Source of the DNA: Takakia lepidozioides
Taxonomy: Eukaryota > Plantae > Bryophyta
Reading direction: 5' to 3'
Length of the DNA: 64,000 nucleotides
NCBI GenBank assembly: GCA_030704615.1
Contig: CM060732.1
Location: 32,798,001-32,862,000 of the forward strand
Shown: positions 1 to 64,000 of the stretch, piece after piece
Position numbering within the stretch: the first letter of the stretch is position 1
Layout: each line of letters opens with the position of its first letter
Translations under genes and position numbers: made by a program
The notes under the pieces: generated by a model
What the model saw: only the letters and a program-made list of their open reading frames with translations
Database searches by the model: none
What the model was told of the DNA's origin: nothing

Positions 1-456
1 GCCCCCATGTCACAGACTCAGGGAAGTTTTCTGCCTAACTTCATTTTGGTATCTAAAGAGAATGTACTCATAAGACGTTGTTTGCCGTATCTAAAGAGTG
101 GGTAAACCATTGAGGTCATCCATGATGGCCACCCCTATGTCACAGACTCAGGTTAGTTTTCTGCCTAACTTCATTTTGGTATCTAAAGAGAATGTACTCA
201 TAAGACGTTGTTTGCCGTATCTAAAGAGAGAGAGAATGTACTCATAAGAAGTTGTTTGCCGTAGACTTGTGGCCATTGACCCCGCGCCCAGTTTGAGCGG
301 AAACCAGAGGGACAGAACCTACCTCTGTCAGGGGCTGACATTGGGAGTAAGACTTACCTTTATAAATAGAATTAATTTGGGCAAATCACACACAGCAGAT
401 TGATGCTTGTGTGAAGGGATTTCTAGAGGATATCTGGAAAACCCGAATTAATTCTA
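1..456. repeat. Intronic dispersed repeat copy with a local tandem duplication
   Basis: GTATCTAAAGAGAATGTACTCATAAGACGTTGTTTGCCGTA repeated at ~49, ~179 and partly ~232. 232-456 is homologous to 7835-8038 (-), 8487-8690 (+) and 29500-29620 (-). Confidence 0.75.
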
Positions 457-588
457 AAGAGAGAGAGAGAGAGAGAGAGAGTAGAAACCTGGTTGTTACT
501 ATGTCCGCATCTTGCTACCTAAAAGTCCAAAGCAGGATGTGGCTTTCCAAAAAACAGAACCTTTCTGGGAACAGCTAGAACAACTTAC

Positions 589-3500
589 AGGTGGTGCTCC
601 AGCTGCCAGAGTGAAATCAAAACGACGCACAAGCATGGCAAGGGCTGTCACGGTCTGCAATCAAGCCCCCCATCCACCCATGCTCTGCCTTACACATCAA
701 TGACCGCGTATGTGCTGCGCAACAAACTCTCTAAATGCAGGTCTTTTGCAAGTGCTTAGATTAAGGAAAAGAGGAATATATATTTGAGGCAGTGCAGCCA
801 GAGATGGATAGAATCTACCTGCCTCCTGAGCACAATGGCTGTGACCTGCAGACCTCGATGCAATCTTCATTGGCAGGTGCCCACATGGAAGCAACACTAT
901 TTAAGCAAATAGTAGTTTCAATAATATATCAATTAAATGCTATTAAAATGGACTTTGCATCACTGTAACACAGCAGAAGCGGTTTTATCATGAAATGTAT
1001 CCTCCTGTGAATTAATGAAGCTACATGAAGATGTCTGCATACCTCAAATGTAGCAAACATATCTCCCACACACTTACGGGGACCTCCACCAAATGGCAGA
1101 TACCTACACCCCAATTTCAATGTTTGTCATCTGCCATGTTGAAGCAAAGAATGGCGTTTGTGCAAAGCCACAATACTCAACTATTGATTTGCTGTGAACC
1201 TTTAATGGATAGTTTCTATGAAGCAATTGCTCTCTCCCCAGAGGGATGATTAGTTCTTGACAGACTTCTTGACTGGTTCTGCAATAAGGCAAAACTGGTT
1301 GATGACACTGTACTCTTGCAGACCAGCAGTTACAAGGCCATTTGCCAACCAATGATAAAGAAGTAAGGCAGACAGACACTATCTGCTTCCCTTGACCTAG
1401 ATAAGCCCTCTGTCTGTAATGCCAGGGGACAGCATATGACCAACCTACCTGTAGTTTTGATTAACCTCTGTGGGATCTGGCCCATCCAGTGCCCATCGTT
1501 CGGGATTGAAGACTTCGGGGCTATCCCACAAATCTGGCGACCGGTGTAGATTCCAAATTGAGATGAATAAGTCTTCACCCCTGTGAAAGCCAGAAGAAGT
1601 GCATGACATGCATGGCACTCAAGAAAACAAACCAACAAAGCAAACAACATCAAAAACTCCAAACTCCAGGAAATGGCTCATGAAGGTAAGCTGCCACACT
1701 GTTTTGGTCATTGCACCTCAAGGGTTCTGCCAAGGTAAGACAAAGTTGACAGAGAGATTAATTTCATATGCACACTCAGCTCCTATATCTGGCCAACACA
1801 TGCTCAGGAATATATCTCTTTGCAAGGACACTGTTGTACATTCTTTGTTACCATACTATTCAATGTTAAGACAAACATAAGAGGAGAACCTAAGCAGAAT
1901 AGTTCCTTTATGCAGAGCCATGCAACTCAAACTTGCAGCAACTCGAAACAATTTGAGTGTCACGTACGCTTTGATATGATACTTTCCCAGCACATCATTC
2001 TGCAGTGAGCGTCGTATCAATACTGGTGGCTGAGGGTATAACCGCAGTGACTGCCACAGCAACCATAGGCAATCAATCACAAGCACCAGCAACCCGTTTA
2101 GGAAGGCCATTTCTCGAGCACAACCACTGAACATCTTCTGTAAGTGAAAATGAGTACCTCATTGATAACTCGTGTTGCAAACTTCAATTTTTTCATGTCT
2201 TCAATGTTTGGGAGGCGATCTCCCAGGACAGCATCCACCTGCCAGATACATCAAACCACCCTCAAATGCTTGGACTGCAGTCTGCTAATGATGAACCTGT
2301 TTCGGATGTTAGGCTTAGCACAAACACTAAACCTCTGCAGATGAATAGTCCTGACTTCCCTAACCCATTTTGGACCCAAGTCCAAAACAATCAGCCTTAC
2401 GAAGTAAAGTGAACCAAGTACCCATAGAAAGCTGTGTCATGTGTGCCAACAGATGGTCAGTATGACCCAAAAGTTCTACTGTCTCTCTAACATTGGTGGG
2501 TTTCAGACCAAGGTCCGATGACCTGACTGATCACATCCGTGCCCAGAATGCTGTAAGTTAATGTAAAGAAACGTAGGTACGATTGAAACATTAATAGGTT
2601 TTGGACTTAGGTCCGAAACCATCAGCCTTGGGCAGTATAGTGGACCATGTACACACAGCGACTGTCCGAGGTTAGAGGAGGAATTCGAAATATGCACACA
2701 AAGGGTAGACAACGTCAACCTACCTACCTATCCATGATAGAGGAAGACTGACAATAATAACATAAAACATTAATATCATGGAATGTCATTGTATAACGAT
2801 CTCACCTCCTTCTGAAGTTTGGCTGTGACAGCGGGGTTCTGCAAAAACACCAAAGACCCAAGAGCAGGATTAATTGTGCTAGACAGCTTGATATTGTTGG
2901 ATATTTCTTTTAAAATCCTGAAGAATGTCCAATCTCAGGCAAACCCAACTCGTATTGACAGCTTACAGACCAAAAGCAATCTCTCAAGGCTTGTGATATA
3001 CAATAGACACAACATGTAGCATCCGGACCTAACTTGTACTGAATATAAAGGAGTTTTTTCCTTGAATACTTTACTTAAGTGTCCATGGAGGACACGGCAA
3101 CTTACACCTAGAGCACATGCATGAGTAGGTTACGGTGGTCACCTGAGCCAAAAGGTAGAAAGTCCATGTCAATACTGCAGCAGATGTCTCATGGCCAGCT
3201 ATCAACATGGTCATCAGGTCATCCCGCAGTTGCTTGCTTGAAACCTATCCCCATCCATCCATCCTGTCACTAACAACAGCACCCTCACTATTGCAAAGTT
3301 CAGACACCTTTGCGGCCCGATTTGTGTACCACTGAAAGAGACAGCATTGCAGGATTCCTTGGTGTAGGTTATTTGCCCCCTAAAGCATGATTGTGCTGCT
3401 CTATTTGAAGCTCTAGAGCAATGCCAGATGTAAGGCATACTTGCATACAGTTGATCTAAGGTCTGAAGGCTTGACAGCTGTGCACTGAGTCTTGTGTAAT

Positions 3501-6500
3501 ATGGCAGCATGAGGGGCAGAAGCCATACGTCTTCACCAGAAGCCAGTAAGAAGTGGAGAATGCTTGGGTCACGATCATTCATATACTCCTCCTCAAACTC
3601 CACATTCTCCTCGTCCACTATCCGCTGCATGCACATAAGACCTATCCTTTCTCAACAAGTCTTACTGCAAGAACCTGATGAACACATGGGAGAGACTAAT
3701 ACAGACAATGACTCCCCTCCTACATATTGCAACAAGACAACAGCTACTACCAGATACTGCTGATTAACAGTTTGCATCTCAAACCAAACGAGTGTCTCTT
3801 CGGGGCTATACTTCCATTAAATTTAGAGAACACTGCTCTGCTAGAACAGTGGAACCACTATGAGGAGCCCGCACTAACATTAAGCTTCCAGACAGGTCCC
3901 CAAATTCCCAGATATGCGGTGCTAGTGCTCCTCACAGAGACTTCCAAACTACTTCCCTCAGGGAACATGACTGAGACCCTTGTCTCCGCTCTCTTGACAC
4001 TCTAGTGAATTACATTCTTGGAGAAAACCGCTATAACGACTGTCTCCACCTCTCCTGCTAAAAATGCCAACTGTCATCAGCCCTAAGCCCATGTCTCTTT
4101 CAATCCAGGTATTTGACGGGCAGGATATAAACCTTGCAGATGGAAATCAGGTTGTCAAGTGTATCATTGATAAGCTGAAGTGCAGTTGCCACCTTCCGCT
4201 GCCTAGGTAAAAGGTCTTTCAAAATAGGGATTTTCCAGTAGGGGATAAGAGCCATGCTTCTCTCTTCAGCTTCTCGCAAGGCAACATATACTGCCTGTCC
4301 ATCCCAACATTCCTTTCTTTTTAAACAGGCAAGACATATTGATGTTGTGTTGTGTTCTGGGGCCCAATTTCAGACATTGGAAGCCACAATTGCACACAAA
4401 TACATTTTGACGCACAACAGCCATGAGTTTACATGTGGAGAAGCTCAGAAGCATCATCAGTGCTTGTGATACCTCACAAGTTCAGGCTTGATGTGTAACA
4501 AAGCTTGAGAATATGTGAAATGGACAGTAATCAGAAGCCCCCCAGTCACTACACCAGGCAACTTTCTTTTTATTAGTTCCGCATATGAATCAACGTCATC
4601 TAAATAATGTTGTAGTAAAACATGTTCAAATGTTATGGAAAGTCATGCACATTTTGCCTTGATCTTCGGTCCAGCCACTACTTTGGCACTAAGAGGTTGT
4701 AGTCATTTAGTGAACCCTTCCATGAGGACTCACAGTGAACTCCCACTCCTCACCGACACATGGTTAATTGCTGCATTCATGTCAAAGCTCTCAATCTAGT
4801 ATCGTTTGAGCTCCCATACGGAAGTCCAGGTGCAATACCTAACAATGAGTCCACACCTCGACCATTTCTGATCCATCCACTAAAGGCAGGCAGTTCTTAT
4901 TTGCCCGTATCCAGGAAATAGGGAATTATACCAGCAAGGGGTATGGTTGTCCCTATTATTGCACAATTAATTTGACGCCATATTGATAAGAAGACAATAC
5001 TAACCTCCACAATGCCAGTGTCATTAGACAGTGAGTCAAATTCATAGTTGAAAACAGCCTTGCCAATAACATCCAATGTCAACCGCGAAAAAAGTGACTC
5101 CATTTCCACATCCTCACCAATCATTGCTGCTTCATCCAGTTTGTCACATAATAGTTCTGTGGCCTTCCCGAAGAGACCCATCATTGCTGCTACATACTGC
5201 ACATTACAAGATTCCAACACCCAGAACATCCAGACAAGCATATTAGTTCAACGCACATCATCCCCCTGCTCCAGACAACTCTGCTAATACCAACAGGCAC
5301 GGCCCCGTAGTTGACATCCATGTATTCAATTTTCCCCATAAAGTGTGCAAAATTACACAAGGCTATACCAGTTCACGCTTGCGTGAAGGAATTTGCAGGA
5401 AAAGGAGCTCATGGTTCATTCTTAGCAATCCTTTTTATGCGAGATCATCCTCAGGTGAGGCCCCACTGAGTAAAAGCAAAGACTTGCGGACAAACCACAT
5501 TTCCTCACAGATTCTTGTTTCTTCGTCACCCACAACACCTCCTGTGTGTTTAAGGCACTTTAAAAAATAGAACACATCATAAATGCAAACATTACACCAA
5601 TTAACATCGTCCAGTTGTCTACCAACCCCCAATAATCAACAATCACCTTGCGATGAATAGCAGGGACAATAGCTCGCCGACGCACGCGCCAGACTTCACC
5701 ATCTGCTGGAATCAACCCAGTTCCCATGACAAACTCCAAAATTTCTGCCAGCAAACCCTGTGTAGGCAGCCAAGATAGCAGTTGACATTGTCAGTGCTCC
5801 CACACTGAGGTGGTTGAAACATAAGTTGTGGGACCACTGTATCTATTTAATGTATGTCACCAGGAGGGACAGCCCCACTCTATTGAAAACACAGGTAGGA
5901 GTCAAAGGCGGGCAGAACTATAGTCACTCTGTAACGAGTGTGTTTTCTGCCTTAACACAGCCATAAGCCATACTGTTGAGGCCATGAGGGACACCCTGTG
6001 GAATACAGATTCACTACAGATGCAAAACACCAAGGACTTTGGAGACCAACTAAAGGCTCCATCAGGTTCTAGAAATCCCAATAAATTGTCAGAAGTTCTT
6101 GAAAACTGGTAGGAAGTGTCATGAAAATACAGCAGTTAGGAAGCAACAAGGCAAAAGGTCTAGTGCATATGGCAACTGAAGGAAAATAAACTCTGAGAAA
6201 CTGACAGTCGCACGCCATAACCAGGGGGAAAGGTGCACCTTGGAGTAGGCCTTGCAGTTGTCTTTGAGGAGATGCTTTGCCACCTGGGGGTCTGATACTA
6301 TAACAAATGACTTCCATATACACAGAGTGGGGCCACGTCAGTCTTCCATCATACCATGTAATAAAGTGAGTGACTCGAAGTGTCTTCACGAGTCACCTGG
6401 CTGAATTAGGGCTATGTGCAGGCCAGAGAAAGAATAAGAATGACCCCACAGATGAATTGCTACGTCAGCCCAAAGACCACTGAGGCCCTCCCTAAAACAT

Positions 6501-9500
6501 CTAGTTACACAAGACATAGAAGGGTAGTGATCTTCAACTTAGGGGTTTGATATGGCTACAAGGCAAAACCACGAGGACATCAACTTCAACCTATGGACCA
6601 TATTGACCACTACTAGAAAACGGACCCAGCTGACATGATAATTCAAATACCGGCCAGTACGATAACTGGAGGCTCTTAACAGGCATATAACATCAATGCC
6701 CCAAACCTATGGGTTTGAGACATTCAATACCCGCTTGAAGTGGTTATAATTCGACAATGGTAAAGGGTGTACATTTTAAGCATGTCCTAATGATCCTTAC
6801 GGCTTACCCCAAGGGGTAACAAATATTATTGGTTTTATGACCTTGTCTAACAGACACATATGCAGTTGATATCCAGGTCGATACCTGGAATCAGTGGGTA
6901 TTTACTCCTATCCATGCCCGAAAACAGTGGGTATCATAAAATCAAAAGCCCGGCCGATATCCAGAACCGGTATCGTAAAACAAAAAATACACCCCGGAAG
7001 CGGCAGGTATCTACAAAAAGTGACACCCACACAACACTGCTTCATACTGATGCTGCATTGAATCCTCTTCTTGAAATGCAAGGTGTTACTCACCCACCTA
7101 CTAGGCGGTGTGTTTCATACAGGAGAATTAACACACAGGGTGCAACTTTCATGTGACAGTGGTTTGCATCAGTTCCTGTGATCACCAGCGCAGTAATAGG
7201 AGGTATAGGCAGCTACACAGGAACAGTGTGTGTCCCCTCCAAAGTATATTGTCGAGTGAGCACTCCAAACTGCTTCCTTATGTCTAGTGAAATACGCTAA
7301 GTGTTAATGAACTTGTAAAATTACAGCCAACCAACACAAGGACACATCACTCCCAAAATCCACATGAAGGTAGCATGAGTGTACCTTAGGTCCAAAGTTG
7401 AGGCGAAACACACCACCATAGGTAAGAAACAAAGTGTAAAGGGGTACAAAAAAGGGTTGCCCAATAACCGCCCTCACATCCCCTTTTGATTCTGGCATTG
7501 TCCGTAATTGCACAATTCGTTGCTGTTCTTCAAGAGTGGCCAGTGCATTGGCCCAGCTCCTTCCAACCGGTCCCAATTTTTCCAGTGCATGCCGGAACTT
7601 ACGCACCCAGTTGCCACTGTATTGACAACAGTTTTCACATCAATAGCAATAAATATCATGGCAGTCATCCATGGTGTTCCTTCCAGACACTACAGTTTGA
7701 ACTTTTCCTCAGAGCCCCACTCTCAAAAACAGGTATATGGAAGGGAGGGAATAGGGTCTTAGGCAAACTGGTATGGCCAACCTCTCTCTATAATGTAGAG
7801 ACTGAGCCAAAGCCCTGGCAGCAGATTGCTCCGCAGCTCACACACAACAGATTGATGCTTGTGATTTCTAGAGGAAATCTGGAAAGCCAGAACCAATTGT
7901 TTATACCAAGGTAAGTTCCACTACTGGGTGAGCCCCTCACAGAGGTAGTGTCTGTTTCCTCTTGTTCCGCCCAAACTGGGCACGGGTCCATGGCCACAAG
8001 GCTACAGTAAACGTCGTCTCATGAGTACATTCTCTCTCGAGATCCGTGGGAGATTCCACTGTCTATTCCGCGGCACTCAATATCAGAAATGCTTGGCAGC
8101 TTACCTGCACGAGGCCTTCACCCTTAGACAATCCCTCGAGCAATAGTTTTATTTTTGGCTCTGGTTTTGTTCCATCTCTCATGTTTTCTTTCCATTTTGT
8201 CCCATAAGCTCTATGAGCTTTCCGCGGACGTTATAAAGTACCATATCATTTCATTTCATTTCATTTCTCTTTGAGCTTCCCACAGGTGTTATAAAGTGTC
8301 ACTTCAATCATTTCTCTCTCTCTCTCTCTCTCTCTCTCTTATAAAGCACCATTTCATTTCATTTCTCTTTGGCGTATGTGTGTTTGTTTGAGCAGCAAAG
8401 AAAGACCTGACACCTTACAGGGAGAAATAGACAATAGAATTTATTCAGGTCCACCACGGAAGGCCCAAAATGTGTATGTGCCAAAGAGAGAGAGACGATG
8501 TACTCATAAGACTTTGTTTGCTGTTGCCTTGTGGCCATAGACTCTGCACCCAGTTTGGAAGGAAACCTAGGGAATTGGTACTACCTTTTCACTCCTGTAG
8601 TGTGACTTACCTGGGTGTAAGCAATTAGTTCAGGCTTCCAGATTTGTTTCAGTTTCGAGATGTAATTTTCAGGGAAGTGTTTGTGTTGACACTACTTTGA
8701 TGAAACAGAATTATCATCATAGAGAAGGACTATGCTCAGACATTTACTGTGGGCAGAGATCTCTATGGTTTTAAGCCAGCACTCATTTGCTTAAGTAAAG
8801 GCTAAGGCTGACTTGGAGGTCATTGACCTACAGTCCACATGCTAGAAAGGCATGAGGTACCCATGCAGCACGCGACCTGAAGACCTAGTGCATAAGCCCA
8901 ACAAGGAAAGAAGTTACAAAAGCAGTCATCCTGCCACCAGAAGATATGCATACCTTGATGATACCGTGAATTCTCCAGCGGCTATGCGGTTTGCCAGTTC
9001 AACTTGGCTTTGCTGGATCTGGAGCCTTTCCAAAGTTTTTTCATCATCTGGCTTCTCCTCCTCAACTCCAGTCAAGCCAGCCCTAGCCACTCTTGCATGC
9101 CTTCCACTCACTGTGAGACCCACCAACGTTTTAGTACCTACGAAGTTGTGCATACTCATTTCGTCCACAAATTTAGCAGTAAGTCATGCCCTCAGTGAAA
9201 GACTTGACAAGAGACAATGGCACACTGGTGTGAATGCCGGGCCAATAGAATTAGCGATATCAATCAAAAGCAGACTCCAACAGCATTCATCTCTCCCACA
9301 ATTCGGCAAACTTAGAGAATGATCTTTACTGCTGTCCATGACACCGGCAGCTATTTGTCCTCCAATTGCTGTACCACTGTTCCACGAGATTGCTGAGCGT
9401 AAGTAGTAGAATGTTGTAAGCCAGCAGCATCATGCAGCGAGCTACTGGCCATGTCGTGTAAAAAAAAAAAAACCCCAATTCCTTGGCGTTGCGAGACTTA

Positions 9501-9721
9501 CGTTTCACTTGCTTGCCGACCTGCAATTCTTTTCCAAAGGTATAGCAACGTTGCTCAAGACTTGGCCTCCTCAGATTCCAGGTAGCAGCACCACCGCAGT
9601 TTCTCAATGACGCTGGTGAAACTCTGTTGATCTGCAAACTGGAGCTGCGTCCAGCCACAGCACAGGGACTTGCCAGGCATTGCTCCCAGCCAGTGACCTT
9701 CACTGCCATGGCTACCTCCAT
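589..9721 (-). CDS. CYP97A: Cytochrome P450 CYP97A (carotenoid beta-ring hydroxylase, LUT5-like); last exon lies beyond position 1
   Basis: GT-AG exons read by eye: 9721-9502, 9110-8954, 7616-7385, 6310-6239, 5757-5647, 5196-5005, 4294-4133, 3624-3529, 3244-3143, 2838-2806, 2238-2158, 2050-1968, 1580-1449, 1103-1043, 654-589. Motifs: [12 protein letters not shown] (CYP97A N-terminal signature), I-helix [10 protein letters not shown], ExxR (E|SLRLYPQPP), heme [10 protein letters not shown]. Confidence 0.93.
7835..8038 (-). repeat. Dispersed intronic repeat (same family as 232-456)
   Basis: Reverse complement reads AGAGAGAATGTACTCATGAGACG...CCTTGTGGCCATGGACCCGTGCCCAGTTTGGGCGGAA...ACTACCTCTGTGAGGGGCT...ACTTACCTT. 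Confidence 0.75.
8487..8690 (+). repeat. Dispersed intronic repeat, diverged copy, inverted relative to 7835-8038
   Basis: ATGTACTCATAAGACTTTGTTTGCTGTTGCCTTGTGGCCATAGACTCTGCACCCAGTTTGGAAGGAAACC...GACTTACC. Confidence 0.65.
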
Positions 9722-10221
9722 TGCGAGAGAAGAGAGGAACCGCAATTGGGCATTGCCAAGCTGCTTGCCGTTCCGCTTCCTTGAGTGCAGTACACAACCG
9801 GCAATCGAGCATAAGCCTTCTTAGTGGACGCCCATCATCTTAGCAGCCCTGTTTCGTGAGGACAGCAGACACAACATACAGTCAGGAATATAACAAGTGT
9901 TCGAAAGAAGCGGACCCACTGAAGGCCAAGTCGTGTGGTGCTCAACAGAACTGCAAAGTATCACTCCTATCAATCTGAGCTGACACACTTTTCGCAATAT
10001 ATATTATGGTACTTGAATACCGCAGGGAATCATCACTACATAGTTTGGAGATAGAAGCTCCGTTTGCTTATTGCCCAAAGCATGGCAGGGCCGCAAACAT
10101 TGGCCATCAACACCCAACAGCCTTCCATCCAAGCTTTTTGGGAGGTGAGAAAACCTCGTGTGGATAATAAAGTTATCCGTTAAGCCCTCGCGATGGGTGC
10201 GTTCCGTGAGTGTGGCCAAAA

Positions 10222-10381
10222 GACACGTCAGTGAATATGAGCAAAATGCAAGCGAAGGCGAAACTCAGAATAGCGGGAAAAAGCAGCTCAAACTTATTTG
10301 ATCCGCGCCACGCCCTCTGTGCCACGTCACCAACATGTCACCACGTCACCACCTGCCTACACCACGTCACCGACACGTCAC
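10222..10381 (-). promoter_or_regulatory. Cluster of five TGACGTG bZIP-type ACGT elements upstream of CYP97A
   Basis: CACGTCA occurs at ~10224, 10323, 10342, 10363 and 10374, about 500-660 bp upstream of the CYP97A ATG. Confidence 0.5.
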
Positions 10382-10487
10382 TGCCCTCCTGGAACTGGAG
10401 CTTTCATGATCTCAGCCTGGACCTTCTTACCGTTTTTCAGAGCTCCTGGGCTGGGCACTACAGTGGTTGAATATGCGGGAGCATAAC

Positions 10488-11244
10488 GTACGTCAAGTGT
10501 TGGAGACTATCGCAAATCGAAATGCGGTCTCACTGAATGTATGGGTGTGGGTGTGGGTGTGGGTGGGAGGCTTTCGAGATCTATGAGCGATTGATGCAGG
10601 ATAGGGTGAAACCCGACTGGGTCGTGTTCATTTGGAGCATCAATGCGTGTGGCAGCCCTCGGACCCTGGAAACGGTCAGAGAGGTACATACTGAGATCAT
10701 GAAATCTGTACAAGCATGGCAGCTTTGGGGAAGGACAAAGAGCATGCCTGGCAAAGGACAAAGGTGCATGCTGACAGCAGCATAAATAGAATTGCGCCAG
10801 ATGCGACCCTCGGAACACCCTTGTTGATATGTGTGCCGAATAAACGCTGCACGTCAACTGTTTGACAATGTGGATCAGCGAAATTTGGTCTCCTGGAACG
10901 CAATGATGGCAGGATATGCTCAGCCTGGGTGTGCCCTCACACTTTTTGAACAAATGCAACAGGAACGCTTGAAGCCAGACAAGTCCCACCTTTGTGTCTC
11001 TTCTCTCTGCATGTAGCCCCGGGGACTTTGTTGATGAAGGTCGTCACTTGTCACTATTTTGATACTACGAGTCGAGATCATGGCCCCACTCCCACAGTGG
11101 AGCAAATTGGCTGCATGGTGGACTTCCTTGGTCGTGGAGGGTGCTTGGATGAGGCAGAGCACTTCATTAAAAGAAATGCCACTGGAACCAGTTGCTTCGG
11201 TGTGGGGGTCCTTGCTAGGTGCCTGCAGAATTCAATGGCAATGA
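10488..11244 (+). pseudogene. PLS/E-class pentatricopeptide repeat gene remnant
   Basis: Fragments in different frames: MQDRVKPDWVVFIWSINACGS; AARQLFDNVDQRNLVSWNAMMAGYAQ; CMVDFLGRGGCLDEAEHFIK; MPLEPVASVWGSLLGACRI. Frameshifts and deletions between them. Confidence 0.85.
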
Positions 11245-13501
11245 AAGAACACTTAGTTGGTTCAAACTTGAGGGGAGAAAGGTCATACATAGTTCATCAT
11301 TAAGTTTTGTAATCAATGATGAACAATTTGTATATCAAGTGCAAGAGTCAGTGATGCGCACAGCTGCCCAGGTTGTTGGCACAATTTGAGTGTGATCTCC
11401 AAAGAGCAGAGGTGAAAGTCTGGAGAAACCTTATTGCAGAGGGGTTATTCAAAAACTTTTTGCAAGGAACAGCAGACATGAAGAGAATGTGGAAGATATG
11501 TTGGGTGGAAATTGTGGACCAAAGAAGGCTCAACAAGGAATCATGAAAAGATGATGAAGAATGGGTGGTTGCGGGTGGTATTCTTTGGAGTGACTGGATG
11601 CCTTGACACCTATTTCTATTGACTGGAACTGTTTCTGTGAACACCAGAAGGCTACAACTTTGAGACTTCAGCTTACAGTTTTGAAGTCTGTTGTGGGCAC
11701 TTCATTCCAACTCACTTTCCAACAATGGGCATATGAGGGGAGCCAGTAGTCAGAGTCCCCTGGCACGAATGTTTCTGCCCATGAGATTTGAGACAATTGA
11801 CATAAATAGGCCACAATGTGACCAGCATAACAACTGCCCCTAGTCACTGTCTGAGACAGGTTGCCATTGCAGAGAGGCTCTGACTTGAGATTCAATTTCA
11901 GCTGACTCAAGGTAATTTTGAAACTAGTTGGCTGATTTTTATGCTATCAGCATACAGATTGCACGGTTCCTTCTGCATCTGCATCTCATTGTTCATGGAT
12001 TACTGTATGGCAATATGACAACATGATGAGTCGGACACCAGTGCAACCTTTCACTGGAAAAGTTATGGAGTCTCTCCACATGAGCAGTAGACAAATCATA
12101 TTGAACAGCCTAGTAGTGATTTCAAGGAGGTATTTCATGTAACTTGGCAGATCAACAACACAATTTACACAACAGTAATGCAAGCCTCAGCAATCATTAT
12201 AGAAACTAGGGACAAATGGGTTTCTTGACTGTGGTGTCATTGATTCCTTCTACCTTTGTCAAGGGCTGGAGGGGATTTCAAATTGGTGACTCTTGAGTTT
12301 ATCCCACTGTCTCTGCAAACAAGAGTTGGGTCCTTGATTCAATTTCATCTAAACCTGAAGGGCCTTTCTTTCTTGGCAATTCCTGGTGCCCGATGGCCCT
12401 CAGTCCTGATTGCCGCTACCTGGTTGTGTAGCCACAATACATGTTGATCTAACAATCACCCAATCTCAAGTGATGGTCCACACCATGGCGCCTTTCCGGT
12501 TTTGAATGTATACAGGAACCACCAAACGCTTGTTGCCGAGACTTCACAAAGTTCGAGTTGAGAAGCAAGTTTCTACTCGTCATTCCGATAACATGGGAAA
12601 CCGTCTCCCTGCCACAAGCGAGATGTTGACTTCGGATATGAAAGGGCCTGAGATGCTGGAGACGAATAACAAAAACCCTAGCTCAATATTGGGAACCGAT
12701 TGGGGATATGCAAGACCTGAATGATGCTGGCGCAAGACAAAAGAAGTGGGGTGCTACTTGGCTTACTTACAAGACTCGCTCCAACACACCTCCGCTGTGG
12801 CCCCACCACAGAGGCACTGTAGGCACACAGAAAACGAAGTAAGAGATGAGAACGGAAGCAGCTGATGAGAGTCAAATGACATGTGTTGAAATCTGCGCAG
12901 AGCAGGCTGGCATCTTGTGCGTGGCAGCAGAATGTGCCCCCACTATCCTTCCTGCATATGTGGCAAGCAGACCAGAGAGCCACCTGTTGTGGAATCCGAG
13001 AATTTCTCGACGCTCTGGTGGATGGTAAGATTGTGTAACTCAGGCCTCACTGTTTTCAACGTTTCATCTTTGGTAACCGCTCACGAAACATCTAGGATGG
13101 CCCAATGAAAGTGGGAAGAAGCTTTTGATCCGAATGACAATGGTGCTTGAAGCATGAAATTTTGGGTCAGGCTTGGTTTATCGGATGTGGTTGATGACGT
13201 CCTCGGACTCGTTTTGTTCGCTGTAGGCAAAAGCAAGGCCGGTAAATGTGGCTTCAACCTATTGGATTGGCGGGAGAGATGGATCAGTCTGCACCATTAT
13301 CGCAGAGTAGTCTTCACTGAGCGGCAAGGGCAAGACGCTGCACAGCAGACCTGAGGTGCTGGTCATCACTCGTCCGAATTGAGCTGCATCAGCTGCCCCA
13401 GCTCTCTTGTACTCAATAAATATCCCAAGTTCTCACGAAGTATCAAACAGTAAGAGCTTCTTTGAATTTTAGGTTGGACAAGCCAGACCGCTAGTGCCGT
13501 G

Positions 13502-16498
13502 ATGGCGCAACCCAGAAGCGAGGACCTGGAAGACGGGTTGGAAGACGGGTTGGATCCTCCTCTGCTAGGAAATCAGCCACTTGCTCAGAGTGACGGTTTG
13601 CTATATGCGTGCACAGTGTTGAGCGTTGTGACAGCTTTGGCGGCAGTGCTGTGCATGGTGGTTAACCTTATATCTTTGCTGAGGTCCTTCGATCGTGGTG
13701 TCAATGTATGGGTCTCTCTTCCTCATCTCTCTCTCCTCTCTCCCTTTGGATTTTAGTATGTACACATTTTCAGAGTACCTTATGCCGAAAGTTGAGACTC
13801 TGCTCGCGATTACATCCCGGAACCTGGAACAACTTCCTGGTTCTGTTTTCTCTTTCTAGATGATTCAACGTGCGTATTGCGTTGTTTTCCATTCGATTCT
13901 TTGCTTCCTCCTCACACCTCTCTCTCACTTGTTCTATTACGTGGTCGAATGTCGCTGGATTGTGATCGGATCGGTATAGAGATAATATCCAATTGGCCAG
14001 GATATACCTGCTACGTCTTGTGATTGGTCTAGAGTAGGCTGCAAGGCTGCGGGGCTCCCGTGAGTTATATGCCGTCTTGATATTCCTGTACTACCATCAC
14101 CGGTCCATCTGTGGCTGTAGACCTCTTCCACTTCTCTCTCTTGCTTAGCAGGTTACGCCCGCACAACCTTTTCTTGTGACTGATTTCAATCAACAAAGAG
14201 CATGGCAGGTTTTCGTGGGAATATTGCGCTGTTATGCAGTGGCGATCGCCTTCTTTGTCGCTATTGCTGAGACAGAATGGGAGCCCATTTTCAGGCTGTG
14301 GCGGGTTAGTGCATTTCTGGAGTGCGTTCTTTTCTCAAGTTGGCTCGGGCATATGTTGTCTGGGAACTGAGTTGGCTTAGTGAGAGGTGAGAGTGAAAGA
14401 GAGGGCCTCATAGGGTACCACACCATGTGCCAGCTAGAAGTGGGCAGCACACAACCCACGCCAGTCTGAGGAACCAAAGGGTGTACAGTCACAATGTGGT
14501 ATAAATTATTTTTGGTGGATGTGCAACTTATGAAGCTGGGTAAATTTGCTTCCAGTTGGCAAAGCTTACAACACTCCATCCAATGTTATTCAGCCACGCT
14601 TGGCATGTGAAGACCTGCTCACTTGGCATATTTCATATTGAAAATAGTCGGCAGATTCTCTTGGAAGTCAGAGGGGATTGGTTCGCCTATCCTGTCCATA
14701 CACTGTGAATTGGTCAATAAGCAGATGGGGAGGCAATACTTGTGCACAAACTCATTATCTACAACAGTACTGCAAAATGTAGTTTGTGCAGGACTGTCTT
14801 GTACTCAATTGTGTAGCAAATTCCTCAATGGAGGTTAAAGGAAGATGGGGACCTCCAGCCTGCCAGCAAAGTTTTGAAGAGAAATATTAGTATGGTAGAT
14901 CTACAATTGGATGTCTAAAGAATTTTGATTTTCAAGAATGTTGCCTTTTGCAGGTTCTGGAATACTGGGTTGGGCGTGGCGTACTGCAGATTTTGTACGT
15001 GAAATCAACTGCTTATGCACTCCATGCTATATTTCTCTTTCATGGGCAAGTGAAACAGATAGGAATGTTAGGGTTTTCAAGTGAGCAATATCAAGTAGAT
15101 GATTTTGAGTGCAGACCGTGGTGTGAGCCCCATTGCTTAGCTATCTGAATTAAGACAAGTCCTGTAGGCAGTTGGCATTGGAAATTGTCAAAGCCAACAG
15201 TTTTCTCTCACTTTTCTCAGTGATAAAACACTTGGTGCAGTGTGGCAGTGCTAACAAGGGTTTTAGCAAGATCAAGTGGGGAAAGAAGGTATGAGAGCTT
15301 GCTGCATCAAATAGCGAGCTGGTGGCTACTGGGTTGTGGCACAGTCTACATTGTTGCTGTAAGACGTCATCGCCCGTGTTTGTGTTGAGATTTCTCTTCA
15401 GAGTAGTTTTCTGTTTTCCTGAAACCATTAAGCATCTGCCCAAATGTCAGTGAGGTTTGTGACATGCTCTTCAGTTTCACAATATCTGAAGCTCCACATT
15501 GTCGTGGGGCTGCTGCTCAAATAGAGACCGCAAACCTAGCAGTGGCCGGCCAGTCTGGATGAAATCTTTTTGAGCTTTTTCCTGGCAAGAAGAATCTCCG
15601 ATGGGGGTGCCTCCTCAGTGGAACCTCGAGTGAGCAGTTGGTGGGCCATTTGTAGAATCCTGCACATCTAGGTGTAGAGGCCAGATGTAGCCTCCATTCA
15701 GTGGCCAGCAGTTCTATGATTCTTCCACTTCCCAGATCTGTCTGCTATGCAAACACATGTAGGAAACCAATTTTTCTAATGACATTTGTAGTTGCCCAGT
15801 TCATCTACCTTTCTGTGAGATGAGAGAATGATTCGGAGTGAAGAGCATTTAAGGTTGGGAGGGAGCTAGAGAGAATGTGGGCTTGGGGAAGAATTGGGGC
15901 CTCTCCACACAGAGTTTAAGGGGCTAGCTACCTACTTGTCTTTCTGACAGTCAATCTGAACACATATGAGAGAAGTTGGAAACACACTTTTAGCTGGGAC
16001 GTCCTTGTGTATTGAAGAAGCTTCTCCTATTTGGGGGTGTGTATTTAGGGATTATTATGCATCGGCAACGTAAAGCGAATGCATTTAAAGAAGGTAAAAG
16101 ACCGGGAACAGGCTGTGTTGGACCTCGAGGTAATTGTCCTTTCAAGACCTTTGTATGTTTACCAGACTTCTGTATTTTCCAGAACTCCGATGCTTAGATT
16201 TTGTCCAGTAATTCACCCAACTAGAAAATAGCCAGCTGAATGAGTTGAAGTTTGTGTGCTTGTGAATAGTGAATTTGATCATCTGAATGTCTTCATTTAA
16301 GGACCATCCAATGTAGATGATTGCAGTATGGAAATTGAGTGAACTTCACAACTACATAACCTCATGACATGATTGAAGCAAATTCATGCAAAATGCATGC
16401 ACTCTTCTGAAATGCTTCCTTTGTACATTTTGCAGGAAGTTCATAGACGGAGAGCAGAGCTGGAAGCCATGCTTGGACGACAAGCAGGATCAGCATGA
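13502..16498 (+). CDS. COPI-associated / TVP15-like Golgi membrane protein
   Basis: Exons ~13502-13705, 14209-14304, 14954-14994, 15241-15358, 16049-16129, 16436-16498. Peptides FVGILRCYAVAIAFFVAIAETEW, VLEYWVGRGVLQIF, GLLCIG...REQAVLDLE, RRRAELEAML; several hydrophobic helices. Confidence 0.8.
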
Positions 16499-16699
16499 AA
16501 GGCATTGGATGTGATGACAAGTAATGGCATTTGTTATTCCGGAAATGATCAGTCAAGTATATTACATGGCATTGGATAGAGCAATATACTTCCATCCAGA
16601 ATAAATTTGTTAAGTCAAAATTATGCACTTCCGATACTTTCCGCGGAGCTCAACTTATTATGTTATGAATTGCACTCACGTGAGCAAGAAAAGATTGGC

Positions 16700-17745
16700 T
16701 CGGTAAGGTAACCTCACCCAATCCCGCAACCCACCCAAAACCGTCACCAAAGACATCCAAAGACACAGATGAACCCCACAGTGCCCCTGAACTTGCATTT
16801 GATCGCATGACTAACCATCAACCAGTTCTTTAGGGTAGATGGTACCACCATCATGGCACTCAATGTGAACCCCAGAGAGTGGTCATGGAACTTCAAGAAC
16901 TCCCAGCCATCCTTCTTCCGCGCTTTACTCAAAGCCCCCCAATTGTAAGACAAAATGGAACACATGGTGGGCTAACTCAACTTTGACTCTGAAAAATGGA
17001 ATTCAATATGGGCTAATATATGGAACAAGCAAAGACCTGCCTGCAACAATCCGTGCCTTCTGTGCAGATCACGAACAGGGTCCTTAAAGTGGGCTCATGG
17101 TTAAACTTCACGGATGCTATCCTGTGCAAATGTTGCCACTTAGGGGCCTCAGAAACTGTGGAACAGTGTCTCATTCGCTGTACCATATCTCGCCATATAT
17201 AGAAGCCATTTCGCAGCTTTGGAAACATCGACAGTCCAGTTCGGTTCACCGACTACTAAACTATGAAACGTACCTTCTGTGATTGTCTAGACTTCGCTTT
17301 CGTTGTATCGCTATGTGGAACTTCATGGAAAATCGCAGAGAGTACGAGAGAGAGACAAGTTATTTCTGATGCAAAATCTAGTGACAAGTTGCTTTCAAGT
17401 TGAGGCAAAGAATGCTTGGGTGAAACTTCATGCAGACATATGCAGGGATTCGGAAGCTGAACCTCGACTAGTCTAGTCGGACATTCCAAAGCTCCTTGGG
17501 GAGGCAGGTATCTTATGCAGCTTCGCTTCGGCAGCACAATGTCAATGGTCCACGCATCCCCCTCTCGACTGGCACGGGATTCAGGTCCCGCTTCTCTAAC
17601 CCTCTCGAAATTGAGAGCGAGGTGAATTGGAAAATCCTCAACGGAACAAGTTCTACTCGGCTGAGCTGAGATCGCCCCTTGGGGTTTTATTTTTTCCCCT
17701 TAATACATTTATGAGGGCTTCCATCCCCTCTTGTGAGAAAAAAGA
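16700..17745 (+). mobile_element. Degenerate 3' fragment of an L1-like LINE
   Basis: Trp-rich stretch (IWANIWN) followed by a zf-RVT-like CKCCHLGASETVEQCLIRC (~17125-17182); A-rich end near 17737. Confidence 0.6.
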
Positions 17746-18441
17746 GAACTCTTGTAAGAAAGCTGTTTCTATGTAAGGCTTAAGAATTACCTTACACATC
17801 AGTACTTAGCACCACTGATTTCCCATACCAGAGGAAATAGCTGTACAAGCTAATAAGAATAACAAAAGGGTCTGCCAATAGCAAATTTCTGTAGACATCA
17901 GCTAGCAAAAAGTCACCATGAGAACTGTAACCTGTTCACAGATACTGTCCACTCAATGACAATGATGCAAGCTTCGTGGTACAGGAAGAGGGTCCCAATG
18001 TATGAGAGAGGAGCAAAAAGGTACCCATTGCAGGGCCCATGAGTAATCCAGTTTATAATTGACATTGAACTATCTTCTTGAACGAAAGGTGTGTGTTACC
18101 ACCCATTGGTGGGCCTTATCATACTTCTGACCCATAAGACACACAGTTGACAAATTACCACGTTCATCAAGTTGCCCGAAGTTCTCCTCAATACGCCTTG
18201 CAACTTTCTGACTCTCACGGTGAACTGGGTTAAGGCCTCGGTGCAATTTGGGACTAAGTATCCACACAAGCACCAGGCAATCCACTTGAGGGGTAAGATG
18301 CTTCAGATATGAACACTCCAGCTACACTCCACAGATGAGATTGCAGGGAAGATCACAAAATGAACCCTTACTAAGTGGGTTCTTGCAAATGAAATACCAC
18401 TCATTAGGCTACAGCAAAAAGACATAACCAAACAACCGGAA

Positions 18442-21400
18442 CTATTGGGTTTGCCCAACCCCCATCTCATGCAAGTACTCCACAAACTCATCAATCAAAT
18501 ATGGCCACGCTCCTTCAGCATCGTAGTTTGACGCCGATGGATCTATTGTCTGTACCACAACAACAAGAGCAATGCTAGCAGTTCAGTACAGTGAAAATAT
18601 GCTACACTGCCAGTTCTTAGAGTGGGATTGCTGCAGGCAATCAGTATGTAGTCCGGACTAGAGGCATTGCAAACAGGAATTTTTTGTCAAGCACACTGAA
18701 CTCTCTTTGAGAACCAAGTTCCAAGAGCAAACTAGAAGATGAAAGGTCGATCCAGCTGAGACCAGAGAACCGGATCACCTCTTTGGACTGTAAGTGCTCA
18801 ATTTATAGGTCATAAACGGCCCACCACTCGGGTGATAAGGGCACACATCCTAATACTTATTGAAGTAGTGGATTATCTATCTGCTATTGACACCCCCACT
18901 TGAAATTGGGTAGACCAGCAGTGTTTCTGGCTTAACTCTGAGCAAGGATGACTATGGAAATGAGTACTCAATGTCATGACCATCAGGAAATTCATCGCTG
19001 CTGCAAAGATGTTCTTGTTCTTGCAAAGATGTTATTGCTGTCAGATCCAACGCAAAATGTAAAACAGGAAAAGAATGAGCCTCACTGGCACTTACCCTGG
19101 AGAACTCCAGAAGCTGTGACCATGTATCTTTTGAAATTGCCTTGTTGTGCTTAGCCTGCAACAGCAGCTCCCAAAATGAGAATTTGAAATACTAACGTCA
19201 AAAATTCCTGAGACACCATCTACATGACATGATCTGAACAGCCAAAAGCAAGAGCATCTGCACTGTTCATCTTTAAGTACCTTGATGGCTTCACAACAAT
19301 AACAAGTTCTCCATAAGAGGCTTACTTGTAAAAACTGGCACCAGTATTCTACAAGGGGCCATGCTCGCTCCGCAAACATAAGCCGCCACATTCCCAAAGC
19401 TGTATCCAATGCCAATGATTTCTGTCCCTGCAAATGTTGTGACATTTCCTATCCACTGCTGTAATGTTGAGGACAGTGCTGCAATAATAATACACCACAT
19501 CTGCTTATCCAAACATATACAAGAAATGACACTGACAACTTTTGACATCAATTTAATTTGCAAAGTTAGTTACAATAGATTAATGCTTATATAGAAGACA
19601 ATCAGATTTTCATTATGACTGAGCATATCAGAGTGAATGAAAGTTTCTTTAGTATTGTTGACATGAAGGAATGTGCATCCACAGAAACAAATGCTTCAAG
19701 GCACAGGCTCCGATTGGGAACAATGGTGCAGATTGGAAAGTAAAAACCTGAGAACCTAATAGGATTGATACTTCTGATTAACATGAGGCCACCAGTGTTT
19801 GAACATGGGTTTTACTTACTAGAGTAACTTAATTGCTACCAGATGCAAAACATGCTTTTACCTCCTAGTGTAAGCTCAATTGAAGTTCCCATCTTTCCTA
19901 TTTTGAAGCCACAAGCATAAATGCTGGCTAGACTTCTGTTGCAAATAAATATAGGAAGCCAGCACCAAACTTAGTATTTGTAGGGCAAGCACTCAGTCTA
20001 TGTAGCCAAGAGGAAGGTTAACAAACCTTCTCTTTTGCCCAACCAAAAGCAAAGTTGTATATTTCTCGAAACTTATCTGCAATGCCAGATAATCACAAAG
20101 CCAGTCAGCACATTATCCACAACTCATCACATCGCAGAAGACCTCAAAACAAAAATGCATGTACACTGCAAAAATATCTACTTGACTTGCAAACATCCAC
20201 ACCAGGTGAGCTCTTCACAATATCTAATGTCCTGACAAGGTTCAAACACACTCCAAACACATATTTCGCGCGGAAGTGAAATACAGTGTGCACCTGCACC
20301 TTCTACAGTGAACACTAACTGTCTCTTTCCTACCTGCCTCACAACAACAAATCAAGAGTATCTTGCTGGAAGAGGCCAGTTGGCAAGTCGGGACAGGGAA
20401 AATTGCTACTTGTTGTGTGCATTGGCCACGGTTCTGGTTTCTCTTACCAAAAAAAATTTGTTTTAAAATTATTTTCCAACCATCCTCTTCTGGTGGTTTC
20501 TTATTTCTTCTACAGAAGGCTACATTTAAGAGGTGGTTGCCATACGTTCATCTTTCAGCTCTGAACGTAAAGAAGGCAGCTGATACTTGAGCTTGTCAAT
20601 TGAATCTACCCTGCCACCAACCCATACTTCCAATTGTCAGTAGCTAGAAAGAGCAACATGTCATCTGACTTGCCAAGAGTTAATAATGTAACCAATAAAT
20701 TTTGGTATCAAGATGGGGAGGCCCAGCACCAACAAGCTCAAACAGGATGTTCTTTACTTCAAAAAAGACGCAAGAATACCAACAGATATGATTGAGGAGA
20801 CTTTGCATAGGACTTTAGAGACTTCTTGCACTATGAAATTGCATCCTGGAACACGAGTCCCAAAGCTGAAGCTGTATGTCGGCACAGAATTTAGAATCGC
20901 CAAAAGGTGTGATGAATCTGTACACAGGTTTCTAAAACTAATCAAGCTCCATCAGGCATTCCAAGCCTCCCACAACTGTGCAATCTTTAACTTGTTGACT
21001 AATTCCCAGCACCCCGGCATAATTGCTGAAAGCAATGCCAAATAAGAATTGGAACAAAACCTCAAGGCTTCTAGTATAGTAAGATACTCACTGGAAGTCT
21101 ACACTGATGACCAGTTGAATGTTCCACCAGTACAACTTCACTCACCCCAATGATTGTAGGCCTCCAATGAACTCCTGTCGTGAGAATTCACACATGGTTG
21201 CTGCTTTCATATGCCAGGAAATGACCAACTGCAGGTTTCAATCCACAATACAGGAGCAACAGATTTAAGTGTGCACAAGGAGGACAATTTTCGAGCAAAG
21301 TCTACTCTAGCTTTGTGTTTGCTCTTGAATGAAATTGAATCATCCACCTCGTAACTACTTTACCAGACTCTAAGCAACTTCAGTAACTCATTCATGTGGT

Positions 21401-23153
21401 ATTACCTCAAACAGAATCAACAAAACCATGGAGAAGACCAGAAAAGCTGCACACAATATATATGCAGCAACATGATCCTTACTGCAGCACATTGACCGCC
21501 TGGGTTTCTTTAAAGCTTTGTGAGACGATCAGCCCTCCCACATCACCCAGTCGACAATTGCTACCAAAGAGAAGGCTCATGTTTAAACGTAAGAGAGGTC
21601 AAAGAAGAACACTCACCATAACAACATCTCCAGGGTCTACCTGTGGTGAAGGAGTAAACCACATGTAAAACAGGCAACCAACAGTGATCAGTCAAGGCTG
21701 TCCTCAACTTGAAAAATTGCAATAATTAAGTATGGGCCAAAATTTAATGTGTATCTTGTTGAACTCAGTCACAAGTCTAAACATGGCCATTCACCTATTC
21801 CCTCCACAACGTTAGCCATGAATAGTGCAGAGATCATTAAGTTTGCCACTTTGGTTAGAGGCTCAACCTTCCTCACTGCCCTCCCCTTATCAGTGCCCTC
21901 AACGGTCGAATGTCTAGCACACGGGTAGAAAGGAGGTCGAAGGTTTTGAACATCCCCATGAGAATACATTGTCACATAACTCCTGCATCGATTGTTACTT
22001 TCCTTACAAGAGTCCCAGCCTTCAAGCAGAATATTAACTGCAAGCTACGGTACAAGGAAACCCAACCCGCTCTTTCCTGCTTCCCAGCAATGCTATTTTA
22101 AGTGCACAACTGAGAAACATGGTGAACTTTTGCCAGATTGATGACAGGTGGTTAAGCACAATCTTTGAGAGTGTGTAGCTATCGAGGAAATAAGGGAGAG
22201 GAGTCACGAAACAGGTAAGACGTTGGCTAACCTGCAAGTCATCACAGAATAATGAAACCCCGTCTACCAATATCATGTCCGAATATTGATCTGCGCGTCA
22301 AACACACCCATCCAGCAATCCCAGACTTAAGGCTTTGAGCAGACACTCTACAAGATGCCAAGAAAAGATAATAGCAAAATACACCCAGAAGACTTTCTGA
22401 GGCTGACCGTCGCTCCCAACTGCCGGCATATTAGGCCTCACGATGCACAACCAGCTGCAGCTGCCCCACCTCCGGCTAGGTTCAGAGTGTGCACAACAGG
22501 AAGAGTTATAATAACTCAACCTGCCTTAGACAGACACTTTCTAACAGCTATCCCATGAAGCCACTATAACTTTGTACTTTCCCCGATCAGTAAATCACAC
22601 GGCCTCATCTCTCCTATCCCGTTGGTATGCAAAGGTGAGGATTGTGTAAGGACACCAAATTGTGACTGTGGGGGCTAATTGGATGGTGCCACTAACCTTT
22701 ATACCGCAGATACAGCTCTTCAAGGTAGCGGGGGTCTGTTGTGGGTCTAGGTGGAGGCTGGTTGTAGAAAAACTCAAAAGCACCTTCCAAGTTCCAATCG
22801 CTGGCCTTTAGAGCTGCTAATGCCACTTTTTCACTGCAGTCACAAGAGCTTTAAATAAGCTGAGGACTAAGATTTTCACAACCCTAGTAGGTCTAGGAAA
22901 GGAACTCACATCTGCCAGTTGCAAGCAAGTCTGGAACTAGGCATTTCTTCCCACTGATTAGATGGAGGACACCTTAATGCTTGTCACATCTGTTCTGACA
23001 CCCAGACCAAGAAAAGAGGAGAAGAGGAAAGATGGAGGAGAGGCCATATAGATTCATTAGAAGAGCAGGAAAGATAATGGACAACAGTACTTTGACCCTG
23101 CAATTGTCATGAATTGCTGGACTTTGTCCCGATGAGCCCGGCCAAGCTTATTC
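18442..23153 (-). CDS. DCN1: DCN1-like protein (defective in cullin neddylation; UBA-like + PONY domain); ATG exon not pinned down
   Basis: Exon peptides [19 protein letters not shown] (~23153-23097), [128 protein letters not shown]; stop at 18442. Confidence 0.92.
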
Positions 23154-24666
23154 TGCAGGAAAGCACAGTAAACAAAATCATGTAAACAGACATACACTAC
23201 CTCCCCCGAAATGTGCCTAGCCATCCGAATTTGGAACTAGATTTCCAGATTCATAAATTCGCAAATACATGTCCCGGAAGCTGAGGAGAATGTTACAAAT
23301 CAAAACATTAGCTACAAGAATTTCCAACTAAAATATGATTCTCGATCGGGTTCATCACAGAAAAAACGCCCATGTAGGTATTTCCCAGGCTTCGTTAAGG
23401 GGCTTCAGGTAGAATACAACCCATGGACCTTGTGGGACAAATTGGGTCCCTTGTGTGTGTGTGTGTATGTGAGAGAGAGAGTAGGCTGTTTGAAGCACTG
23501 TAGTTTCAGTCGAAACCCAAATGAAAGCACCAATATGAAGGACTTCATCAGGACTATTATTCTAGAGATCTCTTCAGTGAACTGCAAGCCCCACCTCCAG
23601 TTGGTCCTTTTCTGCAATTGAAGAACTCAAGACGTAGTTTCACCTCCAAGATTGGAAACATTCTTCCAACTTGACCGAGTGCTCACAAGTTAACTTCATC
23701 TACCTTGCCATGGGTAGGGTTCTCTATATATACATATGGACGACGATAAGAATATTCGTCTGTCATATCTTAGGCGAGATCACCATTGCATGCATCAGCT
23801 TACATGAACTGATACTGCTTCCGAGGCCAAGGCACACTCTTGATAGGGGGGGGCTGTGTTTCTCGCAGTTCAAATCTCCATGATTTCGAAGTGACAAACC
23901 CAATATTGAAAAAAGATGTTTAATGAATCTCATAAACCACAACAACACCTCTTGCAGCAATGTCATGGCACTGCCTCCGCACTTAAAACAGACACGTGAA
24001 GTCACACACGTGATTTTCCAGTCTCCCCACATGCCATTCCGAGCGCTCAAGATTGCGAAAGACAACAATTATTTCAGGAATGACAAACTTCACATGCCAC
24101 CCTGCAAATGCAAACATTGCCACGCAGTCACAAGAGAGAAAGGACACAAACCATCATGGACGTCGTAGGATGCTGGCAGGCTTCTCAAATCGACCCCAAA
24201 CTTTCAGCACAGCATCTACCATACAACGATATTGAGCGAGACTGGGCCACTAAAAGCCGAACGCCCCACTCTACAACAGCCACATGCGCACCGCAGAGGT
24301 TGCAATGCCGTTGCCACCTGCCTGTCCAAACTCCAGCTACATCACAACCCAGTCACGTAACTCGCCACTGCCTCTGCGACTTTTAGCCAGCTCCTGAAGC
24401 GGTCACAGAGTCCCCCACATCAAAAAGCCTAGTTTTCAAGCTGCATATCCTCCCTCTGCACGTTCCTGGCCTGCCCGTGCAGATCACAACCAAGCCCTAG
24501 TTTTCCAAATCGTAAAAGCTCTTGACTTTCCGAAGCAGGACGGCTCCCTTCGGCGGATCGAACAATCCACAGCCTCCTGTCTTGCAAATCCTCCTCTGTG
24601 GCTTCCGCCCCAGCCCCTGGGAAGCTTCTTAAGCGCCCCAGCAGACCAAAAGTTGGATGCACAAGC

Positions 24667-24682
24667 GAGAGAGAGAGAGGGC

Positions 24683-24723
<41 letters not shown>
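24667..24723. repeat. (GA)n microsatellite, probably in the DCN1 5' region
   Basis: Directly visible. Confidence 0.9.
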
Positions 24724-24726
<3 letters not shown>

Positions 24727-25926
24727 AGGAAGTGCAGAGGAAGAGGGGAGGTAATTAATAAGAGTAACAAAACTCTCTCTCTCTTCCTTCGTCTTCTCCA
24801 CGTTTTTGAGTTCTGTTGGAAAACTGCAAAAATCATAAATTAAATAGTTTGTTTATATTTTACTTTTTAAGAAGAGATGATAATACTAATGACAAATCGT
24901 AATACTAAAAATATAAAAATAAAAAACTTGATGATTATTATTTAATTTCTGCGTTTTTGTTTTGGCGAATTTTCGCCAAATGGCGACCTCAAAAATATGA
25001 TTAAAAGGGCCTCCGTCCCATTTCCAGAAACAATAAAAAAAAAACAATACAATAAAATAGAATAGTCTGTCGCGGATTCGGGCCTGTTTTTTAATGGATG
25101 AAATCACCAAATTTCTCCAAAAAACTTATGGATGAATTATCCAAATATAGATGATATAAATGGATTAAAGTACGGATGTGGATGATTCTATCCTAATTTT
25201 AATGGATGAACAGAATGTATGCCTATTTTTGGCAAAACTCTGTAGCCACTCGTGCTATTTTCCGAATCTAAAAAACAAAAAACGCTCGACTCACCAACAC
25301 CAAAAACAAAAATTCTTGTCACAAAAGTCGATCCAGGCCATCAAAGTTATAAATCTCAACGGCACAGAAAATCAAGAGCTCGTATTGGATCCGTCCAAAT
25401 CGTTCGGCGTACGACATAACTTATTTTCTACCATTTTTTTAATTTTCTTTTCATTCTGTTCCACTATTGAGTGCCACCCAGGTGGTTTAGGGCTCAAATC
25501 CTTAACCCGACACATTTCCACCACTATGTGTTTCTGAAGGTGAAGTTTTTCCCTCTTTCGGAATTGTCAGGCGTCGCTCATACGGTTCAAATTTTCATTT
25601 TTCTGGTCAGCCTCCTTGTTGCCAGAGGTCCTTCGTTTAATAATTTTTCGAAGGCAACAAAAAGAGTTTCATTCGTCATTGGAAATGGAAAATACCAGGC
25701 TTTCATCCAGTTTCCACACGCAGATAGTCTTGCATATATTTGGTAATGAGAACAAATAATGAAGGAAATCAAAACAAAAAGAGTAACTAATGAAATAAAT
25801 ACGTAATATGTATACTCGTTTACTTACCCCCTTCCACCTTCTCAGCTGATTTTAGGGTTTCTGGGGCCAGGTTTTGGAGAGTGCAACGAAAGCTTCTCGG
25901 CGAGCAATCCAGCAGCACCTTGGAGC

Positions 25927-28900
25927 ATGGCGGAAGCAGTGGCCCTCGAGTTGTTGGAATTCCTGAATGCATCCCCGACTCCCTTTCATGCCGTTCGTAT
26001 GTCTCACGAGCTCTTCTTTGGGTTAATTACAGAGTATTCGCAAAATAGACCCTAGAGGCATTTAGCTGGTGTTCGGAGTTGCAGATTGGTTGTTTCTCAT
26101 CCCTGGAGTTCTTAAGTGAAGTGAAAGCTTAAAGATCTGACTTGGACAACCAACTTTATGAAGGTTCTGTCACCAATGCATCTCTTAACCTCGTTCTTAC
26201 GGAAGTTCAAGTGCTGCACATCTGAGTGTTCCAGTGACATTGCCTAGCCTGCGGAATTTGGGTATGAAATGTTTGCGAGGAGACATCGTAAACCGTGAGT
26301 CACTGAGTAGAATCGGGCTCCAATTGTCCTTTCATCCCAAGACGTAAAGCTGACCTTTTGAGAATCTGATCAACAGTCGGTACCTCTGCAGCTACATCAC
26401 TACCCATGGCGATGGCTTCATGATCTGTCTGACCTGACTATCTGTTTCAGGGGACTTGGTCATTGCTCAGAATCTAATGACCATCGGATTTGGTAGTGTT
26501 CAAGGGTCTATTGGAGTTTGGGTGGTAAAATGTGCCGCTCCAGGACTTCGTATTCAAAGTTTTAGATTAATCAAACACGATTCCAACACGATTACAACAC
26601 GATTCCAAATATGAAACTCAGACTTCTGCTGGGACATTTCTTTCTGCAGGAACTCCTCCTCTTTACAATATTAATGTCTGGAGGCAAAGCAAAGAATTCT
26701 CAACAAGAAAAATATTTGCTACAAGAGTATCATATTCATGAGGACCTCATTGCTATTGCTGTGTAACTTTCCCTGCTGAAACCGTCTATGTCACGATTTC
26801 AAGCTAAAGCTTATGCTTGTGATTGTTCACAGAGGAGGCCAAAAGTAGGCTGTATAAAGCAGGCTATCAGCAACTTTCAGAGAGGGAACTGTGGAATTTG
26901 GAAAGAGGGGGCAAATACTTTTTTACACGCAACTTCTCCACAATTGTCGCATTTGCAGTCGGGAAAAGGTGGATTTTCCTAGCATCCAAGACTCCCTCAC
27001 TGTTCCTGCTTTCTATGTACACTATGAATCTTCACCCTTACCATCAGGGGTGGTGGCTACATCTAATTTGGCATTGACTACCAAGGACAAGCACTTGGAA
27101 TGTCTTGGAGGCTAAGTAAGGCTTTACAGGGGAGTTGTGTCATAGGGCTTCAGGTGTTAGGCTGAGTGTGACATTCTGAAGCTGGACATGTCTTAGGTCA
27201 GGCTGACATACCAAGCATCATTCAAGGACTGGTGTAGTATAATTTACTGTGTTTGTGCAGATATACACCTGGAAATGGCTTTCTCGTTATCGGTGCTCAT
27301 ACTGATAGTCCCTGCCCCAAGCTAAAGCCTATGTCGAAGGTAACATACTCATTTTAATAGGATGCGTTGTTGCTCTCATCTTGTCATTTGAGTGGAGACT
27401 CTGGTCTTATGAAGGTTTCTGCTGTCCATTCTGTGGTTTGGGATATGAGCCTATATACTGGGGTCATGAATTACTAGGGATTTGAGATAGGTGCTCATTA
27501 GGCTTCCACTTGCTGTAACTTCTGGCCATTGACCAGAGGTGAGGATAGATCAATGGTCAGGTGAAAACAGTTTGAACATGCGTGGCAGAGTCTTCCATGC
27601 AGGTGACGAAAGGGGGCTTCTTGGAGGTAGGGGTGCAAACTTACGGAGGGGGATTGTGGCACACATGGTTTGACCGAGATTTGACCATTGCGGGTCGGGT
27701 GTTGCTCAAGTGCGCAGTGGGAGGAGACTCACAACAAAAGGCTTTATCCCATAAGCTTGTCAGAATCCAACAACCCATCATCCGCATACCGACATTGGCG
27801 ATACATCTTGATAGGTACACATGTCCCCCTACCCCTCATTTCTTCTTCCTCGGGGCAGTATAGTACCTCCCTTGTAGCTGATGACATTCCCACAATTGTG
27901 GAAGTTTATGTCTTAGTTTACTTGCTTCGAATCTCAATTGGGGCACTGTGCATGCACCTCATGAGACTTGTGGGGCATTATGAGGTTCATTTCCTGGGTG
28001 AATGTTTTGGTACCAAAGTGTTGGGATTGAAGATTGAAATGCACCTAAAGCTTTTCTCATTTTTCTGCACGACTACTGTCAGTCAAATTTCTTGCCTTCT
28101 ATGATTTTCTATCTTTGATTCACTTTGATTCTCTAGGGTACCTACTGTTCCAGTTGATGTGTGGAACTTTGCCTTTTCTTTCTTTTAGTGTTTCTGGACA
28201 TGCTAAAAAGACTTGTTTTGTGATTCAGAAATGTGAATGATGGGTTCAAAGTCAACACACAGACACATCTTGCGCCTCTTCTGGCCTCAGTTATCAAAGT
28301 CGGTTGTTTCCTTCAAGGACTTTTGTTTTTGGCTTGGATATGACTCTTTAGTGGGGCTGTTTGTTGTGATGTCTATTGTATGAACCAAGCTGTTTTAGAA
28401 GAGGGTACATTTCAGAAACACTGGATATAGCTGGAAATCAATATTCCAGGAAATTGCTGTTCACAGATATTTAAGGATCTAGAAGTATGATGGACAGCCC
28501 TTTCAGGCCCACGACCTCATTGACTAAAAACTTTATGGGGCTGTATCATCTGTCACCCTGTTTGCTAGGGTTTGTTTTTACTTTTTGGTTCTCTTGGTCA
28601 CTCTTGGTGACAATGAGGCTTGCGCATCAGAACAATTTCAAGGTGATAAATTAGAATCAAACTCCGAAGCTATTAGACTGGCAACTCGTAGGAAATTGAG
28701 TGTGCTAATGGGTGGCCTGATAAATTGCAGGCTGAAGTTAGCAGGCCTGCTGCACCCGATAGGGATGTTGCTTCAGACGGAGAGGTACAGCAAGGAGCCT
28801 TGCCCTACAAAGCCAAGCAGGTGAAAGAACAGGACGCCGAGGTTATTCGCCATCACCCTCTTCTCTTGCAGGCAAGTCTCTAAGCTCCAGGCTTTTGTTA

Positions 28901-31154
28901 CCATGTCATTCTTTTGAATTGCTTGGCTGAGGACTGCACCTAAGCTTACCCCTATGAAGTGGGAAATGGAACTCTGGAGCTTTCAAAGCTGGTGTCAGTG
29001 CCTTGGATGTGTCTTCTGTGATCAGCCATTGAACAATTACAAAGGTCTTACTTAATGCAGAGTATCCTTCAAAGCTCAGAGCAGGTATATTAGGGTGCAT
29101 ATTTGGATCACAACGGTTAGCGTTTACAGGAATTAGAATATGGTTCTGAATATATGTTGGTGGAATGTTTGTGGGGGAGCAGTTACTATCTGAAGAGCTG
29201 GTGTGTGAGCCTGAAGATATCTGTGACTTTGAACTTCAAGTTTGTGACACCCAGCCTGGTGTTCTCGGCGGGGCTCTTAAGGAGTTTGTTTTTTCTGGAC
29301 GCCTGGACAACCTCTGCATGTCTTTCTGCTCTCTGAAGGTAAGGGGAAAATACATGGCTGTCATTGAAGCTTCATGTGGAATGGGGTCTAAATTCGTGTC
29401 ATGGAGTTCTGCTGCTTGAGATATGTAAAGGGTCAGTACATTTTCTGTTCCCATTGCAGGCAACTCTGTCTCTGTCTCTCCCACCCCTACCCCGAACTAA
29501 TTGTTTATATCAGGGTAAGTCCCACCACTGGAGTGAGCCCCTCACAAAGGTAGTGTCTGTTCCTTGTTCCGCCCAGACTGGGCACTGGGTGTATGGCTAC
29601 AAGGCTACGGAAAACAGCGACTGCCCCCCCAGACCCCAATCCTGCTTATCTATGTAAATCTACGAAGCGTGTTAGTTTGAGTTGGTTTGGCATTGACTAT
29701 GGTGTCTCCAGGGTTGTAGACTTCAGACTTCTACTTGTGTCCAGGATCTTATTCAGCCTCTTTTCACACGTGTGATGTACCAATGTCTCCAGGCTCTCAT
29801 TGATGCATCATCAGACAAAGAGGCACTGGAGGAGGAGAGGGGAATCTGGATGGTGGCCCTGTTTGACCATGAAGAGGTGGGGTCCAACTCTGCGCAGGGG
29901 GCGGGGTCTCCAGTACTGGTTGATGCGCTACAGCGTGTCACTACAAATTTTGGAGAACCCTTGACCCAGGTAACTGCTAGCTTCTAAACTGGTAGGTTTA
30001 GCTGTAGCCGCTCCCTGTATTCTTGTGGAGCAACAATTGGAACAGTCGTGGTGCTGTTGCTGAACAGCCACCTTGTGGGACAGTCAGATTTGAGGTCCTC
30101 ACTCAGTAGTCTCTGGAGTGGTTTTATAGTCTCTTTGAGTCTTGATTCTTGGTAAACTGGAGTCCACCAAGTCCCGAGGTTTACATTATGCAACTTTCCA
30201 GCCATGGTGAATTCAACACTGCCATCATCTTCTTCCAAATATAGCTCATATACCCTTGGAAGCTCTTGTCAAGCATAAATGTTTGTGTAGCTTCCTTTGT
30301 TGTTTCTTGGATCTATGAAGTGAGTTTGTGGGTTTTCGGCTTTGGTGTCTAGGGTCTTGTTGAGAGAGCAATTCAGCAAAGCTTTTTGGTGTCTGCAGAC
30401 ATGGCCCACTGCTTGCATCCCAATTATCAGGTACATCTTTTCTCTTTGTCCTTGTCTTATGATTGTAACTGTACCTCTCCATTACCTTTTTGCAGGCTCT
30501 ATCCTGTGACTGGGGGTGGGGATATCATGTGTGGGGTTAGTTGCAAACTGGCATCCCTTTGCTCAGATAAGTGGGATCTGGTTTCTGTGTGGCAATGCAG
30601 GACAAGCACGAGGAGAATCACCAACCCAAGATGCATAAGGGTCTGGTGATAAAACATAATGCTAATCAGCGCTATGCCACCAATGCTATCACCGCCTTTC
30701 TTTTTCGCGAAGTAGCAAAACTTCACAACCTTCCCACACAGGTGACTCATCACACCTATGGCTCTTTCTTCTATTGTTGTCTTGATCTGGAATCCCCCTG
30801 TCAAGCACATGGACTACATACCACTGCACAAACACCTCACACTAGAGAATCTATGAACATCTTTAACAAATGGAAAGCAAGAGTTTGCAGGTCGAAGATG
30901 CTAACCTTCATTGTTTCTGTTGCGTGAAGGATTTTGTGGTGAGAAATGACATGCCATGCGGGTCTACAATAGGCCCTATTTTGGCCAGCGGTGTGGGCAT
31001 CCGCACAGTGGATGTTGGGGCGCCGCAGCTGTCCATGCACAGTGTGCGTGAAATGTGTGGCGTCGACGATGTGGCCCACTCTTACCACCATTTCAAGGCT
31101 TTCTTTGAAGAGTTTTCTTTGCTAGATGCACAACTCAAGGTTGATGAACCTTGA
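25927..31154 (+). CDS. Aspartyl aminopeptidase (peptidase M18)
   Basis: Peptides [119 protein letters not shown] across about 11 exons. Confidence 0.95.
29500..29620 (-). repeat. Dispersed intronic repeat (family of 232-456 and 7835-8038)
   Basis: GGTAAGTCCCACCACTGGAGTGAGCCCCTCACAAAGGTAGTGTCTGTT...GTTCCGCCCAGACTGGGCAC closely matches 7911-7983. Confidence 0.75.
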
Positions 31155-31654
31155 AGGATGTGAGGTCATCGACAATTCATCAGAGACTTCCAATGGCGAG
31201 CAAGGCAAAAGCCCCTAACTTCAGACAGCACACAAAAGTGCAAATGTAAAGATTTTCTAACAAAAGCACAAAAGAGACAGGGACCCTTCATAATTTGTTG
31301 GTCATGCTAATTACCAGACCAGTAAAGGTTGTCAAACCATCTTCAGAAATCAAACAATGCAACAAGCATATCCCTCTCTTTACCTCTCTACCTTCATGAC
31401 AAGCAAAGCATAGCTCCAGATATCCTCAACAACCATAGCCTTTCAAGCATCATGTTTCCATGATGGAAAAGTTGTGAGCTCTTTGCAATCTGCAATGGAA
31501 ACTGGAGCAGTGTGAATGCTGGCACATGACAGATGCTTCACAAGTAAGCTGTCAATGTCTCTAGACTTCCTTGAGGCTTCCACAATCTTCTTCAACAAAC
31601 CCCTCAATACTGAAGTTCTTGCTTGTGGATTCCAGTAGTGCGAGAGAGAATGTG

Positions 31655-32250
31655 TCATTCATTTTGCAGGATACACTCCCATTTCTCTTCTCTTTTCTTT
31701 TCTCTTCTCTTCTCTTCCTCATTAATTTCTGTGATGGATGCACACCAAAGCACATTCCCAATTCTCTTCTTTTCTCCTCTTTTCTCTTCTCTTCTCTTCC
31801 TCAATTTCTGTGATGGATGCACACCTAAGCACATTCCCAATTCTCTTCTCTTCTCTTCCTTGCTCATTCATTTCTGTGATGGATGCGCACACCTAAGCAC
31901 ATTCCCAATTCTTTTCTTTTCTTTTCTCTTTCCTCTTCTCTCCTCTTCTCTTGCTCATTCATTTCTGTGATGGATGCACACCTAAGCACATTCCCAATTC
32001 TTTTCTTTTCTTTTCTCTTTCCTCTTCTCTCCTCTTCTCTTGCTCATTCATTTCTGTGATGGATGCACACCTAAGCACATTCCCAATTCTCTTCTTTTCT
32101 TTTCTCTTTTCTCTTCTCGTCTCTTCTCTTGCTCACTCATTTCTGTGATGGATGCACACTAAAGCACATTCCCAATTCTCTTCTTTTCTCTTGTCTTCTC
32201 TTCTCTTCCTCATCATGGCTGTGATGGATGTACACCTAAGCACATTCCAA
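31655..32250. repeat. Minisatellite: seven ~40-bp conserved units separated by variable (TTCTC)-type tracts
   Basis: ATTTCTGTGATGGATGCACACCTAAGCACATTCCCAATTC at ~31725, 31804, 31870, 31961, 32050, 32139 and degenerate ~32218. Confidence 0.9.
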
Positions 32251-32483
32251 GGTCTCTTGCTTATTCTTGGCTACTTTGAAGATTTGGGTGTACAGATGGC
32301 AGGAAGGCAGTGATAGAAGGAGTGTTATCTTACTTGTGTGGAGCCCACACACAGAAACCCAAAGAGCACACGGGCCACAAACGCAGTCTCTCCCTCGTCT
32401 TCTCTCTCTCTCCATCTCTCACTAGTCCACTGAGAGTCCCACCTCACTGCAACGCACTGAGAGCAGCGGGGCTAGCTCCAGCT

Positions 32484-35214
32484 ATGGCCGCAGCAACAGC
32501 GCTTTCTCGGGCCCAGCTCTTGTCGGCTGTAGCTTCCAGCTCGGGGAGCTCCTCCAAGCTCGGTCCCGTTAGTCCCAATGCCCGGTCTCTAGCTGCCTCC
32601 TCGCTCCATGGCTGCCTTGCGGGCCTTCGCTCTGGATCCGCTCAATTCAGGCGGCAGAGTGGGCCTGTCGTGAGGGCTGCGGTGAGTGTGGAACCTCCCG
32701 CTCCCAAGCAACAACAGAAACGAAGCCAGTACGACATTCAGACCTTCACAGGATGGCTGCTAAAACAAGAACAAGTGGGAGTGATAGATGCAGAATTGAC
32801 CATTGTCTTGTCCAGCATCGCACTTGCTTGCAAGCAGATTGCGTCTCTGGTGCAGAGAGCCGGAATCTCCAATATGACGGGCGTGCAGGGAGCTGTTAAT
32901 GTGCAGGGGGAGGATCAGAAGAAGCTGGATGTTATCTCTAACGAGGTGAATTCACATTCTCTCTTTCTTGTTGGGGATGTTGCCTCAGAGGAGCTAGTGA
33001 TGTCCTCTGCCATTTTTGGAGTAAGCTTGAAGGGAATTCTTTGGGTATCTTCGCTGATTTCTTTCTCCGCCATTGTAACGCTGCAACGCTTTTCTTAACA
33101 CTTGTTGCTGTCCATCTCTAGCTCTTTGGTTCCTCCACTTTATTCTCTGGCGGATTGCTGCGTTGTCTGTCTCTTCTGCTTCTGAACCAGAGTGCTTCAG
33201 CTGCCTCTAACAGTTGTAGGAACTATACACGTCTAACTACAAGTCGAATTTTGAACAAGCTGATGTCTTTGTCCGTCATTGAATTCCCTTCGGTCAACTC
33301 GCTGTTTGATCGATTTTCCATTGGTAAATCTTCTCCGGGAAACACCTCCCCATGAGCTTTGTTTGACCTCCTCGCCTGCCTACGTTGCTATTGACTTGCT
33401 TGCACGTTTTTGGTGCGGGACGCATTATTCCAGACATAAAAAGAGGTAAGGATGGTGGAATCTATCAGAGTACTCAATGGATTCTTGGTGGGAATTCAAA
33501 CCTTTTTATTTGCCTGTTGTTGTTTGTGCCCGTTGAGGGAAGTAGCCGTATTCCCTATCATGCTCCCTTCTTACAGTCCTGTGTACCTGGATGGAATTCT
33601 CGCCCGAGCAGGTTACAACCACTATGTCTTGATATATTGAAATGGGTGGTTGCGAGCAGGTTTTCTCTAGCTGCCTTCGTTCAAGTGGGCGGACAGGCAT
33701 CATTGCTTCCGAGGAGGAAGACACACCTGTCGCTGTAGAGGAGAGTTACTCAGGCAACTACATCGTGGTGTTTGATCCCTTGGACGGCTCGTCGAATATT
33801 GATGCTGCTGTGTCGACAGGATCCATCTTTGGTATCTACAGACCCAATGAGGAGTGCCTGGCAGACCTAGGCGACAACCCCACAGTATGAATGTTCTATC
33901 CTCTTGCTTCCTTGTCATCACCTTATCTCATATGAATTCATTACTTGCCATAGTCTGGGCCCATCTCTCTGCCTTTTTCGCAGTCTTCCTCTTTAGGCTC
34001 CACTACTGCAGAGCAATGAAGCTGAGAGATGTATTCCCTTCTGGCAGTCTCCATCATTCTTTGAGTACATACTCAACTACACTTCCCAGTGGTACTGTTG
34101 GGCACATTCTGCTCGATTAACTAGTTTCTAAGATGAAAGATTGGGCAGTTAAACTCAAAAAATATTTTATGGGCAGATCCCCAACTGTTCATTAGGAAAT
34201 TTCAATAACACAAGAATCTATTAGTCAGTAGACTTCGTTCTAGCAATTACTATAGTAAGTTCTTAGGTTTCTCTTTCATGCTACAGCCGCCATCTAACCT
34301 CTTTTGTTCCCTTTACTTCCTCATTTACTTCTCTTCCTCTCTCTTTTAACTGAGTATATCATCATTTTCGCAGATGGATGATGTGGCACAGAACTGTGTT
34401 GTGAATGTGTGTCAACCAGGCAACAACCTCTTGTCTGCTGGTTACTGCATGTACTCTAGTTCTGTTATATTGGTTCTTTCTGTTGGAAAGGGAGTTTTTG
34501 GCTTCACACTTGATCCTCTTTACGGAGAATTTGTTCTCACGCACGAAGAGGTCAAAATCCCCAAGAGTGGGAAGATCTACTCCTTCAACGAAGGTAACTA
34601 TGCGCTCTGGGACGACAAACTCAAAAAGTATGTTGATGATCTGAAGGACCCAGGACCCAGCAATAAACCATACACTGCTCGTTACATTGGTAGTCTCGTA
34701 GGAGACTTTCACAGGACGATGTTGTATGGAGGGATCTATGGCTACCCACCTGATAAGAAGAGCAAGACTGGGAAGTTGAGACTCTTGTATGAGTGTGCAC
34801 CCATGAGTTACTTGGCAGAACAGGCCGGTGGAAAGGGTTCCGATGGGTACAGAAGAATTTTGGATATTGAGCCTGAGCAGGTACACCACTGATTCCAAGC
34901 TGACCTGTAAGAATGAACCTATGATCTCAAATATGATGTATCTAGCAGTTTGTTCACAGCAGACAAAGAAGAGAGCCTGGAAGATAGGATCAGAAAGAAA
35001 TGGAGAGAGAGGGAGAGAGGATGCTCTTATTTGATCTTGTCACAGATAAATTCCATCCTCAGCACCTATGTGTGGCAGAATGTGTCCAGGTTCAGTTGAA
35101 GGTAGGACTTCTCACTGGATATGTGGTGTTGTGTTGTGGCAGATACATCAAAGAGTACCGCTATTTGTTGGTAGCACAGAAGAGGTGGAGAAGCTTGAGA
35201 GATACTTAGCTTAA
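32484..35214 (+). CDS. FBP: Chloroplast fructose-1,6-bisphosphatase (thioredoxin-regulated type)
   Basis: Exons 32484-32945, 33660-33884, 34374-34880, 35143-35214. Transit peptide, GEDQKKLDVISNE, DPLDGSSN, regulatory loop EECLAD...NCVVNVCQPG, RYIGSLVGD, GKLRLLYECAPM. Confidence 0.97.
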
Positions 35215-36340
35215 CTTGTTTATACCGAGTTCAACTTTCTATCACCAGTGGCCCACAGGAAGATTGCAACTAGAGTAAAGTGGTTTCTATTAGCTCTCTG
35301 ATTGCCTTGTCTGGGGTGGGTGGGTCAGCATTGTAACATGGGTTGAGGTTCTGATCCAATTCATTGCGTTTTCACACATTCTAGGTGCGTAATTAGTCTT
35401 TTTTCATCAGGTCCACGTTAATCTCTTCTGGAGCCCCTGCAGTTTCCTCGATTTGGCGTTCTCTCATCCTTCATCTTCCTGCTCTGTAAAGCCAATTTGT
35501 ATCTTCAATTCCTTTAAGAGAAAAAGAAGCGTGCACGGAGGCCCTTCAATGGGAGAATTCCTCAATTCAATTCAATGTGAGAATGCCTCATTAATCACAG
35601 TTGGTTCCGAACAATACAATTCAGCGAACTCGATCTCTATTGCTTCGCGACATCACGAACTCTGTTCGGAAGGCCATATTGGACACATTTCAGTGTGTCA
35701 GCGTGAAGTGATAGTTTCCACTTGGCTTGGCAAGCCAATGTGTTCAGTGTAACCAAATGACTGTTTTCCTTGTATGGTACAGTCTGGCTCATGTGTATGT
35801 TGCATGTTTTAATACAGGGATCCAACTCTCTTTGTTTCAAAAGGTCCATGTGATGACTCTCTCCAAAAGAGTTTTCAGAAGAATTGCCCAGCAGCCATTC
35901 TGTTTCAATTTGTTTGCATATGGTGTCAAACTTGATTCGGGCCATCATATTGCAAGCTGATAATCTTGGCAAGTGGAAGAAAGACTCAGGGGCTTCTCAC
36001 ATTCGCCAAAGAAAAAGGGGTTATAAGTCAGACCATCATGCTTGCACCGTGTCTGCTATTGTGGTGCCTTGCTGGGAGATTTCAAGGATATTATAAATCA
36101 ATGACAATCCACTGATAAATATTCCACAAGGACGGCGGAACGTCATCTCCCTGAATTCCAAGCATCTGCGCGTGTGTGTGTGGAGCTCCTTTAAGGAGGT
36201 TGACAGGAAGAGCACAACGTGTTGGGTACCTCCTGTTTCTCTTTCATGCAATTCCTGAGCCTCCTGACTAACCCACCGCACTTGTCTTCGTAGGAAAGGG
36301 GCGTTGTGGTTTGTTTCTCTTGCCACGCAAGGCTGCCACA

Positions 36341-37379
36341 ATGTCCCTTCTCTCTTGTCCTCAACCAGTTTCTCTCTATGTGGGTTTCCCGACTGTGGGT
36401 TCCTCTTTCCCACATCATGTCCAACATAGATACGTCATCGAATCCTTCCCAAACCAAAGACTTTGCTCTCGGATCTCTGCAATCTCTGTTTCTGTTTTCT
36501 CGCAATGTGGATTGTTTGACAATGCCTCGTCGTTTTATAAAATCCGTGGTGCTAAGACCTTCGGTGGAGTTGAGAGAAGGGCCCGTGAAGGAGGAGAAAT
36601 AGGTAGATCCCGCATGTATGCGCAGGTGCAAGGGAGCTTTGACGGTGATGGACTGGCGGTGACTGATTTGCGGAATCTACCTGAAGCATCCTCGCCCCCA
36701 ATGATGGAGGAGACAAGGGATCCATTGCCGCTGGGTGATGCGGCTAAGTTATCAGAGAGGGCAGGAATAGAAAGTGTTTCTCCATCAGCTTTGTCTGAGG
36801 AAGAAGCCCGGCAAGCCCTGTTATTTGAACAAGGTAAGACAAACACTTTTCGAATTGAATTTGAGTTGTTCTGCGCTTCTCTCTTGTTTTCCTGTGATTG
36901 CTATAGCGATTTTGTCAACAAGCAATCCCTGACTGTTAAACCTCGCCCCAGGTACGTCAGCGAGGGATTCTTCAAAGAAGTCATTCGAAGGGGCCGGTCC
37001 GTCGGTCGAAGAAGCTAAGCAGGCTGCAGGGCTCTATAAACGAACTATAACTATTCCATTGAAAAAGGGGAAAGGTCGAGTGATTGCAGATATGCTTATG
37101 ATCTATGGGGGCCTGCTTGATCGACCATTTGGAAGCGGGACCATGATAGCGGCTGCCGGAGGCGCAGTGGTAGAACGTGTGCAATTGGAGGTTGAGAAAC
37201 TTCGAGGACAAGATTCTGTAGATGAGCAATTGTTGTTTGAGGTCGTTAGATTGATTCGGCTCCTGGAGATGGACTTGAAGCTCGTAAGCGCAGCTCAAAA
37301 GGAAGCAACTTTGCTAGAAAGGCTGGAGCAAGCAAAAAAGCATTGCCGACAGGCTGTTGTTTTATCGAATTCAATATAG
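36341..37379 (+). CDS. Probable chloroplast senescence-associated protein (SPA15/OSA15/AAF-like)
   Basis: Exons 36341-36833 and 36952-37379 join in frame. Transit-peptide-like N-terminus. The C-terminus RLLEMDLKLVSAAQKEATLLERLEQAKKHCRQAVVLSNS resembles the SPA15/AAF family as recalled (not searched). Confidence 0.65.
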
Positions 37380-38059
37380 ACTGCGTAGTTTAATTATCCT
37401 CCAAGCGGGTATATGATCCATCCTGGTCCCTCTTTTTCCAGTCCCATCCGTTCTATTCAGAGGACGAGGACTACAGTAGCAGTGCTGGGTAGCAGGGGCT
37501 GCACATTACCTGGTATGCAATGTCAGAGCCTATCTAGCTGGATTTCCTCAAACAATAACGAGGAACAGTCCGGCCCAGGTTGATAGTTTTGTACTAGCCT
37601 TAAAAGATACTCCTTGAGAAATGTATCTTCATAAAGCCCGGCTTGTTTTGGACTCTGATCATGTAAGTATGAGGCAAATTTTATGTATCACTTCGGTATA
37701 TGAGATGTGGGAGTTACTTCCACACTCACCCATCACAAGTTAGGCGTCTTGCGGAGGTGCAGCGAACATGTGAATGGCCACTATCTGGATTGCCAGGAGA
37801 TGAAGACTCGTCTTTGGATCTGTTATCAATTTTCCACTTGCAGCATGGTCCTCTATCAATTCCTTTGTAACATCACAGTCCTTAACATCCAGTTTTTCTA
37901 TAAGCTTGTCAACGATGCTGATGATCTGATGATCTGACCGATCTGTCTATGGATGAATTAGAATTGTAGGAAGAATCTGAGGTTTTCCTTGGGATGCCAC
38001 TAGTTTACGTATGGCTTATATCCTTTGACTTTCCTGTCTAGGTTAGCTGTTATGGATAT

Positions 38060-38180
38060 GCTTCCTTTGACGCTTTTTTCATGGTTTGTGTCTAGGGTTT
38101 GTTGAGAGAAAGCATTTCGGTGTCTGTAGACATGTCTCGCTGCTCGTGTCCGAATTATGGTTCCACTGTTATCTTTCTCC
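38060..38180 (+). pseudogene. Diverged genomic duplicate of an aspartyl aminopeptidase exon plus flanking intron
   Basis: GTGTCTAGGGTTTGTTGAGAGAAAGCATTTCGGTGTCTGTAGACATG...CCGAATTAT matches 30345-30427 GTGTCTAGGGTCTTGTTGAGAGAG...AAAGCTTTTTGGTGTCTGCAGACATG...CCCAATTAT. Confidence 0.65.
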
Positions 38181-38859
38181 CTGTTCTACGACAAATCACC
38201 AAGGGAATTGAACTTGAAAACCACAGCTTGCAGCACTACACCTTCATCCACCCACCGGGTATGTTTGGGGCCAGCTAGAGTCAGACTCGCAAATGAAAGA
38301 CTGTAAAGGTTGGGTTGTGTCAAAGAGCTCCAGATTTGTGCAAGCCTTTCTCCATGGGCCACACCCACCGAGGCCATTATACTCAGAACTCAACATCCAG
38401 CAGGAAGACATGTACTGCTAAGCACCTTCCCTCTTCAGCACGCCAAAACCTTTTCAACTTTCAGCAATTTTACTGGAATTTGGTTGCCCAGGGCCAAAGT
38501 ACACACCACATCCAGAACTCCTTGAGGATCTGCCAGGAATCCTGTGATTTGGCCTTCACCATACGGTAGTTCAATGGGATTCATCTTCCTGCATAATACA
38601 CAGTCCAAATATATTGTAAAAGACAATTAAACATATAGATTTAGCTCAATTTGCCCCCGCCATCCAGCTGAGATTTAAAGCATGTTGTATTTGATATTCC
38701 GCCGCTGTTGCTTCACAAGTAAATTACATGTGGTTCAACTACCAGTTGCCTGTCCAGGTATTGCCATTTGTCTATTGAGTTTGAGAAGCAGGTGTCTGGT
38801 CTGCTTTCAAATGCCAAGTTCAACTAGGGTTCCTGTGAGTTTGTCAGTTCTCCCACACT

Positions 38860-40263
38860 CCATTTCAAGGGGGCATTTATCATGGCTGATCAATCCAGTT
38901 ACCCTGAATATACATTCAAACATTGTGCCTTCATGCTCCTCACATTAAAGCCCTCCTCATCTTCATAGGGTTTTGTAGTTGTCATTTAGCATTGCGGAGG
39001 TGGTTGTTGAGATCTGTCATTGTCTGACTAGAAATTGATGGGTGTGAACGGTTGGCAGTCAAATGGGTGCTCTGAGACCCAGACCAAGATTTGTCTTAGC
39101 ATCTCACATTACCACCCAGTGACAACCATCCTGGAAAGGTGCGTCCAACTTGTTCATGCCCACAAAGCGAGATGGCGACTTAGAACTATACCAAGGAGGA
39201 GCATTGTGCATTTTGGCTGTCAAAACATGTACTGCTGCACCCAAGTTTGACACCAAATTTTCATCAATGAGGTACAACATTATAGTTTACTTCGAGCTGG
39301 TTATGGTTGCCAAATCTTTCAAATCGCAATGCTAAGGGTACTATAAATCAGGGACTATGACAGGGTTGAGTGTTTGATAGTGCAAAGGCGTTGTGGCAGT
39401 ACATTGATGTCATGGGAGATGGATGCCTTTGCAAAAAAGACGCAAGGCAGGGGGCATATGCAACGATGTTGAAGTAAGTTCCAACTGTTTTGAGAACACA
39501 ATAAGCCTTTGTAAGAGGTATACCAGATGCTAACAAGCAGCCGGAGCGGCATAGTATGTTGCAGTTGATGAACTTTGTGATTTACTAGCCGTTATCAGTT
39601 CACAACATAGAGTGCCTGATACTTGGTAGTAAGGGAAACATTTTGGAGCTCAATTCAAATCCAGCAAGAAGTTGTGCACAAAATCCATCCCGAAACACTG
39701 TTTTGTCGCATCAGTGAGCTAATCCCAAAGACCATGAAGACCAAAAGATGTTGGGAACAGGGAGAGGAGACATTGCTGACAACTGAAAGTGGGTTCGCTG
39801 GGGTGGGTGGCACCTTCATGAACATATGATGAAGAAAGAAGTTGAAGTCCCTGAGCTGTGGCCTGCTGCTACCACAGATGCTGAGGCTAATGATGAAGAG
39901 CAGGAGGAGGAGGATGTCGAGAGGGCTCCTCTGGCGGAGCGTCTGTTGGATGGAGCAGCTGAGAGGGTGCCATACTGGAGAACGTGCATCAGCTGCAAAT
40001 GCAGGTTTAATGCTGTCAGCTTCAATGCTGACTTCTGGTTGGCAACTCGTGCTCTCCCTGCTGCCATTGATCCGCAGCAGCTGCCACAACAGCAAGCGCT
40101 CGCAAGAGCTAGAGCAGTAGCACAGGGTAGGGTGGCAGTGCAACAACAGTCTACTGATCGTGGCTTGATTTTGTTGGCTATCGCTCTCACCGTGGTCATC
40201 ATTGCACTCTTTATGAAGAAGCGGATGAAGTCATCAGGGGTACCCGATGTTGTACCTCAGTAA
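38860..40263 (+). pseudogene. UBC32/Ube2J-like membrane-anchored E2 pseudogene
   Basis: GGIYHG*..IQLP.EYTFK..FMLLT (~38868-38945), NGCSETQTKICLSISHYHP (active-site region, ~39062-39118), QQEVVHKIH, C-terminal TM DRGLILLAIALTVVIIALFMKK. Contains stops and frameshifts. Confidence 0.75.
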
Positions 40264-41055
40264 TAGTAGGTATTGACTGTTGGGAGGCACCTGTAGGGAT
40301 TGTACACAATGCACGTTGTAGTGCTATGCCCCTCATCTTCACCTACACATGCAACCCCGACCACTGGCATCAATAGAGTTCAGTGTGGAGCTCCAACATT
40401 GGCAGCAGCAAGGCCGCCTGCATACACCCATCTGTTAGGAAACTCTCAAGTGTTGCTCATTCGCAGGGAGCAGTGACACCTTTGAAATGTCGACTCCTAC
40501 AGCAATGTATAGTGGTTGTAGTCTCGCAGGGACACATGACATTCATAGTGTTTGTTTCTGCCATGTACAATTGTGGAAGTAGACATTTTTTCCCACAGAT
40601 GGGTTCAAAGTGTATATTGAATTGAGTCACACGGTTTGTAAAAGAACTTAGTGACCTCTGTATTAGACATTTTGAGAAAAATGCACAGAAGAACACCATG
40701 TCAATGGGCAAGTTCTGCCATATCAACTGCTCCTCTATGAATTCCAGAAAGTGTGATGCCCAAGTAAATCTTAGTTAAAAGTCACAAATTTCCACGGTTT
40801 GGGTAGGCTGGGACATGTCCCACTTGATGAAAACTGTATGAAAAGAAACAAGGAGCAAGTAAGTATGAGGAGAAGAAGCCAAGAAGCCAAGATGGATAGA
40901 ATCATATAGTAAGCAGCACGGCAAGAAATTTCTTTTTGTTTTGTTTTGTTTTATTTTCTTTCCCTGTCTGCCACTGAGCTAGGGTTTTGGATAAAAGGAG
41001 CAGAGAGCTCAGTGCCTTCTCTCTCTCTGTGTCGGTGTAAGGTGGTTGAAGCGCG

Positions 41056-42071
41056 ATGGTGTCGCTCAAGCTGCAGAAGCGGCTGGCTGCCAGCGTGCTC
41101 AAGTGCGGGCAGCGGAAGGTATGGCTAGACCCAAATGAGGTGAATGAAATTTCCATGGCCAATTCACGGCAGAACATCAGGAAGCTGGTGAAGGATGGGT
41201 TTGTGATTAGAAAGCCTCAGAAAATTCACTCTCGAGCTCGCGCCCGTCGTGCTTTGGAGGCCAAGCAGAAGGGCCGGCATTCTGGCTATGGCAAGCGGCG
41301 CGGTACCAGGGAGGCTAGGCTTCCAACCAAGGTAGAATTCTTATCCCTTCCTCGTGCGCATGGATGTGGGGTGTGTTTGACTGGTTTTAGGTTTATGATT
41401 GGGTAGACACTGCATCGAAATCAGAGGTTTTATTCATGGTGTATCCTTTCGTTTGTTTTCACCAAGGATGCCTTCTCCGCATTTTTAAGTGGTTGTACAT
41501 CCTGATGCTGTAATTTGGACCTTGAAGTCCACGGGGACTTCGGTTGCCTCACAAGCCGAGCCCCTTCTTCTTTCCTCCTGCAGCTTGTTGTAGCTGTATG
41601 AATCTTCACATGAAGTTATCAATTTCCTAGATTCGGTCCAGGGGTGCCACATGAATTGGGCCTGTCCCACCTATGAGGCTTCCATTGCTAACGCAATCGC
41701 TTCCGTCGGTATTGAAGGTTCTGTGGTTGCGACGCCTGCGTGTCTTGAGACGTCTCCTCCGCAAGTATCGAGAGGCAAAGAAGATTGACAAGCATATGTA
41801 CCACGACATGTACATGAAGGTCAAGGGTAATGTATTCAAGAACAAGCGGGTGCTGATGGAGAGCATCCACAAGTCAAAGGCTGAGAAGGCGCGTGAGAAG
41901 ACTCTCTCTGACCAGTTCGAGGCCCGTCGTGCGAAGAACAAAGCTTCCCGGGGTCGGAAGATTGCCAGGCGAGAGGAGCGATTATCGCAAGGTCTGGTCA
42001 TGGAGACAACACTCGCACCTGAGTCAGATGCCCCCGCTATTCAGGCCCCCCAAAAGAAATCAAAGAAGTGA
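41056..42071 (+). CDS. RPL19: 60S ribosomal protein L19 (eL19)
   Basis: Exons 41056-41331 and 41718-42071: [18 protein letters not shown]...[19 protein letters not shown]|...[19 protein letters not shown]. Confidence 0.98.
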
Positions 42072-42849
42072 CATTCTAATTCATCTCACTGAGGTTTTGG
42101 ATTCTCTCAGAGGTGTCTTGCAGGTTTGTGGATCAAGGGCTCTGCTTCGCAAGGGCAAGAGCTCTCAAACGGTGCAGGAATCAACCAAACCTTTGCTAAA
42201 TGCTAAGTAGAGGTTCCATGTTTCAACTCTTCGATTGCTTGACTGTTCAGGATGTTTTGGCTCACAATCTTCACCCCTCATGAACAACCTAGTGGGGCAC
42301 ATGCAAAACCCTGATTGAGCTGGAAGCCAATTGCAGTTTGTGGACTCCTGTGTGGAGTTTTCACACAGTTTTCTCAGAATTGTGAAGTTTCTTTCATCAA
42401 TCAATCTTTGTCAAAGGATATTGAGATTGATCATAGATATGGATTGATTGTAAGATCTAAAATCAATTAGGTATGGCCCAAGGTCATGATTTTGAACTGC
42501 AGAATGAAAAAGGGCTTGGGCAAAACTTTATGGTTCTGAGGAATGGATGCTTGTAGGAGCCTGGGGGGGTGACCACAAAGGCTATGCTTTCTGTACCAAG
42601 GGGAATGGGTTGTTGAGGCCATAAGCCAAGAAGTAGAGAGAACATGCAGGCCAGAGCCGGCTTAACTAAGGATCACTTCACCTTGCGGCTACTGCCCTTT
42701 CTGGGGCTGGCCCTATGCCAAGAAGTAATACTGATCAAGAAGCAACAAGGAATCTAATCCATCTCCTGGGTTCAAGTTGGCAAGTACGAATCCTTGTAAT
42801 GCAAATCCAAGAGAGGATGATCAGTCGGGCTCCTCTCTGCCCTCAGCAC

Positions 42850-43250
42850 AATTCACAAAGCAAACCCACAGTTAGGCGCTCTCTCTCACACTCAAGGAGT
42901 ACATAGAACTGGTAGGCTGTTTTACTGTGGAGGTAGCATAATCACAAAAGCAGGTCGAACGTAGAAGCGTCAGAATCCAATTCAGCTCTCTCCTCGTAAG
43001 TAGACATCAAACAGAGGACAGGAGAGTGCAATTGCCCGTTGTGTGGGCAACCTGAAGACAATCTTCATTTTCTGATTCATTGTGATTCGAGGTTCCCTCA
43101 TTATGAGTACATTCTCTCACAAGTAGAGAACTGATGCTCTGCCTCTACATACTGGATAAGTTCAAGCATCCTGATTCCTTCGGCCTGTCTCCACCCATAC
43201 TGCGTGCAAACTGACTTACAAGTTTCCCACCTCTCGAAGGAACTTAACGG
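42850..43250 (+). mobile_element. Short LINE remnant
   Basis: NCPLCGQPEDNLHFLIHC at ~43030-43083 is a typical LINE ORF2 C-terminal zinc knuckle. Confidence 0.45.
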
Positions 43251-44929
43251 AGAGGTAGAGAACAATGATGATGTAGGTGTCTCTGAAGACAAAGGAGGCG
43301 TCTTTGTAGAACGCAAAGTAATTACCTGAAGCAAATGCAAAACTTAAACCCTCTTCCCCTTTCACTTCATCAGTGTGTGTAGAATCTGACAACAGTCCTG
43401 TAGGTGTAACATTATACCTGACTAGATCCACAGACATTGTGTTTGAGATGATTTTTAATATGCAACAACCATGCCCTCAGCTACTTCATTTCTATGGAAT
43501 TCCGAGTTTGCATCAATGAAGAAATGGTGTCAGAAATGGTGATGGTGTCATTTCTTGGACACCATCTACAATATCAGCAATGGTACTTCCCCAAGCCTGG
43601 AGGCAGAAGTTATACAATTGAGGAGATGCCCAAATGTGTACACGTCTCAATGCTTAGCTTGACTTATGAAATTACCATTGAGAGTCCAACCATGTTTGCT
43701 GTACAATGTACCTCAAGATGACGGTATGAAGTCCTCATACCTTCAGAACCAGAGAAATGGGTATACATCTTGAATTACAACACTGGCTCTGAAGTACTTG
43801 ACTCCAAGAAAACTAACCCCAACTGAGAATTCTATACGTGACCACAAACACAACTCGATCACAACAGTACAAAAACACCCCCACCTGGTGGACTGGATGG
43901 AATGGTACCACACACTTCAATTGATTTGAAGATCACCCCTAACTTGCTTCTACGAATCTGCATATATATTTGTTTCTATTGCAAATTACATGTACATTGC
44001 AATCAAAGACAGAAAAGACTAGTGTTGGGCTTGTGATGCCCCAAACTTTCCTCATCACAGATTCACCCGTTTCATCCAACACGGCGATACACATTCATCG
44101 TATATTTTTTTGGCGTATAAAGCCGTTAATCCGTTACAATGATGTTTAGGTTAGGGTTAGTTTAGGCTGGTGGCTTGATCTTGGCCCTTTGTTAGATCCA
44201 GGGCTGCAAGGCAGCACCGTGGGCTTGGGCCTATAATGCCTCACCACGCGGCGGGCCACTACGGTTAGGGCTTTTGTATAAAGACGGCGCCCTGACACAA
44301 GGTCAGGGCGGTGTACTCGGGTGTTGTTGTACATGTGATTTGAGTGTACAAGTTTTTGGATGAGAGCTGCTTAGTGTCTGAATCGTGTGTTTGATCCTCC
44401 TCTTGCGCGTTACTTGCTCTTTCCGCTCGCCCCTTTGTTGTGCAAGTTCGCTTCTTGAGAGGAAAGGAGTATATGCTTCAGGCTTGTTTTATGGTGGAGA
44501 GAAGCCGGGTATTCTAGGCGTGGTGGATCCTGCCCGCACTGTCAGGATCAGTTAGGTCATTCGCGGGATTTGCTCTACGTCATGCTGCCTAAGTGGTTCG
44601 CTAATGCGTGTTATCGATGGCGGCTCCTCGCTTTGCCCTCTTTTCTCCTGCTGTTGTGATTTTGTCGTCTCATGATGTGCGTTGGGTGTAATTGAAGGGG
44701 ATAGCTATAGTTCGTGATTTGTCTTGTGTAGCTCGCAGAGAGGGGGAGAGCATGTTCCTTCATATTAGCGTGGCACTTGCCATCGAGGCTGCTTCTAGTG
44801 TAGAGACTGACCCTGCTGCCACTTCTCATTCTGCTAGTGTTGTTGTTGTTGCTCCTCCCGTTGTTTCTAACCCTGTTGACACTCTTGCTGTTACTAACAC
44901 TACTGACGGCACGCGGCCTGGCATTGTTG

Positions 44930-45350
44930 TGTCATGGTTTTAGTCATGGTTATCTAGAATTACCTACTTCTAGTTAACTAGGACATTTTAGATATTTATA
45001 TTTATATTTTGTGTGTTGGGACTTCATTTGGTCTCACATGCCAAGTGAGGTGTCGAGCCTCACTTGAGACATGGAAATAGGTTTTCCCCTTGTGAGTGTT
45101 GAGGAGGCTCATCTTCTTGTAGTTGAGCCTCCATGAGCTTCTCTCACCTCCATAGCTCTAGGTATTGAGAGGGAGTGTGTTGAGGGCTTTGTAGGGTGGA
45201 TTCATTTAGCAAAGGTGCCCTTGGCTTGACTTAGTTTATATGATAGAGTGGATTTCACTTGGAAGGACTAGGGCTTGTTCTTCATGTGATTGCTTCATGC
45301 TTTGAGAGCTTTCATTGTCTTCTACTTCTCTCATTTCTCATCTCTTATCA
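44930..45350 (+). repeat. Terminal repeat A1
   Basis: TGTCATGG...CTCTTATCA, near-identical to 55379-55794 (a few substitutions and two small indels). Confidence 0.95.
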
Positions 45351-45351
45351 A

Positions 45352-45362
45352 TACAAGAAGAT
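45352..45362 (+). promoter_or_regulatory. Putative self-priming primer-binding site
   Basis: TACAAGAAGAT lies 1 nt after A1 and is the exact reverse complement of ATCTTCTTGTA (45111-45121) in A1. No TGG-type tRNA PBS is present. Confidence 0.65.
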
Positions 45363-46650
45363 CACCTTATGCTTGTGAGTGCGGAGTGTAAGGATTAATT
45401 TTGCACTTGTATTTTAAAGAGGTTGAGAGCTAGGAGAATTTAGCTCTTGTAGCACAAGGCTTGCAAGGGGTTGCAAGGAAATGTGCTCGAGTATTGCATG
45501 CACCAAGGAGTTGGAGAGCTTGAGAAGAAAGCTCTTGAGTCACAAGATTTTGCAAGGATTGTAAGGAGGAAGTCTTGTGTGTGTGGAAGCATGGATTCTA
45601 GGGTTTGAGAATCCTTTGTATGCATTATGGAGTCGATGGTGTGCGCCATGGCTTGTGGAGAGTGACTAAAGGCTTGTTAGTGCTCATTTCACTATCAAGC
45701 TAGGGTTAAGCAAGTTCAAAGTGTGGATGTTGTGGAAGAGAAGCCAATGAGCTATATATGCTTGGGCTTGAAGACAACAAGGGCAAGCACTTGGAGAGCA
45801 CTAAGAAACTCAAGAGGTTTTGAAAGGGAGCATGTGAAGAAATCTTCCAATCATGGTGGTGTGGAGCCAAGCTTAGGGTGCCATTGGAAGGGCTTGGAGA
45901 ACATGTGGTGGGAAATCCTTGAAGGGAAATCATCATTCAATGTATGCATAGCTTCACCCTAACTATGTAATGTGACAAGAGGGGGAGGCAATACTTGGCT
46001 ATTCATGCTCTTGGTAGTGCGAGCTTTGTGGTGGATAGTTGACCAAGCAAGTGGTGCATGTGTGGAGCATGCTCGCTTGAGTTTGTAAGTTCAAGTTTGA
46101 GAAGGGGAGCTCTTGAACTAGCAAGAGGTGAAGGCCTTTGAGATCCATTTGTGTGTGAAGTGGAGAGGTGTTGATTCATGTTATGATGAAGGAGAGCAAC
46201 ACATAGGCCAAGAGGTCATGAAACATGCATTCAAATGACCACGGGGAGCACATGGATGATGGATTGGTGCAAGACCCCAAATGAGGCATATGGCGTGAGA
46301 GTGGGATCCAAGGCGGATTGCTTGGGAGCATTATTGTAAGTGACAAGCATTGCTCCTACACATTGAGATAATTTGTGTTGATTTGGAGCAATTGTCAAGT
46401 GATGAGGAGACAAATGCATGATTATTCGGCAATGGAGATATGGTAGTTAAATCCCAAGGACTAGAAGGGGGATTGATTTGGTGGACAATGACTTGCAAGT
46501 TGAGTTGGACCACTCTTGGTTGCACATTGGGGTGGAAGAGAGCAAGAAGATGCCTCTTATGACCACCTAGAGACCATATTTTTGCTTGAGTAGAAGCATA
46601 GAAGTCAAGGACTTGCATTCTAGCTCTTACAAACCCTAGTAGTGTATGCT

Positions 46651-46952
46651 CAGACTATACCTCTGTTAGTATACCAAACAGGAGCTTGTCCCTTTGACTA
46701 TACCTCTGTTGAGGTATCACCATATGTGAACCCTAATGTGAGACTATACCTCTGTTAGTATACCAAACAGGAGCTTGTCCATTTTACTATACCTCTATTG
46801 AGGTATCACCATATGTAAACCCTAATCAGCTCAGACTATACCTCTGTTAGTATACCAAACAGAACCCTCATTTTCAGACTATACCTCTGTAAAGGTATCA
46901 TCAACATAAAGGACCCTAGCAACCTCAGACTATACCTCTGTTAAGGTATCAA
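46651..46952 (+). repeat. Array of seven ACTATACCTCT-core repeats in the element leader
   Basis: Cores at ~46654, 46697, 46743, 46786, 46835, 46878, 46929 (43-51 bp period, alternating spacers). ATACCTC-tgtt-GAGGTAT hairpin in alternate units. Confidence 0.9.
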
Positions 46953-46984
46953 CAGTGAAAGGACTTAGTGAAATTTAAGGGCCT

Positions 46985-47102
46985 TTGGAGGATTGTTTGG
47001 AAGATATTTGAGGGCCCTTGGAGGAGTATTTGGAGGATCTTTGGGGTCCTTGGAGGAGTGTTTGGAGGATCTTTGGGGTCCTTGGAGGACCCTTCAAGGA
47101 GC
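46985..47102 (+). repeat. Short TTGGAGGA-based tandem repeat
   Basis: TTGGAGGA recurs; TTGGAGGATCTTTGGGGTCCTTGGAGGA occurs twice. Confidence 0.8.
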
Positions 47103-47766
47103 TTTGGTGGACAATGTTGAAGAGCTCTTGAAGGATTGATTGAGGGATATTGAAGGATACTTGCCACGGCCATACAAGCGAGTGGATAGAGACAAGAGGG
47201 AGAGTGGTGGGATGAGAGCATTCTGGGGTTAGGAATTGCTTTAGTTTCTCTTCTCCATAGTCTTTCACCCTCTCTGTAGGCCAAAACCTTTCCGTAGGTG
47301 GAGGCAAGAGTCAGTCCGGGTTTGGGCTGGGGTGTCCTTGCAAGAGCGACACTGTGGAGTGTTTTTGGTGTGGGGGAGTTGCTGTCTTGATTTTCTTGTG
47401 TTTGGATCCCCTCCACACCTGCATGCTTGACTGTGCGCCATGTTAGCTTTGTGTGGGCGCATTTTTTCATAGGAGGTTGGTCCGGATTTGATCACCGGCC
47501 AATCCTAGAGTATGTTGTCGGTGGTGAGGCTGGAGTGATGACCAGCAAGACCACCAGTGTTTCTTCTATGGTGAGGCTGGGTTGATGACCAGCAGACCAT
47601 AGGAGTGCTTGCGGTGGATGCAGGTGCAAGTACAGGTCTACATTAGAAACCTATTATTCCTGCTTGAACCAGTAGCCGCAACAGGTTCTTTACCCGGTTA
47701 CCTTGTAGAAAGTGGGGATTAGAGACAGGTTGACAACCGGTTGGGTTGTGAGTTTTCATCACGGAG

Positions 47767-50660
47767 GTGCCACCAGCTGCTGAGGGGAGTGCCGGTACAA
47801 GCACCAGCGATACTAGTGGGTACACAAGACAAGGTGTGCGGTTTAGGCCACTTTCACCTTCAGTGTCTTCTGAGGAAGGTTCAGACTCGGAGTCAGGAGG
47901 ATTCTCGCCGAGGGTGCAAGTCATTTCCGTGCCATTGTTGTGGGACACGATGGAGGAGATGTATGGAGCTACCAAGGGGCCACGTAGGTACTCTGGAGCT
48001 GTGGGCACCATCGAGCTTGATGACTTTATACAAGAGTTTGACAGTTGGTGTGATTTGCAGCAAATGCGCAATCCACAACTGTTTACGCCCTTTATGGCGT
48101 GGAAGGGGCTATTCCAGCACCTTGAGGGGCCGCCCATGGATGATTACCATGAATTTAGGCGGGGACATGCGGTGGAGATTGAGGAGTGGCGAGAGTATTG
48201 GTCACCTAACTATGTCTCAATCACTAGAGGCACAAGGGCAGCGGTGACACCAGCAGCTACACAAACATCTCCAACTACAAGCACTAGTAGTGGAACAAGT
48301 AGTGCTGGCACTTCTGCAGGTGGTACCAGTTCAAAAGGTGCTACTACTCCTCCTGCCACAATTACAACACATGTGCCTAGATTCAACCCGGTGGTGGAGT
48401 TCTTCCAGGAGTTGCGGAGGAACTACCAAGGTGTACGGACAGAGAAGCTGCGAAGTTTGCAAGACTTCCAGCGCAAATCCAGTGAGAGCTTGCGAGAGGC
48501 CTACACTCGTATGAGGCGCTTGATAAGTGTGACCCAAGGGGTTACTGAAGCTCAGGCAGTCCAGTTCTGGTATGGAATTTTGGACAAGGAGCTCAAGAGA
48601 AGGGTGCGGGATGCAACCCTGTTACAAGCGCCCAACCCACATTAGCGGATGTGTTTCTGCTGGCTGAGCGGATTGAGCTCAACATGGTGGAGGAGCGAGT
48701 TGTTACCATTGGATTTGGCAAGGACATGCCTGCACGAGGTGCAGCTGCCAGCCAACAGGTACAAGGGACTGCCCAACAGCGTGGTCAGGGGGGCAAGGTT
48801 GCCCAACCCAAGTTCCATGGAGCTTACAGGGGACCTCAGGTGCAGAGGCCCGTGGCATCTTTTGCAGGCCAACAACAACTAGGGGTGATATGTTGGACAT
48901 GTGGAGGACCCCATGTCAAGAGAGATTGCCCAGAGAGTGGCAGAAGGCCGGCACAAGCACAGCCTGCACAGTTGCAGTGTGGGCATTGTGGCAAGTATGG
49001 GCATGGAGATGCCCAGTGTTATGACTTGCACCCTGAGTTGCGCCCAGGCCAGTTCCAGGGGAACAATGGTGGCCGGGGGCGAGGTGGACCAGCCCAGAGA
49101 GGACGAGGTACAGGCCAAGGGCAAGCTCAACATGGCCAAGGACGCGGAGGTCAGGGTGTTGACCAAGACATGGCCAACCGGCTTCAGCAGCTAGAGCAGA
49201 GGCTCGCTGCCATGGCTACAGCTCAGGTGGTACCGGCTCCCAGGCGGGATGGTCCACCTCCTGCTCCTAAGGGAGGAGATATGGGAGGCATGGGATTCAT
49301 GTGCGGAGCAGCACTACCACTAGTGCAGGTGGAGTCTGCTACAGCCGTGACTCGAGGAGCAGCACGAGTTCCTGAGCCACAAGGTGCAGAGGTGGAATTG
49401 GATCCACAGCGTGGGGAGGCAAGCCGTCAGGCGAGGCTTCCTCAGTCATTCATATTGGCGGAGACAGTGTCGACGCCATCCATGGCACCTAGTTCTCGCC
49501 CGACTGTTACCGAGGCGGAGGTTACTATGTCATTGGGGAGAGCTACACGTGCAGCACTGACACCTGCTACCAAGGCTAGTGCAGCCGGTGTGTTATTAGG
49601 GGCAGCCACCTCTGTGTGTCAAGCCCCACTGTTCTCAGCAACCATGATTGTGACGCCAGGGGTAAGACCAGCTGCAGTGTTCAGACTAGCAGCAACACTC
49701 TGCGAGAGTGGGGAGGTCACTTCATCTTCTGCGGAGTTACTGGAAGGTGTAGTGGCAGAGGGATCCTCGGATTTGAGGGTCAAGACTGCCACGGCTGCGC
49801 CATGGCAAGCTGCAGTTGCCAGGTTGACGGAGCTGCCAGCTAGGCCAGCCTTTGAGTGCGCCATGGTGACACCTGGAGTTGTCTTGTTAGACAACCAGGG
49901 AGGCATTTTCACTTTGAGTGGACCGGCAGGCAAGAAGTATCGGCCACTGCGGGTCTTGTTGGACTCAGGAGCTCAGCCACTGATGTTGGGCAGAGCTGCT
50001 ATTGCAGGTTTGGGCCTCATGGAGGCGGATATGGAGCCTTGTCCTTTCCAGATACAGACATCTCTGGGAGGATCAGAGCAGGCTCGGGGCATGACACGGC
50101 GTGAGTTGGTCATTGGACTACAACCAGATCATCATGTAGATGGCTCAGTGATGCGAGCCAAGGCCATTGTGACAGACGCGGTCTCTTACGATGTCCTTGT
50201 TGGTGGGGCAGTGTTATATCCCATGGGCTTCACCCTGGACTTTTGGGAGGAGTCAGCATCCTACAGGCCTGGATGGCAGTCAGGGGATGGTCGTCGTGCA
50301 CAGCTCCTTGTGACATTCATTGGGGGTATTGCGGCTGCCCAGCGAGGCAAGCTGCCAACACTAGCCGCCTTTACAACTGCAGTTAGTTGGCCTGGAGAGT
50401 TGCTGGAAGGCAATGCCCATGCAGAGGATGTGCCACCTCCAGCAGAGCAGGATGACATGCATGGTACGGCGGAGTTGCCTGCCATGGTTGCTCACACTCC
50501 ATTATGGGGTACGAGCAAGGATTTGCAGCAGGCTGCTGATGGACGGGTACAACAAGCCTGGGTAGAGGCCTTCGTACCGTCAGGAGAAGAGGAGAGTGCG
50601 GTGATTGCACTAGGACCACCTCAGTTGTCGCCATTGGACACCACACCTGTGTGGCAGTGC
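47767..50660 (+). CDS. Gag (two CCHC knuckles) and aspartic protease of the DNMT-Gypsy; frameshift ~48645
   Basis: Gag core, CWTCGGPHVKRDC, CGHCGKYGHGDAQC, RGG-rich linker, LLDSGAQ (~49956-49976), YDVLVGG. Confidence 0.9.
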
Positions 50661-50664
50661 CCGG

Positions 50665-51620
50665 ATGAAGGCATATGCCTTCTGGACTTGTTTGGCGGGA
50701 TCAGCACTGGATTGGCTGCAGTACTGCAGGCAGGTGTACGAGTTCGACGTTACCTGTATGTGGAGAGGGATGAGACTGCACGACGCGTCTCACTGCGCCA
50801 TGTTGCTCAGTTGGTACAGCAGTACCCTGATTTTTGCCAGTGTCTGCAGTTCGTGGATACCAACAAGCCTTGCCAGCAGACATTTGTTGTTGGGGGCGCA
50901 GGATTTGGAGCGGGTTGGCTCCATTGATCTGGTAGTGGCAGGTTGGCCCTGCCAAGGGCATTCATCAGCCGGGCATGGCAATGGATTGCGAGACTCGAGG
51001 ACGGGTCTGTTTTGGGAGATGGTGCGGATTTTGCGCCACTTGCAGCTTCATCAAGTTGTATCTCTAGCATACATCTTGGAGAATGTGCCACTGATGGGTG
51101 ATTCTCGGGCCAGGGTGATGGCCAGTGTGCATCAAGTCCGGTCGTGGCTTGGGTCAGCAGTGTTGCTGGATGCAGCTGCAGTGGGGTCATGGGCTCATCG
51201 TCCACGGCTATGGTGGACTAACTTGATGCCACCCGCACTGCTCAAGCGTGCATTTGATGGGGTGCAGCGGCCAGCACACCTCAGTGGATAGCATTTTGGA
51301 CACAGGAGGCAGTCTCAACGTGTGAGACACGATGACCGTTCGCCTTTGGCAGTGGTCAACAGGGTGGTCAACCACGAGCAGCATACCTACACTGCTCAGC
51401 TTCCCAGGATCCCATGCTTTTCGGGATGGTGGACCTGGCCTCTTGTGGGATAGCCAATTGCAACAATTAGTGGAGCCCAATGCTGACGAGCGCGAGCGGG
51501 CGATGGGTTTTACCACAGGTACCACGGCGGTGCCATCTCTTTCTGAGGCATCACGTCGTCAGGTGTTGGGGCAAGCAATGGATCTCAATTGCTTGACCTG
51601 GATTATCAGCTTGGCTATGG
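50665..51620 (+). CDS. C5-cytosine DNA methyltransferase domain (DNMT3-like) inside pol; frameshifted in this copy
   Basis: Motif I LLDLFGGISTG (50679), motif II YVERD, motif IV AGWPCQGHS (50938-50964), motif VI YILENV (51070-51087), motif VIII AHRPRLWWTNL (51193-51225), motif IX ERERAMGF (~51488), motif X RRQVLGQAM (51554-51580). Confidence 0.92.
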
Positions 51621-52039
51621 CTGAGCAGCGCAGAGTACGGAGTACACTTCCCTTCATGGTCTCCCTGCCTACCGAGACGGTACAGGCAGCGAGTTGGGGC
51701 GAGCAGGTGAGGACCACGAGGTGCAGGCCGCATCCATGGCAACGTGGGAGGTGCTCGAGGTTCAGAAGGAGTTGGCAGCCAAGGCGGCGGTGATGGATCA
51801 GGTTGGGGATTTTTCTCGGATTGAGAGAGGTCCTCAAGGATGGGATGATGGGCAGGATGAGACATTGTCACTGACAGAGGAGGCAGTGGTCACTGCTCAA
51901 GAGGTTGCAGCATAGCAACACGGGACGCGTCTTCTACCTCTAAGCTGCTGGACTCAAGGTTGCAGTCACGGAGGACAACTGGGAGCCTGATGTTGGACCT
52001 ATAGTCACCGGAGGAGAGAGACGACGTATACGGCGGTTC

Positions 52040-53400
52040 TTGAGGGCTTACAGGAACTGCTTTGCCTTCAGTTTGAAGGACTTAGGAGCACTGAAGGGTC
52101 AAGAGATTCGCATTGAATTGGCTACTGACACGCCAATCTTTCGGAGACCCTATAGATACAGTGACATGGAGAGGTCCTTGATTCAGATGAGAACTCAGGA
52201 CCTTTGGGAGGCTGGTTGGTGGAGCTATCTGGGGGAGAGTATGCTTCAGCCACAGTGATGCCAGCCAAGAAGGATGTCTTTGGCAATTGGACGGAGAGAG
52301 ACGTATGTGCGGTGATTACCGGCCTGTAAATCGTCAGACCAAGTCCGATAGGTATGCCATGCCAACACCAGAGGAGATCTTTGATGCCATTGGCATGCCA
52401 AGGTCTTTAGCACGTTGGATTTACGATCCGGATATCACCAGTTGCCGATCAAGGAGGCGGATAAGCAAAAGACGGCATTCTGGGGATCAATGAGCACGGA
52501 AGGATTAGGATTGCCTATACCAGTGGCGGTTCTTACCATTTGGGCTTAAGAACGCTCCGGCAGAGTTTCAGAGAGTCATGGACAGGATTCTAGCAGGGGG
52601 GAGTTTGCTCGGTGCTACATAGATGACATCATCATCTTTAGTGCTACGGTGGATGGTGGAAGGCATGAGAGACACCTTCAGGGGAGTTTGAGCGCTTGAG
52701 GGCGCACGGATTGAAGTTACATGGGGAAGTGCAAGTTTTCCACAACCAGATTGAGTATCTGGGTCACATGATATATCCTGGAGATTGGGGGTACAGCAGA
52801 CTAAGGTAGAGTCCATTGCACAGGTTCCACGCCCCACGGATGTGAGCCGAGTTCGAGCTTTCATGGGGTTAGCAAACTATTATAGACGGTTTGTTAAGGG
52901 ATTTAGTGCCATTGCAAAGGCTCTAACCAAGCTGACCAAGGTGGACCAGGAGTGGCAGTGGGAAGATGAGCAAGAACAAGCTTTTCAAGAGCTCAAGGCG
53001 AGGTTGACCTCGGCGCCCATCTTGAGACGACCTATCAGGGGGCGTCCTTTTCAGTGCATACAGATTGGAGCATGCTGGATGGGGCTTGGAGCGGTGCTCA
53101 CACAGGTGATGATGAGGAAGAGAGTTCGTAGTGGCTTATGCTAGCCGCCGAACAACGTTGCAGAGTCTAAGTATAGCTCATATGAGGAATGAATAGCTTA
53201 GCTGCAGTGTGGGCCGTGGCACACTTCAGGTGCTATCTATACGGCAATCTCTTCACCCTTGTCACGGATCACCAACCACTCAAGTGGTTGATGAGTCAGA
53301 CAAGCTTACGGGGAAGCTTGCACGGTGGCACTCATCCTTCAAAAGTATGACTTTCAGGTGGTGCATCGAACGGGTTTGGTCAATCGCAATGCAGATGGTT
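52040..53400 (+). CDS. Reverse transcriptase and RNase H of the DNMT-Gypsy (many frameshifts)
   Basis: RMCGDYRPVN, LDLRSGYHQL, LPFGLKNAP, YIDDIIIF (~52616), FMGLANYYRRFVKGFS, TDHQPL, GKLARW. Confidence 0.9.
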
Positions 53401-53689
53401 GAGTCGCAATCCATGCACAAGCCAGCAGGATGACACTGGAGCTCGGTGGCATGGTGAGACGGACGAGGAGATGGGGCCCAGATGGCATGGCATCTGCATT
53501 TTCGTGTATCTTGGCAGCGGAAGACCAGGTTGGACCTTGCAATAGGGATGACTGTAGATCAAGTGTCTGAGGACCCTGAGGCAGCAATGAGAAGGGGGCG
53601 CCAAAGATATTTCATGAGGATTCAGTTGTGTTGGACTACCCCGCACTGGAGACACTGCAGCCAGTGTGACTGCCAAGGAGAGGGATCGA

Positions 53690-55034
53690 TCCTACAACGA
53701 GCCAAGAGGTTCAAAGGGGGAGGGGACACACTGCTCCGAGTGTGGGAGGATGGTCGAGTGAGGATTGTGCCTCACCCAACACGTGGCATGCCCATGAGGA
53801 GTTGGGGCATTTTGGGGTGCGACGCACTCATAGTCTACTGCAGGGGCAGTATTGGTGGCGTGGTATGCACACAGAGGTGCAACAATTTGTGGCTAGGTGC
53901 ATGGTGTGTGACAGGGTGCGTGCTTCATTCAACGCCCCTACTCCACAATTGCACCCTCTTCCGATCATGGGATTGGGCTACAGGTGGAGTCTTGACTTTG
54001 CAGGGCCGTTGCCACTGACCATGTACCACAACAAGTACGTGTTGGTGATGGTGGAGCACTTCTCCAAGTGGATTGAATTGGTTCCATTGCCTGATAAGGC
54101 TAGTGAGGGAGCTGCGTATGCATTCTTGGATTGTGTGCTTAGCTGATTCGGTGCTCCAGCTGAGGTACTCACGGACCAAGGGAGAGAGTTCTTGGGGGAG
54201 TTTCAGGCTTTGTGTGACAAGGCCTTGATAGACCACCGCACCACTTCTCGGGATCATCCTGAGGCCGATGGCTTGGCAGAGAGAGTTGTTCAGACAGTAA
54301 AGAGGGGTTTGCGCAAGTATGGTTTGCAGAAGGGACACCTAGGAGATTGGGACCTTCAGTTACCCTGGTTAGCCATGGGCTACAGGTTCAGCAAGCAAGC
54401 ATCACTTGCCTCCTTCTCACCATACTTTCTTCTCTTTGGCCGAGAGCCGGATTTGCCTACATCCATTCGCAGAGAAGTTGCTACCGTTCTTAACCTTGAC
54501 GATCCAGACGTGTGGGCACATGCATGTGAGCAGCGTGCAGAGTTGTTCAAGAAAGTCATGCCCATGGCTTTCGAGAACCTTGCCATTGCACAAAATCGTG
54601 ATACGTTGAGGTATGCTACCATACGTGGTGGGGGCTATCATCCTGGGGTTCGGAGATTCAACCCTGGTGACTATGTTTATCTGCAGCAGACTGCTCCTAC
54701 GACCTTGGATGTGACTGCAGGACGTACTATTTTGAGGGTTCGAGAGGTTTTGCCCTCGGGAGTCATGATCTTGGAGGGTCGGGATGGCATGATTTGGAAG
54801 GACCATGTGCGTAATTGCGCGCCATGTCACCTTCCAAATATTGATGGAAGGGTTGACCCAAACCTGGCAGTGGTACCTGCAAGTTTGAGGTGCATGTTGT
54901 GTGGGTCTGCTAGAGGGGCAGCCACCATGCTGGTGTGTGATCAATGCTCTAGAGGTTGGCATATGAGATGCTTGACTCCACCTCTTGAGATGGTTCTTGA
55001 TGGGGATTGGTTATGTCCGCATTGCATTGGATAG
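53690..55034 (+). CDS. DDE integrase with C-terminal PHD finger
   Basis: HHCC (HEELGHFG...CMVC), SLDFAGP, LTDQG.EF, DGLAER. PHD CMLC...MLVCDQCSRGWHMRCLTPPL...GDWLCPHC (54890-55027). In-frame TGA at ~54144. Confidence 0.93.
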
Positions 55035-55291
55035 TGAGAGTGGATACAACCATGGAAGGCTAACAAGAAATGCAAGGCCAAGCTACTAGGAGACCAACAC
55101 ACGAGATCCTGACTCAAGTTCACAGATTGCAAGACGGCAAGTAATGATGGGGTTGCTCTTGTACCCGGCCTCTTGGTCTATAGAGTTTGAGTACAATAGG
55201 GACAGTGATAGAGGACTTAGTACGGCTGTGGCTATTACATCTTGTAGCTATCTGGAGTTAGAGGGACCTAACCACCAGCTAGGGGGGCGAT

Positions 55292-55376
55292 TGTGGTATA
55301 GCTTTCTAGGATTGTGTGCTTAGATTGTGTGGTGGACAGCGATGTATGTTGTGGCATGATGCTTAAGTGCACGACA
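55292..55376 (+). repeat. Terminal repeat B1
   Basis: TGTGGTATAG...GCACGACA, 85 bp, directly after the PPT; 2 mismatches to B2. Confidence 0.95.
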
Positions 55377-55378
55377 GT

Positions 55379-55794
55379 TGTTATGGTTTTAGTCATGGTT
55401 ATCTAGAATTACCTACTTCTTAACTATGACATTTTAGATATTTATATTTATATTTTGTGTGTTGGGACTTCATTTGGTCTCACATGCCAAGTGAGGTGTC
55501 GAGCCTCACTTGAGACATGGAGATAGGTTTTCCCCTTGTGAGTGTTGAGGAGGCTCATCTTCTTGTAGTTGAGCCTCCATGAGCTTCTCTCACCTCCATA
55601 GCTCTAGGTATTGAGAGGGAGTGTGTTGAGGGCTTTGTAGGGTGGATTCATTTAGCAAAGGTGCTCTTGGCTTGACTTAGTTTGTGATAGAGTGGATTTC
55701 ACTTGGAAGGACTAGGGCTTGTTCTTCATGTGATTGCTTCATGCTTTGAGAGCTTTCATTGTCTTCTACTTCTCTCATTTCTCATCTCTTATCA
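55379..55794 (+). repeat. Terminal repeat A2
   Basis: TGTTATGG...CTCTTATCA, copy of A1. Confidence 0.95.
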
Positions 55795-55795
55795 T

Positions 55796-55880
55796 TGTGG
55801 TATAGCTTTCTAGGATTGTGTGCTTAGATTGTGTGGTGGACAGCGATGTATGTTGTGGCACGATGCTTAGGTGCACGACA
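55796..55880 (+). repeat. Terminal repeat B2
   Basis: Copy of B1, followed by the TSD GTTG. Confidence 0.95.
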
Positions 55881-58800
55881 GTTGCCTTGCCAGCATCGCC
55901 TCTTCCTGAGCCTGCTGCTTGCGTTCCAGCCCTTGTTGTTTCATTGGGTTCTCCTGGTGGTAGTGATTATGATAATCTGGGGGAGGTAGAGGCGTGGTCG
56001 CCAAGGTTTGAGAGGTCTGACAGCTCTCTAGATAGTTGTGACCCGGACTACTACAACTTTGACAATTTTGTGGATCCAGGCCCTGAATATTTTGAAAGTA
56101 GGCAGCAAGCAGCAAAATTAGAAAGAGACATTGAATTGTTGCAGGAAATAGATGATCTGTTGTGTGAAGTATGTGACGAAGATCAGCTTTGGTTTGAGCG
56201 TGTAGAGAGAGTTGTTGTAGGTGATCTTGCTGCACTAACCAGTCATCACGAGGCCCTGTTCACACGACCTTTGCTTGAGCCTGGTGCGGTGATCTCCAGG
56301 GCCAGACAGCTTGCTAAGCGAGAATTTGAGCTACGCACTGAAGAGCGTCTACCGTCCAAGGCGACCAAGTCGCGTTTTCTAAACCATCGTGAATTAACCT
56401 GGTTGGAAGTTGGCTTGTATCTGCCTCTTTCTGGTGTTCGAAGTGCAGAGCTTCATCATGGCCTTGGCGTGGTAGGGAGAAGTTGGTTGTCGTTGATGTT
56501 ACAAGGCATAGGGGCTTTGATCTTTACGGTTTCAGCTCCGGCCTTGCGCCTTGGCACCTACCTATTCACAGTTAATTGATGGTCTGACGGATGGGGCCTT
56601 GATAGTACAGTCGTCTGATCTAGTGGTCTTGGGTGTGGGCACTGCCTTTGCTTCACAGTAGGCTCACCCGAGCGCGTTTGAGAGACTGAGTGATTGTTCA
56701 AACTCGACTGTGCTTTCGCGCACCTGGAGAGAGGGTGACACCACCCGCGTTGGCTTTTGGCTTAAAGGAGCTGATGGTTGGGAGTGGCTGGCATTGGGGA
56801 TCTACGAGTTAGAATCACACAAGGTGCTGAGGGTGGTGTATTGCTCCACTTGGGTTCCAGAAGACAGCTCGCCAAGTACTTGGCCCACGCTCCACATCCC
56901 TGCGGCTTGAAGGTTATGCCTCCAATCCAACCTTGTTTCTTGCATGCTAGGTGATTCTAGTACCACTTGGTTGAGATCTGGAAGACAGAGGTCCATGCAT
57001 AATTCAGGAAAACCGCTGGTCGAAAGTATAGTAGAGGTGAATGAGGAATCGGACAACCTGCAGGCAGGTAATTTCATGGTGAGTGATGATGAATTTTGAA
57101 TGTTGGGACAATGGGGGCAGTTGTGGAGTCCCCAACTGATATTCCATTAGTTGATGAGGTGTCTGGGATAGCCACCCTCGAGGGCCTTTCTGTCTATGAT
57201 CGGCGTGATGAGGACTTGGAGACTAGACGGACTGAGCCCATGCTGGCTCGGGAATTACACATTCTGCCCTCCCATCCTCCTCATGGGGATCGAAGGGTCT
57301 GGTTCGGATGTATGGGCTACTACGAGCAGTATGCTGGCCCAGGTTGCTAACTTGAGTCTTAGGATGCTGCCTGTTGTGAATTTCCCTAGTCCCACTCTCG
57401 GGGGAGGGAACTTGTTGCCCGTGAATTCGGGTATGAATGTGAGCAGTCTTCCTGTGTTGAACGTGCATGGTGTTGTTCAAGGTGGGGGTGTCATGATGCA
57501 AGGGCCCTCTAGTATGTCTGCTACTCTGCCTCCTGCCATAGCTGGTCAATCTGTGGGGGCTCTCCCTGCTACACGGGCTGGGGTGCCACCACATCTTGTC
57601 TCTAGCCAGTCCATAGATATGCATGCTAGCAATATCCCTCTTAGCAGTATCCGATCTGTGTCAACACAGCCGGTGGGAGTGGCATCCACTCTTCCCATGA
57701 GCGGCATGCCACAAACCCACTTGCAGTCTACTAACCCTGCTGCTCAGCCAAGTGTGGCAATACCTGCTCTTCCCATGGGCACGGTGGCGCCACGTCTGTC
57801 AGCCTCAACTGCTATAAGATCAGTTAGTAATAATAATGTGTGTGGTAATTCTGCATCTAATGTTGGATATGTGCATGGTAATGCTGCTCCCATAATTCCT
57901 TGTTGCCCTGCTCATGGATCTGTCCTCCCTGGTCATATCAACCATAGCCTACCTTGTCATCTAATCCACCAGCTGACCACTCAACCTTACCCAAAATATA
58001 CAATGGGAGAAGACTTTGATAGATATCTTCAGATGTTTGAGGTCATTGCTAGTGTGAATGGGGTTCCTGAGAATTTCAAGATGGCAATCTTTAGGATGAG
58101 TATGAAGGGACCAGCTCGGGACTTACTGCATGCAGCCGTGATGGATGATCCCAGCCTCAACTGGGCAACTCTGGTGGAATGGGCAAAGACCTTGTTCAAA
58201 CCTCCTAAGAGGCCTCTGGATTGCTTTACCAAGCTTTCGGCCAGGACTTACCAACCTGGGGAATCCTTGTGGAAATATTACATGGATCTTAAGTTTGCTG
58301 CTGTTGAAAACATCATAGACTCGGTAGAGAGGGATCGTATGGTTAAAAGGTATTTTCTCCTTGGGTTGCCTTCCACTATTCAGAATTGGGCTCAGCAGCG
58401 TCATTTTGTTGATGACGAGACTATGTTAGCAGAAATTAATGTTAAAATGGCAGACTTGGCTGACGTCAAATCAATGCACCATCGTGCCAAGTTTCAAGCT
58501 CCGGTGGGCTCAGAGCTTGGCATGTCTGCAACATCCTCACCCTATGCTCCTCCTAAGACATGTAAGGCTGATGATTTTACTCTTCAGGGGTTGGCTAATA
58601 CTGTGGGAAGTCTTAGTGAGTCTGTGGCCACTCAGTTTGCTGCCATGCAGACTCATCAACAAAGATGGCAGCCTCGCCACAACCAAGGAACAACAGGAGA
58701 TAACAATAGGGGTCGAACCCAGACTGGGCAAGCCTATGAGTGCAATCGTGCTGCCTATTACATTTGTGGGTCTTTTGAACACTAGACGAAGCATTGTCCA

Positions 58801-59569
58801 GACATAGCAGGGCTACCAGAGCTGATCAAGAACAAGAAAACAGCCAATGTCTCTTCCCCTCCTTTAAACTAGCACGATCTCTTGGGAAGGGGGCAAGAGG
58901 TCCATCATCTACCAACCCTGTTTCTTCTGTTCCGATTCAAACTGTTCTATCTACTAACATCAAAGGTTTGCATTGTCCTCTCAGTAGGCAGACTGTTGGC
59001 CAGCAGATCAGTCCCCTCATGGCGCAGTGCCATATCCATGAGCTCAGCTTTCCCTGTGTGGTTGATACTGGATGCACTATATCTGCCATACCTTTGAGTG
59101 TTGTGAGAGTTCTTGGTCTCAAACTATGCCCTGCCACAGGTATTGAGGTGTTTGTTGCAGATGGATCCAGGTATGAGCCCTTAGGACTAGTCACTATTCC
59201 CATCAGAATTCATAAAAAGGAGGTTGTGGTTACTTGTATAGTCACCATTGGAGATCAATTCCTTCTAGGCCTTCACTGGATGACCAGAGTTGGTGCCACC
59301 ATTAGCTAGCTGACTACTCCCTTCACTTTAACAATGGAGAAGGGCATGAAGTAGTGGTTCCCTTGAAAGCAATGAAGATCAAGGCTGGGTCTGCTACAGC
59401 CAATCTGTCCAGAGTCCAAGCCCTGGTAAAGGAGGTATAGCAGAACTCTCACTCCAATCTCAATTGGAATGATTTCTACAAGTTTCAGCCTGATCTTCAA
59501 CTCTTATATCAGTGGCATGTTCCTGGTGCTAAGGAAAGAACAAGGGTGCCCATAGCTATTCCAAAGAAT

Positions 59570-59880
59570 TCTACTCTAATTCGTGCACCTCTCAACATCA
59601 CCATCCCTGCCTTGACCCAAAGGGTGGTCAAGTCTAGTCTGGCTTTCTTGTGTCCCGCTGCTCATTTCCTAGAAATTGAGGGTTGGAGGAGATTGACTGC
59701 TCTTAAGCACTGCCTGGTGGCCACTGGTGTTCTTGATAGAGGATATAGACAGGAGGTTAAGATCCTGATTGCTAATCCTGAACGCTTCCCTGTGACTATT
59801 AAAAAGGGGCAGGTTTTGGCTCGCATCACTGCTCTTCCCATTGCAGACATACAAGAGGTGCATGCTGGTTTTGGTCTTGA
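59570..59880 (+). CDS. dUTPase-like domain between protease and RT of the host Gypsy
   Basis: ITIPALTQRVVKSSLA...P...LEIEGWRRLTALKHCLVATGVLDRGYRQEVKILIAN...TIKKGQVLARI...AGFG aligns by eye to trimeric dUTPase motifs 3 (GVID.DYRGE), 4 (GDRIAQ) and 5 (GFG). Confidence 0.7.
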
Positions 59881-61230
59881 GGCCATTGGCATCCAACATG
59901 GCCCCTTAGATGTAGTTGTTGCCTTTGCTGCAGTTGCACCACCACCTGTTCCTAATCTCAGCCTGGGAGGTAAGAAGGCCCTCACCAAAGTTTTATCTGA
60001 AATCAAGTTAGGCACAACTCTCTCCTCTAGACAAAGGAGGAAGGTGGAAGTGCTTATTGCAAAGAATCTAGATATTTTCAGTTTGGGATCCACTGACCTA
60101 GGGCGCACTCCTATTCTTCAATATGACATTGTCACTGAAGGGGCTCCTATTAAACAATTTGCTTACCGAGAGAGTGTCAAGGAACGTGCCATAATCCAGG
60201 AAGAAGTCCAGAAGATGCTTGATGCTGGTGTGATTAAACCTTCAGTCTCTCCTTGGGCTAGTCCAATTGTCCTAGTTGGAAAGAAAGATGGCACAACCCG
60301 CTTCTGTGTTGACTTCTGAAAGTTGAATGACATCACAAAAAAGGATGCCTACTCTCTACCCAGGATTAATGAGACCTTGGATCAACTACATGGTGCTACA
60401 ATTTTCTCCTCTCTTGATCTTGCATCTGGCTTTTGGCAAGTTCATCTTACTGAAGCAGCCAAGGAAAATACCTCTTTTGTGTGTCGTATGGGTAAGTGCC
60501 AATATGAGACCATGTCTTTTGGTTTGTGCAATGCCACCTCTACTTTCCAACGCCTCATGGACATTGTCTTGGGCAATCTTCGCTGGGAGTGTGCTTTAAT
60601 TTATGTTGATGATATCAATGTTTACTCAGCCAGCTTTGATGCTCACTTAGCTGATCTGCAGCGTGTCTTCAGCAAATTGCGCACTGCAGGCCTTAAAGTG
60701 AAGCCCAAGAAATGTGAACTATTCATGCCTGAGCTCCACTTCCTTGGCCATGTTCTGTCCAAAGATGGTTTGCTTCCTGATCCTGCCAAGCTTGAGTCTG
60801 TTTGGGGCTTTCCTATCCCCAGGGATAAACATTGTATTAAATCCTTCCTTGGTCTGGCCTCTTATTACCGGCGCTTCATAAAGAACTTTGCTAAGCTTGC
60901 TCACCCTCTGACCAAGATGTTGTGCAAAGATGCCAGGTTTGAATGGACCTTCTCCCAACAGGCTGCTTTTGACACCCTTCGCAAGGCCTTGTGTTCAGCT
61001 CCCATCATGATGTTTTCCAACTTTGAGTTACATTTCTTGCTTCAGACTGATGCATCTAATGTTGCCATCTTTGCGATCTTATGTCAAGTTGTAGAAGGCA
61101 AGGAGCATGTCATAGCTTATGCATCCCGTCGTCTAGATCGTCATGAAAGGAATTATTTCATATCTGATAAGGAGGGTCTAGCCCTGGTCTTTGGTGTGAA
61201 GCATTTTCGGCAATATTTGCATGGTAACCG

Positions 61231-64000
61231 TGTCGTGCGCATACATATCGCTACACAACTACATCGCTGTCCAAAATCACACAACACATGTGCACACCAC
61301 ACACTAGTATACCACTACTCCACCACTAGTCCAGACACTAGTCCAACCACTAGGCTACAACTAGTCAGTCACTAGGCTGCCACTATGCTGCCCACTATGG
61401 CAGTCACTAGTCCACACAATGATAAAGAAGAAGAATACAAGCACGAGCTCACAAATTTGAAGCATAAACTCATGCATATATAACCTCATCACTCAAATAC
61501 AAGTCAAGCCAAGTGCACCCCACGCCATGGGGAATCCACACTACGGCGCCATAGCTAGGCGCGGTGAGGCTCAACTCGAGAAAGATGAGCCTCCCGCGCT
61601 TGCCGTGAAGATAACCACTCCAGGGCCTAAATCTGCTTTGACCCCTGGATTGACACTTGGGCCAATCCCAAATGTCAATATGTAAAAGCTAGCTATTTCC
61701 TAGCTAGTTTCACACTAGTGGTAAAATAACTCGACAGCTGTCGTGCGCATACATATCGCTACACAACTACATCGATGTCCAAAACCACACAACACATGTG
61801 CACACCACACACTAGTATACCACTAGTCCACCACTAGTCCAGCCACTAGTCCAACCACTAGGCTACAACTAGTCAGTCACTAGGCTGCCACTATGCTGCC
61901 CACTATGGCAGTCACTAGTCCACACAATCGCCCCCCTAGCTGGTGCTTAGGTCCCTCTAAGTCCAGGTAGCCACAAGATGTGATAGTGACCATAGCCTCA
62001 CTAAGTCCTCCACCACTATCCCTACTACACTCAAACTCGATAGATCAAGAGGCCGGGTGCAAGAGTTGCCCCATCGTTAGTCGCCGTCTTGCAACCTGTG
62101 AACTTGAGCTTGGGATCTCATGTATTGACTCCTATGAGCTTGGCCTCCCATGTCTTGTTAGCTGCCTCCAGTCATGTCCACTGCCACTATCCCAAGCAGT
62201 GTGGACACAACCAATCTCCGTCAGGAACCTTCTCAAGAGGTGGTGTCAAGCATCCCATATGCCAACCCCTTGAGCATCGATCACACACCAGCATGGTGGC
62301 TGCCTTTGGCAGACCCACAGAGCATGCACCTCAAACCTGCAGGTACCACTGCCAAGTTTAGGGTCAACTCTGCCATCGACATTGGGAAGGTGACATGGCG
62401 CACAATTACGCACATGGTCCTTCCAAGTCATGCCATCCCGACCCTCCAAGATCAGGACCCCTGAGGGCAACACCTCTCGAACCCTCAGAATAACACGCCC
62501 TGCAGTAACATCCAGAGTCATAAGAGCAGTCTGCTGCAAATAAACATAGTCACCAGGGCTAAACCTCCGAACCCCAGGACGATATCCTCTACCACGTATA
62601 GTGGCATACCTCAACGTATCACGGTGCTGTGCAATGGCAAGGTTCTCAAAAGCCATGGGCATGACTTTCTTGAACAACTCTGCACGCTGATCACATGCAC
62701 GTACCCACACGTCCGGATCGTCAAGGTTAAGGACTTGAGCAGTGTCCCTACGAATGGCTGCAGGCAAATCCGGCTCTCGGCCAAAGAGAAGGAAATATGG
62801 TGAGAAGGAGGCAAGTGATGCTTGTTTGCTGAACCTGTAGCCCATGACTAACCAAGGAACCTGAAGATCCCAATCTCCTAGGTGTCCCTTTTGCAAGCCA
62901 TACTTGCGCAAATCCCTCTTCACCGTCTGAACAACTCTCTCTGCTAAGCCATCAGCCTCAGGATGATCCCGAGAAGTGGTGCGGTGGTCTATCAAGGCTT
63001 TATCACACAAAGCCTGAAACTCCCCCAAGAACTCTCTCCCTTGGTCCGTGAGTACCTCAGCTGGAGCACCAAATCGGCTAAGCACACGATCCAAGAATGC
63101 ATACGCAGCCCCCTCACTAGCCTTGTCAGGCAATGGAACCAACTCAATCCACTTGGAGAAGTGCTCCACCATCACCAACACATATCTATGGTGGCGCATA
63201 GTCAGTGGCAACGGTCCTGCAAAGTCAAGACTCCACCTGTAGCCCAATCCCATGATTGGTAAAACATGCAACTGTGGTGTAGGGGTGTTGAATGAAGCAC
63301 ACACCCTGTCACACACCATGCACCTAGCCACGAACTGTTGCACCTCTGTATGCATACCACGCCACCAATACTGCCCTTGCAATAAACTGTGAGTGCGTCG
63401 CACTCCAAAATGCCCCAACTCCTCATGGGCATGCCGCACTAACCGTGCACGCTGTGTGGGGTGAGGCACAATCCTCACCCGACCATCCTCCCACACTCGA
63501 AGTAGGTGTATCCCCTCCCACTTGAACCTCTTGGCTCGTTGCAAGATCCGATCCCTCTCCCTGGCAGTCACAGTGGCTGTCGTGTCTCCCGTGCGGAGGT
63601 AGTCCAACACAGCCGAATCCTCATGTATATCTCTGGCACCACCTGGCTCATCACTAGCCTCAGGGTCCTCAGACATTCCATCTACAGTCATCCCTGTTGT
63701 AGGTCCAACCTGACCTCCCGATGCCAAGATACACAAAAATGCAGATGCGTGCCATCCCGACACCATCTCCTCGTCCGTCTCACCATGCCACCGAGCTCCA
63801 GTGTCATCCTGCTGGCTCATGCATGGATTGCACTCAATCCATCCGCATCCCGATTGACCAAACCCGGTCGATGCACAACCTGAAAGTCATACTCCTGGAG
63901 TATGAGTGCCCACCGTGCAAGCTTCTCCGTAAGCTTGTCTGACAACCACTTGAGTGGTTGGTGATCCGTGACAAAGGTGAAAAGATTGCCGTATAGATAG
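61231..64000 (-). mobile_element. Second, diverged member of the DNMT-Gypsy family (3' part: RNase H end, integrase, PHD, PPT, B1-A2-B2); continues beyond the window
   Basis: ORF 63820-62246 is highly similar to 53400-54900. PHD ~62335-62200 (frameshifted). PPT at 61941-61927. B1 61926-61739 and B2 61418-61231 (188 bp each); A2 61736-61420. Confidence 0.93.

Follow-up and report, generated by a model that had tools for sequence, protein, structure and literature searches.

The closest described system, KnitGypsy-Dnmt3 of the alga Klebsormidium nitens, combines Gypsy domains with DIRS-like repeats (de Mendoza et al. 2018, PMC5890265); the main text of that paper, figures aside, makes no mention of priming, a primer-binding site (PBS), circular forms, a target site or a PHD finger. 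Self-priming is established for Tf1/sushi and has been predicted for plant Tcn1 and TAR (PMC6317226), and a palindrome at the circle junction is known to be cleaved by the integrase of HIV-1 (PMC1905944, PMC4372172). At the level of titles and abstract openings, the literature searched yielded nothing on the priming or integration of this family, a question on which REM1 (PMC1291216) and a thesis (Craig 2021) may bear.

The window analysed here, a stretch of 64,000 nt from the Takakia lepidozioides assembly, carries two elements of this kind, which belong to two families (Table 1). Element 1 (44930 to 55880) is a decayed Ty3/gypsy retrotransposon with several frameshifts plus a stop, and encodes in order gag, protease, C5 cytosine methyltransferase, reverse transcriptase (RT), RNase H, DDE integrase and a PHD finger. 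The nearest solved structure is Ty3-G Gag-Pol. Its repeats are arranged as A1…PPT-B1-A2-B2, PPT being the polypurine tract. Element 2 lies on the minus strand, has the same repeat order and continues beyond the window. We put a probability of roughly 0.65 on the reading that the element is a Gypsy of the KnitGypsy-Dnmt3 type with a PBS complementary to 11-14 bases of its own repeat A, that these bases likely serve for priming as in Tf1, and that the DNA ends are then likely joined and integrase cuts at an internal palindrome.

Both elements are held by a host Gypsy with PNMA-like gag, dUTPase, RT and RNase H, identified in the flanks at 44692-44929 and 55881-61230. Element 1 splits a reading frame of this host that is in register on either side of the target-site duplication, and element 2 is inserted in the host RNase H region. 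Tandem repeats of ~90 nt were present at 46638-46952, within the 2.4-kb leader of element 1, and further tandem repeats of 80-90 nt were found at 31651-33098 beside a fructose-1,6-bisphosphatase exon.

Table 1. Features of the two retrotransposons in the window (positions are those of the window)
Feature	Position	Strand	Remarks
Element 1, target-site duplication GTTG	44926..44929 (left), 55881..55884 (right)		same 4 nt
Element 1, repeat A1	44930..45350	+	421 nt; TGTC att half at start; 5 mismatches and 5 gap columns against A2
Element 1, hairpin	45103..45132	+	9-bp stem, 12-nt loop
Element 1, predicted self-primer	45111..45123	+	12-13 nt; complement of the PBS; likely RNA 5' end (putative position)
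Element 1, predicted PBS	45351..45362	+	45351 deviates from the family here
Element 1, gag, first part	47752..48645	+	Pfam Retrotrans_gag E 9e-4, under the curated cut-off
Element 1, gag zinc knuckle, aspartic protease, start of C5 methyltransferase	48549..50927	+	weak Pfam protease match; translation; motif at 50682
Element 1, C5 cytosine methyltransferase, second part	50614..51291	+	other frame (frameshift); Pfam DNA_methylase E 1.2e-12; PCQ at 50941, ENV at 51079
Element 1, RT and RNase H	51944..53433	+	several frames, broken; RT_RNaseH_2 E 9e-11; tblastn to intact relatives
Element 1, DDE integrase (H2C2, rve)	53670..55034	+	one in-frame stop; PHD finger at the end, ~54891-55025; Pfam
Element 1, polypurine tract	55281..55290	+	directly before B1; same G-run in element 2 and relatives
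Element 1, repeat B1	55291..55376	+	GACA att half at end; 2 mismatches in 86 against B2
Element 1, internal B|A palindrome	55373..55382	.	predicted integrase att, slightly decayed; GACA-NN-TGTC at the B|A joint of relatives
Element 1, repeat A2	55379..55794	+	second copy of the hairpin at 55549-55578
Element 1, repeat B2	55795..55880	+	A2|B2 joint is a predicted end-joining scar
Element 2, repeat B2	61231..61419	-	
Element 2, repeat A2	61420..61736	-	hairpin at 61566-61593, primer stretch at 61575-61586; family PBS from loose ends
Element 2, perfect palindrome GACAGCTGTC	61733..61742	.	predicted att; mixed loose ends at 61736 mark the terminus
Element 2, repeat B1 and polypurine tract	61739-61927 and 61928-61937	-	
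Element 2, integrase ORF	62246..63886	-	Pfam rve E 1e-13, H2C2

The original prediction held that the PBS of element 1 is a perfect 11-nt complement of a segment of repeat A1, and in the window this is exact: positions 45352-45362 (TACAAGAAGAT) are the reverse complement of 45111-45121, the match starting 1 nt past the end of A1 (…TATCA, 45350). A match of at least 11 to the first 14 nt after A1 was obtained in 81 of 20,000 dinucleotide shuffles of A1, and as an empirical control 49 of 63,400 window positions matched at least 11 against the preceding 421 nt. With a chance expectation of 0.08-0.4 %, the match is confirmed as real. The base between A1 and the match, 45351, is A in the window copy only; it is C in ~99.6 % of the contig depth of sequencing run X1 and in all contig depth of runs X5, X7 and X9, so that in other copies of this family (family 1) the match extends to 12-13 nt and covers a whole hairpin loop. 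Variants inside the loop or the PBS of family 1 were absent among 40 of the 61 run-contig rows covering 44900-45420. A search of 44900-45700 against Rfam (E up to 1) gave no match, and hence no known ribozyme or tRNA-like fold, and an ARAGORN scan of the whole window gave no tRNA. In several families the PBS region can fold into a small hairpin of its own (window 45351-45380; also L012 and L060), possibly a switch between hidden and pairing states.

The hairpin in A1 comprises a 9-bp stem (45103-45111 / 45124-45132) and a 12-nt loop (45112-45123), with a folding energy of -25.8 kcal/mol for a surrounding segment of 65 nt (z -5.0 relative to base-shuffled sequence). Ten bases of the 11-mer lie in this loop, where all of them had been placed, but the first (45111) is the last base of the 5' stem arm. 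Between the A repeats of elements 1 and 2 the hairpin is the sole common stretch (29 nt, 86 %), the rest being unalignable. The second hairpin that had been noted at 61566-61593 is indeed present, but it sits in a different family and is not a second copy of the same one. The position of the primer stretch relative to the hairpin also differs among families: it is the loop in both window families, the loop plus the 3' arm in L032/L039 and L082 and the 3' arm in L060/L046, while L052/L059 have no real hairpin. A general mechanism in which the PBS pairs with the loop of an intact hairpin is consequently not supported, and loop-PBS pairing is unlikely to be the rule. When RNA was folded from the start of the match, the mean pairing probability between primer and PBS was 0.89-0.98 in 10 of 10 loci folded. 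With 20 or 60 nt more upstream, the hairpin-less family kept this pairing, whereas it was weaker or absent in several others; in the window copy the primer helix gives way to the hairpin once the 5' arm of the latter is included, an outcome that is partly by construction since the folding model is nested and pseudoknots are impossible in it.

A covariation test had been proposed in which the PBS of the second family would follow the change in its own hairpin loop. Run contigs were mapped to 61400-61760, drawn from four runs of two samples and two studies (three of the runs from one sample), and in all four runs the loose contig ends at the end of repeat A of element 2 (61420) gave C-TCGAGAAAGAT, written on the element strand, as predicted. 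The PBSs of families 1 and 2 differ at four of 11 positions, every one of which is compensated on the primer side.

For the wider comparison we used 80 metagenome loci (the best 80 of 537 confirmed relatives) and 11 genome-collection loci, together with an alignment of 43 integrase-PHD proteins; L087-L091, as distant matches, were left out. Beyond the two window families, three families were recognized by BLAST of A and B and carry our own labels, and L081/L005 make up a sixth. Both A1 and a PBS were available for 17 loci, namely 16 fetched loci and the window element, and were scored as match length minus twice the number of mismatches, with at most one mismatch. In this set, which includes the best 80 of 537 metagenome relatives, the PBS scored at least 11 against its own A in 11 of 17 loci, and the six with lower scores have decayed or suffered deletions there. 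Cross-family pairs of PBS and A scored 9 at most, none of 190 reaching 10, and the PBSs of the further families are unrelated to the window PBS.

Compensated changes were also observed inside families, with two such positions between L046 and L012/L060. Two more separate L081 and L005 in the sixth family, whose matches are 13 and 16 nt long; the contigs of both loci are read as collapsed assemblies, in which the PBS stands 359-362 nt into A, where the A of the relative L082 ends. The two ends of the L081 contig (1-127 and 9159-9285) are identical, with one B-A unit followed by the PBS, as would be seen if a young family had collapsed in assembly or if the contig were a one-LTR circle. Two further loci stand apart from this comparison: L074 has a PBS variant and a primer stretch of its own that is too decayed to compare, and L083, where a 12-nt match 95 nt into A pairs with a site ~445 nt in, was left uncounted, having no independent repeat end.

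In sum, the PBS is complementary to the element's own repeat A in each of six families, the two sites change together from family to family, and none of the PBSs in 18 loci (0 of 18) has a TGG-type start. Plus-strand synthesis carries the primer sequence over into the PBS at every cycle, and part of the covariation may come from such copying; in either case it speaks for primer use. Stems between LTR and leader occur commonly in retroelements, and the pairing could on that ground be a structural leader stem with a role in packaging, dimerisation or translation control, a tRNA fragment or other RNA serving as primer. We regard this as highly improbable, given that the match begins 0-2 nt past the end of A in every family, that the natural primer/PBS pairs include nine different PBS sequences without a TGG start, and that the commonest A|B joint of the third moss-type family (5 of 14) retains exactly the two bases that would be left over by a 12-nt primer. 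The tRNA-independent self-priming of the original prediction is thus upheld by the covariation and the PBS starts; we infer it from sequence comparison, and in some form it is very likely.

The first base of the match lies 150-183 nt into A and is mostly an A preceded by a pyrimidine, a Y|A boundary that is sharp in most families. The primer is probably the 5' end of the RNA. Transcription would start at the primer stretch or a few bases before it, the RNA would fold back on the PBS and RNase H would free the 3' end of the primer. The hairpin would then be complete only in the 3' copy of the repeat (A2), where it would mask the second primer sequence, and would be an accessory, missing as it is from one family. 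In some subfamilies the complement reaches 5' of the proposed start, by 9 nt in L012 and L060 and by 3 nt in L005, and in family 2 it reaches 4 nt further 5' in two of four runs, so that the RNA start may lie a few bases earlier or vary.

These upstream extensions would also suit self-priming from an internal site, in which transcription begins upstream, the loop or the opened stem of a leader hairpin binds the PBS, and only then is the 3' end released by a cut; this is the loop-PBS course of the original prediction. The 12-nt loop that is exactly the complement in both window families is in keeping with such a course, as is the only TATA-like run of A1, near 44993-45010 and ~100 nt upstream of the primer. 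Nevertheless, priming from an internal site seems distinctly unlikely to us. In three other families the primer lies base-paired within the stem, and one family has no hairpin; the sharp Y|A boundary of most families also speaks for a start at that point; in the window copy the hairpin displaces the primer helix when the 5' arm is present, albeit partly by construction of the model; and a helix of 12-13 bp through a closed 12-nt loop is sterically unlikely on general grounds.

Since the PPT adjoins B and the PBS adjoins A, reverse transcription of the ordinary LTR type would give a linear DNA with B+A as its LTR. The ends defined in this way have no conserved TG…CA, for the first bases of B are TTG, GTT, ATA or CTT and the last of A are CA, TG or TC, depending on the family. 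By contrast, the sequence at the B|A joint is GACA-NN-TGTC throughout the families (31 loci listed, exact or with decay changes), most commonly with GC as the spacer (GACA-GC-TGTC) and otherwise with AC, GT, AT or AA, and the palindrome is also present in L083 and L084. Inserted copies begin with TGTC and finish with GACA, and the run contigs show mixed flanks there, for family 1 at 44930. Among the 13 elements with both ends, nine have an exact 4-bp target duplication and L059 has three of the four bases, whilst the duplication is missing in L052, L053 and L072 (3 of 13). A duplication of 5 bp, checked by eye, was rejected as a misfit to the nine matching elements. The true ends of these elements are the halves of the conserved internal palindrome, flanked by 4-bp duplications, and not the ends defined by PBS and PPT, a point absent from the original prediction.

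Integration via the internal palindrome after end joining is the likely route on this sequence evidence. The two cDNA ends would be joined, leaving a variable A|B joint, and integrase would open the PBS-side palindrome to give A…B-A-B copies, with one-LTR circles giving A…B copies. The A|B joint varies in a manner that looks like an end-joining scar. In the third moss-type family, with repeats of one insertion (judged by flank) counted once, there are at least seven types of joint in 14 distinct insertions, blunt joints, microhomology and extra PBS-side bases included: five have two extra PBS-side bases, three have a 2-nt overlap and the rest show deletions or additional bases. Of eight insertions of another family, two have filler DNA or retained PPT bases at the joint, and two of six in a further family have a one-base variant. 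The sister copies L045 and L052 also differ in their joint, in a weak tree with two of 12 branches well supported.

In tyrosine-recombinase elements with split repeats, an RNA-splinted or RNA-templated A|B joint has been proposed. The A…B-A-B arrangement could similarly be copied from RNA in the present elements, with a transcript reaching into B2 that splints or templates A|B, or RT could jump from the right to the left end; self-priming would hold and host end joining would play no part. The joint is nearly uniform in both window families and, with G/A decay allowed, in six of eight distinct insertions of one moss-type family, which favours copying, and inheritance of a joint would also give this uniformity. 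The mirror arrangement bears on the same question. A two-LTR circle has two equal palindromes and A-B-A…B copies are accordingly expected of it, yet none of 17 A1 repeats is preceded by B (two of these have <60 nt upstream, yet with duplications), a count that goes against the joining model and for which a one-way jump would account. Possibly the PBS-side palindrome is the first to become double-stranded and so takes the integrase, or RT makes a one-way jump. Copying without end joining is countered by the seven or more joint types in 14 insertions, the difference between L045 and L052, the filler DNA in L014, the lack of a tyrosine recombinase match in the ORFs searched and the presence of 4-bp duplications, and we think it rather unlikely. 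End joining followed by cleavage at the palindrome remains our preferred reading.

At ~18 of 50 distinct 3' ends B stands alone, and the duplication is intact in three A…B copies (L002, L003 and L036). Such A…B copies could have arisen from one-LTR circles, by B-B recombination or through collapse of the assembly. Taken to its full extent, the reading would describe a green-lineage clade of LTR elements, from Chlamydomonas to land plants, in which the ends made by RT are uncoupled from the ends used by integrase, the elements self-prime and integrate only via the internal palindrome, joined or circular DNA is the obligatory substrate and the copies keep the scar; we consider the chances of this wider statement to be even.

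Relatives of the integrase-PHD part were found in Calypogeia (80 %), Marchantia, Sphagnum and Klebsormidium, and a search of IMG/VR returned no relatives. This part is 52-54 % identical to two K. nitens proteins, which may belong to the published KnitGypsy-Dnmt3 copies. The methyltransferase had tblastn matches in 35 of 86 loci, again in a set that includes the best 80 of 537 metagenome relatives. Among the high-GC integrase-PHD relatives, L085 (2-6457) encodes a 2152-aa polyprotein without a methyltransferase match, and L083 (4611-4620) and L084 (2785-2794) carry the palindrome extended to at least 16 bp, so that the layout may be older than the methyltransferase. The eukaryotic retrotransposon contigs L081-L086 are filed in genome bins titled cyanobacterium, Mollicutes, Halorubrum and Halanaerobiaceae, which is likely bin contamination. 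Two intact relatives share a single in-frame stop at the same place (L005, 5083-5085; L081, 3489-3491), which parts gag-protease-methyltransferase from RT-RNase H-integrase-PHD. Read-through of this stop is possible, in which case the methyltransferase would be as abundant as Gag. In a Chlamydomonas repeat library the palindrome stands behind a G-run in nine of 11 motif matches listed, and the entry Gypsy-14a_cRei starts with TGTC, ends with GACA and has the whole layout (PMC9940879 supplement). Gypsy-7a_cRei, an active, PHD-bearing element of Chlamydomonas, was set aside as a model, since the library lists it with plain LTRs and an internal part that starts with TGG.

Taken alone, self-priming here would add a third plant lineage to a known mechanism, supported by natural compensatory changes in nine primer/PBS pairs. 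The circles of retroviruses and LTR elements mostly lead nowhere, and linear DNA is what their integrase uses, at its ends. The att site of the present elements has apparently moved inside the repeat, and such a move would account for the DIRS-like layout, for which the 2018 report gave no mechanism. If true, it would make Chlamydomonas, Marchantia or moss natural settings in which to ask whether circles can be precursors of integration. In practical terms, software that searches for LTRs will put the ends and the PBS of such elements in the wrong place.

The elements share with the chromoviruses Tf1/Tf2, Tj1, sushi and Tcn1 a PBS complementary to their own LTR and not to a tRNA. Unlike Tf1, sushi and Tcn1, they have a PHD finger in place of a chromodomain (no chromodomain match in the window element and four intact relatives, all with PHD present), plus a methyltransferase; their repeats are split as A…B-A-B and do not form one LTR pair, and their integration ends are not set by PBS and PPT. 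The split direct repeats A…B-A-B are a likeness to Ngaro, PAT, TOC1 and SymbioDIRS-Dnmt3. Tyrosine-recombinase elements with such repeats have a probable circular intermediate that is opened at the B|A joint, and DIRS, Ngaro and PAT elements are not known to have a PPT or a target-site duplication. The present elements differ from DIRS, Ngaro and PAT in having a DDE integrase, a PBS, a PPT and 4-bp duplications and no recombinase, with no tyrosine recombinase match in 23 window ORFs and six ORFs of intact relatives, where rve was present. KnitGypsy-Dnmt3 has a Gypsy polyprotein with a C5 methyltransferase and A…B-A-B repeats, both of which recur here, whereas self-priming, a palindromic att, the 4-bp duplication and a spread through land plants and Chlamydomonas are not described in the main text of that report. 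The predicted cut resembles that in 2-LTR circles of HIV-1 and foamy virus, where two att ends lie abutted and integrase cleaves the internal palindrome that they make (PMC1905944, PMC4372172; see also PMC1180852). The palindrome of those viruses consists of the joined ends and serves a side path, whereas here it is an inbuilt part of the repeat, separate from the joined ends, and apparently the sole att.

Follow-up and report, generated by a model that had tools for sequence, protein, structure and literature searches.

The results described below indicate that a bryophyte family of Gypsy-type retrotransposons keeps a DNMT3-like C5 cytosine methyltransferase (DNMT) as the last domain of its Gag–protease (PR) frame, and that this enzyme probably methylates the newly made DNA of the element. 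The family was met in a 64,000-nt stretch of the Takakia lepidozioides genome (hereafter the window; all coordinates count from its position 1), which holds one whole element and the 3' part of a second copy. Capture of a methyltransferase by a Gypsy element is known from a 2018 report, which describes it, in the part of the text accessible to us, as a capture in one alga, the activity of the enzyme not being demonstrated (PMC5890265). What is added here is the range of such elements over land plants and chlorophytes, the placement of the enzyme at the level of Gag with a conserved stop codon, and a repeat anatomy resembling that of a re-cut circle.

Layout of the element

The element (Table 1) shows the order gag–PR–reverse transcriptase (RT)–RNase H (RH)–DDE integrase (IN), a polypurine tract, TG...CA ends and a target duplication, as in Ty3/Gypsy elements, and the empty-site joint 44925–55881 is present in runs X1 and X9 (X-numbers denote sequencing runs searched as contigs, L-numbers loci from a metagenome scan, and P-numbers protein records). 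Two complete, identical terminal LTRs and a tRNA primer site were sought in the element and not found, its layout being A-coding-B-A-B. The DIRS/Ngaro/PAT traits, namely a tyrosine recombinase and the lack of a target duplication, were likewise absent from it, the element having a DDE integrase and 4-bp duplications. Nested insertion as the origin of the repeats is excluded by the single target duplication spanning A1 to B2, and is also contradicted by the recurrence of the layout in the second window copy, L010, L019, L024 and L035.

The element is a broken, dead copy of the family, with breaks in gag, DNMT, RT and RNase H and a premature stop in the integrase; its gag is 67% identical to the N-terminus of the Marchantia protein P0015. 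The frame breaks may have come from decay or from assembly error. Homopolymer sequencing errors as their source found no support, as comparison with the second copy gave nine one-base losses, of which one lies in a run of at least three, and six in the other direction.

Table 1 Features of the two family copies in the window
Feature	Position	Strand	Evidence or remark
Whole Gypsy-type element, A-coding-B-A-B, ends TGTC...GACA, 10.95 kb	44930–55880	+	repeats, empty-site joint
Target duplication GTTG, 4 bp	44926–44929 (left copy), 55881–55884 (right copy)	+	sequence; joint letters fit both sides
Repeat A1	44930–45350	+	against A2: 5 substitutions, 5 gap columns
Site in A1 complementary to primer-binding site	45111–45121	+	putative RNA 5' end and self-primer
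Primer-binding site, directly 3' of A1, without initial TGG	45352–45362	+	11/11 complementary to 45111–45121
Long 5' non-coding region (2.6-kb leader)	45363–47949	+	short tandem repeats within, 46638–46952
gag, two zinc knuckles and spacer	47950–49940	+	PF03732 E 9e-4 (below cut-off); frame break near 48640
Aspartic protease	49941–50306	+	LLDSG 49956–49970; PF13975 E 0.009 (below cut-off)
DNMT3-like C5 cytosine methyltransferase, motifs I, IV, VI, VIII, IX, X	50665–51640	+	broken here
Conserved TAG then CAA, end of Gag–PR–DNMT	51913–51918	+	candidate readthrough signal
Reverse transcriptase and RNase H	51950–53400	+	many frame breaks
DDE integrase and zinc-binding domain	53790–54860	+	D, D, E kept; single premature stop 54144–54146
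PHD finger, end of integrase frame	54891–55025	+	PF00628 E 1.7e-10
Polypurine tract, directly 5' of B1	55281–55290	+	sequence
Repeat B1	55292–55376	+	against B2: 2 substitutions
B1–A2 junction: right end, 2 bases, left end	55373–55382	+	candidate integrase cut site
Repeat A2	55379–55794	+	match to A1
One-base A2–B2 joint, then repeat B2 (55796–55880)	55795–55880	+	match to B1
Second family copy, 3' part: integrase, PHD, polypurine tract, B'1, intact palindrome, A'2, B'2	61231–64000	-	repeats

In the second copy, B'1 occupies 61926–61739 and B'2 61418–61231 of the minus strand, the DNMT region lying outside the window. The 3' parts of the two copies are about 88% alike, and their A and B repeats are very different (the B repeat is 188 bases long in the second copy against 85 in the whole element) with identical end motifs; the summed depth of X1 contigs over the 5' non-coding region is about one-tenth of that over the coding region. 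Repeats and leader seem to change more quickly than the genes do. The tandem repeats of the leader share the motif CTATACCTCTG. Both copies were inserted into an older Gypsy element (about 44200–44925 and 55885–61230), which carries gag, protease, a dUTPase (59441–60319, PF00692 E 8e-9) and RT–RNase H. Elsewhere in the window lies a host gene for chloroplast fructose-1,6-bisphosphatase (FBPase) at 32280–34892, downstream of an array of 76–89-base repeats at 31651–32258; a second host frame, at 41050–42071, is presumably that of ribosomal protein L19. One FBPase exon shares 86–87% identity with moss, liverwort and fern proteins, against mostly 78–85% with those of angiosperms, and falls among mosses in a tree with moderate support (91/81), which points to a host among seed-free land plants, likely a moss.

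Relatives of the family

With the middle DNMT piece as query, 38 homologs were found among 1155 candidates, assigned by record name to Marchantia (12), Calypogeia (four), Sphagnum (two) and Haematococcus (one), the remaining 19 carrying no species name. The metagenome scan gave 43 loci, or 33 groups once near-identical loci are merged; most resemble a Sphagnum protein at 65–92% identity, and a second family comprises L001 and L040–L043. The domain is present in family copies from three bryophyte genera as well as in the metagenome loci, and is not the one-off capture that the earlier note had named as a refuting outcome. The family profile retrieved 213 long proteins (120 of them listed) and, at E up to 1e-30, 628 clusters. 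Neither a vascular-plant nor a Klebsormidium name occurs among the matches listed (38 and 120 rows), most of which carry no species name. In run X1, the summed contig depth is comparable over DNMT bins (0.89–0.91 million) and over gag and RT (0.63–0.87 million), values that indicate relative presence only.

Two architectures were distinguished among the 124 records of at least 1100 residues. RT or RNase H precedes the DNMT in 94, whereas 18 end after the DNMT; in six the DNMT runs on into RT, and in another six it is followed by integrase without RT. The 94 records represent a large sister group (P0036–P0038, P0171–P0270), in which the DNMT sits after RNase H and before integrase and the open frames are often long; it has named members in Haematococcus, Scenedesmus and Monoraphidium, and many of its records have ECQ instead of PCQ. 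DNMT and PHD finger co-occur in both architectures. Among the 18 records ending after the DNMT, two are partial, P0176 stops inside the block preceding RT (pre-RT block), and P0179 groups with the other architecture. Trees of the DNMT (49 chosen rows) and of RT (31 chosen rows), both built by FastTree only, split the two architectures alike and have several subgroups in common. This congruence suggests that the DNMT has long been inherited with the element, its position having changed at least once, unless there were two captures from a close source. The DNMT of the short locus L036 branches just outside the bryophyte group.

The methyltransferase domain

All six C5-methyltransferase motifs that had been reported, unpermuted, between the protease and RT of a delimited element were located, spread over three frames: motif I (LDLFGG, 50682–50699) in frame 3; motifs IV (GWPCQG, 50941–50958), VI (ILENV, 51073–51087) and VIII (AHRPR, 51193–51207) in frame 1; and motifs IX (ERERAMGF, 51488–51511) and X (LGQAMD, 51566–51583) in frame 2, all upstream of the RT motif MCGDYR (52305–52322). 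Relative to P0015, which is uninterrupted, the domain is broken near 50825, 50890, 51285 and 51365–51385, and its four pieces are 64–79% identical to that protein. The statement that the N-terminal part is in frame with gag–protease holds as far as motif I shares the protease ORF 48549–50927, but the gag N-terminus (47950–48640) lies in another frame. The proposed search with PF00145 gave a match to the frame-1 piece (E 1.2e-12; score 48.4 bits, cut-off 22).

Regarding the class of the enzyme, profile, structure search and fold all put DNMT3 first, in agreement with the earlier assignment to a DNMT3-like type unlike plant DRM. DNMT3A is the top hit of P0015 among solved structures (E 1.7e-8), and a profile of 11 relatives scores 84 bits with DNMT3A and up to 75 with DNMT3B, compared with 36 for a DRM-type enzyme, 35 for HaeIII, 33 for HhaI and 27 for DRM2. 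The structure predicted for the DNMT of L001, a natural uninterrupted copy (pLDDT 87.6), matches only DNMT3A, B or C among the folds listed, at best with E 6e-20, a TM score of 0.71 and about 21% identity. Sequence profile and modeled fold place the domain nearer DNMT3 than DRM, DNMT2 or bacterial enzymes; the class was set by these two means, the trees having taken family members alone.

The cysteine pattern of motif IV is kept in 122 of the 124 long records, and in the family protein alignment motifs VI and VIII never vary in their E, N and R residues. An ENV-like motif VI was recognized by pattern in only 30 of the 43 loci. The domain is uninterrupted in L001 (3252–4238); most loci have premature stops within it. 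The DNMT of the window copy was compared with those of L001, L005 and L011 over 260–266 codons (70–71% identity, pN 0.17–0.20, pS 0.74–0.82), and L001 against L005 and L011 gave dN/dS of 0.16–0.17. Between lineages, the DNMT is 65–71% identical at saturated synonymous sites; in the same pairs, protease (50–59%) and spacer (40–48%) are less conserved than the DNMT, and RT and integrase (71–78%) slightly more. Between-family dN/dS, where computable, is 0.10–0.17. For close pairs, the DNMT ratio rises to 0.93 (L005–L011) and 0.43 (L001–L041, whose RT gives 0.15). The substitution pattern points to purifying selection on the DNMT between lineages; the close-pair ratios, as expected, fit dead copies and give no evidence of current use. 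The suggested check for neutral evolution thus came out in two parts, with constraint between lineages but weak or none in close pairs. It is very probable that the family encodes a conserved, catalytic DNMT.

As a trace of self-methylation, the CpG observed/expected ratio was inspected and is not reduced in the element (0.41–0.56) relative to the remaining window sequence (0.43) or the neighboring element (0.32); neither CpG nor CHG content gives a sign of self-methylation in the element.

A conserved stop codon ahead of the reverse transcriptase

Whereas the methyltransferase had been described as lying inside pol, a conserved in-frame stop parts Gag–PR–DNMT from RT–RH–IN–PHD. A stop followed by CAA stands exactly 16 codons upstream of the pre-RT block in 30 of the 31 loci that reach this block (25 distinct groups), as TAG in 22 and TAA in eight; the remaining locus, L038, has TAG then TAA, and a sense codon occupies the stop position in none. 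DNMT and RT are in one frame in 25 of these loci. At the corresponding TAG-CAA of the window copy (51913–51918), four sequencing runs contain no substitution at a frequency of at least 3%, and an indel lies directly behind, because of which the second codon of a readthrough signal is unreadable from this copy. Decay of CAG to TAG as the origin of the junction stop is ruled out by the lack of a sense codon in the 31 loci and of a substitution row in the four runs. The Marchantia proteins P0013 and P0015 and Calypogeia P0005 terminate roughly equally far past the DNMT. Three of the six records running on into RT are Marchantia gene models; one model, P0006, likely skips the stop, because the linker is missing from it. 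In P0033, P0174 and P0177, which are deeper relatives, the DNMT reads into RT with no separating stop.

CAR-YYA following a stop is the readthrough signal of tobacco mosaic virus, according to the accessible text of PMC2194720. It is matched fully by three of the 31 loci (L001, L041 and L042), and 26 have CAA-CCC and then ATG. Whether the ribosome reads through or re-initiates, the DNMT belongs to the Gag frame.

Primer site and terminal repeats

The primer-binding site of the window copy pairs with the site in A1 over all of its 11 bases, as do only 7 of 5000 random window positions. In L006, L008 and L010 the pairing extends over 16 of 16 bases with letters differing from those of the window, and in L004, L005 and L020 over 9–10 bases; at least nine paired bases at the expected site were found in only six of 15 left ends, the other nine falling short or matching elsewhere. 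The self-complementary primer site has thus been kept through sequence change, in two families with different letters. RNA folds contain the A1/primer-site helix in both families, with a stability no better than that of shuffled sequences for the window copy (z -0.9) and z -2.9 for L010. From this complementarity, it is highly probable that the element self-primes without a tRNA. Tf1 of fission yeast also self-primes, its primer site being complementary to about 11 bases of its own repeat, but, unlike the window family, it has ordinary LTRs and no methyltransferase.

A primer site after A1 and a polypurine tract before B1 imply an LTR equal to B-junction-A. The B1–A2 junction is a palindrome, GACA-GC-TGTC, in the second window copy, L005, L010 and L019, its halves being the two ends of the element; the whole window element has the same palindrome with two C-to-T changes. 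Where this palindrome is altered (window 55373–55382, L024 10495, L035 7719), a CAG/CTG site carries a C-to-T or G-to-A change, the kind that CHG methylation followed by deamination would leave. The A2–B2 joint is variable, consisting of one base, two bases, a 22-base filler in L024, or a remnant of the start of the primer site in L004. Duplications of 4 bp flank all five insertions for which both ends were seen. Two loci, L016 and L023, stop after one B; since L023 has its flank in common with L035, it represents a normal copy that was collapsed or recombined.

Discussion

The window family is a relative of the KnitGypsy-Dnmt3 kind and not an independent land-plant invention, the two having been compared by description. 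KnitGypsy-Dnmt3 of the alga Klebsormidium nitens combines Gypsy domains with DIRS-like repeats and is regarded as a capture in the Klebsormidium lineage (de Mendoza 2018, PMC5890265; statements on this work refer to the accessible part of its text). Both have the Gypsy domains together with a DNMT3-like domain that is intronless and unpermuted, A-coding-B-A-B repeats, and purifying selection on the DNMT (PMC5890265). They differ in host, a land plant here and an alga there, and in that the DNMT shares the ORF of RT in KnitGypsy-Dnmt3, according to the paper and its review file, whereas a conserved stop separates the two in the window family; self-priming, a palindromic junction and a PHD finger are not mentioned in the accessible text of that paper (PMC5890265). 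SymbioDIRS-Dnmt3 of Symbiodinium, for which de novo CG methylation has been shown in yeast, likewise has a DNMT3-type domain in an A-B-A-B retrotransposon, but is a dinoflagellate tyrosine-recombinase element regarded by its authors as an independent capture (PMC5890265). The EpiLTRs of Cymbomonas and Euglena likewise combine a cytosine methyltransferase and a chromatin reader within an LTR element, but theirs is a DNMT4-related enzyme accompanied by Dam and a chromodomain; the preprint, in its accessible part, sets them apart from 'streptophyte Gypsy-DNMT3' and mentions no example in a land plant (10.64898/2026.05.21.726589). Among cellular enzymes, PpDNMT3b of Physcomitrium performs de novo CG and CHH methylation (Yaari et al. 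2019, accessible text of PMC6453930); it belongs to the same unpermuted DNMT3 class in a moss, likened here by description, but is a host gene.

In the searched literature, which lacked most subscription papers, no description of a land-plant or chlorophyte Gypsy-DNMT3 was found, in keeping with the remark in the earlier note that no characterised land-plant case was known; nor was the chlorophyte sister group described there. Within the same literature, six Marchantia gene identifiers are unmentioned and KnitGypsy is named in no paper beyond de Mendoza 2018, and the accessible parts of 10.1101/835561 and PMC13069868 contain nothing on the window family.

In the predicted mechanism, the stop followed by CAA would be read through at low frequency, whereby the DNMT would be made at the level of Gag, well above RT and integrase, and packaged in the particle. 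The RNA would start inside A1, and its first 11–16 bases would anneal to the site that follows A1, thereby starting reverse transcription with no tRNA involved. Ordinary LTR-type reverse transcription would then yield a linear DNA in which B-junction-A is the actual LTR. The two ends of this molecule would join, A2 to B2, and integrase would cut the palindrome before A1, leaving CA ends and 2-base overhangs, for insertion of the permuted molecule. An integrase cut at a palindromic 2-LTR circle junction has been reported for foamy virus, at the end-to-end junction (Delelis et al. 2005, accessible text of PMC1180852), whereas in the window family it is proposed at a palindrome inside the LTR, with a permuted insertion. 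Finally, the packaged DNMT would methylate the new DNA, most likely in CG and CHH contexts, as guessed from the moss DNMT3b (PMC6453930) and SymbioDIRS-Dnmt3 (PMC5890265), so that the element would arrive pre-marked.

The steps of this mechanism are not equally secure. The conserved position and context of the stop argue with good probability for readthrough, its main rival being synthesis of RT–integrase by re-initiation, splicing or from a second RNA, a distinctly less probable course that would leave the DNMT coupled to Gag all the same. Re-initiation is suggested by the ATG two codons past the stop in the Sphagnum-like family, and a similar in-frame stop in Tca2 gave no measurable readthrough in baker's yeast (accessible text of PMC2194720). 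However, the window copy, L001, L041 and L042 have no ATG past the stop and yet keep CAA and the frame, the latter three with exact CAR-YYA, and readthrough is considered the likeliest reading. As to the replication route, the variation of the A2–B2 joint, like that of a circle junction, makes integration of a re-cut circle the somewhat favored interpretation, though the joint of L004 could alternatively be a deletion product. The other permutation, which two palindromes per circle should produce, was not seen among 12 distinct left ends including that of the window; the model gives no explanation for this, and collapse of short reads could hide it. The repeat layout is identical to that of Ngaro, PAT and TOC1, in which full-length RNA is copied into a circle, and de Mendoza 2018 calls the KnitGypsy repeats DIRS-like (PMC5890265), but such a non-canonical route is unlikely for an element that lacks a tyrosine recombinase, has a DDE integrase and 4-bp duplications, keeps the polypurine tract adjoining B1 and the primer site adjoining A1 as for an LTR of B-junction-A, and has a variable A2–B2 joint with a primer-site remnant in L004.

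For the role of the enzyme, the cDNA may be the nearest target, because production at the level of Gag would put plenty of DNMT into the particle in which the cDNA forms; the chance that cDNA is the main target is put at about even. A smaller probability falls on host chromatin, where the DNMT might act at insertion sites or on other copies, perhaps guided by the PHD finger, limiting the activity of its own family. DNMT and PHD finger occur together in both architectures, and the closest solved relatives of the finger include those of KDM5B, ATXR5, PHF21A and UHRF1. Such fingers read unmodified H3 tails, like the ADD domain of host DNMT3. In bryophytes, however, the two domains lie on opposite sides of the stop, and the insertion of both window copies in one older retroelement, though suggestive, involves too few events to show targeting. 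Still less probable is a structural DNMT with little or no methylation activity, binding nucleic acid or shielding the middle palindrome from integrase. The Klebsormidium enzyme had no activity in yeast, a result inconclusive to its authors (PMC5890265), many chlorophyte copies have ECQ and ENT for PCQ and ENV, and the element lacks a CpG signature; set against these are the near-universal motif IV cysteine pattern (122/124) and the invariant E, N and R residues. A single capture of a host DNMT3 that is now under neutral decay in the window copy deserves almost no credence: this copy is broken and close dead pairs have dN/dS near 1, but the same DNMT position recurs in liverwort, peat-moss and other elements, identity to solved DNMT3 is about 21% against 64–79% to Marchantia element proteins, and the RT and DNMT trees are congruent. 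It is refuted by the relatives in other bryophytes, the 43-locus scan and the between-lineage constraint. Methylation of the element's own new DNA remains the preferred reading.

We speculate, tentatively and beyond the separate parts, that an ancient green-plant Gypsy lineage extending from chlorophytes to mosses and liverworts has inherited a single DNMT3 module, which in bryophytes a leaky stop turned into a capsid-level enzyme, in an element that would prime itself and whose DDE integrase would insert the circle after re-cutting it at an inner palindrome, its own methylation possibly choosing between the two palindromes.

Several consequences follow. Family loci inflate the counts of DNA methyltransferases in bryophyte annotations, and A-B-A-B elements would be missed or misdated by tools expecting two equal LTRs. 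The anatomy of the repeats gives one explicit path along which an integrase element may come to resemble a DIRS element, and the conserved stop predicts a high dose of the enzyme in the particle. Some gene models of Marchantia, Mp4g09160 among them, contain the entire Gag–PR–DNMT frame; should the family prove common in liverworts, mosses and chlorophytes, this genus would allow a test of why a silencing enzyme is retained by a transposon.

Follow-up and report, generated by a model that had tools for sequence, protein, structure and literature searches.

Results

A Ty3/Gypsy element with split terminal repeats

The window, by which we mean the whole stretch of 64,000 nucleotides analyzed here (Takakia lepidozioides, contig CM060732.1, forward strand), holds a retroelement at 44930-55880, hereafter element 1, for which Pfam and local profiles give the order Gag, protease (PR), DNMT3, reverse transcriptase (RT), RNase H (RH), integrase (IN) and PHD finger. 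Part of a second copy lies on the opposite strand. The features are as follows.

44926-44929, plus strand: target-site duplication, left copy, 4 bp (same bases at 55881-55884)
44930-45350, plus: repeat A1 with its TG start, the 5' end of element 1 (comparison with A2)
47752-48645, plus: N-terminal part of Gag (PF03732, E 8.8e-4, under the curated cut-off; aligns with ORF1 of the related locus L006)
48549-50927, plus: C-terminal part of Gag with zinc-knuckle-like motifs, protease and start of the DNMT (motifs from the translation)
49941-50270, plus: aspartic protease (PF13975, E 0.009, under the cut-off; local profile, seeded in part from the window's own 48549-50927 stretch)
50640-51631, plus: DNMT3-like C5 cytosine methyltransferase, in three reading frames (PF00145, E 1.2e-12)
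51913-51918, plus: TAG CAA, located after the DNMT linker and before RT, a candidate leaky stop (from the stops of relatives)
52210-53402, plus: reverse transcriptase and RNase H with several frame breaks (PF17919, E 9e-11; local profiles)
53787-54824, plus: integrase, comprising H2C2 zinc domain, core, long helix and SH3-like beta domain (PF17921, PF00665, predicted model)
about 54672-54824, plus: SH3-like beta domain of the integrase (predicted model)
54891-55025, plus: C4HC3 PHD finger, closing the integrase ORF (Pfam, pattern, PDB matches, model)
55281-55287, plus: polypurine tract directly 5' of B1 (sequence)
55292-55376, plus: repeat B1, TG...CA (2 mismatches in 85 bases against B2)
55375-55380, plus: B1/A2 junction, CA-NN-TG, an internal copy of both element ends joined
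55379-55794, plus: repeat A2 (comparison with A1)
55796-55880, plus: repeat B2 with its CA end, the 3' end of element 1 (comparison with B1)
55881-55884, plus: target-site duplication, right copy, 4 bp (matches 44926-44929)
61231-64000, minus strand: copy 2, 3' part only, running off the window at 64000
61231-61420, minus: repeat B2 of copy 2 (repeat comparison)
61739-61928, minus: repeat B1 of copy 2 (repeat comparison)
about 62196-62328, minus: frameshifted PHD of copy 2 (translation, pattern search)
62747-63415, minus: integrase of copy 2 (profiles)

The PR-RT-RH-IN order with an H2C2 and rve integrase, the TG...CA ends, the polypurine tract and the target-site duplication are those of a Ty3/Gypsy element, and the ends consist of repeat A on the left and B-A-B on the right in place of two matching LTRs. 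A1 and A2 differ by 5 mismatches in 416 aligned bases plus 5 gap positions, and because the repeats of element 1 differ at just 7 of 501 aligned bases, the insertion looks young. The A-coding-B-A-B arrangement is complete in the window and in the related loci L037 and L079, and in L030 it is cut by the contig end. The 4-bp duplication is present at all three loci with both ends, exact in the window and L079 and with one mismatch in L037; by eye, one contig of sequencing run X10 joins sequence like the left flank to 55881, as an empty site would. The G run ahead of B1 recurs in other loci compared, and by eye the sequence following A1 has no TGG start in the window, L037 or L079. The CA-NN-TG junction was found in 29 of the 59 loci having at least 450 bases after the PHD, with spacers GC (11), AC (10), GT (5), AT (2) and TC (1); the spacer is GT in element 1 and GC in copy 2. 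AC, GT and AT could be derived from GC by C-to-T change on either strand. A DIRS identity was rejected on the 4-bp duplication, the DDE integrase and the lack of a tyrosine recombinase match in Pfam, and a chromovirus identity on the lack of any Chromo match among the 16 ORFs scanned with Pfam.

The coding region of element 1 has at least 14 frame changes from Gag to integrase, and the copy is non-coding as assembled. Part of this damage may be assembly error, because small indels separate the contigs of four runs from the window at many places (12 listed and 63 more). In run X1, 36,600 contigs align on 4.35 kb of the element, a figure that is not a copy number and points to many diverged copies. 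An FBPase gene lies about 10 kb from element 1, and both window copies sit in or adjoin another Gypsy element, a weak observation at n=2.

Copy 2 also holds the end of RNase H and a repeat A between its B1 and B2, and is 88% identical to element 1 at the nucleotide level over 2095 columns; its DNMT region lies beyond the window edge at 64000. The initial annotation had placed the PHD in this copy too. The PHD sequence is indeed there, but it is out of frame with the integrase, with a frameshift between Cys2 and Cys3.

The PHD finger is a conserved part of the integrase

The finger at 54891-55025 (plus strand) has the complete C4HC3 ligand pattern C-x2-C-x11-C-x2-C-x4-H-x2-C-x14-C-x2-C and a search of the 64 kb window in six frames gives no other complete, in-frame match. 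PF00628 scores 41.2 bits against a curated cut-off of 24 (E 1.7e-10), which together with the ligand pattern places the finger in the PHD family. No domain follows it in the integrase ORF 54147-55034, which stops two residues later, at 55032-55034. The H2C2 and rve domains start in the preceding ORF, 53670-54146, and the integrase continues in 54147-55034; the in-frame stop at 54144-54146 interrupts the window integrase. Ligand pattern, Pfam score and position at the ORF end thus confirm the first claim made for this locus, that a complete C4HC3 PHD ends the integrase. A chance match was rejected as an explanation, as was a host PHD gene beside the element, the finger being in frame with the integrase and within the repeats.

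An AlphaFold2 model of the integrase-PHD ORF, built on an 81-row alignment (mean pLDDT 75, pTM 0.39), predicts core helices, a long helix and a five-strand beta domain at residues 176-226, followed by the finger. Blocks from residue 191 onward have pLDDT values of 84-96, and PHD residues 241-295 lie at 86-96. The top Foldseek match of the model is the Ty3 integrase 7q5b (E 1e-7), at a TM-score of only 0.20. The chromodomains of chromoviruses occupy the place that the PHD occupies here, after the integrase beta domain.

With the integrase-PHD ORF as query we obtained 269 longer homologues, of which 120 were listed. Precomputed Pfam annotation gives PF00628 in 119 of these 120, and the full C4HC3 pattern is present in 116. 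Named sources are Marchantia polymorpha (Mp_7g09570), Klebsormidium nitens (KFL_015960010), Haematococcus lacustris, Pleodorina starrii and the model 'Chrzof1', which we take to be from Chromochloris; the nearest named relative of the window element is from Marchantia (74% identity). Copies of such elements can be annotated as host DNMT or PHD genes, the Mp_7g09570 gene model being labelled PHD-type. The PHD was also found in 72 of 80 metagenome loci, many of them near-duplicates, and in 68 of the 69 with room for a finger. These prevalences are inflated, as the PHD formed part of the query by which both proteins and loci were ranked; a search of long proteins anchored on the DNMT gave at least three matches, all with a PHD, too few for an independent estimate.

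All eight zinc ligands are invariant across the 81 aligned rows, whose sequences are 46-79% identical. So is Cys227, just upstream of the finger, whose motif xxPC[HFY] is found in 112 of the 120 homologues listed (of 269). In 14 comparisons, uncorrected and not independent, drawn from 14 of the 80 metagenome loci picked as gap-free close matches, pN/pS was 0.34-0.49 for the PHD (mean 0.41) and 0.21 for the integrase core. The finger is under purifying selection, less strict than that on the core. That the ratio is about twice that of the core, and that both window copies are damaged, would be expected if the PHD had been captured a single time and were now decaying as a neutral passenger. We consider this account very improbable: it is largely refuted by conservation, with ligands held invariant at this divergence and the domain kept from chlorophytes to a liverwort and in 68 of 69 loci. 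Homologue counts, invariant ligands and pN/pS all support the PHD as a conserved and selected C-terminal part of the integrase.

Residues of the finger and the histone state they would read

The tryptophan of the aromatic cage of PHD fingers lies two residues before the His ligand. At this position (His-2) the window has Gly, as do 111 of the 116 fingers, and Trp occurs in none of the 116. Reading of H3K4me3 depends on an aromatic cage in which a Trp is invariant, and K4me0-reading fingers have no cage and use acidic residues before Cys1 (PMC3241642). Reading of H3K4me3 was rejected on the missing cage Trp in the window and all 116 fingers. The remaining conservation falls on Asp after Cys3 (111/116), Pro at Cys7-6 (110/116), Gly at Cys7-4 (107/116) and Trp or Phe at Cys7-2 (116/116). 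These positions correspond to D312, P331, G333 and W335 of KDM5A, which contact H3 Arg2 and Ala1 (10.1101/715474). The window finger keeps the Asp, Gly and Trp and has Leu at the Pro position, where copy 2 has Pro, so that it retains the H3 Arg2/Ala1 pocket of unmodified-H3K4 readers of the BHC80, AIRE and KDM5 PHD1 type. The best PDB sequence matches (top 60 of 71) are CHD4, PHD1 of KDM5B and KDM5A, PHF12, ATXR5, DPF3 and PHF21A, and PMC3241642 classes the nearest of these as reading unmodified H3. The finger shares with KDM5A/B PHD1, CHD4, BHC80/PHF21A and ATXR5 the lack of an aromatic cage and the Arg2 and Ala1 contact residues. Because the cage is missing and the Ala1/Arg2 contacts are kept, the finger most likely tethers the integrase to H3 tails without K4me3. 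Its nearest solved relatives speak for the proposal that it is a chromatin reader.

The acidic K4 pocket is another matter. Unlike KDM5A, the window finger and its nearest relatives have neither the Lys4-binding D292 and E305 nor the second Arg2-contacting Asp, D315. No acidic residue occurs from Cys1-2 to Cys1-5 in the window or in 11 of its 13 nearest homologues, while among more distant homologues 15 of 21 and 58 of 82 carry acidic residues N-terminal to Cys1. Likewise, positions Cys3-5 to Cys3-7 (the E305/D306 region) are without an acidic residue in 12 of the 13 nearest homologues and acidic in 76 of 82 fingers of the distant group. The net charge of the finger is neutral to basic in the 13 nearest homologues (0 to +4), and the distant group is acidic. 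The window finger thus does not have the acidic K4 pocket of unmodified-H3K4 readers, and it may bind H3 weakly or regardless of K4 state.

The lost acidic residues and basic charge would also suit a role in the window's subfamily outside histone reading, such as binding of nucleic acid or a host factor, or stabilization of the integrase C-terminal domain or multimer, possibly involving the invariant upstream Cys. The invariance of Cys227 and the wide occurrence of its motif are consistent with this, and some PHD fingers do have non-histone partners (PMC3241642). We think such a role unlikely, as the best-kept residues beyond the zinc ligands are the KDM5A-type H3 Ala1/Arg2 sites. One of these residues, the Trp at Cys7-2, is also part of the PHD core.

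The methyltransferase and a candidate leaky stop

The window DNMT keeps the catalytic PC, ENV and RxR motifs, so that a Dnmt3-type domain with catalytic motifs lies inside a Gypsy pol, as in KnitGypsy-Dnmt3. The uninterrupted DNMT of L006 has DNMT3A/B/C as its best PDB matches, and 41 of 42 aligned DNMT rows retain the catalytic Cys. The motifs and the L006 matches bear out the claim that the PHD travels with a DNMT3-like domain retaining its catalytic motifs. The DNMT of KnitGypsy-Dnmt3 gave no methylation in yeast, a result its authors deem inconclusive (PMC5890265).

The TAG CAA at 51913 lies about 270 nt 5' of RT. A stop followed by CAR, 261-282 nt before the RT profile, occurs in 11 of the 21 loci in which the DNMT end and RT start are in one frame, and in L006 the 1,469 codons that run from DNMT to PHD contain just one stop, TAG CAG TTA. 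UAG-CARYYA is a readthrough signal of plant viruses (PMC4132726); the full CARYYA context is found in L006 only, with CAACAC in the window and CAACCC in most others. Several DNMT proteins of other clusters (P0123-P0128 and P0131) terminate at the matching place; one of them, P0123, is annotated as a bacterial methyltransferase. The conserved stop is absent from nine loci of another subfamily, four of which have no stop there at all, and from P0015 and P0022; L027 has a TGA at another position. The TAG-CAR stop may be read through in the window's subfamily, with splicing, or in one subfamily re-initiation at an ATG after the stop, as alternatives.

The DNMT and PHD of the window lie about 1,000 residues (about 3.3 kb) apart. 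The view that they belong to one polyprotein is right for relatives: both domains share one ORF in P0015, P0022, L061 and L068, and 27 RT-RH-DNMT-IN-PHD proteins are single ORFs. It does not describe the window copy, with its many frame changes and its stops at 51913-51915 and 54144-54146.

Two architectures and the relation of reader to writer

Of the 120 homologues listed, 49 have a recognizable DNMT, and most of the others are too short to show one. It lies between RNase H and integrase in 30 of these 49, before RT in 2, and before the integrase with the 5' part missing in 17; in 46 of the 49 it directly precedes IN-PHD within one ORF. Among 25 testable loci it lies before RT in 22 and after RNase H in 1, and 2 have none. 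The PHD follows the integrase in both architectures. FastTree trees of RT-RH, where part of the window row is out of frame and the length of its branch has no meaning, and of the integrase both part the two arrangements; deep branches are weakly supported, and a DNMT tree is poorly resolved at depth. In the integrase tree the DNMT-before-RT clade, with support 0.994, comprises the window, L006, P0015 and the Klebsormidium-like L027, and nests, under midpoint rooting, within the RH-DNMT-IN-PHD group, the adjacent arrangement of which may be the older one. P0116 is a single PR-RT-RH-IN-PHD ORF without a DNMT, and because it nests with P0108 among DNMT-bearing elements in the trees, loss of the DNMT with retention of the PHD is suggested. 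The combination is common to chlorophyte-like relatives, which runs counter to the idea that this element itself assembled the pair.

The initial annotation likened the pairing to the ADD domain of DNMT3. The ADD consists of a GATA-like finger and an all-Cys PHD-like finger beside the catalytic domain. The finger here has a His ligand and is distant from the DNMT, and no ADD was found among Pfam matches at E 0.01 or the best 60 of 71 PDB matches. Capture of an ADD together with the DNMT3 was rejected, the domain being a plain C4HC3 PHD. Because the nearest relatives are without the acidic K4 pocket, ADD-like sensing of K4me0 by the window finger is doubtful, and the analogy is not supported.

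A coupled reader-writer, in which the PHD aims or activates the DNMT at K4-unmethylated chromatin as the ADD does in animal DNMT3, would act through an uncleaved DNMT-IN-PHD product or through contact inside the integration complex. The frequent presence of the DNMT (23 of 25 testable loci), its retained catalytic Cys, its common place directly before IN-PHD and the perhaps greater age of that adjacency are all in keeping with such coupling. Against it, RT and RNase H separate the two domains in the window's clade, the conserved stop intervenes in the 11 loci noted above, P0116 has the PHD without a DNMT, and no ADD match was obtained; moreover, the ADD accompanies animal DNMT3, and algal DNMT3s are described without companion domains (PMC12344493). 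We therefore judge coupling improbable overall, though ADD-like coupling is more plausible for the RH-DNMT-IN-PHD architecture. A physical reader-writer pair, as originally envisaged, is not supported: the DNMT occurs in two positions and the PHD always after the integrase, P0116 dispenses with the DNMT, and in the window's subfamily the conserved stop parts the DNMT from RT-RH-IN-PHD.

Discussion

We lean towards a reading in which the PHD finger, as the integrase C-terminal domain of an old green-plant Ty3/Gypsy lineage, tethers the intasome to H3 N-termini free of K4me3, with the DNMT working apart from it on DNA of the element itself. After protease processing the finger would stay on the integrase and, to judge from its residues, would bind the free H3 N-terminus on nucleosomes without K4 trimethylation. 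The intasome would thereby be biased from H3K4me3 promoters towards intergenic or repeat-rich chromatin, much as chromodomains would act for chromoviruses. In the window's subfamily, translation up to the leaky stop would yield the DNMT together with Gag-PR; packaged in excess over integrase, the enzyme would methylate the cDNA of the element itself or its new insertion. Both domains would then serve one strategy, to land in quiet chromatin and look silent, with no gating of the DNMT by the PHD, unlike the ADD in animal DNMT3. The retention of the PHD in P0116 and in both architectures argues for the tether. So, weakly, does the position of the two window copies in or next to another Gypsy element, and the FBPase gene near element 1 speaks against it. 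As a comparison, Gypsy-7a_cRei of Chlamydomonas, a PHD-bearing element whose membership in this lineage is not established, inserts in intergenic sequence at 2.6 times chance, a bias its authors note may arise from selection (PMC9940879).

More tentatively, and as a reading we hold to be rather unlikely in its full form, chlorophytes, charophytes and non-seed land plants may share a Gypsy lineage with its own epigenetic program of leaky-stop DNMT3, PHD targeting and the CA-GC-TG junction. The leaky stop would load DNMT3 into particles at Gag levels, pre-methylating the cDNA; the integrase PHD would put the element into K4me3-free chromatin; and the internal CA-GC-TG junction would rebuild both ends, possibly by way of a circle opened by the DDE integrase with staggered cuts after each CA. 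Such a lineage would have been overlooked by finders of paired LTRs.

Several known elements combine parts of this set. KnitGypsy-Dnmt3 of Klebsormidium nitens is a Gypsy element that has DIRS-like repeats and a Dnmt3 domain in Pol (de Mendoza et al. 2018); the same paper gives A-coding-B-A-B as the repeat order of DIRS (PMC5890265). The window element resembles it in its Gypsy domain set, Dnmt3 in Pol and repeat order. An indirect link to KnitGypsy-Dnmt3 runs through the locus L027 (DNMT-RT-RH-IN-PHD), which shares 93% identity over 306 residues with KFL_015960010 of K. nitens and belongs to the window's clade in the integrase tree; because of this identity, and because L027 has its DNMT before RT, KnitGypsy-Dnmt3 probably has a PHD too. 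The word PHD is, however, absent from the searchable text and supplements of that report, of which Fig. 4c may draw one. KnitGypsy-Dnmt3 was reported in K. nitens, whereas the lineage described here also includes Marchantia and chlorophytes, two DNMT positions and the stop of one subfamily.

REM1 of Chlamydomonas reinhardtii reportedly has a PHD in a separate antisense ORF. Gypsy-7a_cRei resembles the window element in being a Gypsy element whose Gag-Pol includes a PHD, for which a role in limiting insertions that do harm has been proposed, but its figure legend names no DNMT (PMC9940879). PHD fingers are described as common in Chlamydomonas elements (PMC8557442), widespread in retrotransposons (PMC6673714) and frequent in transposon fusions (10.1101/2021.11.30.470311). 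EpiLTRs likewise are LTR elements joining a histone reader to DNA methyltransferases, but the reader is a chromodomain and the writers are DAM and a DNMT sister to DNMT4; their hosts are Cymbomonas and Euglena, and they are set apart in that account from streptophyte Gypsy-DNMT3 (10.64898/2026.05.21.726589). Chromoviruses too carry a chromatin reader on a Ty3/Gypsy integrase, proposed to guide integration, although this is a chromodomain in place of a PHD, and the elements have paired LTRs and no DNMT (PMC6317226). The same REXdb survey defines Selgy, Phygy and Tcn1, and PHD has 0 occurrences in its accessible text (PMC6317226). Targeting by the chromodomain of MAGGY is cited in 10.1101/2021.11.30.470311 and PMC6673714.

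PHD-Gypsy, DNMT3-Gypsy and chromodomain-DNMT elements, and the reader-plus-writer idea, are thus already published separately. For a PHD and DNMT3 in one Gypsy lineage, and for the candidate leaky stop and conserved CA-GC-TG junction, we found no published description in a search outside which lay figures, theses, subscription papers and bioRxiv supplements. With our findings the range of Gypsy elements that carry a DNMT3, previously one alga, comes to include land plants and chlorophytes. Whereas chromodomain targeting has been worked out, the PHD in retrotransposons has, in the accounts available, been described as a possible guide. The lineage offers a testable case of targeting: the position of the PHD at the integrase end is fixed, acidic and basic forms of the finger occur naturally, elements exist with and without a DNMT, and its Marchantia and green-algal relatives allow comparison with chromatin maps. 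The split ends, in turn, pose the question of how an element with a DDE integrase rebuilds its termini.

Repeat junction and conserved cysteine motif

Features in the window discussed here
31673-32269, degenerate tandem array upstream of the FBPase (fructose-1,6-bisphosphatase) pieces
about 32760-34890, + strand, fragments of an FBPase gene spread over separate ORFs, with matches to PF00316 and PF18913
46638-46952, tandem array within element 1's 5' untranslated region, with a unit length of about 90 bp
about 54816-54830, Cys-Ala-Pro-Cys-His motif directly ahead of the PHD linker
55375-55380, end-to-end junction between B1 and A2 (in copy 2, about 61733-61740)
57172-61243, + strand, third Gypsy-type element with a Gag-like ORF, protease, dUTPase, RT and RNase H

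In its CA-GC-TG form, found in copy 2 and at metagenome loci including L011, L029, L030 and L031, the junction between repeats B1 and A2 is palindromic. Staggered cuts 3' of each CA would yield ends that resemble processed integrase substrates, and this form of the junction in the PHD element resembles the circle junctions of the IS3 family.

The cysteine motif recurs among homologues: xxPC[HFY] is present in 112 of the 120 listed, and the second Cys is invariant across the 81 rows of the alignment. This motif is possibly an additional metal site.

Relatives and their database labels

Most of the chlorophyte-like homologues (P0045, P0061, P0121 and others) carry 100-430 extra residues C-terminal of the PHD, for which the precomputed Pfam lists contain no family, and in many of their DNMTs the Pro preceding the catalytic Cys is replaced by Glu. 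The DNMT of P0123 is 94% identical to that of locus L006, yet P0123 is labelled as originating from a bacterial metagenome bin, a label that likely reflects plant DNA inside the bin. Marchantia Mp_7g09570 (P0004) is a stitched gene model that joins a protease end, DNMT pieces, an integrase and a PHD.

Genomic surroundings and base composition

The sequence flanking element 1 (left of 44926; on the right, 55806-56579, + strand) is recurrent in the host: one contig of sequencing run X10 leads from 55881 into sequence resembling the left flank. A Pfam scan of the 257-aa open frame on the right side (55806-56579, +) gave no match. About 10 kb to the left of element 1, the FBPase pieces are consistent with a host gene containing introns. 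The third Gypsy-type element, which is distinct from the PHD element, encodes a dUTPase domain (PF00692, E 8e-9), and its RNase H is broken at about 61231 by copy 2 of the PHD element.

The CpG observed/expected ratio is 0.49 in element 1 (47750-55034) and 0.26 in the third Gypsy-type element, with CHG near 1.0 in the same composition count. This combination of low CpG with CHG near 1.0 is compatible with a host that methylates CG sites.
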